DNA from: Candidatus Krumholzibacteriia bacterium
GTDB lineage: Bacteria; Krumholzibacteriota; Krumholzibacteriia; Krumholzibacteriales; Krumholzibacteriaceae
NCBI GenBank assembly: GCA_963836185.1
Contig: CAWIIQ010000001.1
Coordinates: forward strand, 736,001 to 800,000
DNA length: 64,000 nucleotides
Direction: 5' to 3'
Part shown: one piece after another, positions 1 through 64,000 of the stretch
Layout: the number at the start of each line of letters is the position of its first letter
Position numbering within the stretch: position 1 is the first letter of the stretch
Position numbers and translations under genes: made by a program
Notes under the pieces: generated by a model
What the model was told of the DNA's origin: nothing
What the model saw: the letters and a program-made list of their open reading frames with translations, nothing else
Database searches by the model: none

Positions 1-1
1 C

Positions 2-2815
2 TCGATAGACCTTTCCAGGTATGGATCGAAGGTAGCGACGCTCACCGGATCGACTGAAAACGACGGTGAATATACTCTTGCGCAGCTTCCCGCGGGGCTG
101 GACATGGGAGACGGATACCGCGTCTACATATTCTGCGACGAGACCCATCATGACATGGGAGAATATTTTTCGATCGTAAACACGATGATGATCAGCACGC
201 CGAATTCCGGGACGACCTGGTTTGTCGGCGAGCAGGACGTGACTATAGAATGGGATCCATGGTATGAGGCCGGCGATGTCTCAATCTTCCTGATGACGTA
301 TGATTCGATCATAGACACGATCGCATCTTCGATACCGAATGACGGGATCTTCGATGAGTATGACGTACCGGTTTCAGTGACGCCGGGTGGAGGCTATCGG
401 ATCGAAATAGTAACAGGTACCGGCTACTCGGCCGGAAGCGACAATTTCGGGATCAGGCAGCCGCTCGAGGTCTATAATCCCGACAGTTCCAGGGCCTGGT
501 GGCCTGACGGGTACGGGCACATCGAGTGGTGGAACAGGGCGGGCTCGACTTCTCCCGTCTCGCTGTACCTCTATAAAGGCGATGTGTTTAGTCACACTAT
601 CGTCGAAGGAAGACAGTATGACCTGGAGTTTTACGGATGGACAGTTCCCGAGGGCCTCGAATCGGATGATGACTACAGGGTCAAGGCAAGTTACGACGAA
701 TCGCCAGAGATCGGGTGCTTCAGCGAACATTTCCATATCAGGCCGAGGTTCCAGGTCTTCGAGCCGAACAGCTCCACGGTCTGGATGCAGGGACAGGAAA
801 ATGTGACGATCTGGTGGGAGACGGCCGATCTCGGTGGGACAGTGACGATAAAGTTCCTTCGCGGAGACGCGCATATCGACGTGATCGCGGAGGACACCCC
901 GAATGATGGTTTCTACGACGAGTACGACCTGCCGTACGATCTGCCCCTGGGCGACTATTACCGGGTCGAAGTCTATTACGACGAGATATTCCACGCATCG
1001 GGCGGTAATATTGAGATCGTAGAGGCTGTCGCTCCGGAAAATTGCATCTACTATGAACAATATCTTCACATGGCAGGATTCTGTGATACACCGGGTTCCG
1101 CGCGCGGTGTCGCCGTGTCGGGGAGCTATGTGTATATAGCGGACTACACGTATGGGCTTCAGGTAGTATATGCAGGCACGGCAGGATCGCCTCTCGTCGT
1201 GGGATCGGTCGATACGCCGGGTGAAGCTGTAGCTGTCGCCGTCTCGGGGAGCTTTGCTTATGTGGCGGACAGCTGGACAGGCCTGCAGATACTGGATATC
1301 AGCTCACCAGGATCGCCGGTGATCGTTGGTTCGATCGATACCCCGGGGTCTGCTAATGACGTCGATATCTCGGGGGATTATGCCTATGTGGCCGATCGAT
1401 CTTCCGGTCTCCAGATAATAGACATAAGCACGCCTGGATCACCGGTGATTTCAGGATCGATTGATACGCCGGAATCAGCAAACGATGTTACCGTCTCAGG
1501 AGATCTTGCTTTTATCGCAGACGGTTATTCCGGTCTTCAGATAATAGACATAAGCCCGCCTGAATCACCGGTTATCATCGGCTCGACCGATACACCGGGT
1601 GTTGCCTATGGCGTTGCTGTTTCTGGAGATTTTGCCTATGTCGCGGACTGGAATGAGGGCCTCCAGGTAATCGATATAGGCTCACCTGAATCGCCGGTGA
1701 TCGTTGGATCGGTCTATATACCAGGCGCGGGACCTGCCCGTAAGATCAAGGTTTCCGGTTACTACGCCTATGTAGCGGTCGGAGGTGTCGGTTTTAGGGT
1801 TATAGACATAAGAATCCCTGAATCACCTGTATTAATGGGAGTAATATACGCTGATGAGGCCTATGGCGTCGCATCCTATGGCGACAGGGCCTGGCTGGCG
1901 GCTGGGACTTTCGGTCCGATGGAAATCCGTGTCAGAAGTCCGCAGACACCGGAGTTCGTAGGGTCTGTCGAGACGCCGGGCACAGCCAAAGGCATTGCCA
2001 TATCGGGTGATTATGCATGTGTGGCTGACGGGAACAGTCTCCAGATAATCGATGTAAGCGTTCCGGGAGAACCGGTAATAGAGGGATTCCTGGACATGGA
2101 ACTGGAAGCTCTTGATGTTGCCGTCCAGGGAGATCATGCCTTCGTAGCCAACTATACATACGGCCTTCAGGTAATCGATATAAGTGCACCCGGATCACTG
2201 GCAGTCATCGGGTCGATCGATACGCCGGGCGCTGCATATAGTGTCGTCATCGATGGAAATTACGCCTATGTGGCGGATTATACTTCAGGGCTGCAGGTGA
2301 TCGATATCAGCACCCCGGGTTCACCGTCGATCGCCGGGTCAGTGGATACTCCGGGATATGCAAAGTGTGTCGCTGTCTCGCCAGGTTATGCATATATGGC
2401 GGACGGGAATCTGGGTCTACAGATAATAGACATCGGAGTACCCGGATCGCCGTTCCTCGCTGGATCTGTCGACACTCCCGGTGACGCGCTCGGTGTAGCT
2501 GTCTCGGGGAATCATGTTTTTGTAGCGGACAGGTTCTCCGGCCTGCAGGTGATCGACATCAGCAATCCTCATCACCCGGAGATCGTTGGGTCTATCGATA
2601 CACCGGGCGGAGCCTACGGTGTCGCGGTCTCAGGAGACTATGCCTATGTGGCGGATTATGGTTCAGGCCTGCAGGTGATCGATATCAGCACCTTCGCCTC
2701 GCCTTTTCTGACAGGATCTATTGACACGCCCGATAATAACTTCTGTATAACGATCTCGGGGGAATACGGCTATATGACGGGCCTCTATATTGTCAACCTG
2801 CAGTGCGCGCCCTGA
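2..2815 (+). CDS. Large surface/secreted protein: repeated Ig-like (Ser/Thr-rich, Kre9/KNH-like) modules followed by a long LVIVD-repeat region; 5'-truncated
   Basis: Frame is open from base 2 (SIDLSRYGSKV...) into ORF 104..2815. The N-terminal part has about 95-aa repeats ('PNSSTVW..G.E.VTI.W...NDG.Y'). The C-terminal part has about 42-aa repeats 'VGS(V/I)DTPG.A..VAVSG.YAYVAD...GLQ(V/I)IDIS.PGSP'. Confidence 0.85.
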   Translation, partial: SIDLSRYGSKVATLTGSTENDGEYTLAQLPAGLDMGDGYRVYIFCDETHHDMGEYFSIVNTMMISTPNSGTTWFVGEQDVTIEWDPWYEAGDVSIFLMTYDSIIDTIASSIPNDGIFDEYDVPVSVTPGGGYRIEIVTGTGYSAGSDNFGIRQPLEVYNPDSSRAWWPDGYGHIEWWNRAGSTSPVSLYLYKGDVFSHTIVEGRQYDLEFYGWTVPEGLESDDDYRVKASYDESPEIGCFSEHFHIRPRFQVFEPNSSTVWMQGQENVTIWWETADLGGTVTIKFLRGDAHIDVIAEDTPNDGFYDEYDLPYDLPLGDYYRVEVYYDEIFHASGGNIEIVEAVAPENCIYYEQYLHMAGFCDTPGSARGVAVSGSYVYIADYTYGLQVVYAGTAGSPLVVGSVDTPGEAVAVAVSGSFAYVADSWTGLQILDISSPGSPVIVGSIDTPGSANDVDISGDYAYVADRSSGLQIIDISTPGSPVISGSIDTPESANDVTVSGDLAFIADGYSGLQIIDISPPESPVIIGSTDTPGVAYGVAVSGDFAYVADWNEGLQVIDIGSPESPVIVGSVYIPGAGPARKIKVSGYYAYVAVGGVGFRVIDIRIPESPVLMGVIYADEAYGVASYGDRAWLAAGTFGPMEIRVRSPQTPEFVGSVETPGTAKGIAISGDYACVADGNSLQIIDVSVPGEPVIEGFLDMELEALDVAVQGDHAFVANYTYGLQVIDISAPGSLAVIGSIDTPGAAYSVVIDGNYAYVADYTSGLQVIDISTPGSPSIAGSVDTPGYAKCVAVSPGYAYMADGNLGLQIIDIGVPGSPFLAGSVDTPGDALGVAVSGNHVFVADRFSGLQVIDISNPHHPEIVGSIDTPGGAYGVAVSGDYAYVADYGSGLQVIDISTFASPFLTGSIDTPDNNFCITISGEYGYMTGLYIVNLQCAP

Positions 2816-2845
2816 TTCAGCCTGAATAATCCTCCCTTTAGCCGG

Positions 2846-2874
2846 TTGACACTGCTATTGCCCTTCTTTATAAT
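2846..2874 (+). promoter_or_regulatory. sigma70-type promoter of the V-ATPase operon
   Basis: Perfect consensus TTGACA(2846-2851)-17 bp-TATAAT(2869-2874), about 50 bp upstream of the first operon gene. Confidence 0.85.
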
Positions 2875-2926
2875 CCCCACTTATTCATTCTCGGGACTGG
2901 CTGAATTTCAAAGACTTGGAGCGGTC

Positions 2927-3238
2927 TTGAAAGAGATAGTCAAACAGATCATGGAGACCGAGACGGAGGTCCGCGAGGCAGTCGACAATGCCCGCGCCGA
3001 GGCTCAGAAGATCGTGCGCGAGGCTGAGGCTCAGTCGAGGGACGTCATCGAGAAAGGGCGCCAGAACGCGATAAGGGAGTCACAGGAACTCGTCGCGAAA
3101 TACCGCAGTGACGCCGAGGCCGAACGCAAGAGGCAGGTCGACGCGGTAAAGGGCGGGAGCGAAGAGCTTCTCGCCAGCAAGGCTGTCCACATCGAGGCCG
3201 CCGCGGTCAAGGTGCTCGATATCGTCAAGGGAGCCTGA
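2927..3238 (+). CDS. V/A-type ATP synthase subunit G/H (peripheral stalk)
   Basis: Charged helical protein (ETEVREAVDNARAEAQKIVREAE) heading the operon. The TTG start at 2927 follows GGAG. Confidence 0.75.
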   Translation: MKEIVKQIMETETEVREAVDNARAEAQKIVREAEAQSRDVIEKGRQNAIRESQELVAKYRSDAEAERKRQVDAVKGGSEELLASKAVHIEAAAVKVLDIVKGA

Positions 3239-3268
3239 CGGCGGACTGACCCGTCACGAAACAGCGCG

Positions 3269-4330
3269 ATGATATTCAGACCTGTAAGCAAGTATTCTCT
3301 GGTCAACGCCAAGGTCCGCGCGAGGCTCAGCACACTGCTGACCCCTGAGCAGATCGACCGGCTTGCCGACACCCGCGACCTCGCCGAGTTCTACTCGGCC
3401 CTCGCCGGGACCGTCTACGAGGAAATATTCGAGCAGCCCGAGATAGCCTTCGACCCGCGGGTCGGCGAGCGCCTGCTCCTCGAGCGGGAGATCGAGTGGC
3501 ACTCGGAGCTCCTCAAGGACGTAAAGGGCGCCGAGAAGGCACTGATCTCTACCTTTCTCGAGAAGTACGAGATCGAGAACCTCAAGACAGCGCTGAGGAT
3601 ACGTGAGGGCAACCGCGACCTCGAAGAGATGAAATACATGCTCCGAAGGCAGCTTCCCAACTCGCTCCCGTACCAGGCGATAGCCGAGGCGGGTTCGCTC
3701 GAGGAGGCGGTTTCCTTCCTGTACGGTTCCCCTTACCTGGCCGCGATCAACGCCGTTTTTGACGACTACAGGGAAAAGAAGACACTCTTTCCCGTCGAGA
3801 TAAACCTCGAGATAGACTATTACCGCAGGCTGAAGGAGAAGGTCGAGGCTCTGGGGAAAAGGGACAGGGTGATAGCACGCAAACTCATCGGGCTCGAGAT
3901 CGACCGCAAGAACCTGGCCTGGCTCGTCAGGCTGAAGTTCTACTACGACATTCCGACAGGGGATCTCTTCGAATACAACATCCCCGGCGGGTACAGGATG
4001 ACGACCGACAGGCTTCGGCAGTCGTTCAAGGCGGAGTCGATAAAGGATGTCCTTAACCTCGCCCTGGAGAAATCTTTCAAGAACGCTTCCGAGATACTCG
4101 TGCGCGGCGAGGAGCTGAGCAAGCTCTACCTGCTCGAGATAATCCTCTGGAATTACCAGATCGCTGAGGCGAAGAAGACGCTGGGCGGTTTTCCCTTTAC
4201 AATAGGGACGATACTGTCGTACCTCATACTGAAGCGCACCGAGGTACGCAACATCATAACGATACTGAACGGCAAGGTCTACAAGATGGACCGCATCGCC
4301 ATCGAGAGCCATTTGAGGGTCGCTTTCTGA
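3269..4330 (+). CDS. ntpC: V/A-type ATPase subunit C (AC39 family)
   Basis: 'Y...NAKVRARLS.LL', 'EIDRKNLAWLVRLK', 'YLILKRTEVRNIITILNG' motifs; 353 aa; operon position. Confidence 0.9.
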   Translation: MIFRPVSKYSLVNAKVRARLSTLLTPEQIDRLADTRDLAEFYSALAGTVYEEIFEQPEIAFDPRVGERLLLEREIEWHSELLKDVKGAEKALISTFLEKYEIENLKTALRIREGNRDLEEMKYMLRRQLPNSLPYQAIAEAGSLEEAVSFLYGSPYLAAINAVFDDYREKKTLFPVEINLEIDYYRRLKEKVEALGKRDRVIARKLIGLEIDRKNLAWLVRLKFYYDIPTGDLFEYNIPGGYRMTTDRLRQSFKAESIKDVLNLALEKSFKNASEILVRGEELSKLYLLEIILWNYQIAEAKKTLGGFPFTIGTILSYLILKRTEVRNIITILNGKVYKMDRIAIESHLRVAF

Positions 4331-4343
4331 GCCGGAGAAACCG

Positions 4344-6341
4344 ATGTTTACGCCTGAACGGATGCACCAGATCAATGTGATGGTCTTCGAGACCGAGGTA
4401 GACGACGTCGCCAAGGCGATCGTCCGTCTCGGCATCCTGCATCTCGTCCAGCTCGACGATGCCCAGCCGTGGATCGAACAGCTCGGGCAGTTCGAGGCGG
4501 GCAAGGTATCCTCGAAGATCGACAGGCTCTACAACAGGGTCACCGACCTGATGAAGGATCTCGGGATACGCGAGCTGCCGCTGGAGGAAGGGGACACGAA
4601 GCTCCTCGAGACTTCGATCACCGATTTCGACGAGATGGAGACCGAGGTGACCGAGCTGGAGAAGAAGGTCACCGGACTCGTCCTTCGCCGCAAGGAGCTC
4701 GAGGTACACCTCGAGAGGATGCAGGGTATTCTCAACGAGGTCTCACCCCTTACCGAGCTCGGCCTTCCTCCCGGCCAGGCACCCTACACATTCCTCGAGG
4801 TCAGGTACGGCCATGTGAGCGCCGAAGGCCTCGAGCTGATCCGCGAGAAGTTCGCCCCGCTGGCAGCCGTAGTGATCCCCCTGACGCAGCGTGACGGCAG
4901 GGAGCTGATCCTTCTTATCGGCCTAAAGACAGACCGGCTCAAGCTCAAGAGGATCCTGCGCGACGCGGCGTTCGAGGATATAGATATGCCTGCCGGCGAA
5001 GAGGCGAGGGAGGAAGCCGGCCTCGTCACGGGCGAGCTCGAGGAGCGGATAGAGAAGATAAAAGAGCAGATCGACGAACTTAAGGAGAAGCTCGCCGGGC
5101 TCAATCAGGAGTACGCGCCGATCCTGACCGGATTCAACAGGTCGCTGCGTGTAGCCGAGATGCTGCTCAAGGTAAAGAGCTATCTGAAGAAGACACGCAA
5201 GACATACATATTCTCCGGCTGGGTGCCGAGCGACCGCAAGCGGGAGGTCGAGGGAGAGATCCTCAGGGCGGCAAAGGGGCGCGCGATCGTCGAGATCATC
5301 TCACCGGAGGAGATCACCGGCGTCAAGGGTGGCGACATGAAGGTCCCCGTGATGCTCAAGAACCCCGGATTCTTCAGGCCGTTCGAGATGCTTGTCTCGA
5401 GCTACGGCCTGCCCGAATACAAGTTCATAGATCCGACTGTTTTTGTGGCGATATCGTTCCTGATCATGTTCGGGATGATGTTCGGCGACGTCGGGCACGG
5501 GATAGTGCTCTGCGTGATAGGTTGGCTGCTAGGCTTCAGGAAAGGCAACAGGAGCGACGGCGTGACTCTTGTCGGCAAGCTCGGGTTCTACTGCGGGCTC
5601 GCGTCAATCGTATTCGGCTTCCTGTACGGATCGATATTCGGCGTCGAAACGTGGATACCACATCTCTGGCTCTCGCCGATGCACGAGATCGGCAGGTTCT
5701 TCAAGTTCGCGATATTCTTCGGCGTGGGTATGATATCGGTCGGGATACTGCTAAATATTGTCAACGCAATGCGGGCAAGAGACTTCAAGGGGACGTTCTT
5801 CGATCATGCCGGGCTGATTAGCGCCATTCTGTACTGGTGCGGCATCGGCGCGGCCGCCATATTCATGCGGAACAAGCCAGTTCCGATACAGCTCGTAGCG
5901 TTTGGTATCGTATTGCCCGTTCTTCTTTTCTTCCTCAGGGAACCGCTTGCGGCGATCTTCGGCAAACGAAAGATGAGGTTCGAGACGGGCGTCGGAACAT
6001 ACATAATGGAATCTGTGATCGAGGTCATCGAGATAATCACGGGATATCTCGGCAATACCGTGTCGTTCATCCGCGTCGCCGCCTTCGCGCTGGCGCACGC
6101 GGGACTGTTCATCGCGGTATTCAGCCTTGTCGACCTCGTCAAGAACAAGAGCGGCGGTTTGATCTGGGCCGCGCTGATATTCATCATCGGCAACGTCGTG
6201 ATCATAGCTCTCGAAGGAATGGTTGTAACGATCCAGGCTATCCGGCTGGAGTACTACGAGTTCTTCGGCAAGTTCTTCATGGGTGGCGGGACAGCGTATA
6301 AACCGATCGGCCTGGGCGGGAAACCGGGCCGGAAAGAGTGA
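4344..6341 (+). CDS. ntpI: V/A-type ATPase subunit I (a)
   Basis: 'PFEMLVSSYGLPEY..IDPT', 'FGMMFGDVGHG', 'GNTVSFIRVAAFALAH', 'IQAIRLEYYEFFGKFF.GGG'. Confidence 0.95.
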   Translation: MFTPERMHQINVMVFETEVDDVAKAIVRLGILHLVQLDDAQPWIEQLGQFEAGKVSSKIDRLYNRVTDLMKDLGIRELPLEEGDTKLLETSITDFDEMETEVTELEKKVTGLVLRRKELEVHLERMQGILNEVSPLTELGLPPGQAPYTFLEVRYGHVSAEGLELIREKFAPLAAVVIPLTQRDGRELILLIGLKTDRLKLKRILRDAAFEDIDMPAGEEAREEAGLVTGELEERIEKIKEQIDELKEKLAGLNQEYAPILTGFNRSLRVAEMLLKVKSYLKKTRKTYIFSGWVPSDRKREVEGEILRAAKGRAIVEIISPEEITGVKGGDMKVPVMLKNPGFFRPFEMLVSSYGLPEYKFIDPTVFVAISFLIMFGMMFGDVGHGIVLCVIGWLLGFRKGNRSDGVTLVGKLGFYCGLASIVFGFLYGSIFGVETWIPHLWLSPMHEIGRFFKFAIFFGVGMISVGILLNIVNAMRARDFKGTFFDHAGLISAILYWCGIGAAAIFMRNKPVPIQLVAFGIVLPVLLFFLREPLAAIFGKRKMRFETGVGTYIMESVIEVIEIITGYLGNTVSFIRVAAFALAHAGLFIAVFSLVDLVKNKSGGLIWAALIFIIGNVVIIALEGMVVTIQAIRLEYYEFFGKFFMGGGTAYKPIGLGGKPGRKE

Positions 6342-6764
<423 letters not shown>

Positions 6765-6802
6765 CCGGGGCGAAGAATCGGGAAGCGTGGAGAGTTTGAG
6801 CA

Positions 6803-7108
6803 ATGAAGTTCTACGTCATAGCGGACGAGAACACGGTGACGGCTTTCAAGCTTGTCGGCCTCGAGGGTGAGGCCGTCGAATCGCCTGAGGGCGCGCGTGA
6901 GGCGCTCTCAAAGGCATTCGAGTCGAGAGAGACCGGCATCGTGATCATTACCGAGAGGATAGCCGATACGATCCGCGACGAGATCGAGGATTTCACGTTC
7001 GGGCATGCCTTTCCTCTTATCATCGAGGTCCCCGATCGTGAGGGGCCGGTCGAAGGCAGGGTCTCGATAAGGGAACTGGTCAACAGCGCGGTAGGGGTAA
7101 AGATATAG
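6803..7108 (+). CDS. ntpF: V/A-type ATPase subunit F
   Basis: 'VIADENTVTAFKLVG', 'GIVIITE', 'PLIIEVPD', 'AVGVKI'. Confidence 0.93.
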   Translation: MKFYVIADENTVTAFKLVGLEGEAVESPEGAREALSKAFESRETGIVIITERIADTIRDEIEDFTFGHAFPLIIEVPDREGPVEGRVSIRELVNSAVGVKI

Positions 7109-7142
7109 AGCGGCGCGCGGCGCGCTGCAGGGAGCGGTCAAA

Positions 7143-7802
7143 GTGGTCGACAAGGAATCGGTAGAAAAGATCTGCGAACAGATAAGAGAGGACGGCGAAA
7201 GGGAGATCGCCTCGATACTCGACAAAGCTCGCAGCACCGCCGCTGACATCCTCGGCAAGGCCGAGGCGAAAGGCAGCGAGGCGACTGAGAAGATAATGCG
7301 GGACGCTAGGGAGAGGGGCGAGACGGAAAGCCGCCGCCTGCTGTCCAGCGTCAACATCGAGGTCCGGCGCACGAAGCTCAAGTCACGCGAGGATGTAGTA
7401 GGGGTGATCAGAAAGAAGGTCGAGGAGGAACTGGCCGGTATCCGGTCATCCGGCGATTATCCCGGGATCCTCACTCGCCTTGTAGTTGAAGCGATCCTCG
7501 GGCTCGAGGGCAAATCGTTCATCGTCTACGTCGACAAGAAGGACCTCGGCCTGCTCGAGGAGAAGGTCTTCCCCCGTGTGAAGGAGATGATGGAGGCGGA
7601 GTCTTCTCCGGTGAGCTCCCTCCAGGCTCGGCCGCTCGAGAAATCCTCCACCGGAGGGGCCCGGGTCGGCCATCCTGGCGGTAAGGTTATATATGACAAT
7701 ACGTTTGAGGCGCGGCTCTTCAGGTACCGCGATGATATAAGGATGACGATATTCGACGAGGTCTTCTACTCGGAAGACGGCGGGGAGACGGGCAGTGCTT
7801 GA
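7143..7802 (+). CDS. ntpE: V/A-type ATPase subunit E
   Basis: Helical N-terminus and C-terminal 'GG......G.VIYDNTFEARL'; operon position. Confidence 0.88.
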   Translation: MVDKESVEKICEQIREDGEREIASILDKARSTAADILGKAEAKGSEATEKIMRDARERGETESRRLLSSVNIEVRRTKLKSREDVVGVIRKKVEEELAGIRSSGDYPGILTRLVVEAILGLEGKSFIVYVDKKDLGLLEEKVFPRVKEMMEAESSPVSSLQARPLEKSSTGGARVGHPGGKVIYDNTFEARLFRYRDDIRMTIFDEVFYSEDGGETGSA

Positions 7803-9565
7803 GATAATCGGACAGGTCGACAAGGTAATAGGGCCGGTGGTCCATGCCCGCGGGGTCGAAAAGGCGAAGATGCTCGACCTCGTCGAGGTGGGCGAGTTCC
7901 ACCTCGTCGGCGAGATAGTCAAGCTCGACGGCGAGAGGGCAGTGATCCAGGTATACGAAGATACGACGGGCCTCGCGCCGGGGACCAATATCTACTCCGC
8001 CGGTGTTCCCCTGTCGGTCGAGCTCGGGCCGGGCCTGATAGGTACGATCTACGATGGCATCCAGCGCCCGCTCGAAAAGATCCGCGACACGTCGGGTCAG
8101 TATATCCAGAAGGGTATACATATGTCGGCGCTCGACAAGGAGAAGCGCTGGCTCTTCACGCCCGCGCTCGCGGTCGGCGACGAGGTCGCCGGCGGCGAGA
8201 CTGTCGGCACCGTCCAGGAGACGCGAGCTGATCGAGCACCGCGTGCTCGTCCCGCCATCGGTCAACGGCAAGGTGACCTGGATTGCCGAAGAGGGCGAAT
8301 ACACTGTCGCCGACGTCGTGGCGAGGACGGAGAACGCCGACGGCGAGTGCTTCGAGGTGCATCTCGCCCAGCGCTGGCCGGTGAGGAAGGGGCGCCCGAC
8401 GGGTGATCGCCTGCCGCTGAGCATACCGCTGATCACGGGGCAGAGAGTGATCGATACGCTCTTCCCCGTCGCCAAGGGAGGCACCGTCGTTGTGCCCGGC
8501 GGATTCGGGACGGGCAAGACGATGACCCAGCACGCCCTCGCCAAGTGGAGCGACGCCGATATCATCGTATACATCGGGTGCGGAGAGCGCGGGAACGAGA
8601 TGACAGACGTTCTGATCGAGTTCCCCAAGCTGATCGATCCGCGCACCGAGCGTCCGATCATGGAACGAACGATAATGATCGCCAATACATCAAATATGCC
8701 GGTGGCGGCGCGCGAGGCGTCGATCTACACCGGCATCACGATAGCGGAGTATTACCGCGACCAGGGCTACCACGTAGCCATCATGGCCGATTCGACCTCG
8801 CGCTGGGCCGAAGCGCTCAGGGAGCTCTCCGGCCGGATGGAAGAGATGCCCGCCGACGAGGGGTATCCCGCCTACCTGCCGACGAGGCTCGCCGAGTTCT
8901 ACGAGCGCGCCGGGATGGTCGAGACGCTCGAGGGCAAGGAAGGCTCGATCTCGATCGTCGGTTCGGTATCGCCTCCCGGAGGCGATTTCTCCGAGCCGGT
9001 CACGCAGCATTCGAAGCGGTTCGTGCGCTGCATGTGGGCGCTCGACCGCCAGCTCGCCAACGCCCGCCATTACCCGGCGATCTCGTGGCTCGACAGTTAC
9101 AGCGAGTATGTAGAAGAGATCAGCGGATGGTGGCAGGAACAGTCAGGCGGCGAGTGGGGAGAGCTGCGGCGAAGGATCATGGACCTGCTCCAGCAGGAGG
9201 GCAAGCTCCAGCAGGTCGTCAAGCTCGTCGGCCCCGACGTGCTTCCCGACACCCAGAGGATAGTCCTCGAGACGTGCACCCTGTTCAAGAACGCGTTCCT
9301 TCAGCAGAACTCGTTCGATCCGAACGACATGTACTGCACGCCCGAGAAGCAGATAAAGATGCTGCAGGTCATACTGGATTTCTACGACCGCGGCGTCGAG
9401 GTGATAAGAAAGGGCGCGAACATCCACCAGATCAAGAAGCTCGAGGTCTACTCGGATATTCTGAGGATCAAGTTCGCCGTCCGCAATGACGAGATAGAGA
9501 AAATCGATGCAATCAGGGATAAACTCGGCCGCTCGATGGAGCGCATAGGCGATATGTTCGACTAG
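7795..9565 (+). CDS. ntpA: V/A-type ATPase catalytic subunit A (one apparent frameshift near 8224)
   Basis: ORFs 7795..8406 and 8054..9565 join. Motifs: Walker A 'PGGFGTGKT', 'GCGERGNEM', '[12 protein letters not shown]', '[12 protein letters not shown]'. Confidence 0.95.
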
Positions 9566-9580
9566 AGAATGGTGATCTGA

Positions 9581-10975
9581 ATGACAGAGAGAAATCTCAA
9601 GGAGGGCAGGGAGTATATCGGGATCTCAAGCGTCTCGGGCCCCCTGGTCGCGGTAAAGGGTATACATAACGTCGGCTATAACGAACTCGCGGAGGTCGTC
9701 GATTCGAGCGGGCACGTAAGACTCGGAATGATCCTCGAAAGCAGCGAGCATGCCGCCGTCATCCAGGTGTTCGAGGGGACCTCGGGGCTTTCCATCCCCG
9801 ATACGAGGGTCCGCTTCAAGGGCGAGCCGCTCCATTTCGCGGCCGGCGCCGAGATCCTCGGACGCGTATTCAACGGGCTCGGCCAGCCTATCGACGACGG
9901 CCCGGCGCCGCTCGCGGAGAAGCGGATGGACGTCAACGGCCTTCCGATCAATCCGACTGCCCGCGAATACCCCAAAAAATTCATACAGACCGGAATCTCG
10001 GCTATCGACGGGATGAACACGCTCGTGCGCGGCCAGAAACTGCCGGTATTTTCCGGCACGGGCCTTCCGCACAACAGGCTCGTAGCCCAGATCACCCGAC
10101 AGGCGAAGCTGATAGGTGAGGACACACAGTTCGCCGTAGTGTTCGCCGCGATGGGTATCAAGCACGACGTCGCGCGATATTTCATAAGGAACTTCGAGGA
10201 ATCAGGTGTGCTGGAGAAGGTAGTGCTGTTTCTTAATCTGGCGGACGATCCGTCGGTGGAGAGACTTGTTACTCCCAGAACCGCGTTGACAGCCGCGGAA
10301 TTTCTGGCATTCGACATGAACATGCACGTGCTCGTGATCCTGACCGACATGACGAACTACTGCGAGTCGCTCCGCGAGATATCGACGATCCGCGAGGAGA
10401 TCCCGAGCAGAAAGGGATATCCCGGCTACCTTTACAGCGACCTTTCGATCATCTATGAGCGCGCCGGGATGGTTAAGGGTATAGAAGGATCGATTACACA
10501 GATGCCGATCCTCACGATGCCCAACGACGATATATCGCATCCTGTGCCCGATCTTTCCGGATACATCACGGAAGGCCAGATAGTACTGGAGAGAGAACTC
10601 GACCAGAGGAACATCTACCCGCCTATCGCGGGGCTGCCTTCGCTCTCGCGCCTGATGAAGGACGGGATCGGCGCGGGAATGACGCGCGAGGACCACGCTC
10701 ACGTCGCGAGCCAGCTCTTCGCCGCCTATTCGCATGTGAAGGATGTACGCGCCCTCGCCGCTGTGATCGGCGAAGAGGAGCTTACGCCGCTCGACAAGGT
10801 CTATCTCGAATTCGGAGAGAGGTTCGAGCGCGAGTTCCTCAGCCAGGGCGAGTACGAGGACCGTTCGATCGAAGAGACACTCGACATAGGCTGGAAGGTG
10901 ATCTCCACGCTGCCGAAGGAAGAGCTCTACCGGATCAGCGAGGAAGAGATCGCCAAATATTACGGCAAGGATTGA
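9581..10975 (+). CDS. ntpB: V/A-type ATPase subunit B
   Basis: '[21 protein letters not shown]', '[12 protein letters not shown]', '[20 protein letters not shown]'. Confidence 0.97.
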
Positions 10976-10979
10976 CCAG

Positions 10980-11615
10980 ATGGCCCGCTACGAGATGGCT
11001 CCTACCAAGACGAACCTGATGAAGGTCAAGCGCGATCTCGGTTTCGCGCAGGAGGGATGGGAGCTTCTCGACCAGAAGCGCAAGATCCTCATCGTCGAGC
11101 TGATGGGGTTGATCGACAGGGCCGTCGAGGCGCAGGAAGAAGTCGAGGCGAAACTCGGCGAGGCGTTCGAGGCCCTCGATCAGTCGATCCTCAGGATGGG
11201 GCGCAGGGAGGTCAATATGATCGCCCTGGGAATGAACATCGAATCCGACATATCATTCTCCGAGAAGAGGGTGATGGGTGTCTCTCTGCCGCGCGTCAAG
11301 GTGCGGTTCGACGATCGCTCGCCCTATTTCGCCGCGGCGGAGAGCAGCATCTGGATCGACGAGGCGATCAAGAAGTTCCGCGAGGTCCTGCGGCTCCTCG
11401 GAACGCTCGCCGAGGCGAGGATATCGCTGATGCGGCTCTCGCGCGAGGTGGGCAAGACGATCAGGAGGGTCAACGCCCTCGAAAAGATATTCATACCTGA
11501 TTACGACGAGACGCTGAAGTATATCGAGATGGCGCTCGAGGAATCCGAGAGGGAGGCGTTCTTCGTCCTCAAACTGGTAAAGGACCGCCTATCCCGGAAA
11601 AAGGGAGTAGCCTGA
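10980..11615 (+). CDS. ntpD: V/A-type ATPase subunit D
   Basis: 'PTKTNLMK', 'G.ELLDQKR', 'KTIRRVNALEK.FIP'. Confidence 0.95.
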   Translation: MARYEMAPTKTNLMKVKRDLGFAQEGWELLDQKRKILIVELMGLIDRAVEAQEEVEAKLGEAFEALDQSILRMGRREVNMIALGMNIESDISFSEKRVMGVSLPRVKVRFDDRSPYFAAAESSIWIDEAIKKFREVLRLLGTLAEARISLMRLSREVGKTIRRVNALEKIFIPDYDETLKYIEMALEESEREAFFVLKLVKDRLSRKKGVA

Positions 11616-12101
11616 TGAGTAATCCACTCGCAGACGATCATGCTCTATATCGATGGAAGCGAGTCGTCCATAACGGCGGCTCAGCTGGCGATATCGATGG
11701 CGAAGGAGTACGGCAGCACCCTGAGGGTGATGTACGTGGTCAACGAGAACCTCCTGACCGAGCTTCTCAAGGCGAAGATCTTCGTGCAGATGGAGAAGAT
11801 GGACTACGAGAGGGATCTCGAAGAGGACGGGAAGAGGTATCTCAACTATATCGTCAAGCTCGCCGACAGGAAGGGCCTTCAGATCGAGACGGTCCTGGGC
11901 AAAGGGGTCGTGCACGAAGAGGTCGCCCGCGAAGTGGATGACTGCTCCGCCGACCTGCTTATCCAGGGAGAACTCGGTGAGGTCCTGAGCCTGAGGGATT
12001 CGTTCTACGAGGAGGGCGAGAGGATACTGAGGAAGGTCAAGTGCCCCGTGATGGTAGTCCGGGGCAGGGACAGGATAGAGAGGATGTTTGACGACCTGTA
12101 G
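11615..12101 (+). CDS. Universal stress protein (apparent frameshift near 11630)
   Basis: 'IMLYIDGSESSITAA', 'ADLLIQG', 'ERILRKVKCPVMVV'. The ATG overlaps the ntpD stop (TGATG). Confidence 0.85.
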
Positions 12102-12110
12102 CCGCGGGTC

Positions 12111-12139
12111 TTGCCATCCGGACCGGGGTTGATTATGTT
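12111..12139 (+). promoter_or_regulatory. Putative sigma70 promoter upstream of the PTS EIIA gene
   Basis: TTGCCA-17 bp-TATGTT. Confidence 0.45.
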
Positions 12140-12188
12140 ACTCCATCTCGGAGACGTCCGGAGGATGCATCATGGGAGGCATATTGAG

Positions 12189-12654
12189 ATGAAGCTTACT
12201 GACTATATCGGACCCGAGCACATCAAGCTCGACCTCGAAGGATCCGACAAGCAGGAGGTCATCGAGGAACTCGTCGAGCACATGTCGGATCATTGCGACA
12301 ACTGCGACGCCGATACGATACTCGAGGCGGTCCTGGGCAGAGAACGCGACGGGAGCACCGGCCTGGAGAAAGGCATCGCGATACCGCACGCCAAGTGCGA
12401 CGCGGTCGACAGGCTCCGCATAGTTGTTGGAATATCGAAGGAAGGCGTAGATTTCGAGGCCCAGGACGGGCAGCCTTCGCATCTTTTCTTCATGATGATC
12501 GCGCCGACGACCGAGTCGGGACCTCACGTGCAGGCGATCGCGAAGATAGTCAAGATGATCAAGGTCCCCGGCTTCCGGGAGAAGCTCCTGAAGGCCGACA
12601 CGTCCCGAGCAGATCATCGAGGCGATGGAGCGGGTGGAGAACGGCGAGGAGTAG
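12189..12654 (+). CDS. PTS EIIA (PtsN/fructose-type) domain protein (frameshift near 12603)
   Basis: 'RERDGSTGLEKGIAIPHAK' with the phospho-His, and 'GVDFEAQDGQPSHLFF'. RBS GGGAGG lies before the ATG at 12189. Confidence 0.88.
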
Positions 12655-12716
12655 CCTGCCTTTCGCGGACGGCAGCCTCCCCTGTATCCGCGAGCCCGGT
12701 TCCATGGTGAACGCCA

Positions 12717-13463
12717 ATGACTGACAATCAGAAAAAACTCATCGGATATTTCGGGTTTCCCCGCAGGGGGCTTCTGCGCGAGGTGAGGGAGCGCTTCGGC
12801 GAGGACCTCCCGCTGGTCGACCTGGACGTCGCGGCGGACGCTCCCGATTCGGGACTTCTGCCGAGGGCGACATGCCGGATAATCGCGAATATCGTCGACA
12901 ACGCGGCGGAGCTTGGCGGACAGGCTTGCAGCCGTCGTAGCCGCGGTCGGCGAGGACAAGTGCGACCGCGGCAGGCACGCCGCGTGGATACTCAAGGAGT
13001 ATGGGCCTCGAGGTATTCGAGTCGAGGTTCCCCGAGGAGGAATTCGAGGAGCAGGGAACTCGTATGGTCGACGGGCAGGGGCCCGCTCCCGGACCGTATC
13101 GACAGGATGATGGAGACGATAGTCGATCCATCGCGACCCGCGATCCTCCGGAAAAATGTGAGCCTACACACGGCTTCTGGGGAGTTCCTCCGAACGATTT
13201 CAGGCTGCTCGAGCTCTTTCCCGAGACGACACACATATATGGCTGGATCAGGTGCGTGGAGGCGGGAAGGCCGGCCGATCTCGAACTCGAATGCATGGTC
13301 GATGAGTGCTATCCCGACGGTCTTCTTTCACCAGAGCTTCTGCGCCAAGCAGGACCTCGCCCACAATCTCGCCGAAAGGTACGGCGGGATAGCCGTCGAC
13401 TGCCACCGCGAGATAAACGACTCGATACTCGCGAAGGTCGAGGCGTTCATAAAGTTGTCATAG
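12717..13463 (+). CDS. Short 2-hydroxyacyl-CoA dehydratase (HgdB/BcrC-like) related protein (several frameshifts)
   Basis: Reconstructed from overlapping frames: Cys motifs 'TCRII', 'DKCDRG', 'QSFCAK' and the C-terminal 'VDC...INDSILAKVEAFIK' typical of the HGD-D family. Adjacent to an activase gene. Confidence 0.55.
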   Translation: MTDNQKKLIGYFGFPRRGLLREVRERFGEDLPLVDLDVAADAPDSGLLPRATCRIIANIVDNAAELGGQACSRRSRGRRGQVRPRQARRVDTQGVWASRYSSRGSPRRNSRSRELVWSTGRGPLPDRIDRMMETIVDPSRPAILRKNVSLHTASGEFLRTISGCSSSFPRRHTYMAGSGAWRREGRPISNSNAWSMSAIPTVFFHQSFCAKQDLAHNLAERYGGIAVDCHREINDSILAKVEAFIKLS

Positions 13464-13477
13464 GACGTGGACCACCG

Positions 13478-14212
13478 ATGCTCATCGCCGACTGCGGCAG
13501 CACATGGACGAAGATCCTCGATACCGGCTCAGGTGAGCTCGAGATCATCTCGACGAGTGAGCTGGTGCGGCGCGACGACCTCTTCTTCGAGGTCGCCACG
13601 GGGCACAGCGGCAAGAAGCGATGCAACAGGTACAAGAACGAACTGATCGCCCTGGCCGAGGGAAGCCTCGCTCTTGTCGATGAGGACGATTTCTCGATCG
13701 TCGACGTCGGCGGCAGGGATGTGAAGTTCGTACGGTTTGCCGGCCGCAAGGTGAAGAAGCTCGACTGGAACCTCGCCTGCGGCTCCTCGACAGGCGCGAC
13801 GATAGAACTGCTCGGCAGCTACTACGAGGTCGACTTCACATCGCTTCCCGCATCGGAGAAATGGATCAATGTCACCTGCGGCGTCTTCGGCATGGAAAAG
13901 GTGCTCGAGCACGTCTCCACGGGCACTCCGCCGGAGAAAGCGGTGGCGATGTTCCTGCACGGCATGGTCAGGAACGTCTTCGATTTCAGCGGCAGGCCGG
14001 AACATCTTTACCTCTCCGGGGGTTTCTGCGAAAATAAGTGCTTCCTGGAGACGATGGAGAAGTACTGCAGCGTAACAACGCTCGGCAGGACAGTGCCCCT
14101 GGAGGGACTTAAAGATGGGATTGAAGAAGATATAGAGCGCTTATTCTGGCGGCCGTCCTGGCCGTTTTATCGACAGCTGCGGCAAGAAGGTCGTCCTCAC
14201 CGATATCGATGA
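13478..14212 (+). CDS. BadF/BadG/BcrA/BcrD (CoA-substrate-specific enzyme activase) ASKHA ATPase; 3' end uncertain
   Basis: 'ADCGSTWTK', 'VDVGGRDVK', 'WNLACGSSTG', 'TCGVFG', 'LSGG'. Confidence 0.85.
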   Translation: MLIADCGSTWTKILDTGSGELEIISTSELVRRDDLFFEVATGHSGKKRCNRYKNELIALAEGSLALVDEDDFSIVDVGGRDVKFVRFAGRKVKKLDWNLACGSSTGATIELLGSYYEVDFTSLPASEKWINVTCGVFGMEKVLEHVSTGTPPEKAVAMFLHGMVRNVFDFSGRPEHLYLSGGFCENKCFLETMEKYCSVTTLGRTVPLEGLKDGIEEDIERLFWRPSWPFYRQLRQEGRPHRYR

Positions 14213-15918
14213 GGGGCAGTTCGTCCCGGGAGCCGGGATCGAGGCTGCGGCTACACTGATCGACGACCAGGAAGCATTGAAATCGCTCTTCAAGTGCTAT
14301 CCGCCCGACAGCGGCGTCGTGCCTGTCTACGTAACGGTAAAGAATGTCGACGACGAGCCGGTCCAGATCCACAACCTCAACTATCTTCCCCTCAACGATA
14401 CTTTCAGGGGATTCACGCTCGAGTTCGGTGATAACATCCTCGATCCGATCCATCCTCTCGAAGCGGTGATGTATATCAAGGGGAAGGCCAAGGTCCCCAA
14501 CTATAAGAAGATAGGTGCGGGCAACGTCGTCGCCGGCATCATCGTCTGGCCGCTCGGCATATACTATATCGTCAGGGGTGTCCAGTACTCGAGGGAGTAC
14601 AAGCCCATGCTTCGCAACTCGTTCTTTCCCCGCCGGGCCGCGGGGGAAACTTCGATCCGGTGACCCTGAAGCCGGGGGAGGTGAGATCGGGATTCATATA
14701 CTTTGCCCTCCTGCCGGAGGACAATCCGTATTACAGGGACGATGAGGATCTCGATGTCGACAGGCGCGGGAAGGAGAACGCCTTCCCTGAAGGTCAAGCG
14801 GAGCGGGATCATGAACCTGCAGTTGATAAACGTCAATCCCGGCAGTCAAAGCCTCCACTACCTGACTGCGAGATCCCCGTCGATTCGATGCTGACAGTGC
14901 GTGGATTGAAGCCGATGCGCAGCGAGGAAGGCAGTCCCCGCCGGCCATCTCTCCGGGGGATTTCTTCGCCCTCGTCGCCAATGAGGACCGCGAAACGAAA
15001 CTCGACCTGGTCACCGGCAGTTCGGAAGAAGTGTTCGAGAGCAGGTCGACAGGTGGATTTACCGTGATATCGGAGCTCAACGGCAAGAAGGCCGAACTCG
15101 TCGATGCCTCGAGGTGGGGGAACCGGGCCGTATGCGGGGTGAACTTCAAACAGAAATCGAGGATCTATCTCCTCGAATGGGTCGGACGGCAAGACCGGTA
15201 CTTATCGCCGAGGAGCAGTCTCGACAAGAAGATCATGCAGCGTCATCGCCGCGGAGGACGCGATATACGTCACTGACCGAAAACGGATTCTGCTATACAT
15301 TCGAATACGACGAGCTCAGGACAAAACGTTATGTCAATATGGGCAATCATGTCGATGATATCGTGATGACAGGCGGCAGGATCATCGCGTTCGGGAAGAA
15401 GTCGGTGATGGAGTACGAGATCAAGCCGGGGCACAATCCGGAGAAGATCGAGACAGTGCGGCATCTCTTCATCCGAGCAAGACAGACGCCGGCCTCGCCG
15501 GCGAGGGGATCGTCCTGAAGCACAAGGGCAGGGGGACGCACGGCGACACGCTTGTTCTCTACGATCCGGAAAGCCTCGAGGAAATCGTAAGGCAGCCCTT
15601 CCCCGGACGCATCGGGATCATGGACATGTCCGCCGACGGGGTCATCGTTCAGATGACGGGCGGCATGATAATGAGGATCGTCAGGCAGGAGGAAGAGTAC
15701 AGTACGTACGAGGCGGGATGGATACCCGTTCTCGCGACCGCTTCGGGCAGGTCGGTGGGATATCGTCACGCTCGTCTCCGATAAGAAGAGACTCTACTCC
15801 TTCAGGCTCGAAAGCATGGTGCCCGAGCCTCTCTACGAGGGAGGCGCTGTCTCCGTTCCGGTCGGGGTCGGAACTCCGTACGGCGAAGTCGAAAAAAAAG
15901 AAGAAGAGGAACAGATAG
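14116..15918 (+). CDS. Hypothetical lipoprotein, heavily frameshifted; boundaries approximate
   Basis: Signal-like 'RYRALILAAVLAVLS..SCGKK' followed by consecutive plus-strand coding fragments (14277..14663, 14660.., 15031.., 15114..). Confidence 0.4.
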
Positions 15919-15921
15919 CTC

Positions 15922-16522
15922 GATGGCGAAAGAAAAAGAAAAGCGGACATAGAGGCGCTTGATCGCGACATTCTCGGCGCATGTCAGCGAGAATTACCCC
16001 GCTCCCGAGGTATACCGGGAGAACCTCACCAGCATGCTCGCCGCCAAGAAGGAGCGGATGGAGAGCGGGGAATATGTCGCCTCCCTCGAGAGGAACCTCG
16101 TCTTTCTCAAGGACCTCGTGACCGAGGGGGAGGCGCTCCTCGAGTATCTTCTCGAACGGATCAATAACCCGGAGCCGACAGCGGAGAAGATAACCACGGC
16201 CCTCGGCGCCCTCGAGGAGAAGGTCAGGTCGGGGACGGCCGGAAGGGTCGAGCAGGTGCTCGGTGAGAGTGATGAGGACGACTTCAGGGAACTGACCGAA
16301 CTGCGCGGGAAGGACCAGGAGGCCTACACGGAGAAGCTCGAGTTTAACTACATATATTTCATGGCTTTCCGCATGCTCCTCTTCGAGTTTTTCGGGGTGC
16401 TGGCAGCCGTCAGGGCTGAATATGAGATCACGAATGCCGATGAGGCGGCAGTCGGTCTGATCCAGAGCAATATCGAGATGACGGCGAACTACTATCTCGG
16501 TAATATATCGTCGGCGAGGTAG
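15922..16522 (+). CDS. Hypothetical helical protein (frameshift at the N-terminus)
   Basis: ORF 15959..16522 has genome-typical codon usage; the likely ATG is at 15922. Confidence 0.6.
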
Positions 16523-16607
16523 TCGACGAAGATTCACCTTCCGCTTGAATTATCGGGCGGATTGGGATAGATTTCAGGGGTCACGAACAGAAATAAAGGA
16601 GAATGGT

Positions 16608-17167
16608 GTGATAAGCGGAAGAACAGCAGTATATACAGGAACGACCCATGACATGGCAGGCTCTCTCAGGCGCGTCGCCGGGATCGCCGCATTCGTTGGT
16701 CTTCACAGCCGTTGCCGCCCAGCTCGCGGTACGTCTTCCCTACACGCCTGTTCCCGTAACGATGCAGACGCTGTTCGTCCTGCTCGCCGGGATCGTCCTC
16801 GGACCGCGCGACGGTTTCTACGCAATGATCGCCTATATCGGGATCGGCATCGCCGGAGCGCCGGTATTCGCCGGCATGACATTCGGCCCGGCCGTACTGT
16901 TCGGCCCGACGGGCGGATACCTTCTCGCTTTCCCCGCAGCGGCGATGCTGACCGGCGCTGTCGCAAGGTCGCTCGGCGGCGGAAAACCCGCCGTACTTCT
17001 CGCTTCGCTGGCGGGATCGGCGACGATCCTCCTCGGAGGCACAGCTACCTCTGGCTGCTCAGCGGACAGTCGCTTTCAGCGGCGTGCTCGCGATGGCGGT
17101 CGTGCCGTTCATCCTCGCTGACCTGGTAAAGACGGCAGTCGCTGCGGTGATCCTCTCAGGAAAGTAG
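16608..17167 (+). CDS. bioY: BioY biotin transporter S-component (frameshifted)
   Basis: 'PYTPVPVTMQTLFVLLAG', 'GAPVFAG', 'FGPTGGYLLAF', 'VPFILADLVK'. Preceded by TTGAAT-17-TAGATT (16545-16573) and an AAGGAG RBS. Confidence 0.88.
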
Positions 17168-17172
17168 ATCCC

Positions 17173-18420
17173 TTGGAACTCGCGTTTCATCTCATGGCCA
17201 AACCGATAGGCCCGGTCTGTAACCTCCGCTGCGAGTACTGCTTCTATCTCGAAAAAGAGACCTTCTATCCAGACGGCGAGCAGTACCGCATGTCAGACGA
17301 GGTCCTCGAGGCATATATAAGACAGGTCGCCGAGGCCCACGCCGATATCCCCGAGCTCCTCTTTGCCTGGCAGGGAGGGGAGCCGACACTGCTCGGAATC
17401 GAGTTCTTCGAGAAGGCGCTCGAGCTCGAGAAGAAGTATGCGAAGGGTAAGCCCGTCCAGAATACACTCCAGACAAACGGTACGATGATCGACGATGACT
17501 GGTGCCGCTTCCTCAAGAAGAACAACTTTCTCGTGGGCCTGAGCCTCGACGGCCCCGAGGATCTCCACGACCGCTACAGGAGAGACGCCGGGGGAGAGGG
17601 GACGCACGCGAAGGTCATGCGGGCCCTGAATCTTATGAAAAAGCACGGCGTCGAGTTCAACGTCCTCGCCTGCGTGAACCGCGAGACGGCGAAGCGCCCT
17701 CTCGATGTCTATCACTGGTTCAAGGATAACGGTGTGGAGTTCATCCAGTTCATCCCGATAGTCGAGCTCGCGCCGAATGCGGAGACCTCGGAGCTCGGCC
17801 TGCAGCTCGGCGTGCCGTCAGGTCCCGCCGATACAGGGCAGCCGGTCACCGAATGGACCGTCGAACCCGAGGATTACGGGGACTTCCTCAACACGATCTT
17901 CGACGAGTGGGTGCGAAACGATGTCGGCTCGGTATTCGTGATGAACTATGAATGGGCACTTGTCTCGTACATAGGCCTCCAGATGCCCGCCTGTTTCTTC
18001 TCGCCGGAGTGCGGCAATGCGGGGATCATCGAGCACAACGGGGATATATATTCGTGCGACCATTTCATGTACCCGCGGTACCTCCTGGGAAATGTCCTTA
18101 AAGACGACCTCTCGAAGATGATGTCCTCACCTCTTCAGAAGGAGTTCGGCGCCGACAAGGGCAAACTTCCCCGGTACTGCCTCGAGTGCAGGGTCCTCAA
18201 GGCATGTTACGGCGAGTGCCCCAAGCACAGGTTCGCCGTGACGCCTGACGGCGAGCCCGGCCTGAATTATCTCTGCGCCGGATACAAGAAGTACTTCGAA
18301 CACGTCCTTCCCTATCTCAAGGCGATGACCGACCTGCTGAACGCCGGGAAACCGGTATCGGATATAATGGACCAGACGATAATCGTGCTGCCTCGAAGAG
18401 GCGATAGCCCGCATGGGTAA
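17173..18420 (+). CDS. Anaerobic sulfatase maturase (radical SAM/SPASM), copy 1
   Basis: 'AKPIGPVCNLRCEYCFY', 'WQGGEPTL', 'EHNGDIYSCDH', 'C..C.....C.GECPKHR', 'LNYLC.GYK'. Confidence 0.93.
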   Translation: MELAFHLMAKPIGPVCNLRCEYCFYLEKETFYPDGEQYRMSDEVLEAYIRQVAEAHADIPELLFAWQGGEPTLLGIEFFEKALELEKKYAKGKPVQNTLQTNGTMIDDDWCRFLKKNNFLVGLSLDGPEDLHDRYRRDAGGEGTHAKVMRALNLMKKHGVEFNVLACVNRETAKRPLDVYHWFKDNGVEFIQFIPIVELAPNAETSELGLQLGVPSGPADTGQPVTEWTVEPEDYGDFLNTIFDEWVRNDVGSVFVMNYEWALVSYIGLQMPACFFSPECGNAGIIEHNGDIYSCDHFMYPRYLLGNVLKDDLSKMMSSPLQKEFGADKGKLPRYCLECRVLKACYGECPKHRFAVTPDGEPGLNYLCAGYKKYFEHVLPYLKAMTDLLNAGKPVSDIMDQTIIVLPRRGDSPHG

Positions 18421-18425
18421 AACAG

Positions 18426-19688
18426 ATGGATCCAGTCAAAAAAAAGCGCCTTTTCAGGGGTAAGCCTGTAATCAGGATGCACGCGATGGCGAAGCCCCTC
18501 GGGCCGGTCTGCAATCTCGACTGCGATTACTGTTTCTATCTCAGTAAGGAAAAACTCCTCTCCACAGACACACAGTGGCGCATGAGCGACGAGGTCCTCG
18601 AGTCGTTTATCCGGCAATACATCGAGGGACAGAACTACAAGGAGGTCGTTTTCTCGTGGCAGGGGGGAGAACCTACCCTTCTCGGACTCGATTTCCTATA
18701 CAGGGTCGTCGAACTGCAGAAGAAATACGCTCCGTCATGGATGAGGATCGAGAACGACCTTCAGACCAACGGCACCCTTCTTGACGACGACTGGTGCGGA
18801 TTCCTGGCGGAGAATGACTTTCTTGTCGGGTTGAGCATAGACGGCCCGAAGGAACTCCATGATCACTACCGCACATACAAGGATGGGCGAGGCACCTTCG
18901 ATGATGTATTCCGCGCATCGAAACTCCTGAGAAAGCACAAAGCGAGGTTCGCGACACTGAGCTGCGTCAATCACGTTACAGGAAAGCATCCGCTCGAGGT
19001 CTACCGTTTCCTGCGTGACGAAGTAGGTCCTGAACGGATGCAGTTCATACCGATAGTCGAACCGAGGATCTTCCGCGAGACGGCGCCGCAGAGATGGCCC
19101 GATTTCCTCGTTCCGGACATGGACGATCCCCGGGCGAGGCCGGGAACACCCGAATCCGTCGTGGAGGACTGGTGCGTCGATCCTGACGACTATGGTGATT
19201 TTCTCATCGCGATATTCGATGAATGGCGCACCAATGATATCGGAAGGCATTTCGTCACATTCTTTGAATCGGCAGTGGCACAGTGGATGGGAAAGATATC
19301 CCCTCTCTGCATCTTCGGGCCGATCTGCGGGAAGGGCGTCGCGATCGAGCACGATGGAAGCGTCTACTCATGCGATCACTACGTATACCCGGAGTACAAA
19401 CTGGGCAGCATCCGCGATGAATCGATCGACCGGATGGTCCTCTCCGAAAAACAGGAAGCTTTTGGATACGCGAAGGATATGTCCCTGCCGGGGCAGTGCC
19501 GCCGGTGCGACTACCTCTTTGCGTGCGCCGGTGAGTGCCCGAAGAACAGGTTCATACGGACCCCGGAAGGTGAGCGGGGCCTGAACTATCTCTGCTCAGG
19601 CCTGAAAAAGTACTTCAGGCATATCGATCCGCACGTCCGAAAGATTATACGCGATATGGGCCGGGAACCTGTCGAGGGAGTTGTGTGA
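18426..19688 (+). CDS. Anaerobic sulfatase maturase (radical SAM/SPASM), copy 2
   Basis: 'AKPLGPVCNLDCDYCFY', 'WQGGEPTL', 'EHDGSVYSCDH', 'CAGECPKNR', 'LNYLCSG'. Confidence 0.93.
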   Translation: MDPVKKKRLFRGKPVIRMHAMAKPLGPVCNLDCDYCFYLSKEKLLSTDTQWRMSDEVLESFIRQYIEGQNYKEVVFSWQGGEPTLLGLDFLYRVVELQKKYAPSWMRIENDLQTNGTLLDDDWCGFLAENDFLVGLSIDGPKELHDHYRTYKDGRGTFDDVFRASKLLRKHKARFATLSCVNHVTGKHPLEVYRFLRDEVGPERMQFIPIVEPRIFRETAPQRWPDFLVPDMDDPRARPGTPESVVEDWCVDPDDYGDFLIAIFDEWRTNDIGRHFVTFFESAVAQWMGKISPLCIFGPICGKGVAIEHDGSVYSCDHYVYPEYKLGSIRDESIDRMVLSEKQEAFGYAKDMSLPGQCRRCDYLFACAGECPKNRFIRTPEGERGLNYLCSGLKKYFRHIDPHVRKIIRDMGREPVEGVV

Positions 19689-19692
19689 TCCG

Positions 19693-20454
19693 ATGAAGGT
19701 GACCATAAGTGATACAGGGGACCACAGGAGGCAGGCCCGTATCGAGGCCGGGTGGGAGGATGTCCGGAAGGATTACGATGATCTTCTGGCCGAATACTCG
19801 ATGCTGCCCGTTCCGGGATTCAGGCCGGGGAAGGCCCCGAAATCGATGGTGGAGAAGCACTACAAGAGCCCGCTGCTCGAAGATACAGGCGCCAGGAGTG
19901 TGCGCCGGTTGAGCAGGATGGCCCTGGAGAAGGAGGGAGTCGAGGTCACCGGCCCGATCTCGATCACAGATATCTCTATTGAACAGGGAGAGACGCTCAG
20001 TTTCACGGCGGAATTCACCGAACTGCCCCGGTTCGATCTGCCCAGGTACGATTCGCTGAGACTGCTGGCTGATTCAGACGAAGGGTGGCGCGACGAGATA
20101 TCGCTTTGGCTGCTTGAAAATACAGCAATCGATATACCGGACGAGATGGTCAGGGAGGAACTCCTGTTCGGAGGAGATGACCGCTCAGGGCCCGGAGATG
20201 AAGAGTGGAAAGCCGCTGCGAACAGGATCAAGCTTCTTATGATCCTGGGAGAGATCGCCGGCAGGGACGGCATAGAGGTAGATGACAGGGAGATGGATGA
20301 ACGGATCGAGCAGATCGCCCTGGCGCAGGAGATGGATGTCTCATCGCTGAGGAAGTTCATGCTGCGAAACGGTAGCATGTCGAGGCTTTCTGGATTCATC
20401 CTGGCCGAGAAGACGCTGGATTACCTGATTGACATAAACAGGGATAGTGCGTGA
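19693..20454 (+). CDS. Trigger-factor-like protein (N domain plus partial C domain, no FKBP/PPIase domain)
   Basis: Ribosome-binding signature 'VPGFRPGKAP'. C-domain-like 'IDIPDEMVREE', 'LILGEIAGRDGIEVDD.E', 'EKTLDYL'. About 253 aa. Confidence 0.8.
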   Translation: MKVTISDTGDHRRQARIEAGWEDVRKDYDDLLAEYSMLPVPGFRPGKAPKSMVEKHYKSPLLEDTGARSVRRLSRMALEKEGVEVTGPISITDISIEQGETLSFTAEFTELPRFDLPRYDSLRLLADSDEGWRDEISLWLLENTAIDIPDEMVREELLFGGDDRSGPGDEEWKAAANRIKLLMILGEIAGRDGIEVDDREMDERIEQIALAQEMDVSSLRKFMLRNGSMSRLSGFILAEKTLDYLIDINRDSA

Positions 20455-20547
20455 TAATGATTTTCAGTTAATCAAAAAGAACAACAGAGAGAGTATTGGA
20501 ATATATGGATTTCTATTCCATACAGAATTTAAGAAGAGGAGGAAGCG

Positions 20548-22134
20548 ATGAGAAGAAAGCATGACCTGAAGAGCGTCGGCACCTGGGCGATGGTGGGGAC
20601 CGTCCTCGCCACAGCCTCGATACTGGCGGCGTCTCCTCAGAAGGCAAAGGCGGAGAATCCGCCTGCGGCGAAAAAGCCGAACATCCTTGTTATCTGGGGT
20701 GACGATATCGGCCGCAGCAATATCAGCGCCTACACCTTCGGGATGATGGGATACCATACCCCGAACATCGACAGGATCGCCAGGGAAGGGATGATGTTCA
20801 CCGATTATTACGCCGAGCAGAGCTCCACGGCGGGCCGTTCGTCGTTTATAACCGGTCAGAGCGTATTTCGCACCGGCCTGAGCAAGGTCGGGCTTCCCGG
20901 CGCGAAAGAGGGGCTCAGCGAGGAAGATCCCACAATCGCTACGCTGCTGAAGGATATGGGCTACGCGACGGGGCAGTTCGGCAAGAACCATCTCGGCGAC
21001 CGTGACGAGCACCTGCCGACAAACCACGGGTTCGACGAGTTCTTAGGCAACCTCTACCACCTGAACGCGGAAGAGGAACCGGAGAATGAGGATTACCCCA
21101 AGGATCCCGCATTCCGGGAGGAATTCGGGCCGCGGGGTGTCATCCACTCCTGGGCCGGCGGCAAGATCGAGGACACCGGGCCGCTGACGAAGAAACGGAT
21201 GGAGACTATAGACGAGGAGACAGTGGAGGCGGCGCTCAGATTCATCGATGACGCGAACAAGGAGGGTACGCCTTTCTTTGTCTGGTGGAACGGGACGCGG
21301 ATGCACTTCCGCACACATGTAAAGGCTGAACACCGGGGTATTTCCGGGCAGGACGAGTACAGCGACGGCATGGTCGAGCACGATATGCAGGTCGGACAGC
21401 TGCTCGAAAAGCTCGATGAACTAGGCATCGCTGACAATACCATCGTCTTGTACAGCACGGACAACGGGCCGCACTACAACACCTGGCCCGACGCGGCGAG
21501 TACCCCTTTCCGTGGCGAGAAGAACACGAACTGGGAAGGCGGCTGGCGAGTACCGGCAATGGTACGCTGGCCCGGACATATCGAGGCAGGCACTGTCAGC
21601 AATGAGATCGTCAGCGGAATGGACTGGCTCCCGACCTTCGTGGCCGCGGCCGGGAATGCCGAGGTCAAGGATGAACTGCTGAAGGGCGTGAAGGCGAACG
21701 GCAGGAAATACAAGGTCCATCTCGACGGATACAATATTCTGCCGATGCTGACCGGAGAGGTCAAAGAGAGCCCCCGACACGAGATCTTCTATTTCTCGGA
21801 CGACGGCGACCTGACAGCACTGCGCTACGATGACTGGAAGCTCATCTTCATGGAGCAGCGGGTGGAAGCTACGTTCCAGGCCTGGATGGAACCATTCGTT
21901 CCGTTGCGGCTGCCGTTGATATTCAACCTGCGCCGCGATCCTTACGAGCGGGCCCAGGTGACATCGAACACATATTACGACTGGCTGCTCGACCGTGTCT
22001 TCCTGATGGTCCCTGCCCAGAAATTCGTCGGGGAATTCCTGGCGACATTCAAGGAGTTCCCGCCGCGCCAGAAGGCGGCGAGCTTCAGCCTCGAAAAGGT
22101 GATGAACGAGCTGTCGGAGGGTGCCACCCACTGA
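20548..22134 (+). CDS. Secreted arylsulfatase, Ser-type
   Basis: Signal peptide, 'KPNILVIWGDDIG', 'EQSSTAGR' (S-x-A-x-R), 'GKNHLG', 'STDNG', 'RGEKNTNWEGGWRVP'. Confidence 0.93.
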   Translation: MRRKHDLKSVGTWAMVGTVLATASILAASPQKAKAENPPAAKKPNILVIWGDDIGRSNISAYTFGMMGYHTPNIDRIAREGMMFTDYYAEQSSTAGRSSFITGQSVFRTGLSKVGLPGAKEGLSEEDPTIATLLKDMGYATGQFGKNHLGDRDEHLPTNHGFDEFLGNLYHLNAEEEPENEDYPKDPAFREEFGPRGVIHSWAGGKIEDTGPLTKKRMETIDEETVEAALRFIDDANKEGTPFFVWWNGTRMHFRTHVKAEHRGISGQDEYSDGMVEHDMQVGQLLEKLDELGIADNTIVLYSTDNGPHYNTWPDAASTPFRGEKNTNWEGGWRVPAMVRWPGHIEAGTVSNEIVSGMDWLPTFVAAAGNAEVKDELLKGVKANGRKYKVHLDGYNILPMLTGEVKESPRHEIFYFSDDGDLTALRYDDWKLIFMEQRVEATFQAWMEPFVPLRLPLIFNLRRDPYERAQVTSNTYYDWLLDRVFLMVPAQKFVGEFLATFKEFPPRQKAASFSLEKVMNELSEGATH

Positions 22135-22200
22135 TATCGCCGCCAGGCAATCGAGTGGTGCGCATTAGTATTGCCGCAGGGCAAGGATGATACAGAACAG

Positions 22201-22233
22201 TCGGGGCGAAGGTCATCAGGGTCTTCGCCCCGA
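22201..22233. terminator. Stem-loop downstream of the sulfatase (possible terminator)
   Basis: TCGGGGCGAAGG...TCTTCGCCCCGA inverted repeat; weak U-tail. Confidence 0.45.
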
Positions 22234-22344
22234 TTCGTTACAGTCATGTCTGATCGGTTGTTGAATGAACCGTGAAAATAATGTAATATTCTTGAGCCTT
22301 GCCCCTTTTATTACCGAACTCCCCTGGTAATCGGAGGTTTCCGG

Positions 22345-23457
22345 ATGAAATCGTCGAACGCATCGAGCCTTTTGATATCTTCTCTGCTGTTTCTCCTGGC
22401 GATTTTCCTTCTTTCGGGATGCGAGACAGGAATACCCTCGGGCCCTCCTTCGTCCGATCCCGAACTGACGGTGTGGCTCGGTTCATATTCCAGCTCGGAG
22501 GATGACGATTCAGGCGCGTTCATGATCGATATCTATCGTGTGGGAAATGCTGTTTCTGCCGAGCTGGTCATCCGGTCCCGGGAAGAGGAGAATCCCTATG
22601 ATCATCTCTTCCTCAATGGAAGCGCCCGCGGCAATGATATAGATCTTGAACTCAATACTGACTTGATAAATTACGGCTTCAGTTTCGATCTTGAGCTGAC
22701 GATGAGTTCGGACGGGACCATGTCGGGGTCCTTCTACTATTCAACATACGATATGACGGCGGATGTGGCCTGTGTCGAGCTTGAGGGGGCTGCGGCAGAG
22801 GCAGATACATCTTTCGATATGAGTTTTGTCTCACTGGGCCTGGCATATGACAGTACGGATGTCTGGATAAGTACCTCTACGCGGGACCATATCCTGATGG
22901 ATCCGGCCACCACTGCATTTATCGACACAGTAGTGGTATTCATAGCGGAGGAAGCCCGATGGACCAGTGAAGCGCTTACTTCTGACGGCACCGTCCTGTA
23001 CGGCGGATATCCCATTACGGTGTCGGGGCCGGAAGGATCGCGCAGCGAATCGGATATCATCGAATTCGAGAAGGATGGAGATTTCGTCAGGAGATTCAGG
23101 ATCGGGCACAGGACCTCCGGGCTCGCGTGGAGCGGGGAGGACCTCTGGTCCCTGCCGATCGAATCGGACTATTTCTACAGGGTGGGCCTGGACGGGACCG
23201 TCCTGGAGTCCGTGCCGGCCTCGGTGCCTGATCTGGTCGATATCGAATTCGACGGGACAGATTTCTGGGCCATCGGCTGGTTCATGAAGAGACTGTACAG
23301 GATCGACAGTGCCGGTGAGGTCCTGTCTGTTTACAGCCTGCCGCTCGAGTATGGCTACGTATTTCCGGCAGCCTTGACGTTCGACGGGACGAACCTGTGG
23401 TACTGCACCAATACGAGTTATCTCGACTCCCGGTTATACAGGCTGAATCTGGAATAA
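22345..23457 (+). CDS. Hypothetical lipoprotein with a C-terminal beta-propeller-like region
   Basis: Lipobox 'LLSGC'; repeats 'GLAYDSTDVW', 'GLAWSGEDLW', 'IEFDGTDFW', 'LTFDGTNLW'. Confidence 0.75.
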   Translation: MKSSNASSLLISSLLFLLAIFLLSGCETGIPSGPPSSDPELTVWLGSYSSSEDDDSGAFMIDIYRVGNAVSAELVIRSREEENPYDHLFLNGSARGNDIDLELNTDLINYGFSFDLELTMSSDGTMSGSFYYSTYDMTADVACVELEGAAAEADTSFDMSFVSLGLAYDSTDVWISTSTRDHILMDPATTAFIDTVVVFIAEEARWTSEALTSDGTVLYGGYPITVSGPEGSRSESDIIEFEKDGDFVRRFRIGHRTSGLAWSGEDLWSLPIESDYFYRVGLDGTVLESVPASVPDLVDIEFDGTDFWAIGWFMKRLYRIDSAGEVLSVYSLPLEYGYVFPAALTFDGTNLWYCTNTSYLDSRLYRLNLE

Positions 23458-23578
23458 CACCCGATCAGCCGATATTTATGAGTAAAAGACCCTGTTGACG
23501 GCATTTACGTATTTCTGCGACAATCCGTCTTCGTTGTATCGATTTTTCACAATCACCAGTTTGCCGAGGAGGCATTTT

Positions 23579-25698
23579 ATGCGCATGCGTAGCATCGTGC
23601 TGTTAGCGATCCTTGTGGCTGCGCTCTCAGTGGCCGTAGTGGCCGAGAAGGCTGCCATGAACTATCCCGAGACGAAGAAGGGCGACCAGGTCGACGACTA
23701 CTTCGGGACGAAAGTCGCCGATCCCTACAGGTGGCTCGAGGACGACAACGCCGAGGACGTGAAGGCGTGGGTTACGGCCCAGAACGAAGTCACATTCGCG
23801 TACCTCGAGAAGATCCCCGGCAGGGACAAGTTGAGGGACCGCATAACCGAGCTCTATAACTACCCGAAGTATTCATCTCCGTTCAAGGCGGGGGATTACT
23901 ACTTCTTCCAGAAGAACGACGGACTGCAGAATCAGTACGTCACCTACTACCAGAAGGGGCTCGACGGCGAGCCCGAGGTCTTCATCGACCCGAACAAGCT
24001 CTCCGAAGGACGGGACTACGAGGATCGGGCTGATGGGGTTCTCGACGGACCATAAATACGTGGCCATCTCGCGTTCGGAGGCGGGTTCCGACTGGCGCGA
24101 GATCCGCGTGATCGAAGTCGCTACGAAGAAGGAGCTCCCCGACCAGATAAAGTGGGTCAAGTTCAGCGGCGCCGCATGGTACGGCGACGGATTCTTCTAC
24201 GGCAGTTTTGACGCCCCGAAGGAAGGCGATGAGCTTAAAGGCAAGAACGAGTACCAGAAGATCCGGTACCACAAGCTCGGTGATCCGCTGGAGAAGGACG
24301 TCGTCGTATATGAGGACAAGGAGAATCCCCTGCGCTGGGTCTATGCGGGTGTATCGGAGGGTGAGGAGTATCTGTTCCTGTACGTATCCGAGGGTACGCA
24401 CGGGAACGAGCTTTACTACCGCGAGCTCGATGGCGTAACTGGCGAGTTCAAGCCCCTTGTCACAGGTTTCGACTACGACAGCCACGTGATAGAGGTCAAT
24501 GATGGCAAGTTCCTCATGAAGACCGCCATCGGAGCCCCGAACTACCGCGTAGTCCTCGTGGATCCCGGGAAGCCGGGACAGGAGAACTGGAAGGACGTCA
24601 TCCCTGAGAGGCCCGAGGTGCTCAGGGGCGCTTCGACCGGAGGCGGCCAGCTCTTCTGCTCATGGCTCAAGGATGCGTACACGCAGGTCGAACAGTTCGA
24701 CCTCGAAAGGCAAATTCGTCAGGAAGATCGAGCTCCCGACAGTGGGCAGCGCCGGCGGTTTCGGCGGCGAGCGGGAGGACACGGAGTTCTTCTACTCGTT
24801 CAGCTCGTTCACCTATCCCTCGACGATCTACAAGTACGACATAGGGAGCGGGAAGTCCGAGGTATTCAGGAAGAGCGAGGTCAAGTTCGACCCTGAAGGC
24901 TTCGAGGCGAAGCAGGTCTTCTACAAGAGCAAGGACGGCACGAAGGTCCCGATGTTCATCGTCCATAAAAAGGGATTGAAGCTCGACGGGAAGAATCCGA
25001 CATACCTGTATGGGTACGGTGGATTCCAGGTCAGCATCACCCCGCGTTTTTCGGCCACGCGGATAGCCGCGCTCGAGAAGGGCGTCATAATGGCTATTGC
25101 CAACATAAGGGGCGGCGGCGAGTACGGCGAGAAATGGCACAAGGCGGGGATGCTGGAGAACAAGCAGAACGTCTTTGACGATTTTATCGCGGCGGCAGAG
25201 TACCTGATCGCCGAGAAGTACACTTCGAGCGGGAGGCTCGCGATATCGGGCGGCTCGAACGGCGGCACACTGGTGGGCGCCTGCATGAACCAGCGCCCCG
25301 AACTCTTCAAGGTCGCCCTGCCGGCAGTCGGTGTGATGGACATGCTCCGCTACCACAAGTTCACATCGGGGTGGGGCTGGGCAGTCGAGTATGGCTCGAG
25401 CGACAACGAGGAGCAGTTCAAGTTCCTCTATGACTATTCGCCGCTCCACAACATCAAGGCCGGCGTCGAGTATCCGGCAACGATGGTGACGACCGCCGAC
25501 CATGACGACAGGGTCGTGCCGGCACACTCGTTCAAGTTCATCGCCGAGCTTCAGGACAAGTACAAGGGCCCCAACCCCGTCCTGATACGTATCGAGACGA
25601 AGTCGGGCCACGGCTCGGTCAATACGAGCAAGATGATACAGGAGATGGCCGACGAGTTCGCCTTCATGCTCTATAACATGGGTGTGGAGATCGACTGA
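23579..25698 (+). CDS. Prolyl oligopeptidase (S9A), secreted (frameshifts near 24008 and 24708)
   Basis: 'VADPYRWLED', 'YGYGGF', 'RGGGEYG', nucleophile 'GGSNGG', 'DHDDRV', 'GHG'. Confidence 0.93.
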
Positions 25699-25725
25699 CC
25701 GGAACCTGAACAGCTGATTTACTGC

Positions 25726-25760
25726 AAAGCGCCTGTTTCCTTCGGGAGGCAGGCGCTTTT
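25726..25760 (+). terminator. Intrinsic terminator after the prolyl oligopeptidase
   Basis: AAAGCGCCTGTTTCC-TTCG-GGAGGCAGGCGCTTTT. Confidence 0.85.
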
Positions 25761-26207
25761 ACTTTCCACGGCCCGATAAATGCGTCCAGGAAGAATAACC
25801 TACTTGTTTTGTAAGTATATATGCCTGAAAATAAATGAGTTACACATAATTATTATCAAGAATATTCTTGAGTAATTCAGTAAACATCTGATAAAATCAG
25901 ATATCCGCTCAAGTCAGGGGATAGCTAAGAAAGATCCAAGGGGTTGCATCGTTGGGACTGCCGCTTTTTCACCTAAAATCAATAATGACAGGATATCCTC
26001 GCTCCATGTGGTGGGTTGTTTTGCGTCAAGGCGTTCCGGGAGGAGCGGAGGATTTCATGTATTTCAGGACGATCAAGGAAAGGAGGTAGCTACTCGACCG
26101 TTTTAGGATTACCACAGTGGATCCTTTTCCCCACCAGTCAAGGGTCCGGAAAGATGGTCCGCTCAGATGATTTTCCGGGCAGGCGACACAGACGGTTAGG
26201 AGAGACA

Positions 26208-29200
26208 ATGAAGCAGAGATTTATTCTCACATCAATCTGCCTTCTGCTTATCCTCTCGCCATTAAGTTCTATGGCGGCAGATACCGCACCGAGAGATTTC
26301 GCTCCGGTGCAGAAGGGCTTCGTCGCAAGCAGCGAAAAGGTCCTTCCCTACGCACCCGACCGGATCATGGTCAAGTTCAAGAGATCAAGCATCGAGAAAT
26401 CACAACTCAGCATAGGCCTCCAGGCCACACGGCCCCTTCCCGACGCGGCTACCGGACTGATGTCGATAGACGTCATCGGCAAGGATGCGGGAGTCAAGAA
26501 GATATCCCGGGCCTATATCCTGATGAAGAACAGGGCTCTGGCTGCACAGCTGGGCGCTGACCAGTGGTTCAGGATCGACCTCGACAAGGCCGCCGACATT
26601 CCTGCGCTCGTCGCGAAGTATGCGAACGATCCGAACGTCGAGTACGCGAAGCCCGACTACAGGGCCTTCCCGGCTGCCGTGCCGAGCGATCCGCTCTACG
26701 ACGATCACTGGGGACACAACAACACCTCCCAGATGATCTCGTACAACTGGAGCACCTACTACCATGACGGCCCGACCGTTGGAACAGTCGGCTTCGATGC
26801 CAACGCCCAGGCTGCATGGAATGCAGGATACGGCGATTCGAACGTGATCATCGCGATCATCGACTCGGGTGTCGACATCGATCATCCCGACCTTAATCTC
26901 GTTGCCGGATACGATTTCGGTGACAACGACAGCAATCCGGACGATGACTCGGGGCAGCCCGGTCACGGCACCTGCTGCGCCGGTGTTGCGGCTTCGATAG
27001 CGAACAACGGTATCGGCTCATGCGGTATCGCTCCCGGATGCAGGATCATGCCCTGCAAGATCGCCAACAACCAGGGCTCGATGTACTTCTCGGCGATCGA
27101 TAACGCTATCTACTGGGCGGCGGACAATGGCGCGGATGTAATATCGATGAGTATCGGAGCCTATGCCGATCCGGGTGACCTCCCCTCGACAGATGCGGCA
27201 CTCGAGTATGCCTGGAGCGCAGGATGTGTCATCCTCGCCGCGACGAGCAACGACAACTACAGCTACATCAGCTATCCCGCAAACCACAACAAGGTTATAG
27301 CGGTCGGCGCTGCTTCGCCCTGCGGTGGCCGCAAGCGCTCGAGCAGCAGCAGCACCGAGTGTAATCCCGGTGTCGATCCCGATCCCAACGGCTACACCTG
27401 CGATGGTGAGCGCTGGTGGGGATCGTGCTACGGTCCGACTTCGAAGGATGCGGCCGACGCGGTCGACGTTATCGCCCCGACGATCCTTCCGACGACCGAT
27501 ATCGGCGGCAGCGGCGGATACACGAGCACCGACTATGACATGTGGTTCAACGGTACCTCGTGCGCCACTCCTTACGCCGCGGGCGTATGCGCGCTGATCA
27601 AGTCGGCGAATCCGACATGGACGCCGGCGCAGATCCGCGACCAGCTGCGCAGACACGGCGATCGATATCGTCAACGTCGAGTCGGGCAGCGGCTGGGACC
27701 GTTACAGCGGATACGGAATGGTCGACGCCGAGGCGGCAGTCGGCGGCGGTGGACCCGTTGCTCCAGTAGCCGAGTTCGTCGGTTCGCCTCTGAGCGGCTT
27801 CGAGCCTCTTCGAGGTCAGCTTCACCGACCAGTCGAGCGGCTCGCCTACGAGCTGGAACTGGAACTTCGGTGACGGCGGCAGCTCGACCCAGCAGAATCC
27901 GACCTATACTTACAACAATGCCGGTACATATACCGTTACCCTGACCGCCACAAACTCCGAGGGTTCGGATGACGAGGTCAAGACCGGTTATATCTCGGTT
28001 ACAGCTCCTCCTCCGCCGGTAGCGGCCTTCAGTGGATCGCCCACCTCGGGTGAGGCTCCGCTGACGGTCAACTTCACCGACGAATCGACGAACGCTCCCA
28101 CCTCGTGGAGCTGGGACTTCGGCGATGGTGGAACGTCGACACAGCAGAATCCGGCGTATGTCTATAACGACATCGGCACCTATACCGTTACACTGACCGC
28201 GACGAACGCCTACGGTTTCGATGACGAGATCAAGACCGGCTACATCACGGTCACCGAGCCCGGTGTGGCGCAGAAGAACTATGCTGTTATCGGAGAATCC
28301 GATGACCGGATCAGTGTCTGGCAGACTATACCGACACCCGCGCGAGCGACAACGTTCGCGAGGCTATCACAGAGGTCCAGTACACGGGGCATCCAAGGAA
28401 GACCTACAGCTACCTCGAGCACAGGTGGACATTCAACGTTCCGTCGAGCTCGACTGTGACCTTCTTCCTCGAGGCATACAGGCCGGCGAGCAGTGACGGC
28501 GACAACTTCGTCTTCGCCTACTCGACCGATGGTTCGTCATACACGAACCTCGTGACGGTCGCGAGCGCTACCGAGCAGGTCTACTCCGTTTCCGTACCCG
28601 CCTCAGTCAGCGGCACGGTCTACGTGAGGGTCCTCGATACCGACAGGAACTGGGGCAATCTCGATTATGGACGCGATCTACGTCGACGAGATGTACTTCC
28701 AGACCGAGACTGTCGCGGCTCCGCCTGTTGCCGACTTCAGCGGATCGCCCACATCGGGTTACGCTCCGCTGGCAGTCAGCTTCACCGATCTGTCGACAGG
28801 CGCTCCTGATCGTGGAGCCTGGACATTCGGCGATGGCGGCACTTCGACGGCCCAGAACCCGTCTCATATCTACAATGCTGTCGGCACCTACACGGTCACC
28901 TTGACGGCGACTAACTCGTACGGCTCCGACGGCGAGACAAAGACCGGTTACATCACTGTCAACGAGGCGACCGGCACTACCGTTCATGTCAGCGACATCT
29001 CCGTGACCGAGACAGGGTCCAGGAACAAGCTCTACGGAAACGCGACAGTGACGATCGTCGATCAGAACAACGCGCCGGTCCAGGGAGCGACTGTCTACGG
29101 CAACTTCGATGCTCCGACGACGACCACGAAGAGCGGAGTGACAGGGTGCGGACGGCAAGGTGACACTCGTGTCCGACAGGCAGAAGGTACGATCGATTTC

Positions 29201-29601
29201 TGCTTCACCGTGACGAATGTCATCTATGCCGGTGGTACCTATGACGACGGCGGCTAACGACGTGACATACTCCTGCGAGAGCGGCGACGTCTACGACGCC
29301 GGCGAAAGCTACGTGATGATGCAGAGGGATACACCCGACAACCTCGTTCTCGGGCAGAACTACCCCAACCCGTTCAACCCGGTCACGAGGATCGAGTTCG
29401 GCATGCCCACACCGGGCCATGTCAGGCTCGACGTCTACAACGTGAAGGGTGAGCTGGTGGCCAACCTGGCCAACGGCACATACGGCACGGGATTCCACAC
29501 AGTAGACGTGGAACGCTGCCGGTATGTCGAGCGGCATCTACTTCTACAGGCTCGTGACCCCGAACGAGGTCATGACGAAGAAGATGATTCTTCTGAGGTA
29601 G
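26208..29601 (+). CDS. Secreted S8 serine protease with three PKD domains and a C-terminal FlgD-type sorting-like domain (multiple frameshifts)
   Basis: Catalytic triad motifs 'IIDSG', 'GHGTCCAG', 'NGTSCATP'. PKD motifs 'FTD.S...PTSW.W.FGDG..ST.QNP...Y...GTYTVTLT' occur three times. C-terminus 'LGQNYPNPFNP...SGIYFYRL...KKMILLR'. Confidence 0.88.
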
Positions 29602-29631
29602 TTCCAGGCCGAATACAGCTTATGCTGTAAC

Positions 29632-29667
29632 AGGGGAGCCGGCAGATGCCGGCTCCCCTTTCTATTT
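29632..29667 (+). terminator. Intrinsic terminator after the S8 protease
   Basis: AGGGGAGCCGGCA-GA-TGCCGGCTCCCCT followed by TTCTATTT. Confidence 0.8.
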
Positions 29668-29753
29668 ACGACACTTACACTCATAAATAGGAATTGAAAC
29701 TGGATTGGGGTAACGTATATCTTCGTGGATAACACTTAACAAGGGAATTACTC

Positions 29754-31910
29754 GTGAAGAACAAAATGAGCTTATCTACGAAGATTCTTATCGGACTGGC
29801 CCTTGGTATCCTGACGGGCCTCTTTTTCGGCGAAAAGGTCGCCTTTCTCGGGCCGGCCGGCCGGGCATTCCTGCTTCTCCTGCAGATGACGGTACTTCCA
29901 TACGTAGTCGTCGCCCTCATGAAGGGTATCGGCAGCCTGGATTTCGATACGGCAAAGCTGCTCGCCAGGAAGGCGGGATCGATACTTGCCATAATATGGC
30001 TGCTTACACTGGCAGTGGTCTTTCTCTTTCCCATTGCCTTTCCGAACTGGGAATCCGCCTCATATTTCAGTCCGACTCTTGTCGAAACGGCTGAAGATTT
30101 TGATTTCATCTCGATGTTCATTCCCTCAAATCCTTTCGGTGCTCTGGCGACAAACGTTGTCCCCGGTGTGGTCCTTTTCAGCGTCGCGTTCGGGATAGCT
30201 CTGATCGGCATAAAAAAGAAACAGGGGCTGCTCGATATTCTCGATACAGTCGGAGACGGGCTGGGCCGGGTCTCGACATTTGTCGTCACCCTGGCTCCTT
30301 ACGGAGTCTTCGCGCTGATGGCTCACGCCGCAGGCACGATCGACTTCTCCAGGCTCCAGGGGCTGCAGGTATATGTTGTGACCTACCTGGCGGCGGCTGT
30401 GCTGATCACATTCTGGGTCCTGCCGGGCCTGATAGCGGCGCTGGCCCCGATTCGCTACAAGACCGTGATCATGAAGCTGCGCGATGCACTGGTGACAGGC
30501 TTCGCGACGGGGAACCTCTTCGTCATTCTCCCGATGCTGGCGGAGAGGAGTAAGGAGCTGATAGATGACGTCCAGGGTTCTACAGAAGAGACAGGCGATA
30601 TGGTCGATATTATTGTTCCGACCTCTTACACCTTTCCCAGCGCGGGAAAACTGCTCGTACTCGGTTTCATACTTTTCGCCGGATGGATGACCGGCTTCCC
30701 TGTTTCGATCGCCAAATATCCCATGTTCGCCGTAACGGGTTTCTTTACCTGGTTCGGAAGCACCTATATATCCGTTCCTTTCATGCTCGACATGTTCAGG
30801 ATACCGGCGGACACCTTTCAGCTCTTTATAGTCGTCGATAATGTCTTCGGAAGATTTGGTATCATGGTCGCCGTGATGCATGTTGCGACATTGTCGGTTC
30901 TGGGTTCCCTTTCCGCAGGTGGACTGATAAAGATTCGCCTCATCAAGGTAGTCAGATACCTTGTTGTTACAGCGCTTATCGTGATCGGTGCATTTACCGG
31001 AATCCGCCTTGCTTTTAATGCTATCGGCTCCAGATCTAACCAGTACGAATCGTTCGTCGGAAGGCCGCTCCTCTACACGCCGGCCGAGCACAGGTTGATC
31101 GATTCATCCAAGGCTGAGATTCCTTCTGCCACAACAGATGTATCCGCGTTGTCACGAATAACTGAGTCCGGAACGATACGAGTCGGATATCCGAGCGACG
31201 CGCTGCCCTGGATATTCCGTAACAGCGAGAACGAGCTTGTCGGATTCGACGTAGAGATGGTCCACAGGTTCGCGAAGGAACTTGGAGTAACCGTGGATTT
31301 CCACCTGGTGGGTCCCGGTATGGCCTCAGATCTTCTTAGAACAGGCTTTATCGATATGATGATAGGGGGACTGTCGATAAATGCAGCGGATATGAAGAGG
31401 GTGACATTCACCGCAGCTTACATGGAAGAGACGATAGCGTTTATTGTGGAGGATCACAGGCGTGAGGATTTCAATACGGAAGAATCGCTGAAGAATCAGA
31501 AAGGGCTAAGGATAGGGATAGAGGATAACGAATACTACATCGAGAAGCTTCACGAATATCTTCCCGACGCTGAACTCGTCATCCTCGATTCGCCGCGAGA
31601 GTTCTTCAGGCAGGAAAAAGGTGAGCTCGATGCCCTGCTGTTGAGCGCCGAGACCGGATCTTCGTGGTGTCTGATCTACCCCGAATTCACCGTCGCAGTT
31701 CCGCATCCCATGGTAAGGTCCGTTCCTATGGCCTTTGCCGTACGTTTCGGAGACAGGGAGATGGCCGAGTTTCTCGGCACCTGGATAGAGTTGAAGAAGA
31801 AAGACGGGAGCATCGAGAATCTTTTCGATTACTGGATCGAGGGGAAAAAAGTGCGGGCCGGGGGGAAGAGGTGGAGTGTGATCCACGACGTGCTCGGATG
31901 GGTGGACTAG
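29754..31910 (+). CDS. Dicarboxylate/amino acid:cation symporter (DAACS) fused to a C-terminal family-3 solute-binding domain
   Basis: N-terminal 'KILIGLALG', 'IPSNPF', 'LAPYGVFAL'. C-terminal 'GTIRVGY...PW.FRN....LVGFDVEM'. Confidence 0.88.
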   Translation: MKNKMSLSTKILIGLALGILTGLFFGEKVAFLGPAGRAFLLLLQMTVLPYVVVALMKGIGSLDFDTAKLLARKAGSILAIIWLLTLAVVFLFPIAFPNWESASYFSPTLVETAEDFDFISMFIPSNPFGALATNVVPGVVLFSVAFGIALIGIKKKQGLLDILDTVGDGLGRVSTFVVTLAPYGVFALMAHAAGTIDFSRLQGLQVYVVTYLAAAVLITFWVLPGLIAALAPIRYKTVIMKLRDALVTGFATGNLFVILPMLAERSKELIDDVQGSTEETGDMVDIIVPTSYTFPSAGKLLVLGFILFAGWMTGFPVSIAKYPMFAVTGFFTWFGSTYISVPFMLDMFRIPADTFQLFIVVDNVFGRFGIMVAVMHVATLSVLGSLSAGGLIKIRLIKVVRYLVVTALIVIGAFTGIRLAFNAIGSRSNQYESFVGRPLLYTPAEHRLIDSSKAEIPSATTDVSALSRITESGTIRVGYPSDALPWIFRNSENELVGFDVEMVHRFAKELGVTVDFHLVGPGMASDLLRTGFIDMMIGGLSINAADMKRVTFTAAYMEETIAFIVEDHRREDFNTEESLKNQKGLRIGIEDNEYYIEKLHEYLPDAELVILDSPREFFRQEKGELDALLLSAETGSSWCLIYPEFTVAVPHPMVRSVPMAFAVRFGDREMAEFLGTWIELKKKDGSIENLFDYWIEGKKVRAGGKRWSVIHDVLGWVD

Positions 31911-32844
31911 ATGTCAGACGGGCTGGAAAGACAGGCGCTGAAAATATCGATATTCGGGTATTTTCTGCTCGGAATACTTGCCGTCATATTCGCCCTGAAG
32001 AGCCAGTCCGAGGCGATAATGCTCGACGGCTTCTTCAATTTCGTCTCATTCGTGATGAGTCTCGTGACCCTTTACGTATCGGGCCTTCTCAAGATCCCGT
32101 ACGACAAACATTTCCAGTTCGGGTTCATGCCGTTCGAGCCCTTTGTGAATGTCGTCAAGGGCCTGATAATCCTCGTAGTCTGCGGATTCGCCCTCGTATC
32201 TTCGATAGACGCGTTGATCGACGGTGGGAGGGAACTCAGTCCCGGGTCTGGCAGTGATCTACAGTGTGATCGCGACAGCGGGATGCATCATTGTCACCCT
32301 GATCCAGAAGCAGTACGGCAAGAAAGTCGATTCACCCCTTCTTGCACTTGATATCGCCACGTGGAAGCTGAGCGGGTTCATAAGTTCCGCGGTCGCTGTC
32401 GGATTCGGCGGAGCGTATCTCCTCTCCCGCACAGAATACTCGTGGGTCGTGCCATACATCGATCCCGTGATGGTTATCATCCTGATCCTTGTGATGATAA
32501 GGCTTCCTCTGTCTGCGTTGAGGGAGGGGATCGGGGACCTTCTCCTCGGGGCTCCTCCCGGGGAGATGCAGTCGAGGATCAAGGAGAAGGTCTCCGCGGT
32601 GCTGTCAGGATTTCCCATGGAGAGACATTCCGTCCGCATGGTCAAGGTCGGCAGGCATATATTCGTCACTGTCAATGTTCTCCTGCCGGGCGGCAGCCCG
32701 ATATCATCGGTGGCGGATCTCGATAGTATGAGACAGAAAATAGACAGTGAATTAAAGGGATTGCATCCGGAGATCATCGCCGATACACTGTTTACGGGTG
32801 ATACTGAAAGGGTGCCGGAAACCCCACAGGAGGACATTGAATGA
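31911..32844 (+). CDS. Cation diffusion facilitator family transporter (frameshift near 32240)
   Basis: 'SEAIMLDGFF', 'FQFGF..FEP', 'YIDPVMV', 'KVGRHIFV'. Confidence 0.8.
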
Positions 32845-33510
32845 CGGCTGAAAGGATGACAGCTGGTGAGCGGTCAAAGCGGTCCAAATATGGTATTGTT
32901 CTGCTGCTGCTCGTCCTGGTCTTTATTTTCGTAGTACCTGCCTTTCCCATAAGTGTTCACAAGGTCATGTATAATGCCCTGCTTACAGGCATTGTTTTCT
33001 TCGCCGCACTGTCGGTCGACAGAGCGAGGAGGAGGATGTTCATCGTCTCGGTGGCGGCTATTGCCCTCGAGTGGCTTGCATTTTTACTTGATATGCCGGG
33101 TGTAATGACCTTTTCCCAGATAGTTCTGTTCCTGTATTTCATCCTCATCGTGATCAACCTGATCGCCCAGGTCGCTACTACCAGCCATGTCACGGCGAGG
33201 GTCATCGTCGAATCGATCAGCGGCTACCTGCTCATGGGAATAGTGTTTTCGCTGATTATCGGGATCGTGGCGAAAAATACTGACTCGGCCTACTCCTTCG
33301 GTGAAGCAACACACGTCTCCGAAGGGTTGAGCGACTTTGTCTATCACGGCTTTGTAACATTCACAACTCTTGGATACGGTGATGTCGTTCCCTTGACACC
33401 CGATCTCAAAATCGATCGCTGTGATGGCCAGTGTCACGGGACAGATCTACCTGACTGTTATTATCGCAATGCTGGTCGGCAAGTTCCTCAGCGACAGGCA
33501 AGTGAGTTAA
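32841..33510 (+). CDS. Potassium channel family protein (Ion_trans_2; frameshift near 33405)
   Basis: Selectivity filter 'VTFTTLGYGDVVP'; the shifted frame continues 'GQIYLTVIIAMLVG'. Confidence 0.85.
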
Positions 33511-34195
33511 ATGGGCTTGTTGAAACGAAAGAAACGGCCGAGGACCCCAGGCTATCATCGAGCGGGATCATAAGCAGCTCAGGAGGCTCGAAGTATTCAC
33601 GGACATGGTGTTCGCGCTTGTCCTTTTTTGGATATTTTTACTCCTGCCGAGCCTTGGGAGTGTTGAAGGGGGCAAAGGGATCGCTATCTCGAGGTTCTTC
33701 TCAGAGAATCTCGGAAGTGTCGAGATGATCATAATCGGCGTACTTCTGACCCTGATATACTGGGGCAACACGATCAAGGCATACGGAAATCTCGAGCACA
33801 CCGACGGCAAACATGCTGCCCTGTCTTTTCTGCAATTGTTTTCACTGCTGACATATATCTATTTCGTTCGTATGGAGATGGTCTTCAGGGGTGAACTGCT
33901 GCCTCTGCTGCTTCAGAGTATAACACTCGCTTTGGTCGGTTTTCTCGGGGTCGCTGCCTGGTGGTACGCTATGAAGAACCGCAGGCTCCTGTCCGAAAGC
34001 ATAACGGACAAGGAAGCGGCCGAGCTGCGTATCGAGTTCCTCAGCGAACCCGTGACCGCCCTGATCACCATCCCGTTCGTATGGGTTGGAACGACCGCAT
34101 GGACGATAGCGTGGTTGAGCGGCCTCCTAATCTCACGTATACTGAACTGGCTTCACAACAGGAAGGACTGGCCTGATACCGAGACTTCAGAATAA
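33511..34195 (+). CDS. TMEM175/DUF1211-like membrane protein (K+ channel family)
   Basis: 'RRLEVFTDMVFAL' resembles the RxxxFSD motif, followed by about 6 TM segments. The N-terminus is frameshifted. Confidence 0.65.
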
Positions 34196-34839
34196 GTCGT
34201 TCTCCATATTTCTGCCGCTGATTGCGCTGCTGCTCGTATCGGTATGGCCCTCTGATGCCATGTCCCAGATACGCCTCGGTGTCACGGGCGGGCTGGCGAG
34301 ATACAGCTTTTCCGGCGACAAGCCTGACAAGTCGGAATACACGTCCCAGAACAGGGCGACCTTCGGCGGGGTCATAGAGATCGATGTGTATGACGGAGTA
34401 AGACTGAGCATCCAGCCCTCTGTCATCCAGAAGGGAACGGGGATAGCCTACGAGGTAAAGGGTGAGAAGGAGAGGGTCGACAGCGTTTCAGTGAACACCG
34501 ACTATTTTTCATTACCGGTCCTGGTGAAGGTGTTTACACCCAAAGAGCGCTGGTTCGTCTCGAGCGGCCTGGAATTCGCGTGGCTCCTCAATGCGAAGCA
34601 TGTTACATCGATCGGCGGAGACAGATGTTTTTGATCTATTCGATGAATTCGATCTCGCTATTCATTTTGGTATCGGCTGGACCAGGCCGGTCGGGCGCCA
34701 TGAGATCTTTATTGAGGGCAGATATACCCAGAGCATCCTGAACGTGGCCTCGGACAGTGATCCGGAAAGTGAGTTTTACGGTCTCCGGCTCAAGAACAGC
34801 GGGATGCTGTTTGTGGCCGGATTCCTGTTTCAGCTATAG
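34176..34839 (+). CDS. Outer-membrane beta-barrel (porin-family) protein (frameshift near 34610; start approximate)
   Basis: Signal-like segment, 'LSIQPSVIQKG', 'YFSLPVLVK', 'IEGRY', aromatic C-terminus. Confidence 0.7.
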
Positions 34840-34847
34840 GAGAACTG

Positions 34848-35809
34848 TTGAAGAAACGGCTGGCATTCACCTTGTCGATCCTGCTTCTGCGGGCGGGCCT
34901 TATCTGGGCCGGTCCGGCTGAGGAGGGTGCGATTCCAGGGGATATCACTGCCCCCAGGGTAGGGGATACGAGGGTAGTATCGACCACCTTTCTGGCCGAT
35001 CCATTCGTGAATACACAATCAAGCCTGGCGCTCGGATACGGAAAATCCTCTGATATAGTAACGCCCCTTATCGAGATCAACGGGGAGCCAGTAGTGGGGC
35101 TTGAGGGCGAACTGATTTACGCGACTCCTTATGTTCCAGTACAGGTATGCGGTAAGGGACTGGGTGGCCGTCTGGGCGCAGCTAAATATAGCGGCACGAC
35201 TGGGAAACGAGCTTCAGTCCATGCTGGCCCAGGGCCTGAACGCAGCCACCGGTTTCGAGCTGGGGTGGCTCTTCCGCCTTTATGAAAATGAGAAGACATC
35301 TTCTCTCTACCGGGATATCGGTAAGAGACGGTGATGCGACAGTCATCGATGTCGCTCGGCTGGGCGGAAGGTGTCGTAGAAGGAGAGGATGTAGAACTCG
35401 TCAGGAAATCCCCGACCCTGGGGACTGTCGGAGATCTTCGTTATATCTATGCCGCAAATGATTTTACGGCACTTCAGTTCCTTGGCCAGCTGGCATACAG
35501 TGAGGCTGTTGAAAGATACGCGGGGAATGAGTTTTATTACGGGCTGGGCGGACTGGTGAGTCTCGATCTCAATAAGAGAACGGGCCATCCTGTCGGTCTG
35601 GCACTCGGATATAAATATACGACGATACCTGAAGGCGGGGACGATATCGTCGATAGACACCCAGGCAGCCCTTATAGGTATTTCCTATACAGGGAAGGCC
35701 TGATTTCAGTATTGGCCTCGACCTGGAATTCCAGAGGGTTCCGATCAAGGGAATTGAAGAACCCGCCCAATTCTTCACCGCGGTCATATCGATGCGGTAT
35801 TTCTTCTAG
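34848..35809 (+). CDS. Putative outer-membrane beta-barrel protein (several frameshifts)
   Basis: Signal peptide, alternating-pattern strands across ORFs 34848, 35131 and 35331; ends 'MRYFF'. Confidence 0.55.
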
Positions 35810-36860
35810 AACGGCATCGGCCCGACATTCTTCGCGGCCTTCTTCGCCAGCCCAAGCACATCTATCTTCGCCGGATCGGTTACGCCCGAGGCGAGCCGCT
35901 GGTGGGATCTTGACCAGGCCATCATCGTGACCTGCGACTTGCGGAGCGCGGCCTTGTACACCTTTGTAAGGTCCTCCAGCTCACTCTGCTGTTTCCAGTA
36001 AAGCTCCAGGTCGGGCATCATCTGAGCCCTGAATTCCTGCAGGGTCTCCATCATGTATATGAGTCTGTTCTCTATGGCGATGAGGTCTTTTGCGGTAGGA
36101 TTTTCTGGATTACTGACAACTTCATACAGGGAAGGCTGCAGGGCGAGGAGTGAATCGAATGCGTCGGGATCGCCTCTCCTGTGTTTTCGCGATATATCCT
36201 ACGCTCGCTATGGCATTCAACTGGGCCTCGCGCACCATCTCGATACCATTTATCAGGGTCTACGTTATTTTCATCCAGTGCATCACCAATCGAGTAGTAT
36301 GCCGCATCCACAGCGAGGTTAGCGTCGTCGAGGATCTCGCTGATTATACGCGCGATCTCGTTGACTATCGGCTGTGTCATCGAGAGTGCATCGAGCAGTT
36401 TTGTCTGCTCGCGCGTGTTTTGCAGCATCGTATCGAATTCGCCTATCGTGAAGTGCAGGGGCGGCACCGGTGCGGTAATAGCGGGGCGCAGCAGTTCGTC
36501 TAGATAGTCCGCCAGCGCTTCGCACTGCTCGGGACCGGTAAGGGTCGAACTCGACAGCGTGACGATCTCTATCGAGTAGGCTATCGATCCGCGCATGACG
36601 GCCCTTATCTTGTTCAGGTAGACTTCAAGTTCTGCGGTCTCCGGAATGTCTATGTAGTTGCGAAGGTAGACTACCTTCTCCTGCGCGAGGCCGTACTGGA
36701 TGTCACCCGCCATCTCTATCATGTTCTCGGCGAACGGGGTAAGATCCATCCTCTTGTGGCTTTTAAAGTTGGCGCAGCCGGGTGCGAGGATTGCGGCTGA
36801 AAACAGCAGAATAAGCAGTAATGCGCTCCATCTCGAAAAAGATCTCACAACAGTCTCCAT
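35806..36860 (-). CDS. Hypothetical helical lipoprotein (frameshifted)
   Basis: Lipobox 'LAPGC'; ORFs 36072..36860 and 35806..36054 join. Confidence 0.6.
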
Positions 36861-36864
36861 TCTT

Positions 36865-37452
36865 TTAGAATCCGGCTGCTACACCGATACTTATCCAGGG
36901 ATCCCAGTCCCCGTAAGGTGAACCGTCGTCCTGCAGTACGTCGAACAGCACCTCGACGAAGAAAGAGGCTTTCTTCGAGATCGGCTGTACGTAACCACCT
37001 CCGAGGAGGAGGAAGGGGACCCAATCCCTTTCATCAGGGTACTCGTAACTCATGTAAGCATATTCGCCGTGCAGGTAGAACCTGGGATGCGGGCGAAGAC
37101 GCGCGAACAGGCTTCCTCCGTAATTATTCGCCGTATATTCCTCCGCATACCGCTTGTCCTCGATATATTCATATATGAATCTGCCCCCGACCGACCACAT
37201 CTTCGAGAGCCTGTATCCTACAAGAGGAGATATGCTGATACGTGTGTAGTCCCCGAATGTGAAGCCGAGGGTGCCTCCGTAGTAGAACCTGCTCGGTCCG
37301 GAGCTGGACTTCGCTGGTGGAGGGGATTCCGGAGCCTGGTATACGACAGGCTCGGGCTCCTGTGTCTCAGCCGAAGTGCTGTCAGGCTGCTGCGCCAGAA
37401 CAGAGCCGGATAACACCACAAGGGCAATAAGGACTGTGATAAATACACGCAT
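36865..37452 (-). CDS. Secreted outer-membrane beta-barrel protein
   Basis: Signal peptide, amphipathic strands, C-terminal 'IGVAAGF'. Confidence 0.7.
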   Translation of the reverse strand: MRVFITVLIALVVLSGSVLAQQPDSTSAETQEPEPVVYQAPESPPPAKSSSGPSRFYYGGTLGFTFGDYTRISISPLVGYRLSKMWSVGGRFIYEYIEDKRYAEEYTANNYGGSLFARLRPHPRFYLHGEYAYMSYEYPDERDWVPFLLLGGGYVQPISKKASFFVEVLFDVLQDDGSPYGDWDPWISIGVAAGF

Positions 37453-37595
37453 ACAACCGGCCTCCTGTAACAGGATTGATTCGAAACGATTATTACGCCG
37501 GTTCCGGTATCGGTCAACATAAATGTATGTTGAATATTCATGTGCGATAGATTGTACTGTCTGTGATGGAAGGTTTTAAAAGGAGGGAACGGAAG

Positions 37596-38198
37596 ATGGA
37601 GACACTGCATATCAAACCGTCGGCCAGTTACCTGAGAAAACTGTGGGTCACCTACACGATAATCGCACTGGCGACGGTGCTGGTCGGGTATCTTTTCGGC
37701 CTGCTCGTCGGAATCGATGAGGGAGCGCACGTGACGATCGCCATCACGATATATACGGCGATCTTTACGGCCCTTTTCTGGATAACAGCAGTTATCCTGT
37801 CTGTATTCTATTACAGGAGCCTCAGTTACGAAATCCAGGATGATGAGATCATCGTGCGGGTCGGCATCGCCACCAAGTCGGTCAAGCATGTGCCGTACAG
37901 AACCGTCACTAATATCTCGATAAAGAGGGGTATCCTCGACCGGTTCATGTTCGACATAGGAACGCTTGCCGTCCAGACGGCGGGTATGAGCGGGACATCG
38001 GGCGCCGAGCAGAGCCTCGTCGGCCTGGATGATGTGCAGAGCATCTACGACGATGTCGTCGGCAAGCTGCGGGAGTTCAGGGGCGCGATGTCGCCGACAG
38101 GGGCGGAAGAGGATCCAGACGGGGGATCACCCCATGGCGACTTGACGGCCTCGATGCTCGAAGAGCTGAGGGCTATCCGTAAAGCTGTCGAGAAGTAG
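37596..38198 (+). CDS. Membrane protein with a bacterial PH domain (bPH_2, YdbS-like)
   Basis: Two TM helices, then 'YEIQDDEIIVRVG....VPY..V.NI...RG..DR...IGTL.VQTAG'. RBS AGGAGG. Confidence 0.8.
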   Translation: METLHIKPSASYLRKLWVTYTIIALATVLVGYLFGLLVGIDEGAHVTIAITIYTAIFTALFWITAVILSVFYYRSLSYEIQDDEIIVRVGIATKSVKHVPYRTVTNISIKRGILDRFMFDIGTLAVQTAGMSGTSGAEQSLVGLDDVQSIYDDVVGKLREFRGAMSPTGAEEDPDGGSPHGDLTASMLEELRAIRKAVEK

Positions 38199-38656
38199 GA
38201 TCACCTGCGCTTAAGTTTCTTGTAGAGCTTTTTCGCTTCCTTGCAGGCGGCTTTCGCTTCTTTCCGTCGCTGCGAGGTCCAGCGTGCCGATAAGGTTTGT
38301 CTTTCCGACCTGGTAGAGTGTGTAGAAATAATCGGGATTCTCGTTCCATGCCCTCTTGAAATTTTTATGAGTTCCTTTTCCGCATCGCTCCACCATCCAT
38401 CGTCTATCATTTTCTCGATCTCTTCCAGGCCGGACCCGCCGGGTGGAACGACGAATGTCCACACGAAATATATCCTTTTTCTGTTTCAGGCTAAATGATA
38501 GCATTTCATTTGATATATATGGCGTTATCAGGTGGTGGGGCCGGCGATCGGCCTGAGTATCGGTATATTCCAGAAATATGGAACATCAAGAACGGATGTA
38601 ACTTAATAGTGATATAGATCGACGATATATTTATATTATGACGTGGTACAGTTATA

Positions 38657-39563
38657 GTGTTTTCACGAGGTCGACAAGCTGTTCAAGACACGCGTACAAC
38701 GGATCGCAATCTTTGCTTCGGTGCTCCTGCATCTGCTGCTGCTCCTGATATGGCGTCCCATGTCCCAGATAGACCTTTTCCCGGACAAGAGCGATCCCGA
38801 GACAGAGTCGACCCCGCTCATCTTTGAGCTGGTGGAGACACCTGACGACGCGATCCGGCAGGAGCCGGAGGAGGCGCATCTCGTCTCGGACAAGAACGCC
38901 CTCGCCAGAGATGAGCACGAAGGCGACCTGGAGGAGGGGGAGTCGTACAGTGACGGCGAGGTGCCGCACCGGGTCTTCGCCGGCGATCCCGATGCCGGAG
39001 GGGCCCAGACGGCTCAGTCGGAGAACCAGGAGGATCAGCAGCAGGATGACGCCGAGTCCGAACCCTGGGACCCGATACTGGACTGGGCAGGTTCGTATTT
39101 CGATTCACATCGCAAAAGCGCCCAGGACACGAAGGACGGCGAATCCTCGATGCTCCAGCCGCAGGTAGGGCCGCCTTCGCCTCAACGCCGGTTCACCGAC
39201 GATCTCGACTATAAGCAGAGGCTGACAGGGGCAGACAACAAGGGGAGCATATCGCTCAACACCTACGAGTGGGATTATGCCTCGTATATACTTCATATGA
39301 AGAGGAAGCTGAAATCGAACATCTTTCCGCCGGCGATATTCACCTACATGGGCGGTATCAGCGGAGAGACTACCCTGTATTTCAGGGTGTGGCCCGACGG
39401 GCGTGTGACCGATCTGAGCGTCATCGAGTTTAATGGGCACAGGACACTGATGGAGACGAGCGTGACGGCGGTGGAGAAATCAGATCCGTTCCGTCCGCTG
39501 CCTGATAATTTTCCCGAAGAATACCTTGAATTGAGATGGACATTTTTCTACTACACGCGATGA
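38657..39563 (+). CDS. TonB/TolA family energy transducer (start approximate)
   Basis: 'SVLLHLLLL' TM motif; C-terminal domain 'F.VWPDGRV...AVEKSDPFRPLP..FP'; upstream of exbB/exbD. Confidence 0.8.
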
Positions 39564-39584
39564 CTCAGGGAGGAGAACGGACGA

Positions 39585-40229
39585 ATGACAGAGATCTTTG
39601 CTGAACTGCAAAAGGGGGGTATAACGATGATACCCCTGCTGCTCGGTTCGATAATCACACTCGCGATCGTCATAGAGAGAGCGATCAGCCTGAGGCCGAA
39701 GAAGATAATCATACCCGAGATCGTCACGGCGGTTGAAAGGATCAGGTGTCACGAGGATGTCAGGGTCGCCGAAAGCATCTGCGAGACTCATCCTGGCACA
39801 TTCGCCAACGTCATGCTCCCGGCCCTTCGCAACAAGGACCTCAACCGGGAAGAGTTGAAGGAATTCATCCTCGACCAGGGACGGCAGGAGGTAAGGAGCC
39901 TGGAGAGGGGGCTCGTGGGGCTGGAAACGATAGCCGGCGTAGCTCCGCTGCTCGGGCTGATGGGTACCGTCATCGGTATGATCAAGGTCTTCAACGTTAT
40001 CTCCCAGCAGGGACTGGGGCAGGCGAACGTTCTCTCCCAGGGGATCTCAGAGGCGCTGATAACGACCGTGACGGGGCTGGCGATCGGCATACCCGCTCTT
40101 ATCGCTTACAATTACTTCACGAGCAAGGCCGAGGGTGTCGTGATGGACATTGAAAAATATACCGCCTCGCTGCTTCACAGGATCCGTCTTATGACAGAGT
40201 GCCGGGAGGAGACGGAAAGTGGAGTTTAA
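39585..40229 (+). CDS. exbB: MotA/TolQ/ExbB proton channel protein
   Basis: 'TIAGVAPLLGLMGTVIGMI', 'GISEALITTVTGLAIGIPA'. Confidence 0.9.
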   Translation: MTEIFAELQKGGITMIPLLLGSIITLAIVIERAISLRPKKIIIPEIVTAVERIRCHEDVRVAESICETHPGTFANVMLPALRNKDLNREELKEFILDQGRQEVRSLERGLVGLETIAGVAPLLGLMGTVIGMIKVFNVISQQGLGQANVLSQGISEALITTVTGLAIGIPALIAYNYFTSKAEGVVMDIEKYTASLLHRIRLMTECREETESGV

Positions 40230-40623
40230 TCCGAAGAAGAAGCGCCGGGTCCTTATCAATATCACATCGCTCATCGATGTGATGTTCCTGCTGCTGATCT
40301 TCTTTATGGTAACATCGACCTTCCTCGATCAGCCGGGCATGAAACTCGAGCTTCCGTCGGCGGAGAGCGCCGAGGTGGCGAGGGTGGAAAAACTCGTACT
40401 CTACATCAGCTCCGACGATGAGGTCGTTTTCAACGACCAGCCTGTCGCGCTCGATGACCTGGAGGAGACGATGCTCGCCGCGCTGTCCGACATCGAGGAC
40501 AGGACGCTCGTGCTCAACGCCGACAAGTCGGTTCAGCACGGGACCGTTATAAGGGTGATGGATATCGCGAAGAAGCTCGGCCTCGAGAGGCTCGTCATCG
40601 GGATCAAGATGAAAGAGGAATGA
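40219..40623 (+). CDS. exbD: ExbD/TolR biopolymer transport protein
   Basis: 'INITSLIDVMFLLLIFFMVT', 'LNAD.SV.HG.VI.VMD'. Confidence 0.9.
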   Translation: MEFNPKKKRRVLINITSLIDVMFLLLIFFMVTSTFLDQPGMKLELPSAESAEVARVEKLVLYISSDDEVVFNDQPVALDDLEETMLAALSDIEDRTLVLNADKSVQHGTVIRVMDIAKKLGLERLVIGIKMKEE

Positions 40624-40632
40624 CAGCCCCCT

Positions 40633-41295
40633 CTAGAAGGCGTACCCGAGTGTGAAGGAGAGGCCGTAATTCGTGAAGTCATCCGCCTCGATCGTCTCGG
40701 TCTCGCCGTTTATCTCGAAATCCCCGCTCAGGATCACTTTGGTGAAGTTCCAGGTCAATCTCGCGTCGATGATCAGGGTGCCCCCGCCTGTATCGTAGTC
40801 GAATCCACCGCCGAGAACGATACCGAAATCGGTCGTGTGCGTGAGAGACGAGAAATCGATATCAGCCGAGAATATCCAGGTAGAGAGAGTAAGCTCGGAG
40901 CTCGAGCAGTATGCGAAAGTGGGGCCGGCGAAAAGTGTCGGCCTGAACTTCTTTCCTGCGGAAAAGGCGTATTTCGCGAGGATGGGCAGCTCGAAATAGT
41001 CCAGGCTGAGGACGAGCTCGACGACATCGTCGACGAGCGAGCCCCCGAATCCCTTCTGCGTGAAGAGGAGCTCGGGCTGCAGGCTGAAGTTGTCGCTCAG
41101 GGCATGATTGACGAAGACTCCGCCGGTGAATCCGCTATTCCATTCGATCGATTCGTCCCAGTCCTCGGGCACATTGGAGGCGTTTGACATGTTGAGCCCC
41201 GCCTTGATACCGAATGAGGTCCTGCCGGCATAGGCGGAAGACCCTGCAATCGCGATCAGTGTAATTATGACGATAAGTGTCCGGATCGATCTCAT
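40633..41295 (-). CDS. Outer-membrane beta-barrel (porin family) protein
   Basis: 'FGIKAGLN', 'SLQPELLF.QKG', 'YFELPIL.KY', C-terminal 'LGYAF'. ATG at 41295 after AAAGGAG. Confidence 0.8.
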   Translation of the reverse strand: MRSIRTLIVIITLIAIAGSSAYAGRTSFGIKAGLNMSNASNVPEDWDESIEWNSGFTGGVFVNHALSDNFSLQPELLFTQKGFGGSLVDDVVELVLSLDYFELPILAKYAFSAGKKFRPTLFAGPTFAYCSSSELTLSTWIFSADIDFSSLTHTTDFGIVLGGGFDYDTGGGTLIIDARLTWNFTKVILSGDFEINGETETIEADDFTNYGLSFTLGYAF

Positions 41296-41312
41296 GATAA
41301 TCTCCTTTGTCC

Positions 41313-42026
41313 TCAGAACCTGTACCCGGCTCCGCAAGTGAGAGACAGAGTATTCAGGTTCCCGATACCGAACAGTCCGTTGTCGCATATGATGCCGTCT
41401 ATGCCCGGTGGAAGCAGTGAGAATTCCATCTCCCCGAAGTTGATGTCCTTGGCGGTCCCGCCTATAAACCACCTCTCCGAGAGGTAGTAGTCAAAGCCGA
41501 GGTTGAGCCCCAGCGCGAAATCCTTGCTCACATCGATGTCCGTTCCCGTACCCGTGGCGATGATGCCTAGAGTGACCATCGCTCCGAGATAGAGATCGGC
41601 GTTCGAGTCTTTCAGGAAGTGGTAGTTGAATCCGAGGGTCGGCAGGATGAAATTGGGCACCCCTTCGATCGTGAGGTCCTCAGCCTCGAAGCTGAGGTCA
41701 ACGAACTGCCTCCACCAGTTGAACGCCAGCTCTATGCCGTACCTGCGCGCCAGCACATATTCGAAGCTTCCGAGGATACCTCCGGAGGTGTTTACATTGA
41801 CAGAAGCAGAGAAGTTGAGAAAGTCGAAGAATCCTTCGCCGCAGTCGTTGTAGACCTCGGCGTGATCGTTGCCGGTCGGGAGGGTCATCAGTCCCTGCAC
41901 CCTCAGGATCCCCCAGTGGGTACGGCCCTCAATTGCCGGCTGGGCGGAAGACGGCGCGGATAGCAGGATCACGCAGATAGCTGAAATCAGCGAAATCGAG
42001 ATCACTCTGGAGACGGCTAATCTCAT
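41313..42026 (-). CDS. OmpW-like outer-membrane beta-barrel protein
   Basis: Signal peptide, 'PTLGFNYHF', 'LGFDYYL', C-terminal 'GAGYRF'. ATG at 42026 after AAGGAGG. Confidence 0.7.
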   Translation of the reverse strand: MRLAVSRVISISLISAICVILLSAPSSAQPAIEGRTHWGILRVQGLMTLPTGNDHAEVYNDCGEGFFDFLNFSASVNVNTSGGILGSFEYVLARRYGIELAFNWWRQFVDLSFEAEDLTIEGVPNFILPTLGFNYHFLKDSNADLYLGAMVTLGIIATGTGTDIDVSKDFALGLNLGFDYYLSERWFIGGTAKDINFGEMEFSLLPPGIDGIICDNGLFGIGNLNTLSLTCGAGYRF

Positions 42027-42154
42027 GGTTGCCCCTCCTTGAGCCCGCATTATCCCGATAGATCGGGCGGATACTGTCAATATCTGGGTGATACAGTAAA
42101 TGTAAGGCGCATTCAGGTCAACCTGAATCGACATGGATAAAATATCACGGGGGC

Positions 42155-42182
42155 TTGACATCGGCGAAAAGCGGGATAGAAT
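42155..42182 (+). promoter_or_regulatory. sigma70 promoter with no downstream CDS on this strand
   Basis: TTGACA(42155-42160)-16 bp-TAGAAT(42177-42182). Confidence 0.7.
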
Positions 42183-42188
42183 CTTATT

Positions 42189-42343
42189 GGATCGAGAAAT
42201 TATTCCGGGAGAATGAAAGTAGCAGTGCCGCCCCGGAGGTGAGGCGGCGCCAAGTCCGGGCTTCCGGAATGTCTCGCTCCTGTACTCTCATATCTCTGAA
42301 ACGCCGCGGATTCGTAGTACCTCATGCGAACCCGTGGCGTTTT
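42189..42343 (+). ncRNA. Putative structured small RNA (short 6S-like rod with central bubble, then terminator hairpin)
   Basis: Begins at the expected +1 of the promoter. 42189-42211 pairs with 42261-42280; there is a 13/10-nt bubble and an apical stem 42225-42250. It ends at the hairpin 42299-42343. Confidence 0.6.
42299..42343. terminator. Terminator hairpin (probably bidirectional)
   Basis: AAACGCCGCGGATTCG...CGAACCCGTGGCGTTTT, between the sRNA and the convergent glycosyltransferase stop. Confidence 0.7.
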
Positions 42344-42344
42344 A

Positions 42345-43569
42345 TCAGGCGTGGTCTTTTTTCGAGGCAAGCTGCTCGAGGATCTCGAGCTCCCTGGCCG
42401 TCCGTTCTTCCCATGACATGAAATTGTCTGAGGCATAAGCGGCGGCTCCCCTGCCTAGATTCTCCCTCAACCCGGGATCGAGCACGAGCCTGTCGAGGGC
42501 CGCGGCCATCGCTTCCGTGTCGCCATTATCTATAAGCAGTCCCGTTTCTCCATCGCGGACCGCCTCTGACGTTCCCGCCACGTCGAATGCGGCGACGGGC
42601 AGCCCGCAGAGCATCGCCTCGCAGGGCGGCATCGACATGTTGGTCAGCTCGCTCGTGGCGGCGAAAATATCGCATGATTTCAGGATCCGCGGCATCGAAT
42701 CGTAGGAGAGGGCGCCGGTGAAATATGTCATCCCGCCGATTCCGAGCTCGCGGGACATCTCCTCGAGTGCCGGCTTGTCCTTTCCGTCTCCAGTGATGAC
42801 GAGCGCCGCCCTGTTCTCTTGCCTCATCGCTCATCTTCGAGACCGCTTCTATCAGCAGGTCGACCCGCTTGAGCTTTATGAGGCGCGATACAGTGACGAT
42901 CAGGGTCTTGTCGGCCGGCAGGCCGAGACCGGTCCGCTCGGCCGCGACATCGATCTCGATCCCCGCCCATTCCATGTTCATCCCGTTGGGCAGGAACTCG
43001 ATCTTTTCGGCGGGTATGCCCCTGGCCGCGAGCGCGCGGTCGCCCATGGTGCCGTCGTTGAGCACGATATATTTATCGAGAGGATGCCTGAGCGCCCTGG
43101 TCCTGGTCGAAGTTGAGCCACCAGCGCCTCGGTCCGGAAAGGCCCTCACCTGCGAGGTACATCACGCCGAACAGCTTGACCGCCGTCGGGTATTCCCTTC
43201 TGCCTGCCTGATCCTGCTGAGCGGCTCGATCGCGTAGTGGGAGAAGCCCAGCATGACGTCCGGTTCGATCTGCTCGACGAGGCGGCGAAGGTCGCCGTAG
43301 ACCGAGCAGGTGTAGATATACGGGATCGCCAGCCTTCTCAGGGGCGAGGGGAGTACGCGCGCCTTGTGAAATACGTTGCCGTATGTATGGAAGTGAACAC
43401 CTTCATCGCCGCGCCGTACGCTGCCGTCTGCCGGTTCGGGGATGAGAAAGTGCAGCTCTACGCCGGCGTCCCTGAACCTGCGGATGAAATGCCTCTCGTC
43501 GGGCACGCCGCTTCCCTCGCCGAGCGACCATGGATCGTCCCATATGGAGAGTATCAGGAGTTTCTTCAA
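42345..43569 (-). CDS. Glycosyltransferase family 4 (frameshifted)
   Basis: 'FLPNGMN', 'VSRL.K.KRVD.LI.A', 'EAMLCGLPVAAFDVAGTSEAV.DGETG'. Confidence 0.85.
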
Positions 43570-43580
43570 GGCTGCCCAAG

Positions 43581-44451
43581 TCAGTCTTCCTCCAGTATCC
43601 TTACCCTGTTCTTCAACCTGCCGATACGTTCGATCTCTATCTCGACGACATCGCCGTCCTTGAGGAAAAGGGGAGGATCGCGGTAGACGCCGACTCCTTC
43701 AGGTGTGCCGGTGGCGATGATGTCGCCGGGCATCAGCGTCATTCCCGCCGAGATGAACGAGATGATCCTTTCGATGCCGAAGATCATGTCCGCCGTCGTG
43801 CTCTGCTGCATGATCTCGCCGTTGAGGCGTTGTGTTATCGCGAGGCCCTCGTGCTCGTCCGACACTGCCGGGCGTCACGAGCCACGGTCCGCATGGCGCG
43901 AAGGTGTCGAATCCTTTTCCGCGGAACCACTGCCTGTCCTCACGCTGGATCTTCCTCGCGCTCACATCGTTGAATACCATGAATCCCGCTATATACCCTG
44001 CCGCGTTCCGTTCCTCTATCATCGTGCCTTCCCGGCCGATGACCACGGCAAGTTCAGCTTCGGCGTCGACATTCTCGACGCCCGGCCTTATGACGATATC
44101 ATCGTAAGGCCCGCTCAGAGCGGTCACTGCTTTTGCGAAGAGCATGGGATGTTCGGGAGGTTTGCGGCCCTGTTCAAGCGCGTGCCGTGCGTAGTTGAGG
44201 CCGAGGCAGATGATCTTGCCCGGCATCAGGACGGGAGGGTAGAGCTCGAGCGCGCCAGCGGGAAGAAAGTGATCCCTGTCGAGCTCGGAGGCATTGTCCA
44301 CGAGATTTTTAACATGGGGGATGAGCCCGCGGCGGAGTATCTCGTCGATAGACGGGGGCAGCATAGGATCGGCCGCGTTGATATCGAGGACGCGGTCGCC
44401 TATCAGCGCTCCGGCCCGCGGCCCGTCTTTCCTGAAGGTGACGAGTTTCAC
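43581..44451 (-). CDS. Fumarylacetoacetate hydrolase family protein (frameshift near 43860)
   Basis: 'KIICLGLNY..H', 'D.EAELAVVIG', 'NDVSAR', 'GKGFDTF.P.GP', 'PGDIIATGTP.GVG'. Confidence 0.92.
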
Positions 44452-46282
44452 TTATTCTTTCTTGTAGACGCCCTTCATCCGCTCGAGGAAAAGGTCGGGA
44501 CCGATGAATCCCGTCACCCTCGCGGCGGACTTCTCCTCGCCCGAAGTGTCGAGGAATATTATAGTGGGCACTCCCCTTACGCCGAAGTCCCTTTTTATCC
44601 GTTTCTTTTCACCGTTTATCGTGGTCAGGTCCATCTTCAGCCTGACGAAGCTCTCCGAATACTCTATCACAGCCTCGTCGGTGAAGGTCTTGTGCTCGAG
44701 CTCACGGCAGGGGATGCACCAGTCGGCTGAGAAATCGATCATTACCGGCCTGCCTTCAGCCTTTGCCTCGGCGATCCGTTCCTCGCTGAACGCTTCCCAC
44801 TCGATGCCGTCATGCTCGAGGGCCTCCCTGAACGGCCCGCCCGGCATGGTGAATATGAAAACCGCCGATATCAGCCACGCCGCGCCGATGACGGCCTTGA
44901 TGATCTTGAACGGTTTCCCTTCCTGCGGTGTGCGGTCGAACGGCCAGAGCACCAGGCCCGCGGTCAGGGCGATGATCCCATAGCCGATATTCGTGATCGG
45001 TCGAACCGAGTACGGGCCTGGCGAAGTAGAGGGCCATCATCACAAGTATGAATCCGAAGATCTTCTTGACCCATACCATCCAGTGTCCCGGTCTCGCGAG
45101 GCTTCCCGAGAGCGTTCCGAGAAGGATGAACGGCGTGCCCATACCCCAGGCGAGAGTGAAGAACATCAGGAAGCCGAGGACAGGCTTGCCCGTCTCCCCG
45201 ACGTAGATGAGCAGGCCGAGGACGAACGGGCCGATGCAGGGCGCCGCGACTATACCGACCGTCAGGCCCATTATTATCGCGCCCCAGCGTCCCTGTTTCG
45301 CCTGTCCGGTCCTTCGGGAGAGGAATGTCGGCATCCTGAACTCCCAGAGGCCGAACATCGAGGTCGCCAGCCCGACGAGAACCGCGGCGATGAAGAATAT
45401 CACCAGCGGATTCTGCAGGGCGGAGCCGAACAGGCCGCCCGTTGTGGCGGCGATCGTTCCGAGTATGCTGTATGTGATCGACATCCCGAGGACGTAGAAG
45501 AGGGTGAGGACAAAGGTCCTCGATGTCTTTCCGTCCGACTGGTTGACGAAATAGCTCACCGTGATCGGAATGAGAGGGAATACGCACGGCGTAAGGTTGA
45601 GAGCGAGCCCTCCGAGAAAGATCAATATGAAAGCGAGGATCAGTCCGTGCTCCTCGAGCATCTCGCCGAAACTGCTGTCTTCATCACCGGAGCCGGCGGT
45701 GACCGGCGCTCCCGTTCCGTCAATAAAGGGGGGAGCGAGGAAGATCTCGTCGTGCGCCATCTCCTCGAGCTGATCCATGGTGCCGATCCTGACAGTGATC
45801 TCCTCTATCGCGATGGCAGGTTCGAGGCAGGTCAGATTGTTGCATCCCTGGTATCTCAGAGCCGCCCGGATCTTGTACTCTCCCGGCGCGATATCGCCGG
45901 AGCACTCTATGATCGCCCCGAAGTTCACCGTTCCGTGGTAGAGGGGCATCTTCTGTTCGCTGATCTCAAGCTTGAGCATCTCCGGCTCGGGGTAGAGGAC
46001 ACCCTTTATCGTGATCCCCTCCGGAGCGGTGATGTCGAGTACGGTCGGTATGAGGTATTTATCGAGTGGAGAGTCGGAGTTGATGTGCCACTGGTCCTTG
46101 ATGACGGCTTTTACCGCGATAAATCCGGTCGAGCCGGGATGAAAGACTGTCAGTGACGTATATCCGTCCGTATCGACGAGGTTGCCTGACTGGGAGAAGA
46201 GCTGCGTGAGCGCCGGCGATGCCGCGATAACGGAAATCAGCATTATCAGTGCGATAGTCCTGAGTGCTGTCGGGAGTCTCAT
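44452..46282 (-). CDS. dsbD: Thiol:disulfide interchange protein DsbD (frameshift near 44995)
   Basis: N domain 'YQGCNNLTC', TM domain 'LNLTPCVFP' and 'AAPCIGP', thioredoxin domain 'DFSADWCIPC'. Confidence 0.9.
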
Positions 46283-46309
46283 CTTGTATCTATCCTTTCC
46301 TTGAACCGA

Positions 46310-48211
46310 TTATTTTTTATACCTGAAAATATATAGCCCTCCGGAGCCGCTCGCCAGATAAACGAACCTGTCGTCGGAGAAGACTCCTCTCGCGTCATCT
46401 ACGGTCTGGTATCTCGCCGCTATCAGAGGCCTGCCGGGATCGGAGATATCGATAGCGGTGATACCGAGCGTCTGGGTAGCGATGAAGGCGACGTCGCCGC
46501 GTACATGGAGCGTTCGGGCGATAGCTCCCGTCTCAATACGTCCCCGCTTTACCGGGGCCGACCTGTCGCTTACATCGGCCGTCATGAACCCCCTCTGTCC
46601 GTCGGCGATATGCAAAAGGTCGCCGGAGATAAAGAGGTCGCTGGCCCATCCGGGCGTATCCATCGTCGATACGAGCCGCGGAACCCTGCCGGCGAGGGAG
46701 TAGATCCTGAATCCCTCGAATCCGTCGGCCACGTATAGATATTCTTCGTCGACGTCCAGCCCCCTGACCTCTGAGAGATCCTCGTTCCAGATCATCCGGG
46801 GAGAAGCCGGGTCGGTGAAATCGACCGCTTCGACCCCGCGAAAGCCCCCCGCGAGGTATGCTGTCCCTAACCGCGTCTTGACGGCGGAGAGGTATGATGA
46901 TGATTCAAGGGTCGAGAGCAGGACGGGGGAGTCGGGGACCTCTATGTTGTAGAACCTCACCCCGTTCGATCCGTCGGCCAGCACGAGGATGTCGCCCTCG
47001 ATCGCCGCATCTCTCGCCTCGCCTGTCTGGACGTGGCCCGTCCATTCGATCGATCCGTCCCTGTCGACACGCCCGATCCTCAAGCCCGTCCCTTCCGTTT
47101 GCCAGGTAGACAAATTCTCCGTGTACGATCAGCTCTATCGCGAAGCCGTTCGTGGGGATGCTGCCTTTATCCCTCGCGTCGCCCTTGTCGATCTCGTAGA
47201 AACTGAATCCTGACTTCGGCCCGAAGGTGATCATCTCGTTCCCGGCGCTTCTTATCGAGCTGCCGGGGAAGTCCGGGGATCTCGTCATTCCCTCGCCGCG
47301 CAGAAGCGAGTACTGCGGATCGGAAGGGAGGGGGCCGGAGTATTCACCGACAGATCGCAGCTGAGCCTGGAAAGGCGTTATAAGGCCCGTCTCGAGGAGC
47401 GCGAGGCCGCCTCCCGGGCCGCGGCAGATATCGGCTGATCTTCTTTTCCGGCAGGGGAGGAAGAGGCCGTGGCGAGCGTCCGGTCATGTATATCATACCT
47501 GTATACCACACCCTCCGGGGAAAGCAGGTGGAGGATCGAGCGGATGATCTCAGCCGAGATTATCTTTGAAGGCGCCTCGAATCTCGAGACCTCATTGAAC
47601 GAGCCGGCGCCCAGGTTCATCGCAACCATGATCACATCGCCGCCTGAGACCGCGGCCGTGATCAGTCCGGCGGAAGCTATAGTTGTTACGGGTGTTATAT
47701 TTTCCAGGCGCGCGACGGGAGAAAGGGGTTCTGATAACGGGACGAATGCCGCGTCGAAGAGATAGAGGCCCGATTTGGTGCTGCTTACGATGAGGGAAGT
47801 ACCGGCCGACGCGCATGAGCTTATATCCTCGAGCTCAAAAGCGGTCACGACCATCGGATCGGCGGGATCGGAAAGGTCGATAGCGACGAGGCCGACTCCG
47901 CTGACCGCGATCCAGGCGTTTGTCCCGATCGTCTCGATCTCGAGTGGTTCTCCGCTGAGCGGGATCACAAGGCCCTCGCCTGGAGGCGTCCCTTCGGGGA
48001 TCACCATGACCGCTCCGCCGCTCGCGAGGATAATGCCTCTTGCCCACTCCATCGTCCTGTGCCCTTCCAGGAACGCCGCGTCCCTGGGGGGGCCCTCGAA
48101 CAGCTCCCGCTCGAGCATCTCGAACTCCGGCGCCGAGGTGCACGATGTCGCGGTCGCCGCCAGAGCGAGGAGTATCAGCAGGCTTCTGAGCATCATCCTT
48201 CTCATTCCCAT
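46310..48211 (-). CDS. LVIVD-repeat lipoprotein (frameshifted)
   Basis: Lipobox-like 'ATSC'; repeats 'YLYVADG..G..I', 'IDISDPGRP', 'YLASGSGGL.IF'. Confidence 0.7.
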
Positions 48212-48336
48212 GATCCCGTCATGAAACGTCGTATATCAGTCAGGCATAAGAGTAAGAAAAAGTCGAGGTTACCGCAAGGTATCTTGAGATAAATCGCCCT
48301 GTCTGGTAGATTGAATAACTCTTACAGAGGAGAGTC

Positions 48337-48993
48337 ATGAGCGACGCTATTCGACGAATACATCTTGTAAGGCATGGCGAATCGACCTGGAACGCGGTCC
48401 GGCGTGTGCAGGGTAACCACGACCATATTCACCTGAGCGAACTGGGAAGGGCGCAGGCAGCTCATCTCGGCCCCAGGCTGAGCAGGATGGAGTTTTCGCG
48501 CGTCTACTGCAGCAGCACGGAACGTGCGCGAGAGACGGCCCTCATAGCTCTCGGCGACGATCGCCAGATCGAATTCATGGACGATCTCAGGGAGATCTCG
48601 TTCGGTCAGTGGGAGGGGCTTCTGGTCAGCGAGATACAGGAGAAACACCCCGGTGAGCTCGAGATGTGGTTCCAGAGCCCTTCGAAGGTCGTTATCGAGG
48701 GGGCCGAGCCTTTCGGTGAGTTCCACGAACGTGCCAACCGCACCGTTGACGGGATAATCGATGAGTCGGAGGGCGACATCCTCATCGTCTCGCACGGCGG
48801 GATCATCTGCGCCTGGCTCACTCACATCCTCGGCATGTCCCCGGACGACATCTGGTCGTTCTCCCTTCCGAACACCTCGCTGACTACTGTCATGATAGAT
48901 TTCAGGCCGCGCCTGCGGCTTCTCGGTGATGTCTCCCATCTCGATGGAAAGACGCTGGGATTCGACGGGATGCCGGCGCCGGTGAGGAAGTAG
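48337..48993 (+). CDS. Histidine phosphatase (phosphoglycerate mutase family)
   Basis: 'LVRHGES.WN', 'LRE..FG.WEG', 'VSHGG'. Promoter TTGAGA-17-TAGATT at 48284-48312. Confidence 0.9.
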   Translation: MSDAIRRIHLVRHGESTWNAVRRVQGNHDHIHLSELGRAQAAHLGPRLSRMEFSRVYCSSTERARETALIALGDDRQIEFMDDLREISFGQWEGLLVSEIQEKHPGELEMWFQSPSKVVIEGAEPFGEFHERANRTVDGIIDESEGDILIVSHGGIICAWLTHILGMSPDDIWSFSLPNTSLTTVMIDFRPRLRLLGDVSHLDGKTLGFDGMPAPVRK

Positions 48994-49000
48994 GCGGGAT

Positions 49001-50023
49001 TCAGCAGAACTCGGGAGGGGTAAGGCCTGCGTCGTCCCAGACGGTCCTGTCCTCCTGGCTCAGCTCGATCACGGTCCCGGGGAAGAGCATCTCGATCGTA
49101 TTTATGAGTTCATGATAGATGTCGAGCCTCAGGGGGCGGTATAGCCTCATCTTTCCTTCCCTGTCGCGGATATATTCTCCATGAAGAATCGGGCTGAAGG
49201 GGATATCTTTCCTGACGCTGTCAGCCAGCCCGGGGGGGAAACGCAGAACACCGAGCTCTATCCTCACGGGAGCGGCGCCGGCCGTGTCCATTACTTCAAG
49301 CAATAGATCCCTGTACAAATCGGGATTCCAGTAGGACGGGATTATCGGGTCCAGGCGGAGCGCGTACCTGATCCCCGCGGCGGAGACCTTCGATATTGCC
49401 GCGAGACGCTCATCGAGCGCCGCCGTTCCCGGTTCTTCCGAGATGACAGCCTCAGGGGGTGAGAGGGTCCAGGTTACGAGCAGGTGCCTGCGGGCAAGAG
49501 CCGGATCGCTTCCATCGAGTCCCGGCAGATGATCGACATTCGCGCTCTTCGTCCTCGCCTCGATCATCGCGCCTGTTCCCTCGAGCAGGGTGAGGATCGA
49601 GGAAGTGAGCCCCGTGATATGATCGAGGGCAAGGCTGTCACTCAGTTCACCGGTCGTCAACCGGACCGTTCCCGAAAGAAGAGCTTCCCTTATATCATCT
49701 TCCATCTTTTCGCTGTTTACGAGGAGAGTGACCGTGTTGTCGGCAAGGTACGATCTGAGATAACAGTACGAGCAGTCGTAGATGCACCCCTGCAGGGCGG
49801 CGACATACTTCTCGCCACAGGGAGGAGCGCCGGGAGTCACGGGGAAATCCTTGACGAAACGGCCCTCGTGGTATTTCAGGATGAAGGCTCCAGCCCCGGC
49901 GAATTCGCCGGGATCGTCCGTGATGATCGTCTCGCTCCTTTCGAGCCTCTCCATGATCCGTTTTGTGAGTGGATCGGAAGTGGCAAGGTCACTGATGACG
50001 AGCCTGTCGAAGCGGGGGGTCAT
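49001..50023 (-). CDS. Spore photoproduct lyase-like radical SAM protein
   Basis: 'GCIYDCSYCYL', 'TGELSDSLALD', 'RTKS', 'WTLSP....EE...A.L.ERL', 'GKMR..RP.R'. Confidence 0.8.
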   Translation of the reverse strand: MTPRFDRLVISDLATSDPLTKRIMERLERSETIITDDPGEFAGAGAFILKYHEGRFVKDFPVTPGAPPCGEKYVAALQGCIYDCSYCYLRSYLADNTVTLLVNSEKMEDDIREALLSGTVRLTTGELSDSLALDHITGLTSSILTLLEGTGAMIEARTKSANVDHLPGLDGSDPALARRHLLVTWTLSPPEAVISEEPGTAALDERLAAISKVSAAGIRYALRLDPIIPSYWNPDLYRDLLLEVMDTAGAAPVRIELGVLRFPPGLADSVRKDIPFSPILHGEYIRDREGKMRLYRPLRLDIYHELINTIEMLFPGTVIELSQEDRTVWDDAGLTPPEFC

Positions 50024-50036
50024 ACCTGTCTGCCTG

Positions 50037-50762
50037 TCACCTGCTGCCTCTGCGCAGCCAGTAGATCCGGCCGCCTTCCATGAGGAATATCAGGAATATC
50101 CCCCCGAGGAATCCGCCTATATGCGCGAACCAGGCCACGCCTCCACCGGACTGGCCTCCGAGCGACACGAATCCGCTGATCATCTGGATCACAATCCAGT
50201 AGATGATTATCACGTAGGCCGGTATGTAGATAAACTGTATAAGGATGAATATCCACAGCAGCGTCATTATTCTCGCCTGCGGGTACAGCATGAGATACGC
50301 ACCCATGACGCCGGCTATCGCTCCGCTTGCCCCGATCGTCGGGATGATCGAACCGGGATCGGCGGCGATGTGCATGGCGTGGGCAAAGAGCCCGGAGGCG
50401 AGATAGAACAAGATGAACCTCAACGGCCCCAGCACATCCTCGATGTTGTTGCCGAAGATCCAGAGGTAGAGCATGTTGAACCCGAGGTGGAAGAAGCTGC
50501 CGTGAAGGAACATCGAGCTGAAGAGAGTGAAAAAGATCGGGTCAGGCCCCGGAGCGTGGTTTATGCCGGAGATCGGGACGGCCAGGTCGGTCATCCTCGT
50601 TATCTCGAAAGGTGTCGCGCCGAGGGAGGCGACAAGGTTCGCTCCGCCGTACCCGTGCCAGAGCTGATAGAGGAAGATGGCGATATTCATCCCGATCAGC
50701 GTCCATGTGACGACTGGCTTCCTGCGGGCCGGATTGATGTCTTTCAGAGGTAAGAACAGCAT
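50037..50762 (-). CDS. Rhomboid family intramembrane serine protease
   Basis: 'SMFLHG...HL..NM', 'GASGAIAG', 'AHIGGF'. Confidence 0.93.
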   Translation of the reverse strand: MLFLPLKDINPARRKPVVTWTLIGMNIAIFLYQLWHGYGGANLVASLGATPFEITRMTDLAVPISGINHAPGPDPIFFTLFSSMFLHGSFFHLGFNMLYLWIFGNNIEDVLGPLRFILFYLASGLFAHAMHIAADPGSIIPTIGASGAIAGVMGAYLMLYPQARIMTLLWIFILIQFIYIPAYVIIIYWIVIQMISGFVSLGGQSGGGVAWFAHIGGFLGGIFLIFLMEGGRIYWLRRGSR

Positions 50763-50817
50763 ATATCAGTTATATATCGTGAACGTCTTTGAGGAAAGTG
50801 ATAAATGGAGCGGAGAT

Positions 50818-51774
50818 TCACACGCCTATTTCGAGAAGGACCTTGAAGGTATCCTTCCTTCGCGCGCGTCTCAGCGCTGTCTCCCATCTTTCAAACGGGT
50901 AGATGGCCGTCAAGAAAGGCGCCGTCTCGACCTTCTTCTTTTCCAGCAGGCTCAGCGCGGCCTCGAACGGCCCGCACCGGGAGCCGACGATCGTTATCTC
51001 GTCGACAGTGACCCGGGAGGGATTCCATTTCAGAGGGGTGTTGAATGTCGATTTGAGGACCACGGTCCCGTGGGGTCTGACGAGGTCAATGGCGTCGGGA
51101 AGCCCCATCCTGCTCCCCGTGCATTCGACGACGACATCGAACGACCCTTTCATCGAGGGGGCTTTAGCCGAGTGAGCGGTCTCGAAGCCGAGTCCGGCGA
51201 AGAGTCGCATCTTCTCCTGGTCGACCCCGATGACGGTCAGCGTTTTCGTCTTGAGCCCGAGGACCTGCGCTACCATCGCGGCGAGCCTTCCATCTCCGAG
51301 GATGGCCACGCGTGTCGACTGGCTGAAGTAAACGCGCTCGGGTATCTCGCACGCCGCGGCGAGGAGCTCTGTGAAGACCGCCTCCTCGTCACTGACACTC
51401 TCGGGGACGGCGTGGAGGTTTGCCATGGGAAGGGCGAGGTATTCGGCGAAGGCGCCGTCCCGGCCCTCTATCCCGAGGACGGTCCTTTCAGGGCAGTGCT
51501 TTCCCAGCCCGCGCCGGCACAGTTCGCACCTGCCGCAGCTCACGTTGATCTCTCCCGTCACCCTTCGCCCGGCGAGGCTGCGGGGCGTCTCGACCGTTCC
51601 GACGAATTCGTGGCCCGGGACGCCGCTGAAATCCATGTATCCCTTGAGGATCTCGAGGTCCGTCGAGCAGATTCCGGCGTATCTCACCCTGACAAGGGCC
51701 TCTCCGCGGCGGGGCTGAGGCCTGTCGATCTCCTTCTCGCGGAGCACTCCGTGTTTGAAGTAAAGAGCCTGCAT
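50818..51774 (-). CDS. Zinc-binding alcohol dehydrogenase (MDR family)
   Basis: 'GICSTD', 'GHEFVG', 'CGRCELC...HC', 'GDGRL'. Confidence 0.9.
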   Translation of the reverse strand: MQALYFKHGVLREKEIDRPQPRRGEALVRVRYAGICSTDLEILKGYMDFSGVPGHEFVGTVETPRSLAGRRVTGEINVSCGRCELCRRGLGKHCPERTVLGIEGRDGAFAEYLALPMANLHAVPESVSDEEAVFTELLAAACEIPERVYFSQSTRVAILGDGRLAAMVAQVLGLKTKTLTVIGVDQEKMRLFAGLGFETAHSAKAPSMKGSFDVVVECTGSRMGLPDAIDLVRPHGTVVLKSTFNTPLKWNPSRVTVDEITIVGSRCGPFEAALSLLEKKKVETAPFLTAIYPFERWETALRRARRKDTFKVLLEIGV

Positions 51775-51900
51775 GACATTTCAAGGATAGCGCATCCGGC
51801 GCGGAATTGGTAGAGGTAGAATGGAGAAGGGCCGGGAACTGATCCGGGCCCCCGGCGTTAGACAGATTATATGTAGATACATCTAAAACGGAGGTCCACG

Positions 51901-53296
51901 ATGAGATTTCTGAAGATATTGATCCCTGTAATTGTATTGATGACCCTGATATCTCCATACGCGGCCCGCGGCGCGCACATCTTTCTGCTGAAGGAGACCT
52001 TCGGCACAGTGGAGATCGATAAGGTCGAGATAGAAGATGGCGATGTCATGATATTTGACGGGGAGGATGTTATCACGGTCGTGATACCTCTCGGGATCGG
52101 TCAGTCTGGCGACCTGGTGAAGAGAGACATGAGGAGCGGGACGATCACGATCAGGTCGACCGGCGGCGAGCTTCATGTCAGCAAGAAGCAGGATGACGGG
52201 AGGAAGATAGATTTTCCAGTCGTGAAGATAGAAGATCTTCCCGCATACGATATCCGGGTCAATATTGCCGGAGGCGACGGTACGAAGAGAGCTTTCCGGA
52301 TAAGCAGGTACGAGGAGGCCGAGACAGACGACGGCCCTGTGATAGACATGTTCGCCGGGATGATCCCGCTCGAGGACGGCGACTATTCGATCACCCTCGA
52401 GATAGCAGCGGCCGAAACGGCGGCGTTTGTCTCGGGCGAGACGACGATCTTCTATGAGAAAGGGTTCCTCCTGACAGAGGGAAGACTGCCGGACGGCAGG
52501 AAGGGCTGGTTCATCGTCGATTTCGGAGCGAGCGGTACGCTGGTCTCGAAGGAGTTCCTTCCCGCCTATATCGACATAGAGGAGGTCAAGGCTCTGGAGT
52601 ACTCCGACAGGGGGCGCAGGGAGGTAAAAAGCGTGATGAGCGGGGCCGGAGGCGACGTGACCGGCTTTCTCGGAAACGCCAGTCCGGGAGATCTGAGATT
52701 CGGTGATGTGAGGTTTTCCGACGTGAGGGTGAATGTCATAGAATCGATGCCTGATTTCGGGACGAGAAAGATCGCCGGGATCCTCGGCCTCGACCTGATG
52801 AAGCTCTGCGACAGGATCGCCTTCGAGTACCCGCGTAGCGGGCCGGGTGTTCTGATGATGGGGGAGAGGCATTCGCTGACCGAGACGGATGCCCCGGCGG
52901 CCGTGGTGCCGTTTCATCTCGTCGCGAAGCATATATTCCTCGACGGCGAGGTGAACGAGGTGCCTGTCTCTTTTCTCTTCGACACGGGGGCGAGGTCCTC
53001 GATCATCTCCGACATGAAAGCTGAGGGATGCGGGATTGAATGAGATATCCGACGCCGGGAAAGGCGAGCTCCGGGGTCTCGACGATAATCCTGTAGAGAC
53101 AAGGGCCGTGATCGCGGACAGGCTGAGGCTCGGAGAATGGCTCCGCTCCGGCGTCCCTTTTCTCGCCGCCGATCTTTCAGTCTTCGAGAGCATCGGGCTC
53201 AGGCGGGGAGGCGGGATCATCGGCAACGATTTCCTCGATGACTACAGTCTTGTAGAGATAGATTTCAGCGAAAGTGTGATCTCTCTCTGGAGGTAG
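51901..53296 (+). CDS. Secreted protein with two retropepsin-like aspartyl protease domains (frameshift near 53040)
   Basis: 'FIVDFGAS...GILG.D' and 'FLFDTGA...GIIG.DFL..Y...IDF'. Confidence 0.75.
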
Positions 53297-53389
53297 GGCC
53301 CCGTTTGTCCTTGAACAGCGGTCCATTTCTGACTTAACCTGCTGAAATATCAAGGCGATTCCACACTGGATATAAGGAAGGCGGAAACG

Positions 53390-54079
53390 ATGAGCGAGAA
53401 CAGCGGCAAGGTCAGGAAATACATACTTGACGATTTCTCTATCCAGGAGAGCTGGAGGCTCTTCAGGATACTTTCCGAGTTTGTCGACGGATTCGACAAT
53501 ATGGTCGATGTTCCGGCAGGAGTGAGCATCTACGGTTCGGCGAGGGCGAAGGAGGGCGACAAGTCATACGAGGACGCGCGCAAGATCGCCACGGCTCTCT
53601 CGTCGAGGGGCTGCTCGATCATCACCGGCGGCGGCCCGGGAGTGATGGAGGCGGCCAACCGCGGGGCGCAGGAAGGCGGCGGGCTCTCGGTCGGATTGAA
53701 TATCGAACTGCCCTTTGAGCAGAAGCCCAATCCGTACATCGACAGGCTGATCTCGTTCCGCTACTTCTTCGTGCGCAAGGTGATGCTGGTAAAGTACTCG
53801 ATAGCGTTCGTCATCATGCCCGGCGGCTTCGGTACGATGGACGAGTTCTTCGAAGCGCTCACCCTGATCCAGACCCGCAAGATCGCGCCTTTTCCCGTAT
53901 TTCTCGTGGGAAAGGAATACTACGGAGGGCTGGCCGACTGGATCAACAACAAGATGCTCGCCGAGGACATGATCCTGCCCGAGGACCTGAAGATCGTAAG
54001 ACTCGTCGATTCGGTCGAGGAAGTTATCGAAGGGGTCTCCGAGCTGCTCGATGGAGTGGATTTCGGACAGGCCAAGTAA
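53390..54079 (+). CDS. LOG family (TIGR00730) Rossmann-fold nucleotide phosphoribohydrolase
   Basis: 'GSAR', 'TGGGPGVMEAANRGA', 'FRYFFVRK', 'PGGFGTMDE'. Confidence 0.92.
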   Translation: MSENSGKVRKYILDDFSIQESWRLFRILSEFVDGFDNMVDVPAGVSIYGSARAKEGDKSYEDARKIATALSSRGCSIITGGGPGVMEAANRGAQEGGGLSVGLNIELPFEQKPNPYIDRLISFRYFFVRKVMLVKYSIAFVIMPGGFGTMDEFFEALTLIQTRKIAPFPVFLVGKEYYGGLADWINNKMLAEDMILPEDLKIVRLVDSVEEVIEGVSELLDGVDFGQAK

Positions 54080-54099
54080 ACTGCAGATGGTTCCCGGCG

Positions 54100-55008
54100 C
54101 TATCCCGGAATAATGTAGGCCAGTGTCAGCAGGATGCCTGTGGCGAGGTGCGTGATGATCGTCAGGGCGTTCGCGGGCGTCATCGCGCCAGGGTCGTCGT
54201 GAGCGCGCGTGGCGACATGTATCGCCCTGAGCGCCAGCGGGAGTGTAGCCAGTCCGATCAGTGTCCAGCGAGGCATCAGGCCGGCCGCGGCGCCTGCTGC
54301 TATCGGTATGTAAGCCGACAGCATCACGACCGCGATACAGGACCCGGCCCTTTCCGGTGCCGAGCCGTACGACGAGGGTCTTCTTTCCCGTAGCTTTATC
54401 GGCGGCCGCGTCCTGGAACTCGTTTATGATGATGATCGCTGTGGTCATTATCGCGAGCGGGAGAGGGGCCACAAGTATCTGATGCGAAACTGTCCCTGTC
54501 TGTACGTAGTACGCTCCGACCGCGATAAGGCCGAAGGCGAGGAATATCGCTATCTCACCGAGTCCCCGGCCGGCGAGCATGGCGCGCGGCTCGGTATACA
54601 TGATCCCGAAGACAAGGCCGGTGATCCCGAAGAGTATTATTGCCGGGCCCCTTACGGTGTAGAGGTATATCCCGATCAGCGACGCGAGCGTGAAGAGGAC
54701 TGATCGAGAGTATGAGCACGCCCCGGGGAGTGACGAATCCCGCCTGGATCATCCTGCTGCCGCCTGTGAACGGGCTGGCGAAGTCGACGTTGGCTTCGTC
54801 GTTTCCCGACCTGTGATCGAACCAGTCGTTTATCGTGTTCGAGCCGAGGTGCAGGAGGATGGCTCCGGCTAGTGTCAGCGAGAAGAGAAGGGGATCCCAC
54901 AGCCCTGTCTCGTAACGCGCTATCGCGGCAGGCGAGCACGACGGGGAGGATACTGACGGTGAGGAACGGGGCCCTCAACTCGACAAGGTATGCCTGCAGC
55001 TTGTTCAC
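54100..55008 (-). CDS. menA: MenA-like UbiA family prenyltransferase (frameshifted)
   Basis: 'LRAPFL..S', 'NDWFD..SGND..N......FTGGSRMIQ', 'NEFQD...D...GKKTLVVRLG'. Confidence 0.8.
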
Positions 55009-55084
55009 GGGATCGATCCTTTCATCTGATCTCGACCTTCAGGTGTCGAATATAGTCTGATTGCGCGGACCGCGTAAAGATTAC

Positions 55085-55115
55085 AAAAAACCCGGAGCGC
55101 TTTTCGCGCTCCGGG
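55085..55115 (-). terminator. Second intrinsic terminator of the peptide transcript
   Basis: Minus strand: ACCCGGAGCGC-GAAAA-GCGCTCCGGGT-TTTTT. Confidence 0.88.
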
Positions 55116-55136
55116 TAACCGCGGGTCTATCGTTCC

Positions 55137-55170
55137 AAAAAAAAGGCGGGGCGCTTTCGCGTCCCGCCTT
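55137..55170 (-). terminator. First intrinsic terminator of the peptide transcript
   Basis: Minus strand: AAGGCGGGACGC-GAAA-GCGCCCCGCCTT-TTTTTT. Confidence 0.88.
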
Positions 55171-55184
55171 CAGAGTCTCTGGGT

Positions 55185-55265
55185 CTACCAGACGCTCTTG
55201 CCCCAGACGCTCTTGCCGGCGATCATGAGGGCTATGATCATCGCTATGCTTGTGAAGTGGAACAT
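55185..55265 (-). CDS. Uncalled 26-aa peptide MFHFTSIAMIIALMIAGKSVWGKSVW
   Basis: ATG at 55265 with SD AAAGGGG 6 nt upstream; TAG at 55187-55185. Dedicated promoter upstream and two terminators downstream. Too short for the supplied ORF track. Confidence 0.78.
   Translation of the reverse strand: MFHFTSIAMIIALMIAGKSVWGKSVW
55188..55217. repeat. Perfect 15-bp tandem repeat (x2) encoding GKSVW
   Basis: CCAGACGCTCTTGCC at 55188-55202 and 55203-55217. Confidence 0.95.
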
Positions 55266-55337
55266 TTTCAACCCCTTTCGTTGAGACTCTCAAAAGTTAC
55301 TTCGTATTTATCATCGTTCCTCATGCTTACCTGTAAT

Positions 55338-55353
55338 AGCCAGAGGCGTGCCA
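55338..55353 (-). promoter_or_regulatory. sigma54 (-24/-12) promoter
   Basis: Minus strand TGGCACGCCTCTGGCT versus consensus TGGCACG-N4-TTGCW (one mismatch); GG-N10-GC spacing is exact. Confidence 0.75.
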
Positions 55354-55390
55354 TAATTCCCAGTTGTTTCTCATATTGCATTAAGGCTTG

Positions 55391-55403
55391 TAAGTGATTG
55401 ATA
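55391..55403. promoter_or_regulatory. IHF binding site
   Basis: TAAGTGATTGATA, whose reverse complement TATCAATCACTTA exactly matches WATCAANNNNTTR. It lies between the sigma54 promoter and the upstream palindromes. Confidence 0.7.
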
Positions 55404-55470
55404 AATAAAGAAATAAAATGTCGCACTATTTCGCGAAATGAGCGATTATGGCCCGGCCGGTTTCGAGAAA

Positions 55471-55574
55471 TGTAAACATATATTTACACGCATTTCAGGA
55501 ATCCACATAACTTCAATATAAATATAGCGATAATGTGTAAACTGCAATTTACCTGTATGTAAACAAGAGTTTAC
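55471..55574. promoter_or_regulatory. Three palindromic enhancer-like sites (GTAAA-N6-TTTAC)
   Basis: 55472-55487 GTAAACATATATTTAC, 55537-55552 GTAAACTGCAATTTAC, 55559-55574 GTAAACAAGAGTTTAC; each is preceded by T. Confidence 0.75.
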
Positions 55575-55595
55575 GAAAATGGGCATTTCCGGGGA

Positions 55596-57183
55596 TTATT
55601 TCTTCCGGGTGAACTTTTTGAGGATGCCGATGCCGAAAAGGGCGATCCTGACATGCGCGGCATGCTCTCTCGGGGCCAGGGCCCTTTCGGCTGTTTCGAG
55701 GTCGCTCACCCTTATCAGCCCTGTGACAGCGGCGAGGCCCTTGTAGACAGCCGAGCCCGCCACGAGCACGATGACGATACGGACCCAGGGCGACATCGAG
55801 ACTGTCGCCATAGCGAGGAGGGGATAGGCAGCTGCGAGTATAAGGGGGTGGATCAGCGAGAGCGGTGAGATCCGGGACCTGGATGTCGACCACATCATCA
55901 TCAGCAGTACGGCGGCGAGGAAGATGAAGGTGGCGAGGGTAGCGATCGCCGCGCCGGCGATCCCCATGCGGGGGATGAGGACCATATTGAGGACGATGTT
56001 CAGGACAGCCGCGCCGAGATAGGCGCTCGCCGCGAGGCGGCCCTTGCCGAAAGCTACGAGAGAGGCCCAGGATACCCGGCAGAAGATATCGGCCAGACCG
56101 ACCAGGACGAGTATCCTCGTGATCTCCGCGGAGGGGAGGAACTTCGGCAGGACGATTGAGAAGGCGTCAGGGGCCAGGGACCAGATCAGCATGACTACCG
56201 GTACGAGGATTATCAGTGTGATCCGTCCGGTGCTGCGTATCTGCCTGCGGAAGGCCTCCATGTCTCCAGAGGCCCGGGTCGCCGACAGAGAAGGGATAAG
56301 GGCCGTTCCCGCAGTCGATGAGATGACACTCAGAGCCGTGATCACGATCGCCGCCATCGCGTAGAATCCGAGCTGGTCGGCGGGCAGGTAGAACTTCACC
56401 ATTATCCGGTCCACCGTATTGATCAGGTTCCATCCGAGGCTGGCGAAGAAGAAGAAAAACCCGAAACCGAATACCTCCCTGAATCCCTGGACCAGCGGGC
56501 CCGAACCGGATGTCCAGTGCCGGATCGCTTTGCGGTGAAAATAGACCGTGAAGAGGAGCGCGCCGATCACTTCCGCTGTAAGGAATCCGGCGATGACCGA
56601 TACGACGTCGCGTCGCCAGAGGATCGCCGCTATAGGAAGGACAATATTGAGCAGTCCATGCACGACAGTGATGCCGGCGCGCAGCTTGCCGCGCTGGACG
56701 GCGAGATAGGTGACGGCGTAGAAGGCGTTGAGCGCGAGGAAGGGGATGATCAGGGCGTAGATCCTTATCGGGGCGGCAGCTTCCGGCTGATGGGCGATAT
56801 TCTCGGCGATCCAGGGGGCGAACACGATCAGCAGGATGCACCAGAGGGTCGAGAGGCCGAGGGTAAGCACGACGGCCGCGTTGTAGATCATCGCTGCCTT
56901 GTCCTTGCGCCCCTGCTGCAGGTATTCCGGGACCAGCCTGGCGAATGCCATGTTGAACCCGATGTTCGAGAAGATCACGAGGAGCTGGACGTATGATATG
57001 GGGATGTTAAGGAGCCCGTAGAGGGAAGGTCCGAGGATCCGGCTCGAGTATAACGCTGCGGATCGGCTTGAGCAGCGTCACCCCGATCTTCGACGCTGAT
57101 ACGAAGAATGTGTCGGATATCACCTTGGAGGTGGACAGGTCCACGGGAGAGCGGGTCTGATCTTCCGGATCGTTTTGATTCAT
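55596..57183 (-). CDS. MOP-superfamily polysaccharide flippase (Wzx-like; frameshifts near the N-terminus)
   Basis: Many TM segments; 'GP..YG', 'DRIMV..YL...QLGFY', 'NIVLN.VLIP.MG..GAA.AT'. Confidence 0.82.
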
Positions 57184-57194
57184 GCTCTGCGAAC

Positions 57195-58581
57195 CTATTT
57201 CTTGTACTGGCTGATGAACTCCTCGACCTCGGGGATGCCTCCCTGGTAGATCAGGTAGCCGTTGTGCGGCTCCCGCTCCGTGATCTCGCCCGCGATCGGG
57301 GTCAGCATGATCTTCTTGACCTCTTCGCGGTCCTCGCTCTGGCCGAGCGCCCATCCGAGCTTAACATACGCCACCTCGGGCAGCATGTTATAAGACGGTA
57401 TGACGCCGAGGTCCATCATGTCGCGCCCCGTGTCGTACACGTACATCTGTACGTAACCCCAGAGCGTCTGCACGGTCATGTATACTGAGATCCCCTCATC
57501 GTACGCCCTCTTGAGAGCGGGGTAGAGAGGCTTGTTGACGTGCCCGAGGCCTGTGCCTGCGATGACGATCCCCCTGTACCCGTTGTCTATCAGAGAATCG
57601 ATGATGTCGGGCTTCATGTTGGGGTAGTAGTAGACGATCGAGACGCGATCGTCGAAGGCCGTGTTGATCTTGACGTTCGTGTCTTTCCTGCGCTTCTTGA
57701 TGTCGCTGCGAAGCGGCGTGAACTTCTCGCGGTCGACCATTGCCAGCGGGATGTCGCCGATCGTCCTGAAGGTCGACCTGTACGACGAATGCATCTTGCG
57801 CACACGCGTTCCCCTGTGAAGCAGGGCGTACTGGTCGCTCGTGGGGCCGAACATGCAGACCATCACTTCGGCGTAGTCGCTGTAGGCTGCGGTGCGCGTC
57901 GCGTGTATCAGATTCAGCGCGGCGTCGCTCGACGGGCGGTCGCTCGAGCGCTGTGAGCCGACCATCACGATCGGAACGGGTGAGTCCTGGACCATGAAGG
58001 AGAGGATCGCCGCCGTGTGATGCATCGTATCTGTGCCGTGCCCGATGACTACGCCCGCTACGCCCTTTTCTATCTCCTCGCCGATCTTCTCCGGCCGTGC
58101 CTTTCCACTGCTCGGGGCCCATGTTCTCGCTGAAGACGCCGTACATCTTCTCGGTCTCGAGGTTGCAGACGTCGGCGAGCTCGGGAACGGAGCCGTAGAG
58201 CTCACCCGGGGTGAAGGCGGGGATGACCGCGCCGGTGCGGTAGTCGAGCCTCGAGGCGATCGTGCCGCCCGTGCCGAGGAGTTTTACCATCGGCTTTTTC
58301 GGATCGTAGGGGAATTCCTTCTCGGGGATCTTGTAGTGCGCCTCGCGCTTGCCGTGCGTGACCATCGATTCGATCGTGCCGACGGCCAGGCCGACGTTAT
58401 AGCCGGTGTCGAGCTTGAGCACGACGTGGTTGTTATCGGCGGTCTCGGACCTGGGGAGGATGATCCCCCTGAAATCACCGCGTGTCGAGTGGACCTCGAC
58501 GTCGAACCAGACGCCGGCTTCGAACTTCTTGAGGCACTCCAGCGCGTCGCCCATGTATCCCTTGTAGATATCGTCGCCCAC
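57195..58581 (-). CDS. gatD: Glu-tRNA(Gln) amidotransferase subunit D (frameshift near 58095)
   Basis: GatD N-terminal domain 'VVLKLDTGYNVG', then asparaginase-like 'TGGTIASRLDYRTGAV', 'HGTDTM', 'GSQRSSDRPSSDA', 'VRKMHSS.R'. Confidence 0.92.
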
Positions 58582-58605
58582 GTTAACCTTCCTTAGCGCC
58601 GCCTG

Positions 58606-60516
58606 TTAAGACGCTACGAAACGGCCCGCGAAGTCGAATGCCTCGCGGCCCGTGATATATCCCCTGAATTGTATCGCCAGCTGGCCGGTCAGGTATCTTA
58701 CCAGCTTGTCTTTCTCTATGTCGGGGAGCTCGACCGAACCGGCGAACTCCTTCATCTTCTTTTCGAGAGTCTTTTTATCGAGGACGTTGAAAGATTCCGC
58801 GGCCTCATCCGGCTCGATCCCTTCACCGCATGTCTTTCCCAGAAGGACTTCGAGGCTCAGCGCCGGCAACTTCTTTTTGCCGGCCGCGGTGATGGTCCCG
58901 ACGAACGCCTCGTCGCTGCATTCCGGCACGCCGTCGCGGCGGCGCAGCCTGCGCATCCCTCTGAGCAGCAGCTCAGCCACGGTCAGCGGCGCGAACTCAG
59001 TCTCCGCTACGGCCGCGTCGAACGCGTACCTGCGTTTCGAGATGCTCATCCTTCGCGCCGTTTCCCTGTCGAGCCCCATCTCTTCATATCTTTTCTGCCT
59101 GTCCCACGGAAGCTCGGCGAGGTTCGACCTGATCCTCTCGATGCGATCCTCGGTGATGGCGATCGGAGGGAGGTCCGTATCGGGATACATCCTGTTCGGA
59201 CCGGGCAGTATCCTCTCGAAACCGTTCGTCCCGTCGGCCAGGGCCTGCCTGGTCTCGTCGGGAATGCCGACAGTCGCCTCTTTCGCTCTTAACGCGATCT
59301 CACTGATAGCCATCTTCGCGTCTTCCTTGCTGCCCCATACGACGACTACCACATCGTCACCGGTCGTCTTCGAGTGTTTCTTGATCTTCGTCCACTCAGC
59401 GCTCGAGAATGTCTCGCCTTCGCTGTCGGAGTGAGCGATATTGGGCAGGATGTCGAGGCAGGCGACGACGCGCACCCTGTCGGATATCTCCTTCGAGAAT
59501 GTCGTCTCGGGTTGAGTCTTCGTCGGCAGGATGCCGCTGAAACCGCGCAGCACGACAGCGTGGACCTGAAGGCCCGACTTCAGCGCCTTCGAAACGGGAT
59601 AATATTGAGTTCCCTTGAGGACGTTGGTGACCTCTACCGAGTCGAACTTGAATGTCCCCTCCGTGATACCCTTCTTGTTGAGCCGGTCCCTTATCTCGAG
59701 CAGCGCGAGCTGCCTGAACGCCTCGTTATGTACGAGAAGCGGGATCATCGGGATGCGGGGCACGCCCTTAATCTCTATCCTGCGCCCGCCGGCGACCGAG
59801 ACGTTTACGTCCTGCCTCGTACGGCCGAGGCCGGTGCGGACCTTGCCTGTCGAGCGGGTAAGGTGCCTGATGACCTGCGCCACATCGGCAACTTCCTGCG
59901 GGGTGCGCATCTCGGGGTAAGTGACGGTCTCGATAAGGGGGATGCCGAGACGGTCGGTCCTGTAGACGCGGTCATGGCCGATATCGGTGATCTCGCGGCA
60001 GGCGTCCTCCTCGAGCCCGAGCTGGATGATACCGATCCGGCGGTCGCCGTACGGTATCGAGCCGTCGACGCCGAGGATCGTAGTCCGTTGAAAGCCTGTC
60101 GGGATCGATCCGTCGAGGTATTGTTTTCTCGCTATGTGGACCTCGCTGACGAGCTTGCAGCCGAGCAGCATAGTGATTTCGAGCGCGATGTCGAGCGCCT
60201 GCAGATTGAGCTCGAAGGGCGGCGTGTCATCCATCTCGTAGGTACAGACCGTTTCCTTGTTTATCTGGTATATGATGTTTTTCTTTGTCTTGAACTCCAT
60301 CAGGGCGGTTCCATCGTACTCGCCCAGTTCGGAGAGTGTGGGCCTCATGTGGCGGAGGATCTGCGCGTCGAACTCTTCGCTGTAGGGACGAATCGGGCAG
60401 CGGCAGAAGAGCTTCTTCTCAGTGTCAAGTTGCTGGTGTATCTCGAGGCCGCTCTTCATACCTATCGCCTGGTAGTCCTCGAGCGTCATCTCGCCAAGTT
60501 GTCGGAATTCGATCAC
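58606..60516 (-). CDS. gatE: Glu-tRNA(Gln) amidotransferase subunit E
   Basis: 'DYQAIGMKSGLEIHQQLDT.KKLFC.CP', 'DGSIPTGFQRT', 'LEEDACR', 'DRLGIPLIE', 'RQDVNVS', AspRS-like insert, 'P.ETR....DG...F.R.LPG..RMYPDTD.PP'. GTG at 60516 after a GGGAG RBS. Confidence 0.93.
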   Translation of the reverse strand: MIEFRQLGEMTLEDYQAIGMKSGLEIHQQLDTEKKLFCRCPIRPYSEEFDAQILRHMRPTLSELGEYDGTALMEFKTKKNIIYQINKETVCTYEMDDTPPFELNLQALDIALEITMLLGCKLVSEVHIARKQYLDGSIPTGFQRTTILGVDGSIPYGDRRIGIIQLGLEEDACREITDIGHDRVYRTDRLGIPLIETVTYPEMRTPQEVADVAQVIRHLTRSTGKVRTGLGRTRQDVNVSVAGGRRIEIKGVPRIPMIPLLVHNEAFRQLALLEIRDRLNKKGITEGTFKFDSVEVTNVLKGTQYYPVSKALKSGLQVHAVVLRGFSGILPTKTQPETTFSKEISDRVRVVACLDILPNIAHSDSEGETFSSAEWTKIKKHSKTTGDDVVVVVWGSKEDAKMAISEIALRAKEATVGIPDETRQALADGTNGFERILPGPNRMYPDTDLPPIAITEDRIERIRSNLAELPWDRQKRYEEMGLDRETARRMSISKRRYAFDAAVAETEFAPLTVAELLLRGMRRLRRRDGVPECSDEAFVGTITAAGKKKLPALSLEVLLGKTCGEGIEPDEAAESFNVLDKKTLEKKMKEFAGSVELPDIEKDKLVRYLTGQLAIQFRGYITGREAFDFAGRFVAS

Positions 60517-60536
60517 CCGTTGCTCCCTTCCCTTTA

Positions 60537-61946
60537 TCAGCAGTCGAGGTAGAGCTGGACCTCGAGCGGATGGGTGCGGTTTCGCACCGGCCATACGTCC
60601 TTGTCAAATTTCAATGCGATCCAGTCCTCGATCATCGTCGCGTCGAAGACGTCGCCCTGCAGGAGGAACTCGTGATCCCTCTCCAGTTCACGCAGCGCCT
60701 CGGCGAGCGAGCCGGGCAGAGCCTTGATCTTTCCGCGCTCCTCCGGAGTCATCTCGAAGACGTTTACCTCAAGCGGTCCGAACCCGAGTTCCTTCGGGTC
60801 GAGCTTGTTGCGGATACCGTCGATCCCGGCCATCAGCTGGGCGGCCATCGAGAGGTAGATGTTTCCAGTCGCGTCGGGGGGCCTGAACTCGAGCCTCTTC
60901 TTCTCCGGCGTAGAGGCATATTTCGGGATCCTGATAGCGGCCGACCTGTTGCCGAGCGAGAAGAAGGCGTTGACCGGCGCCTCGAAACCGGGCACGAGAC
61001 GTTTGTACGAGTTCGTGCTCGGGTTGGTCAGTGCGAGCAGTGCGGGGGAGTGGTGGAGCAGCCCGGCGATATACTGGAGCGCCGTTTTGCTCAGCCCCGC
61101 GTAACCCGCCTTGCTGTAGAAGAGGGGCTTGCCCTTCTTGAAGAGGTGCTGGTGGAAGTGCATCCCGTTGCCCGCTTCGTTATGTATCGGCTTGGGCATG
61201 AATGTCGCGATCATCCCCGCCTCGTCGGCGGCCATGCGCACGAAATATTTTACGATCATCGAGATGTCGCCCATCTTCGTCAGCGGCGCGAACTCGACCT
61301 CGATCTCGCCCTGGCCGTGGCCGCCTACCTCGTGATGGTGATACTTGATGCCGATGCCCGCTTCCTCGAGCAGGACGACGGTGCGGTCACGCACGCCGGC
61401 GAGCTTGTCCTCGGGGGGCAGGGCGTGGTATCCGGCGTGTGTCTTCAGCCCGAAGCTTCCCTTGTTCTCGCCTTCACGCGGGATGATCTCGTAGCCGAAA
61501 CTGAGGTTCGATGTGTCTACGAGGACCTCGTCGAATATGTAGTACTCGAACTCCGGCCCCCACATCGAGACGTCTGCGATCGCAGTCTTCTTCAGAAAGG
61601 CCTCGGCCTTGCGCGCGATGTGTCTCGGGTCGCGGGGGAATGGTTTTTTCGAGTCTGCCTCTACGATGTCGCATATGAAGCATGCCGTAGGGACCTTGCT
61701 GAACGGATCGACGAACCCGGTCGAGAGGTCGGGGACGAGGGAGAGGTCGCCCAGCTCGACCGTCTTGAGGCCGGCGAAGTTCGAGCCGTCGAACCCGAGG
61801 CCTTCCGAGAAAAGCTTGCTGCCGGCGTTCGACGCCGGGACGGTCAGGCGGTGCCAGCGACCGAGATAATCGGTGAACTTGAGGTCGATCAGCTTGATGC
61901 CTTGCCGCTTTATCTCAGACTTGAGTTTCGTGATAGAGGTAAAGAT
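60537..61946 (-). CDS. glnA: Glutamine synthetase type I
   Basis: One open frame of 469 codons: 'IDLKFTD..GRW', 'FDGS', 'GPEFEYY', 'HHHEV', 'TFMPKP', 'GNGMH.H', 'NSYKRLVPGFEAP', 'NRSAAIRIP', 'EFRPPD'. The first codon is ATC. Confidence 0.93.
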   Translation of the reverse strand: MFTSITKLKSEIKRQGIKLIDLKFTDYLGRWHRLTVPASNAGSKLFSEGLGFDGSNFAGLKTVELGDLSLVPDLSTGFVDPFSKVPTACFICDIVEADSKKPFPRDPRHIARKAEAFLKKTAIADVSMWGPEFEYYIFDEVLVDTSNLSFGYEIIPREGENKGSFGLKTHAGYHALPPEDKLAGVRDRTVVLLEEAGIGIKYHHHEVGGHGQGEIEVEFAPLTKMGDISMIVKYFVRMAADEAGMIATFMPKPIHNEAGNGMHFHQHLFKKGKPLFYSKAGYAGLSKTALQYIAGLLHHSPALLALTNPSTNSYKRLVPGFEAPVNAFFSLGNRSAAIRIPKYASTPEKKRLEFRPPDATGNIYLSMAAQLMAGIDGIRNKLDPKELGFGPLEVNVFEMTPEERGKIKALPGSLAEALRELERDHEFLLQGDVFDATMIEDWIALKFDKDVWPVRNRTHPLEVQLYLDC

Positions 61947-62100
61947 GTCACAACCCCCCTGTTTTCAATACGTTCTGAAGATGGCCACACGCCCCGGACG
62001 GGGCGCTGGCGCGGATTTCCAATATATTTGATGATATACCCTCTATCAAGGATTAAATGCCCGTTATTACGAGGGTTGAGGCATCATTCCCGGAGTCTTG

Positions 62101-63432
62101 TCATCGCGGGACATGCATGCGGCGGACTGCGTGGTTGTTCGTGTCCGCTATATAGATGTAGCCATCTGCGACATGCAGGCCGTTCGGATGGTCGAGCTGT
62201 GCGGATGCGGCGCCGCCGCCGTCGCCCGTGTAGCCCGCTCCGTTCCCGCCGGCGAGGAGTTCAAGTGTCCCGCCAGCAAGGGGGACGCGCCTGACAGCAT
62301 GGTTCATACTGTCGGCGATGTAGATGTATCCTTCGTAAACAGCTATCCCGTTCGGCTGCCACAGGCCGCCCGCGACAGTCTCGATGTTGCCTCCAACGGT
62401 GAACGAGCGGATCAGTCCGCGGACCGTCGATACGTAGAAGGTCCCGTTGAATTCCCGTATGCAGGACGGGTGCGTAAGAGATGCCGCTGTAGCAGGGCCT
62501 CCGTCACCGAGGTCGCCATAGTAGGTGCCGTCACCGGCGACAGTACCGATGTCGCCGCCGACACTGAACATCCGGATCCTGTCATTGCCGGTATCCGCAA
62601 CGTAGACATCGTTTCCATCTGCCCAGACTCCGTACGGGTCGAGCATTTTCGCGAGGAGAGCCTCTCCGCCATCCCCGGTGTAGCCTGGCATGTATACCGT
62701 GCCGCCTACCCGCTCGAATGTACCGCCTTCCTGGAAGCGGCAGACGCAGTGGACGTTGCCAGCGACGTAGATCCAGTCGCCCGTTATCCAGATATCGTTC
62801 GGCCGGCCTATATATGAATGGTCCTCGATGGTGGTGATATTCCCTCCGACAGCGAACTTGCGTATCGCCGTGTTCATATGATCGGCTACATAGACGCTGG
62901 CTCCCACGCACACTACTGACCACGGTTCGTTGAGCTGGGCACCGGTGGCCGGCCCGTCGTCACCGCTGTCCCCGCTGTCGTTGCCGCCGGCGATCGTCTC
63001 GATCTTGTTGGTAACATTGTTCGCGACCGGTGTCGCTGTAAATGAGGCGAGTGGATTGGACGGGTCCGCCGTATCCTGCACGTCGCCGGTGGCCATGTCG
63101 TACTGGAGGGTCAGTGTGTGGGGATACAGGACCGGGTGCGGCAGGGTCAGGGTCAGTGATGTTGTGCCTGATCCATCGAGACTGCTGATCGTGACGCCTG
63201 TGCTGTTTAAAGTAACGGCAAAACCGGCGGCGCTTGAAGCGGTCACCGCTTCATCGAATGTCAGCACTATATCCTGGGGGGCGGCATCCTCTACTGTCAT
63301 GCTTACGACCTGCGGCTCTTCGGTGTCAGGCGGATCTCCACCTGTCGGTGTCGTTGAATCGTCACCGCATCCGGCCCATATTACGGAAGTGAGACTGAGA
63401 AGAACGATGAGCAACCGGTTTCGTAAAAGCAT
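62101..63432 (-). CDS. NHL-repeat lipoprotein with an N-terminal Ig-like domain
   Basis: Lipobox 'WAGC'; repeats 'G..GDGGPAT.A.L..P.G....YVAD..N..IR'. Confidence 0.85.
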   Translation of the reverse strand: MLLRNRLLIVLLSLTSVIWAGCGDDSTTPTGGDPPDTEEPQVVSMTVEDAAPQDIVLTFDEAVTASSAAGFAVTLNSTGVTISSLDGSGTTSLTLTLPHPVLYPHTLTLQYDMATGDVQDTADPSNPLASFTATPVANNVTNKIETIAGGNDSGDSGDDGPATGAQLNEPWSVVCVGASVYVADHMNTAIRKFAVGGNITTIEDHSYIGRPNDIWITGDWIYVAGNVHCVCRFQEGGTFERVGGTVYMPGYTGDGGEALLAKMLDPYGVWADGNDVYVADTGNDRIRMFSVGGDIGTVAGDGTYYGDLGDGGPATAASLTHPSCIREFNGTFYVSTVRGLIRSFTVGGNIETVAGGLWQPNGIAVYEGYIYIADSMNHAVRRVPLAGGTLELLAGGNGAGYTGDGGGAASAQLDHPNGLHVADGYIYIADTNNHAVRRMHVPR

Positions 63433-63648
63433 GACTCCTCCTTTGCACCTGACAACGCAATACCCCTTCCCGGACTTCTACTACAGAGCGGGCAGGCACG
63501 CAAATATTTTTAAAGTTAAATCATTAGCATATCAGTCTGTTATAAACGCCTGGCCAGACCTCATGAAAGCTGCCCGAAAGGAATCAAAACTTGACACCGG
63601 CGGCAATGTGATGTTAAACGGAGGCAGACATTTAACGGGAGGGATCGC

Positions 63649-64000
63649 ATGAGCGACCAGAAGGTCCTTAACCGCTGGATAGTGGTGGCGGGCGCCATCC
63701 TCATTCAGCTCTGTCTCGGCGCGATCTACGCGTGGAGCGTATTTACGAAGCTTCTGACGATCGAAGGCGGAGACTACGGCTTCAGCGCGAAGCAGGCCGC
63801 GTGGGTATTCTCGGCCGGCCTGGCGACATTCGCCGTATTCACCGTAATCGGCGGAAGGCTGCAGAAGAAGCACGGGCCGAGACTCGTGGCGATGGCCGGC
63901 GGACTGATCCTCGGTCTCGGCTACATCCTCGGCGGTTTCCTCGGCAGTTCTTTCATGACACAGCTCATCTTCATCGGAATCGTCGGCGGAGCCGGTATCG
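63649..64000 (+). CDS. OFA family MFS transporter (oxalate/formate antiporter-like), 3'-truncated
   Basis: 'NRWIVVAGAILIQLCLGAIYAWSVF', 'GGRLQ.K.GPR'. RBS GGGAGG; TTGACA at 63591. Confidence 0.88.
   Translation, partial: MSDQKVLNRWIVVAGAILIQLCLGAIYAWSVFTKLLTIEGGDYGFSAKQAAWVFSAGLATFAVFTVIGGRLQKKHGPRLVAMAGGLILGLGYILGGFLGSSFMTQLIFIGIVGGAGI

Follow-up and report, generated by a model that had tools for sequence, protein, structure and literature searches.

What is the function of a 26-residue peptide, ending in two copies of the pentapeptide GKSVW, whose gene appears to be governed by an enhancer-dependent sigma54 promoter of its own? The question is raised by a stretch of the window, by which we mean the whole 64,000-nucleotide piece of DNA analysed here, from a Candidatus Krumholzibacteriia bacterium. 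The original prediction had described, in order, palindromes, an IHF site, a promoter, a Shine-Dalgarno sequence, the ORF and hairpins, and all of these elements are found on the minus strand, within 55085..55574:

55559..55574, minus strand: putative activator-binding palindrome 1, GTAAA-N6-TTTAC; position kept in relatives
55537..55552, minus strand: putative activator-binding palindrome 2, GTAAA-N6-TTTAC; 21-23 bases past palindrome 1 in relatives
55472..55487, minus strand: putative activator-binding palindrome 3, GTAAA-N6-TTTAC; ends 119 bases before the -24 element
55391..55403, minus strand: IHF-consensus site, a match to WATCAA-N4-TTR between enhancer and promoter; column block partly conserved
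55338..55353, minus strand: sigma54 -24/-12 promoter, TGGCAC-N5-TGGCT (GG-N10-GC); conserved in relatives
55272..55278, minus strand: Shine-Dalgarno sequence AAAGGGG; a purine-rich one also precedes the homologues
55185..55265, minus strand: micropeptide ORF of 26 aa, MFHFTSIAMIIALMIAGKSVWGKSVW and a stop codon; a 16-residue hydrophobic segment followed by (GKSVW)2
55137..55170, minus strand: intrinsic terminator 1, a GC-rich hairpin with a T run; in most homologues a hairpin with a T run follows the gene
55085..55115, minus strand: second terminator-like hairpin with a T run; not constant, one relative being without 71 bases there

These elements, when taken together, present the features of an enhancer-dependent sigma54 promoter: a GG-N10-GC core; distant upstream palindromes with an IHF match lying between; and, elsewhere in the genome, an rpoN gene scoring above its cut-off, three genes of the HU/IHF family and AAA+ activators (17 sigma54 activator ORFs). 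Transcription would start near 55327. The TGGCAC of the -24 element is invariant in 8/8 aligned rows, and the -12 element reads TGGCT, not TTGCW. Perfect palindromes with the N6 spacer number 11 in the whole 3.5 Mb genome, three of them at the peptide locus; as a control, the other spacers from 3 to 10 yield 0-5 perfect palindromes each, and two or more palindromes arose in 0 of 3000 dinucleotide shuffles of the peptide region. Given these spacer counts and shuffles, the palindrome set is more than chance would provide. Two elements are less uniform among relatives: the IHF site is perfect in the window but degenerate in most relatives, and of the two strong terminators the first recurs after most homologues, whereas the second is not a constant feature. 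A polysaccharide flippase gene flanks the peptide gene on one side and a menA-like gene on the other.

A DNA search with the locus found matches in 29 of 61 genomes; in each of the 20 loci fetched, the encoded peptide retains an unaltered GKSVWGKSVW. When species genomes were scanned for the repeat pattern, 46 loci came up, mostly titled Candidatus Krumholzibacteriota or unnamed bacteria; three of these (L053, L054 and L061) are chance repeats and were dropped. The remaining 43 hold 46 genes, which amount to 44 different DNA sequences and 37 different peptides. Since the scan selects for the repeat, invariance of the repeat in this set is circular, and it is the codon variation that is informative. 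Across the 46 genes silent changes occur at the Gly, Lys, Ser and Val codons, Ser being encoded by both AGY and TCG, and the stop codons vary. Further, the two repeat units are identical in DNA in only three of the 46 genes and different in 43, and the identical peptide is encoded in two other genomes (L022 and L044); hence, the 15-bp duplication is genuine and not an assembly artefact.

A profile search located the gene in 71 of 181 genomes of the phylum, or 70 after the removal of one chance match; two weak HMM matches, in G039 C1 and G113, proved to be chance and were dropped. By family, the gene is present in 31/34 relatives in f1, 1/1 in f2, 8/8 in f3, 18/21 in f6 and 11/12 in f9, and the same search yielded no credible peptide gene in f4, f5, f7 and f8. 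The reading frame is maintained across these five families, with the unit varying as GKAVW, GKAIW, GKSTW or GNSTW, or occurring in single-unit forms. A protein search gathered at least 196 clusters at 90% identity, and in the 121 sequences read the repeat number ranges from 2 to 7 (one unit in two further genes), the units being nearly identical and the residues preceding the first unit varying widely. The N-terminus is devoid of basic residues in the window's order; the f6 and f9 peptides start with MK or MR. Tandem duplicates of the gene also occur. Second or reduced copies with one unit or an interrupted repeat are seen at L116:8619-8696, L106:3221-3310 and L115:8040-8102, each with its own promoter and palindromes.

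No family in Pfam or NCBIfam matches the peptide, and none of the 120 clusters listed has a Pfam domain; a search of the ESM Atlas gave no usable match either, an outcome that carries no weight. The earlier description of the ORF as unannotated is borne out to this extent, but many homologues are picked up by gene callers, under the name 'hypothetical protein' where one is given, save for one stray transporter label. Among longer proteins the profile matched one, a mis-started copy, which is weak evidence given that only 7998 candidates were scored. A metagenome pattern scan for three G-x-S-x-W units gave 119 stretches, mostly low-complexity noise with four true family members, and three pattern matches in viral contigs were rejected as chance. 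Judged by its conservation, the ORF is a real gene and typifies an undescribed micropeptide family; neither the peptide nor its activator is described in the literature searched, which included few subscription papers, and no ligand of MASE9 is reported there. The original view of an undescribed, tightly controlled peptide gene in its own sigma54 unit is thus upheld by all the comparisons it had proposed, with the frame, promoter and terminator conserved in relatives alongside synonymous variation and a variable repeat number.

A transcript of the gene is weakly supported by RNA contigs, assembled from three runs (X1-X3; 4-6% of words) that had been selected for containing the peptide stretch. 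In X3 a 151-base contig at 55184-55310, within the predicted transcript, is the only long piece across 19.5 kb, and in X1 a contig extends from 55267 into menA. A contig of X2 also spans the promoter and enhancer, which indicates that DNA or read-through is present in the RNA data.

Which regulator, then, recognizes the palindromes? They most likely belong to a single activator with a GAF-AAA+-HTH_8 (Fis) architecture and no TPR, the orthologue of which in the window genome lies at G000 C2:220496-222145. Activator and peptide occur together in 66 of 181 genomes, the peptide alone in four and the activator alone in five (three matches in the paralogue range being excluded from the count); this co-distribution represents one evolutionary event, and kin are not independent. 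In f6 and f9 the activator gene lies within the peptide locus in 21/22 loci, directly downstream of the peptide gene in the maps; in the window's order it does so in 0/39. In the window genome a sigma54 site, with the same palindromes upstream of it, precedes the activator gene as well; here, as in 3/3 congeners, one further palindrome follows closely on the downstream side of the promoter. In six more genera or genomes within the family the palindrome set lies 0.7-1.1 kb upstream of the activator with no peptide ORF, and 10 of the 19 regions upstream of the activator (1.1 kb or less) have no palindrome set. The exact palindrome-spacer-promoter pattern gave 15 matches in 8 of 10 genomes, nine at peptide genes, six upstream of the activator and none elsewhere, and the reversed control gave none. 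From this distribution we infer that the activator binds the palindromes and controls its own gene too. What is new here is a family of micropeptides that has, in an uncultured phylum, a sigma54 activator nearly dedicated to it and a putative binding site for that activator.

The neighborhoods of sigma54 activators and sites hold further elements. Long leaders at L336, L339, L347 and L350 connect a three-palindrome sigma54 promoter to the GAF activator gene and have a GAGAGTTRGATTCTC stretch in common; devoid of a peptide ORF, these leaders are possibly a small RNA or leader element. A sigma54 site and one imperfect palindrome precede the gene at G000 C1:2100528-2101890 (minus strand), which presumably encodes an MglA-like GTPase and does not match the stricter palindrome-spacer-promoter pattern. 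Large TPR-containing sigma54 activators are encoded at G000 C1:968535-973166, C1:1225670-1228738 and C2:223091-225547, one of them divergent from the GAF activator gene.

Two described regulators invite comparison. The TyrR box is TGTAAA-N6-TTTACA; it has the same core palindrome, and the helix-turn-helix of the activator shows a weak match to HTH_50 (E 0.00075, below the cut-off). However, the activator reaches only 261.6 bits against the TyrR cut-off of 576, has a GAF domain in place of ACT-PAS and would act at a -24/-12 promoter. The second comparison is with the PEP-CTERM/PrsK-PrsR regulon, in which the predicted PrsR motif ends in TTTACA and lies 32-92 bases before the promoter (PMC1569441). 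The two are alike in that a sigma54 unit of one gene is preceded by a motif that ends in TTTAC(A), and they differ in the spacer, 119 bases at the peptide locus versus 32-92. Further, the micropeptide does not show the PEP motif, helix and basic tail by which PEP-CTERM proteins are recognized, and it finds no NCBIfam match. The window genome does possess PrsR, a PrsK-like kinase, an exosortase-like ORF and a PEP-CTERM gene. We rejected PrsR as the activator on the combined grounds of the 119-base spacer, the PEP-CTERM gene of the window genome, which has no such palindrome upstream, and the failure to find PrsR in 39 of 70 peptide genomes (it is present in 0/21 f6 and 2/12 f9 genomes, though with eight candidates scored per genome misses are possible). 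The set itself lies at G000 C1:237390-245883 (minus strand) and comprises PrsR, a kinase, an exosortase-like ORF and the PEP-CTERM gene, the last behind a sigma54 site of its own, all in an uncultured phylum.

As to what the peptide might act upon, the candidate target in the window genome is a MASE9-HD-GYP gene (G000 C2:208710-210023), whose product matches PF20972 (32.9 bits against a cut-off of 24.3) and HD_5 (119.7 bits) and in which the HD and HHE..GYP stretch is readable. By these two domains it belongs to the MASE9-HD-GYP phosphodiesterases (TM1467, HdgA); the paper defining MASE9 suggests that a ligand binds inside the membrane but does not name one, and its main text is without the words 'peptide', 'upstream' and 'neighbor' (10.1101/2021.11.05.467447). 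Three GGDEF and six HD_5 matches in the window genome indicate that c-di-GMP signalling is in place. MASE9 is more widely distributed than the peptide (119 of 181 genomes of the phylum) and is present in 62/70 peptide genomes. In f6 and f9 the peptide gene lies 4-8 kb downstream of the MASE9-HD-GYP gene, within the same locus as fetched in 11/22, a linkage that may simply reflect a gene order inherited around argS-purM; the two are unlinked in the window's order (0/39 loci).

A further connection emerges from three families without a GKSVW gene (f4, f7 and f8), where a mini-ORF stands just before MASE9 in 38 of 39 loci. These mini-ORFs are led by a Shine-Dalgarno sequence, hydrophobic and terminate in Lys/Arg-x-x-Trp or Lys/Arg-Trp (e.g., MLDFILGLFYKWEW, MFKFIFDLFFGDLLLTKTWW and MFWVLGSKVKW), and most are preceded by AGCGGA repeats. 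In the GKSVW lineages a Trp-ended mini-ORF precedes MASE9 in 0/32 loci (one gene start being uncertain), and, unlike the leader mini-ORFs, the peptide gene is nowhere directly upstream of the MASE9 gene, either in the window's order or in f6 and f9. Instead, a sigma54-like site is found about 80-100 bases before MASE9 in 12/15 loci of the window's order and in the window genome, with no palindromes of the peptide-locus type. In the MASE9 tree a single branch (94/93, not starred) separates the GKSVW lineages from the rest; thus, the loss of the leader and the gain of the sigma54 gene amount to a single event rather than 70 observations. When the mini-ORFs are compared with the GKSVW peptides, shuffles that leave the last four residues in place score equally well in 3 to 99 of 100 cases, and the mini-ORFs are not matched by the peptide HMM; as far as the residues themselves go, the likeness shown is limited to a hydrophobic start and a Lys-x-x-Trp end. 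The Trp-rich leader ORFs could also be attenuator peptides rather than ligands. As a group in their own right, the Trp-ended mini-ORFs (L241-L259, L280-L298 and L300:2670-2756) are conserved, unannotated and directly upstream of MASE9-HD-GYP genes.

The MASE9 domain itself was modelled with AlphaFold (L267:794-1489; 63-row alignment), giving a pLDDT of 86.6 and a pTM of 0.84. The top 14 structural matches of the model are all ECF S-components (Z 11.1-15.5; the best over 188 residues at 3.1 A), the first match outside this transporter family and MreD falling to Z 6.8, on a scale where helical bundles reach high Z by chance. A Foldseek search with the model gave no match at E 0.001 or better, its top rows again being S-components, and a PDB sequence search with the MASE9 profile gave none. 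The model predicts an ECF S-component fold for MASE9. S-components bind small ligands, in a pocket that opens outward.

We propose as the best explanation, with confidence evenly balanced between acceptance and doubt, that a GAF-activated sigma54 micropeptide inserts in the inner membrane, binds the MASE9 domain of an HD-GYP phosphodiesterase and alters c-di-GMP. Briefly, a signal would switch on the GAF activator, which, seated on the palindromes and aided by IHF bending, would allow sigma54 to fire both the peptide gene and the activator gene. The resulting mRNA of about 190 bases would yield the 26-residue peptide; once in the inner membrane, its Lys-x-x-Trp units might engage MASE9, with the Lys-x-x-Trp end docking in the predicted S-component-like pocket, and alter phosphodiesterase activity. 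The altered c-di-GMP might then change attachment or motility. In evolutionary terms, the GKSVW gene would have replaced the mini-ORF that sister lineages keep before MASE9-HD-GYP, bringing the ligand under sigma54 control. One consideration counts against the docking step. By the positive-inside rule basic residues favour the cytoplasmic side, and the two C-terminal lysines, with no N-terminal charge, thus suggest for the window's order a tail on the cytoplasmic side, while the S-component pocket opens outward.

By analogy, the peptide would work like the small membrane regulators of sensors, although it belongs to none of the described families tested. MgrB and SafA, small membrane peptides that regulate PhoQ, resemble it in their single short hydrophobic helix, their own inducible promoter and the action on a membrane sensor domain that we propose. 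They differ in that the proposed target of the micropeptide is a c-di-GMP enzyme rather than a histidine kinase, and in its tandem Trp pentapeptide units, its sigma54 promoter with a GAF activator and its want of a family match.

Comparable arrangements are seen in other phyla. In the two best plasmid-collection matches, from Natranaerobius and Nonomuraea, the gene is preceded by a mini-ORF that is hydrophobic and has a Trp close to its end; MASE9 is confirmed in the Natranaerobius gene, and that of Nonomuraea is an HD-GYP homologue with no MASE9 match at the cut-off used. Among the Acidobacteriota, MASE9 occurs in 22 of 151 sampled genomes, and in 12 of 30 of their MASE9 loci (1.5 kb flanks) an upstream ORF has a tail of Trp units (e.g., GDGALW, SDAMLW and IIVWGE), S8 peptidases accounting for 9/10 of those scanned; several loci also have mini-ORFs such as MSKLIIWGE. 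None of the long ORFs of the window genome passes a looser Trp-repeat test, and viral contigs have no MASE9 relative. The literature searched does not describe the Trp-motif mini-ORFs, the subtilase tails or the S-component-like fold of MASE9.

A broader reading is that MASE9 is an S-component-derived peptide receptor and that Trp-ended motifs are its ligands across phyla, giving a peptide-to-c-di-GMP route, possibly between cells, in a bacterium with two membranes; this we offer tentatively, suspecting that it is somewhat more apt to fail than to hold. Delivery of the ligand would take the form of leader mini-peptides, subtilase repeat tails, or a stand-alone repeat micropeptide with a self-amplifying sigma54 activator. 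The known inputs of membrane c-di-GMP sensors are few, and for MASE9, a domain without a known ligand, the peptide supplies a short, synthesizable candidate. The putative rule of a Trp-ended mini-ORF or subtilase tail beside the MASE9 gene could be applied to culturable hosts (Natranaerobius, Nonomuraea and Acidobacteriota).

Beside these loci we noted the following. S8 peptidase loci with Trp tails (L305, L310-L312, L314, L319, L320 and L326-L330) in some cases continue with a mini-ORF in which the unit of the tail recurs. AGCGGA repeats within what appears to be a hairpin are common to Krumholzibacteriota and Natranaerobius, and Rfam gave no match in 10 MASE9-leader loci. An unnamed protein with no Pfam match precedes the MASE9 gene both at L067:2571-3506 and in Natranaerobius at L300:1813-2475 (E 2e-14), and is possibly a third part of the MASE9 module.

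The alternative that fares best, unlikely yet deserving serious attention, dispenses with MASE9. Here the peptide would be anchored in the membrane with its GKSVW tail inside, where it would bind or sequester its own GAF activator, forming a two-gene loop; PspA sequesters PspF in a comparable manner. The activator is indeed the tightest genomic partner of the peptide gene, the regulon seems limited to these two with no further output gene found, and the C-terminal lysines favour a cytoplasmic tail. Yet selection would hardly favour a loop that lacks an output, and such feedback leaves unexplained both the absence of the mini-ORF before MASE9 in exactly the GKSVW lineages and the Trp-motif partners of MASE9 in other phyla.

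We consider it quite unlikely that the peptide is a small membrane protein with some other partner or a structural role, such as a subunit or modulator of an envelope complex, the MASE9 pattern being a coincidence of descent. That this pattern is a single event and that homology to the MASE9 leader peptides is not demonstrable speak for this possibility, as does the high output suggested by the strong dedicated promoter and terminator; but no candidate partner accompanies the gene in both neighborhoods, and the invariant Lys-x-x-Trp end matches that of the MASE9-linked peptides.

Decidedly improbable, in our estimate, is an exported pheromone precursor of the Phr or SHP kind, in which a hydrophobic signal would direct export, a protease would free the GKSVW units, and these would be re-imported to meet a cytoplasmic receptor. 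Like the Rap-Phr and Rgg-SHP (RRNPP) systems, the locus encodes a tiny precursor, hydrophobic at its N-terminus and ending in a short conserved motif, next to a regulator gene; the repeat number varies while the units are nearly identical, the f6 and f9 peptides begin with MK or MR in the manner of signal peptides, a rhomboid gene lies within 30/39 loci of the window's order, and the genome encodes sigma54 activators that contain TPRs. Set against this, the adjacent regulator is a GAF-AAA+-Fis protein with no TPR, the host has two membranes, and no TPR receptor, peptide permease, importer or protease is common to both neighborhoods (the rhomboid gene occurs in 0/22 f6 and f9 loci). In the window's order the N-terminus is without a basic residue, and the residues ahead of the first unit vary widely. 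The Phr-like logic of the original prediction, taken strictly, is not supported, the linked regulator not being of the TPR/RRNPP type.

The other possibility it had raised, a RiPP precursor with repeated Trp-ended cores (bearing a Trp-Lys crosslink or Trp prenylation), fares worse still, and we regard it as very improbable. The W-G-K and K-x-x-W motifs that the peptide contains are reminiscent of radical-SAM RiPPs, and in the window's order a UbiA-family prenyltransferase (37/39) and an SPL-like radical SAM gene (18/39) lie nearby. However, the prenyltransferase passes the MenA cut-off (TIGR00751, 115.6 against 102.15 bits), the menA-like gene is reversed in orientation in f3, both genes are found in 0/22 f6 and f9 loci, and the peptide gene is closed by its own terminator; the prediction is not supported, no modifying enzyme or transporter being common to both neighborhoods.

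Finally, although sigma54 units with an sRNA output are known and the window does contain assembly indel errors, in menA and gatD, it is hardly credible that the transcript acts as a small RNA or that the repeat is an artefact, in view of the silent codon variation, the invariant residues and the frame kept in five families, of Rfam returning at the peptide locus six weak matches, all far below the gathering scores, and of an RNA folding z of -1.86 that is mostly due to the terminator.

Two observations concern the genes around the locus. The menA-like (54109-55008, minus strand) and gatD-like (57195-58581, minus strand) genes are split over frames in the window yet intact in relatives, which is consistent with assembly indels. 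Further, GatD- and GatE-like genes (with a GatB_N match) at 57195-60594 of the window (minus strand) are conserved beside the peptide gene in the window's order; we take these to encode an archaeal-type Glu-tRNA(Gln) amidotransferase in a bacterial genome.

Follow-up and report, generated by a model that had tools for sequence, protein, structure and literature searches.

Reviews up to 2022 call the amidotransferase GatDE archaea-only (PMC2811023; PMC9499178). Its sole demonstrated activity is the amidation of Glu-tRNA(Gln) (PMC2811023; PMC2330236); the archaeal enzyme is Glu-specific and rejects Asp-tRNA(Asn), and its GatD takes Asn and Gln to a similar extent (PMC2330236). In archaea, the insertion domain blocks binding of non-discriminating AspRS (PMC2943598). 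Models of genetic-code evolution have been built on the co-evolution of GatDE with A1-U72 tRNA-Gln. GatCAB is built differently: its glutaminase subunit is the amidase GatA, whereas GatDE uses the asparaginase-fold GatD, and GatB has a 3-10 turn reading U1-A72 (PMC2811023). In Bdellovibrio, Deinococcus and Thermus, GatCAB serves tRNA-dependent asparagine formation (PMC4206432). We found no report of bacterial GatDE in the literature covered, though one review from 2024 and two papers from 2008 may mention bacterial copies. Public annotation already labels such proteins GatE.

The locus described here lies in a window of 64,000 nucleotides from a Candidatus Krumholzibacteriia genome (contig CAWIIQ010000001.1, positions 736,001 to 800,000), and comprises the following features:

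55596..57183, minus strand: MATE/flippase-like gene; NCBIfam matches weak, below cut-off; frameshifted in this assembly too
57195..58581, minus strand: gatD (461 aa in relatives), interrupted in this assembly by a single extra base near 58091-58095
58606..60516, minus strand: gatE, 636 aa, with catalytic cradle, AspRS-like insertion (about residues 291-415) and helical and YqeY-like tail
60537..61946, minus strand: glnA, type I glutamine synthetase, 469 aa; TIGR00653 match for the part from 61565, open frame from 61946
61944..61959, minus strand: Shine-Dalgarno site and putative non-canonical ATC start of glnA
62021..62049, minus strand: predicted sigma-70-like promoter upstream of glnA (10/12 consensus, 17-nt spacer)

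Counting from the sequence bears out the order glnA-gatE-gatD on one strand, with gaps of 20 bp (60536-60517) and 24 bp (58605-58582). The gatE product is full-length and separate from GatB, as the sequence-only reading had it: it passes two GatE models (524 bits on NF003107, cut-off 456; 455 bits on TIGR00134, cut-off 320), scores 69-140 bits on GatB models, all below cut-off, and aligns continuously through residues 291-415 with the GatE of P. abyssi (1ZQ1; E 1e-105) and M. thermautotrophicus (2D6F; E 1e-99). The insertion domain itself is diverged and gives no match to the Pfam GAD model. Its Mg ligands His27, Glu169 and Glu196 align with His15, Glu157 and Glu184 of M. thermautotrophicus, and the ligand motifs are present in 39-40 of 41 copies; all gatE domains are under purifying selection (dN/dS 0.04-0.34). 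For gatD, the N-terminal domain and asparaginase fold that had been read from the window hold by way of an intact same-genus ortholog (L043), which passes NF003217 and TIGR02153 and has a GatD_N domain (PF18195), but the gene does not form a single frame here. The Thr and Thr-Lys-Asp catalytic motifs occur in 39-40 of 40 relatives and in both window pieces, and gatD dN/dS within the genus is 0.06-0.07. An identity as GatB or type I L-asparaginase was rejected, GatE and GatD being the better matches. The locus has in common with archaeal GatDE both subunits, the domain order, the insertion domain, the GatD N-domain, the Mg ligands and the Thr/Thr-Lys-Asp motifs, together with a tail that is full length but poorly conserved, and the archaeal structures 1ZQ1 and 2D6F are its best sequence and fold matches.

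The extra base that splits gatD relative to 6 of 6 relatives compared is probably an assembly error. A real frameshift, with the operon decaying in this strain and a redundant enzyme inactive, would fit the two frames seen at a site over which same-strain reads are lacking. We nevertheless consider such decay very improbable: 39 of 40 loci from relatives have an unbroken gatD (the remaining one is cut by a contig end), the extra base is absent from relatives' contigs, dN/dS of the window gatE and glnA is as low as in relatives, and comparable breaks interrupt aspS, gatC, the V-ATPase A subunit gene and other genes of this assembly. Among sequencing runs, none contained half of the stretch and no RNA data set was listed for it; the contigs compared come from relatives, and the near-identical pieces miss the gatD break.

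The neighbourhood is bacterial, as had been claimed: the window also encodes ExbB, trigger factor and outer-membrane barrels. The sigma-70 promoter adduced alongside them carries little weight, because the region has 5 such sites where 3.5 are expected. Because GatDE is described as archaea-only (PMC2811023; PMC9499178), we considered whether the cluster is archaeal DNA that reached a bacterial contig through mis-assembly or mis-binning. The cluster, however, sits within a 2.3 Mb contig, a same-genus genome aligns unbroken over window positions 51339-62082 (10.8 kb of synteny at 79% DNA identity), and gatE is found in 122 of 155 genomes of the phylum (Krumholzibacteriota, going by the names of homologs), the window copy grouping with other bacterial copies. 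Synteny and distribution together refute archaeal contamination, whose residual probability we regard as negligible, and the contig is not chimeric. The native codon style noted earlier is likewise borne out: among 886 ORFs, gatD falls at the 97-100th, glnA at the 95th and gatE at the 82nd percentile, a high-expression-like pattern.

A GatDE-bearing bacterium is not a rare event: in addition to those 122 genomes, gatE occurs in many other bacterial phyla; the window locus is one ordinary member of the clade. The sampled bacterial GatE copies form one clade (support 96/91), sister to those of Thermoplasmatota archaea with joint support of 100/99, and Heimdallarchaeota form the next branch. This topology upholds an old inter-domain transfer, and the bacterial clade was likely acquired once, from a Thermoplasmatota-related archaeon. 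GatE of uncultured Thermoplasmatota (G165, G166 and >100 protein clusters, 72-93% identity) and of Heimdallarchaeota has the cradle signature residues of the bacterial clade, and in G165 glnA follows gatE. The GatB-like pocket residues of the bacterial clade (Q132-Y133 and P139) predate the transfer, because they are common to Thermoplasmatota and Heimdallarchaeota GatE. These archaeal enzymes differ from the bacterial copies in having an archaeal host with A1-U72 tRNA-Gln, in keeping G217 and R228, and in a YqeY domain that matches Pfam in nearly all of them, unlike that of the window gatE. Residues that in archaea deal with the first base pair are altered in the bacterial clade. The Gln that is archaeal-invariant (98% of 82 rows; Q240 of M. 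thermautotrophicus) is absent in 41/41 and 70/70 bacterial-clade copies with the motif, and changes also affect G217, R228 and the HxDELPxY motif of the insertion domain; bacterial copies also have new invariant cradle motifs and a more variable tail. A literature search on what the GatB Tyr and GatE Gln positions do gave nothing usable.

The bacterial hosts differ from archaeal ones in their tRNA and synthetase inventory, and the claim that GatDE is this cell's route to Gln-tRNA(Gln) is not supported. The genome encodes GlnRS (729 bits, cut-off 426), GatCAB, AsnRS and two bacterial GluRS (gltX), one of them directly before tRNA-Gln and tRNA-Glu; none of its 3 PF00749 matches is an archaeal GluRS. 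Both tRNA-Gln genes are of the bacterial U1-A72 type and not the archaeal A1-U72 type that had been proposed as a check; a tRNA-Gln pattern search gave chance matches and other tRNAs only.

We hypothesize that bacterial-clade GatDE amidates Asp-tRNA(Asn) to Asn-tRNA(Asn), GlnRS and GatCAB likely covering Gln-tRNA(Gln); judged from sequence, we give this reading a little under an even chance. Under this reading AspRS would mischarge tRNA(Asn), GatE may bind the U1-A72 tRNA via a loosened first-base-pair site and use ATP to phosphorylate the aspartyl side chain, and GatD would free ammonia from glutamine, likely drawn from the neighbouring glnA product, and pass it through a tunnel. The route would keep translation supplied with asparagine when the free amino acid runs short, and a dual Asp/Glu specificity is permitted. 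The proposed role, with an amidotransferase beside AsnRS and GlnRS, is that of GatCAB in Bdellovibrio, Deinococcus and Thermus, where a non-discriminating AspRS has been demonstrated; here such an enzyme is a conjecture. A wider scenario, in which GatDE crossed once from archaea to bacteria, spread through many mostly uncultured phyla, switched from Gln-tRNA(Gln) to Asn-tRNA(Asn) as a new bacterial asparagine route able to replace GatCAB and AsnA, and in the window genome's order is fed by a glnA with a conserved AUC/AUU start, is one that we advance tentatively, as plausible but short of probable.

The principal competing explanation retains the ancestral activity, with GatDE amidating Glu-tRNA(Gln) after a non-discriminating GluRS as backup or clean-up beside GlnRS and GatCAB, and glnA or asnA giving the amide donor. 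We hold it to be a serious contender of somewhat lower probability. It has in its favour the only activity demonstrated for the family, the two gltX genes and their placement, and the retention of at least one amidotransferase in 149 of 155 phylum genomes. Since GatD accepts either amide to much the same degree, glnA and asnA both fit as neighbours. In both bins read from the sister archaeal clade (2 of 2), no GatB/E gene other than GatE is present, and the gatE-bearing bacterial bins G171 and G195 have no glnS or gatB matches. These two bacterial bins also count against the Asp-tRNA(Asn) reading, as does the archaeal bin G166, which has this GatE clade as its only amidotransferase and no GlnRS match (no completeness figure for any of the three). 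Gene presence across the 155 phylum genomes and 48 gatE-bearing bacterial genomes of other phyla speaks for the Asp-tRNA(Asn) reading and against glutaminyl-tRNA formation. Genomes that have GatDE but no GlnRS hold on to GatCAB: gatB remains in 13 of the 15 gatE-bearing phylum genomes without glnS (the two misses being 87-89% complete in 330-660 contigs), and elsewhere, among 48 genomes, in 6/8 without glnS (two single-contig chromosomes included) vs 13/40 with it. GatDE is therefore probably not the glutaminyl-tRNA route. Moreover, gatE follows the presence and not the absence of glnS (107/122 vs 12/33), is missing in 21 of 36 glnS-less phylum genomes, and every tRNA-Gln seen in bacterial carriers has U1 (5/5 distinct genes, 4 genomes) and not A1-U72. 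With both glnS and gatE present, gatB is missing in 50 of 107 phylum genomes. Most of the 13 gatB-kept cases are not independent, because the window genome's order keeps gatB with or without glnS (32 of 33 genomes, window genome included), which weakens the Asp-tRNA(Asn) reading.

Amidation of Asp-tRNA(Asn) has further evidence on both sides. The changed archaeal-invariant positions of GatE and its GatB-like pocket residues speak for it, whereas the presence of those pocket residues in archaeal GatE speaks against. The gene asnA adjoins gatDE in each of three lineages, namely family f7, one Zixibacteria locus and one from Phycisphaerae, and outside family f7 it is present in 8/32 genomes without gatE vs 3/112 with it; the only 95%-complete genome without either amidotransferase (G082) has asnA. 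Against this, family f7 has both asnA and gatE in the same 10 of 11 genomes, for which reason a strict asnA/gatE swap was rejected, 5 of 50 cross-phylum gatE-bearing genomes have asnA, and over all 155 genomes the anti-correlation is weak (p 0.08, with kin not independent). The window genome has no asnA; its three AsnB-like genes, one of them outside a polysaccharide cluster, count against the Asp-tRNA(Asn) reading, as do the AsnRS and GatCAB that it already contains. At the AspRS site that is His in non-discriminating enzymes, a marker known to be unreliable, the window genome has Phe, and His occurs in 3 of the 9 AspRS read; sequence gave no clear reading of AspRS or GluRS specificity. Its tRNA-Asn starts with U1-A72, as the reading expects, a pair that is weakly diagnostic, being found also in 77/89 genera without GatCAB (PMC4206432, Table 2). 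The insertion domain, which bacterial GatE keeps, tells against the reading, as does the archaeal rejection of Asp-tRNA(Asn). Where GatB has the 3-10 turn, this GatE keeps a GatE-length loop. Substitution for a missing AsnRS was rejected for the phylum, where asnS is present in 148 of 155 genomes, and elsewhere asnS is over cut-off in 47 of 50; G180 and G187 have no asnS or gatB matches (no completeness figure). Substitution for an absent glutamine synthetase was likewise rejected, GS-family genes being present in 154 of 155 phylum genomes.

A role outside translation, in which the substrate would be a free amino acid or some other carrier and GatDE might, for instance, make asparagine from glutamine as a synthetase or degrade amides in amino-acid metabolism, is in our judgment unlikely. 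It would accord with a tail of low mean identity (0.18 in the bacterial clade vs 0.27 in archaea) beside a well-conserved cradle (0.60 vs 0.50), with GatD 64-83% identical across phyla and strongly adapted in its codons, with neighbours that are amide synthetases, and with a family-5 solute-binding gene lying between gatE and gatD on the opposite strand in 4 of 20 relatives. The YqeY-like tail, poorly conserved and without a PF02637 match, is nonetheless full length and under purifying selection (dN/dS 0.13-0.26 within the genus): in each of the 69 complete named copies, 190-220 residues follow the final cradle motif, and the tail's G-x-x-M-x-x-x-R-G motif is still recognisable in the bacterial clade. 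The 3 short tails among 72 extracted copies reach no stop within the locus, and tail loss was not seen in complete copies. In a structure prediction for one clade member every domain is folded (mean pLDDT 87), with 1ZQ1 and 2D6F as best matches.

A large, selected bacterial GatDE clade alongside U1-A72 tRNAs contradicts an archaea-only barrier, offers natural variants for studying how amidotransferases choose their tRNAs, and bears on why indirect routes persist in cells that have GlnRS and AsnRS. Should the enzyme have turned to Asp-tRNA(Asn) as its substrate, an asparagine route is absent from the metabolic models of many uncultured phyla.

The linkage to glnA is confined by lineage: glnA lies beside gatDE in 20/20 loci of the window genome's order vs 0/20 from other orders. 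Separate cases are a single planctomycete-labelled locus, a partial phycisphaeran one and an archaeon. No other neighbour of gatDE apart from asnA is convincingly conserved across phyla. The genome has two GS genes, the window glnA (dN/dS 0.07-0.11 within the genus) and a second copy at C1:249829 with an ATG start. The window glnA has no ATG, GTG or TTG start and putatively begins with ATC at 61946 behind a Shine-Dalgarno site; ATC or ATT behind a G-rich site marks the predicted glnA start in the window and in 19/19 relatives with the 5' end visible. The nearest parallel is infC (IF3) with its AUU/AUC start codon: in both, a strong Shine-Dalgarno site precedes a conserved ATC/ATT codon, but here the codon heads glnA and not an initiation factor. 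The infC of the same genome, identified by motif, has the same ATC/ATT-type pattern. A genome-wide scan for other ATY starts was too noisy to count: most of its 61 non-canonical candidates were shadow frames or frameshifted ones. Downstream, the MATE/flippase-like gene starts 11 bp past gatD and possibly shares its transcript; it is present in 14 of 20 loci of the same order and in 0/5 of those outside the family, and its frame is intact in 2 of 2 relatives examined.

In the study genome (3.5 Mb, 92.5% complete; window C1:736001-800000), genes for both subunits of the classically archaeal amidotransferase GatDE follow a glutamine synthetase gene:

61946-60537, minus strand: glnA, heading the cluster, open frame from ATC
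60516-58606, minus strand: gatE, matching both curated GatE models above cut-off
58581-57195, minus strand: gatD, in two frames in the assembly
11 bp beyond gatD, minus strand: flippase-like gene, its frame also broken in the assembly

A sequence-only reading of this DNA had described the three genes on one strand with gaps of 20 bp (glnA/gatE) and 24 bp (gatE/gatD), and counting from the sequence returned the same figures. Its assignment of the middle gene to GatE with the AspRS-like insertion, and not GatB, also stands, as the protein passes both GatE models and none of the GatB models and aligns to both solved GatE chains, insertion domain included. The single full-length gatD that it had described, however, is in two frames in the assembly, with one extra base near 58091-58095 relative to all six relatives compared; 39 of the 40 loci from relatives have an unbroken frame, and the remaining one stops at a contig end. 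No read of the same strain spans this position. Because similar breaks occur in several other genes of the same assembly (aspS, a second class II synthetase gene, gatC, the V-ATPase A gene and the flippase), the frameshift is likely an assembly error. A same-genus genome is alignable over window 51339-62082 at 79% identity; the cluster edges are therefore sound, and the chimeric contig that the earlier reading had considered is not what we find.

Within the phylum (Krumholzibacteriota, after the name Krumholzibacteria borne by close homologs; 155 genomes, each at least 85% complete), gatE is present in 122 genomes, in 114 of them above cut-off, and gatE and gatD are adjacent in all 40 loci fetched, which were picked among gatE matches. 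The clustering with glnA holds for 20 of 20 own-order loci but for none of 20 from other orders; the window's GatDE is an ordinary clade member with an order-specific glnA link. In four of the 20 own-order relatives (L048, L051, L057, L058), gatE and gatD lie on either side of an oppositely oriented gene for a family-5 solute-binding protein (~500 aa), and in one genome only (G060, L070:7604-10954) the two form a single 1117-aa open frame that retains an internal Shine-Dalgarno site and ATG, explained by gene fusion or by loss of a base. Scanning GTDB genomes gave at least 595 confirmed gatE stretches, of which the best 80 include, by title, Ignavibacteria, Bacteroidota, Planctomycetota, Aminicenantes, Myxococcota, KSB1, Zixibacteria, Calditrichota, Marinimicrobia, Fermentibacteria, Cloacimonetes and others, together with two Thermoplasmatota. 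Among these 80 loci gatD was detected in 71, with 64-83% identity to the own-genus protein (after exclusion of two loci from its own family and of one split piece). Our literature search found no report of bacterial GatDE, passages of PMC2811023 and PMC9499178 describe it as archaea-only, and the main text of a survey of 366 bacterial genomes (PMC3927822) leaves gatE and gatD unmentioned; many proteins of the bacterial clade are already named GatE by NCBI. Bacterial GatDE is real, old and under selection, which contradicts the archaea-only statement of the reviews, and its function is testable.

FastTree analysis of 134 rows placed the bacterial copies in one clade (support 1.0), with a Heimdallarchaeota-type protein next. 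In an IQ-TREE analysis of 47 rows (cradle and insertion; GatB and one long-branch row excluded; midpoint root), 21 bacterial-clade rows, eight of them without a taxon name, grouped together (96/91), with six Thermoplasmatota-type rows as sister (100/100; joint 100/99) and then Heimdall. The old inter-domain transfer proposed from sequence is consistent with this sister relationship, and codon use in the cluster is native, as had been claimed; however, a simpler tree model nests the Thermoplasmatota rows within the bacterial clade with weak support, so that transfer back into archaea may have occurred. In two archaeal bins this GatE type is the sole GatB/E gene, on archaeal-looking contigs. Because the five Krumholzibacteriota rows do not group in the IQ-TREE tree and the window GatE is nearest to an Aegiribacteria protein, the pair was also exchanged between bacterial phyla. 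A genome titled Thermoplasmatales archaeon (G165) encodes, on an archaeal-looking contig, a GlnRS above curated cut-off (L219:8454-10646) flanked by genes for two A1-U72 tRNA-Gln and one tRNA-Glu; a 2022 review (PMC9499178) describes, in part of its text, archaea as without GlnRS. In the same genome glnA follows gatE on the same strand with gatD divergent (L220:1264-6197), a separate glnA link.

The sequence-only reading had pointed to gatCAB, glnS and the tRNA-Gln 1-72 pair as places to look for the rest of the pathway. The study genome encodes gatA, gatB and gatC (in two pieces), GlnRS, AsnRS and two bacterial GluRS (G000:C1:920407-922160 and C1:62472, one immediately ahead of tRNA-Gln(CUG) and tRNA-Glu(CUC)), and both of its tRNA-Gln as well as the tRNA-Asn carry U1-A72 rather than the A1-U72 read by archaeal GatDE (in part of PMC2330236). 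Because of these bacterial enzymes and the bacterial tRNA-Gln pair, the archaeal Gln-tRNA pathway is not imported whole. Three AsnB-like genes and no asnA were found in the genome, which also encodes tRNA-Sec. Comparison of 49 bacterial-clade rows with 82 rows that are presumably archaeal, most of them unnamed, showed that a Gln (M. thermautotrophicus Q240) present in 98% of archaeal rows is missing in every bacterial-clade copy read, that G217, R228 and I233 are relaxed, and that the HxDELPxY motif of the insertion is replaced. New invariants of the clade include Q132, Y133 and P139, in common with the study genome's GatB and with Heimdall and Thermoplasmatota GatE. In GatB the first base pair sits among these loops (a passage of PMC2811023), a location that we infer maps onto GatE.

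Bacterial GatDE is likely a tRNA-binding amidotransferase, because equivalents of the three Mg ligands identified in part of PMC2330236 align in the window GatE (His27, Glu169, Glu196), GatD motifs are kept in 39-40 of 40 relatives, within-genus dN/dS is low (six pairs: cradle 0.04-0.15, insertion 0.09-0.16, helical part 0.14-0.34, tail 0.13-0.26; gatD, three pairs: 0.06-0.07), and the predicted model of clade member P0127 best matches the archaeal structures 1ZQ1 and 2D6F. The YqeY-like tail, retained in full by each of the 69 complete copies (72 extracted), adds to this and argues against a tRNA-free role, which we regard as improbable.

As to which amide is made, gatE accompanies glnS in the phylum (glnS in 107 of 122 genomes with gatE vs 12 of 33 without). 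Among the 36 genomes lacking glnS, 32 retain gatB (the other four are 87-89% complete) and 21 lack gatE, whereas gatB is absent from 50 of the 107 with both glnS and gatE. Fifty of the 80 named cross-phylum genomes were searched, and in the 48 bacterial ones, all with gatE, gatB occurs in 6 of 8 without glnS vs 13 of 40 with it. Because gatB is kept without glnS and often lost beside glnS and gatE, GatDE would be no replacement for GatCAB in Gln-tRNA formation and could replace it in the job remaining beside GlnRS, which elsewhere among bacteria is the making of asparagine (part of PMC4206432). We tentatively favor synthesis of the Asn amide on tRNA, or of both amides. The distribution of asnA partly agrees: outside f7, a family where asnA and gatE co-occur, it is found in 8 of 32 genomes without gatE vs 3 of 112 with it, and asnA neighbors gatDE in three lineages (same strand in Zixibacteria and Phycisphaerae loci, L188:3334-7860 and L155:4287-9074; convergent in f7, L076 and L077). 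Against an Asn role, f7 has both genes in the same 10 genomes, the own order keeps gatB regardless of glnS, the counts include non-independent kin, and a His that we take to mark non-discriminating AspRS is mixed among the AspRS read. The insertion, which blocks docking of AspRS in archaea (part of PMC2943598), is still present in bacterial GatE, and the study genome has other possible Asn sources. Three genomes without other Gln routes in our search (G171, G195, G166) likewise count against an Asn role and for a backup source of Gln-tRNA(Gln), a somewhat less probable reading that sits poorly with the retention of gatB in most genomes without glnS.

No ATG, GTG or TTG lies close to the 5' end of glnA, which is predicted to start at ATC, six bases 3' of a G-rich, strong Shine-Dalgarno site (window 61944-61959, minus strand); ATC or ATT stands at this position in the window and in all 19 relatives whose locus includes that end (L043-L062), and callers restricted to ATG/GTG/TTG miss ~127 residues. 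The same pattern occurs in infC of the study genome, found by motif, and the second glnA starts with ATG. In E. coli infC such a start is weak and IF3-sensitive, as that of glnA may be. Upstream of glnA, an NHL-repeat, lipoprotein-like gene (62101-63432, minus strand), with reduced GC3 and no match among the 40 relatives' loci searched, is likely a recent insertion. In planctomycete bins G189, G190, G199, G204 and G206, asnS matched in two pieces within one frame, ~55-85 residues over the usual length, which suggests a lineage-specific insertion. The window also holds a V/A-type ATP synthase operon (3239-11612, plus strand; A subunit gene split over two frames) and a tandem pair of radical SAM/SPASM genes behind several short unannotated ORFs (17122-19685, plus strand), a possible peptide-modifying cluster.
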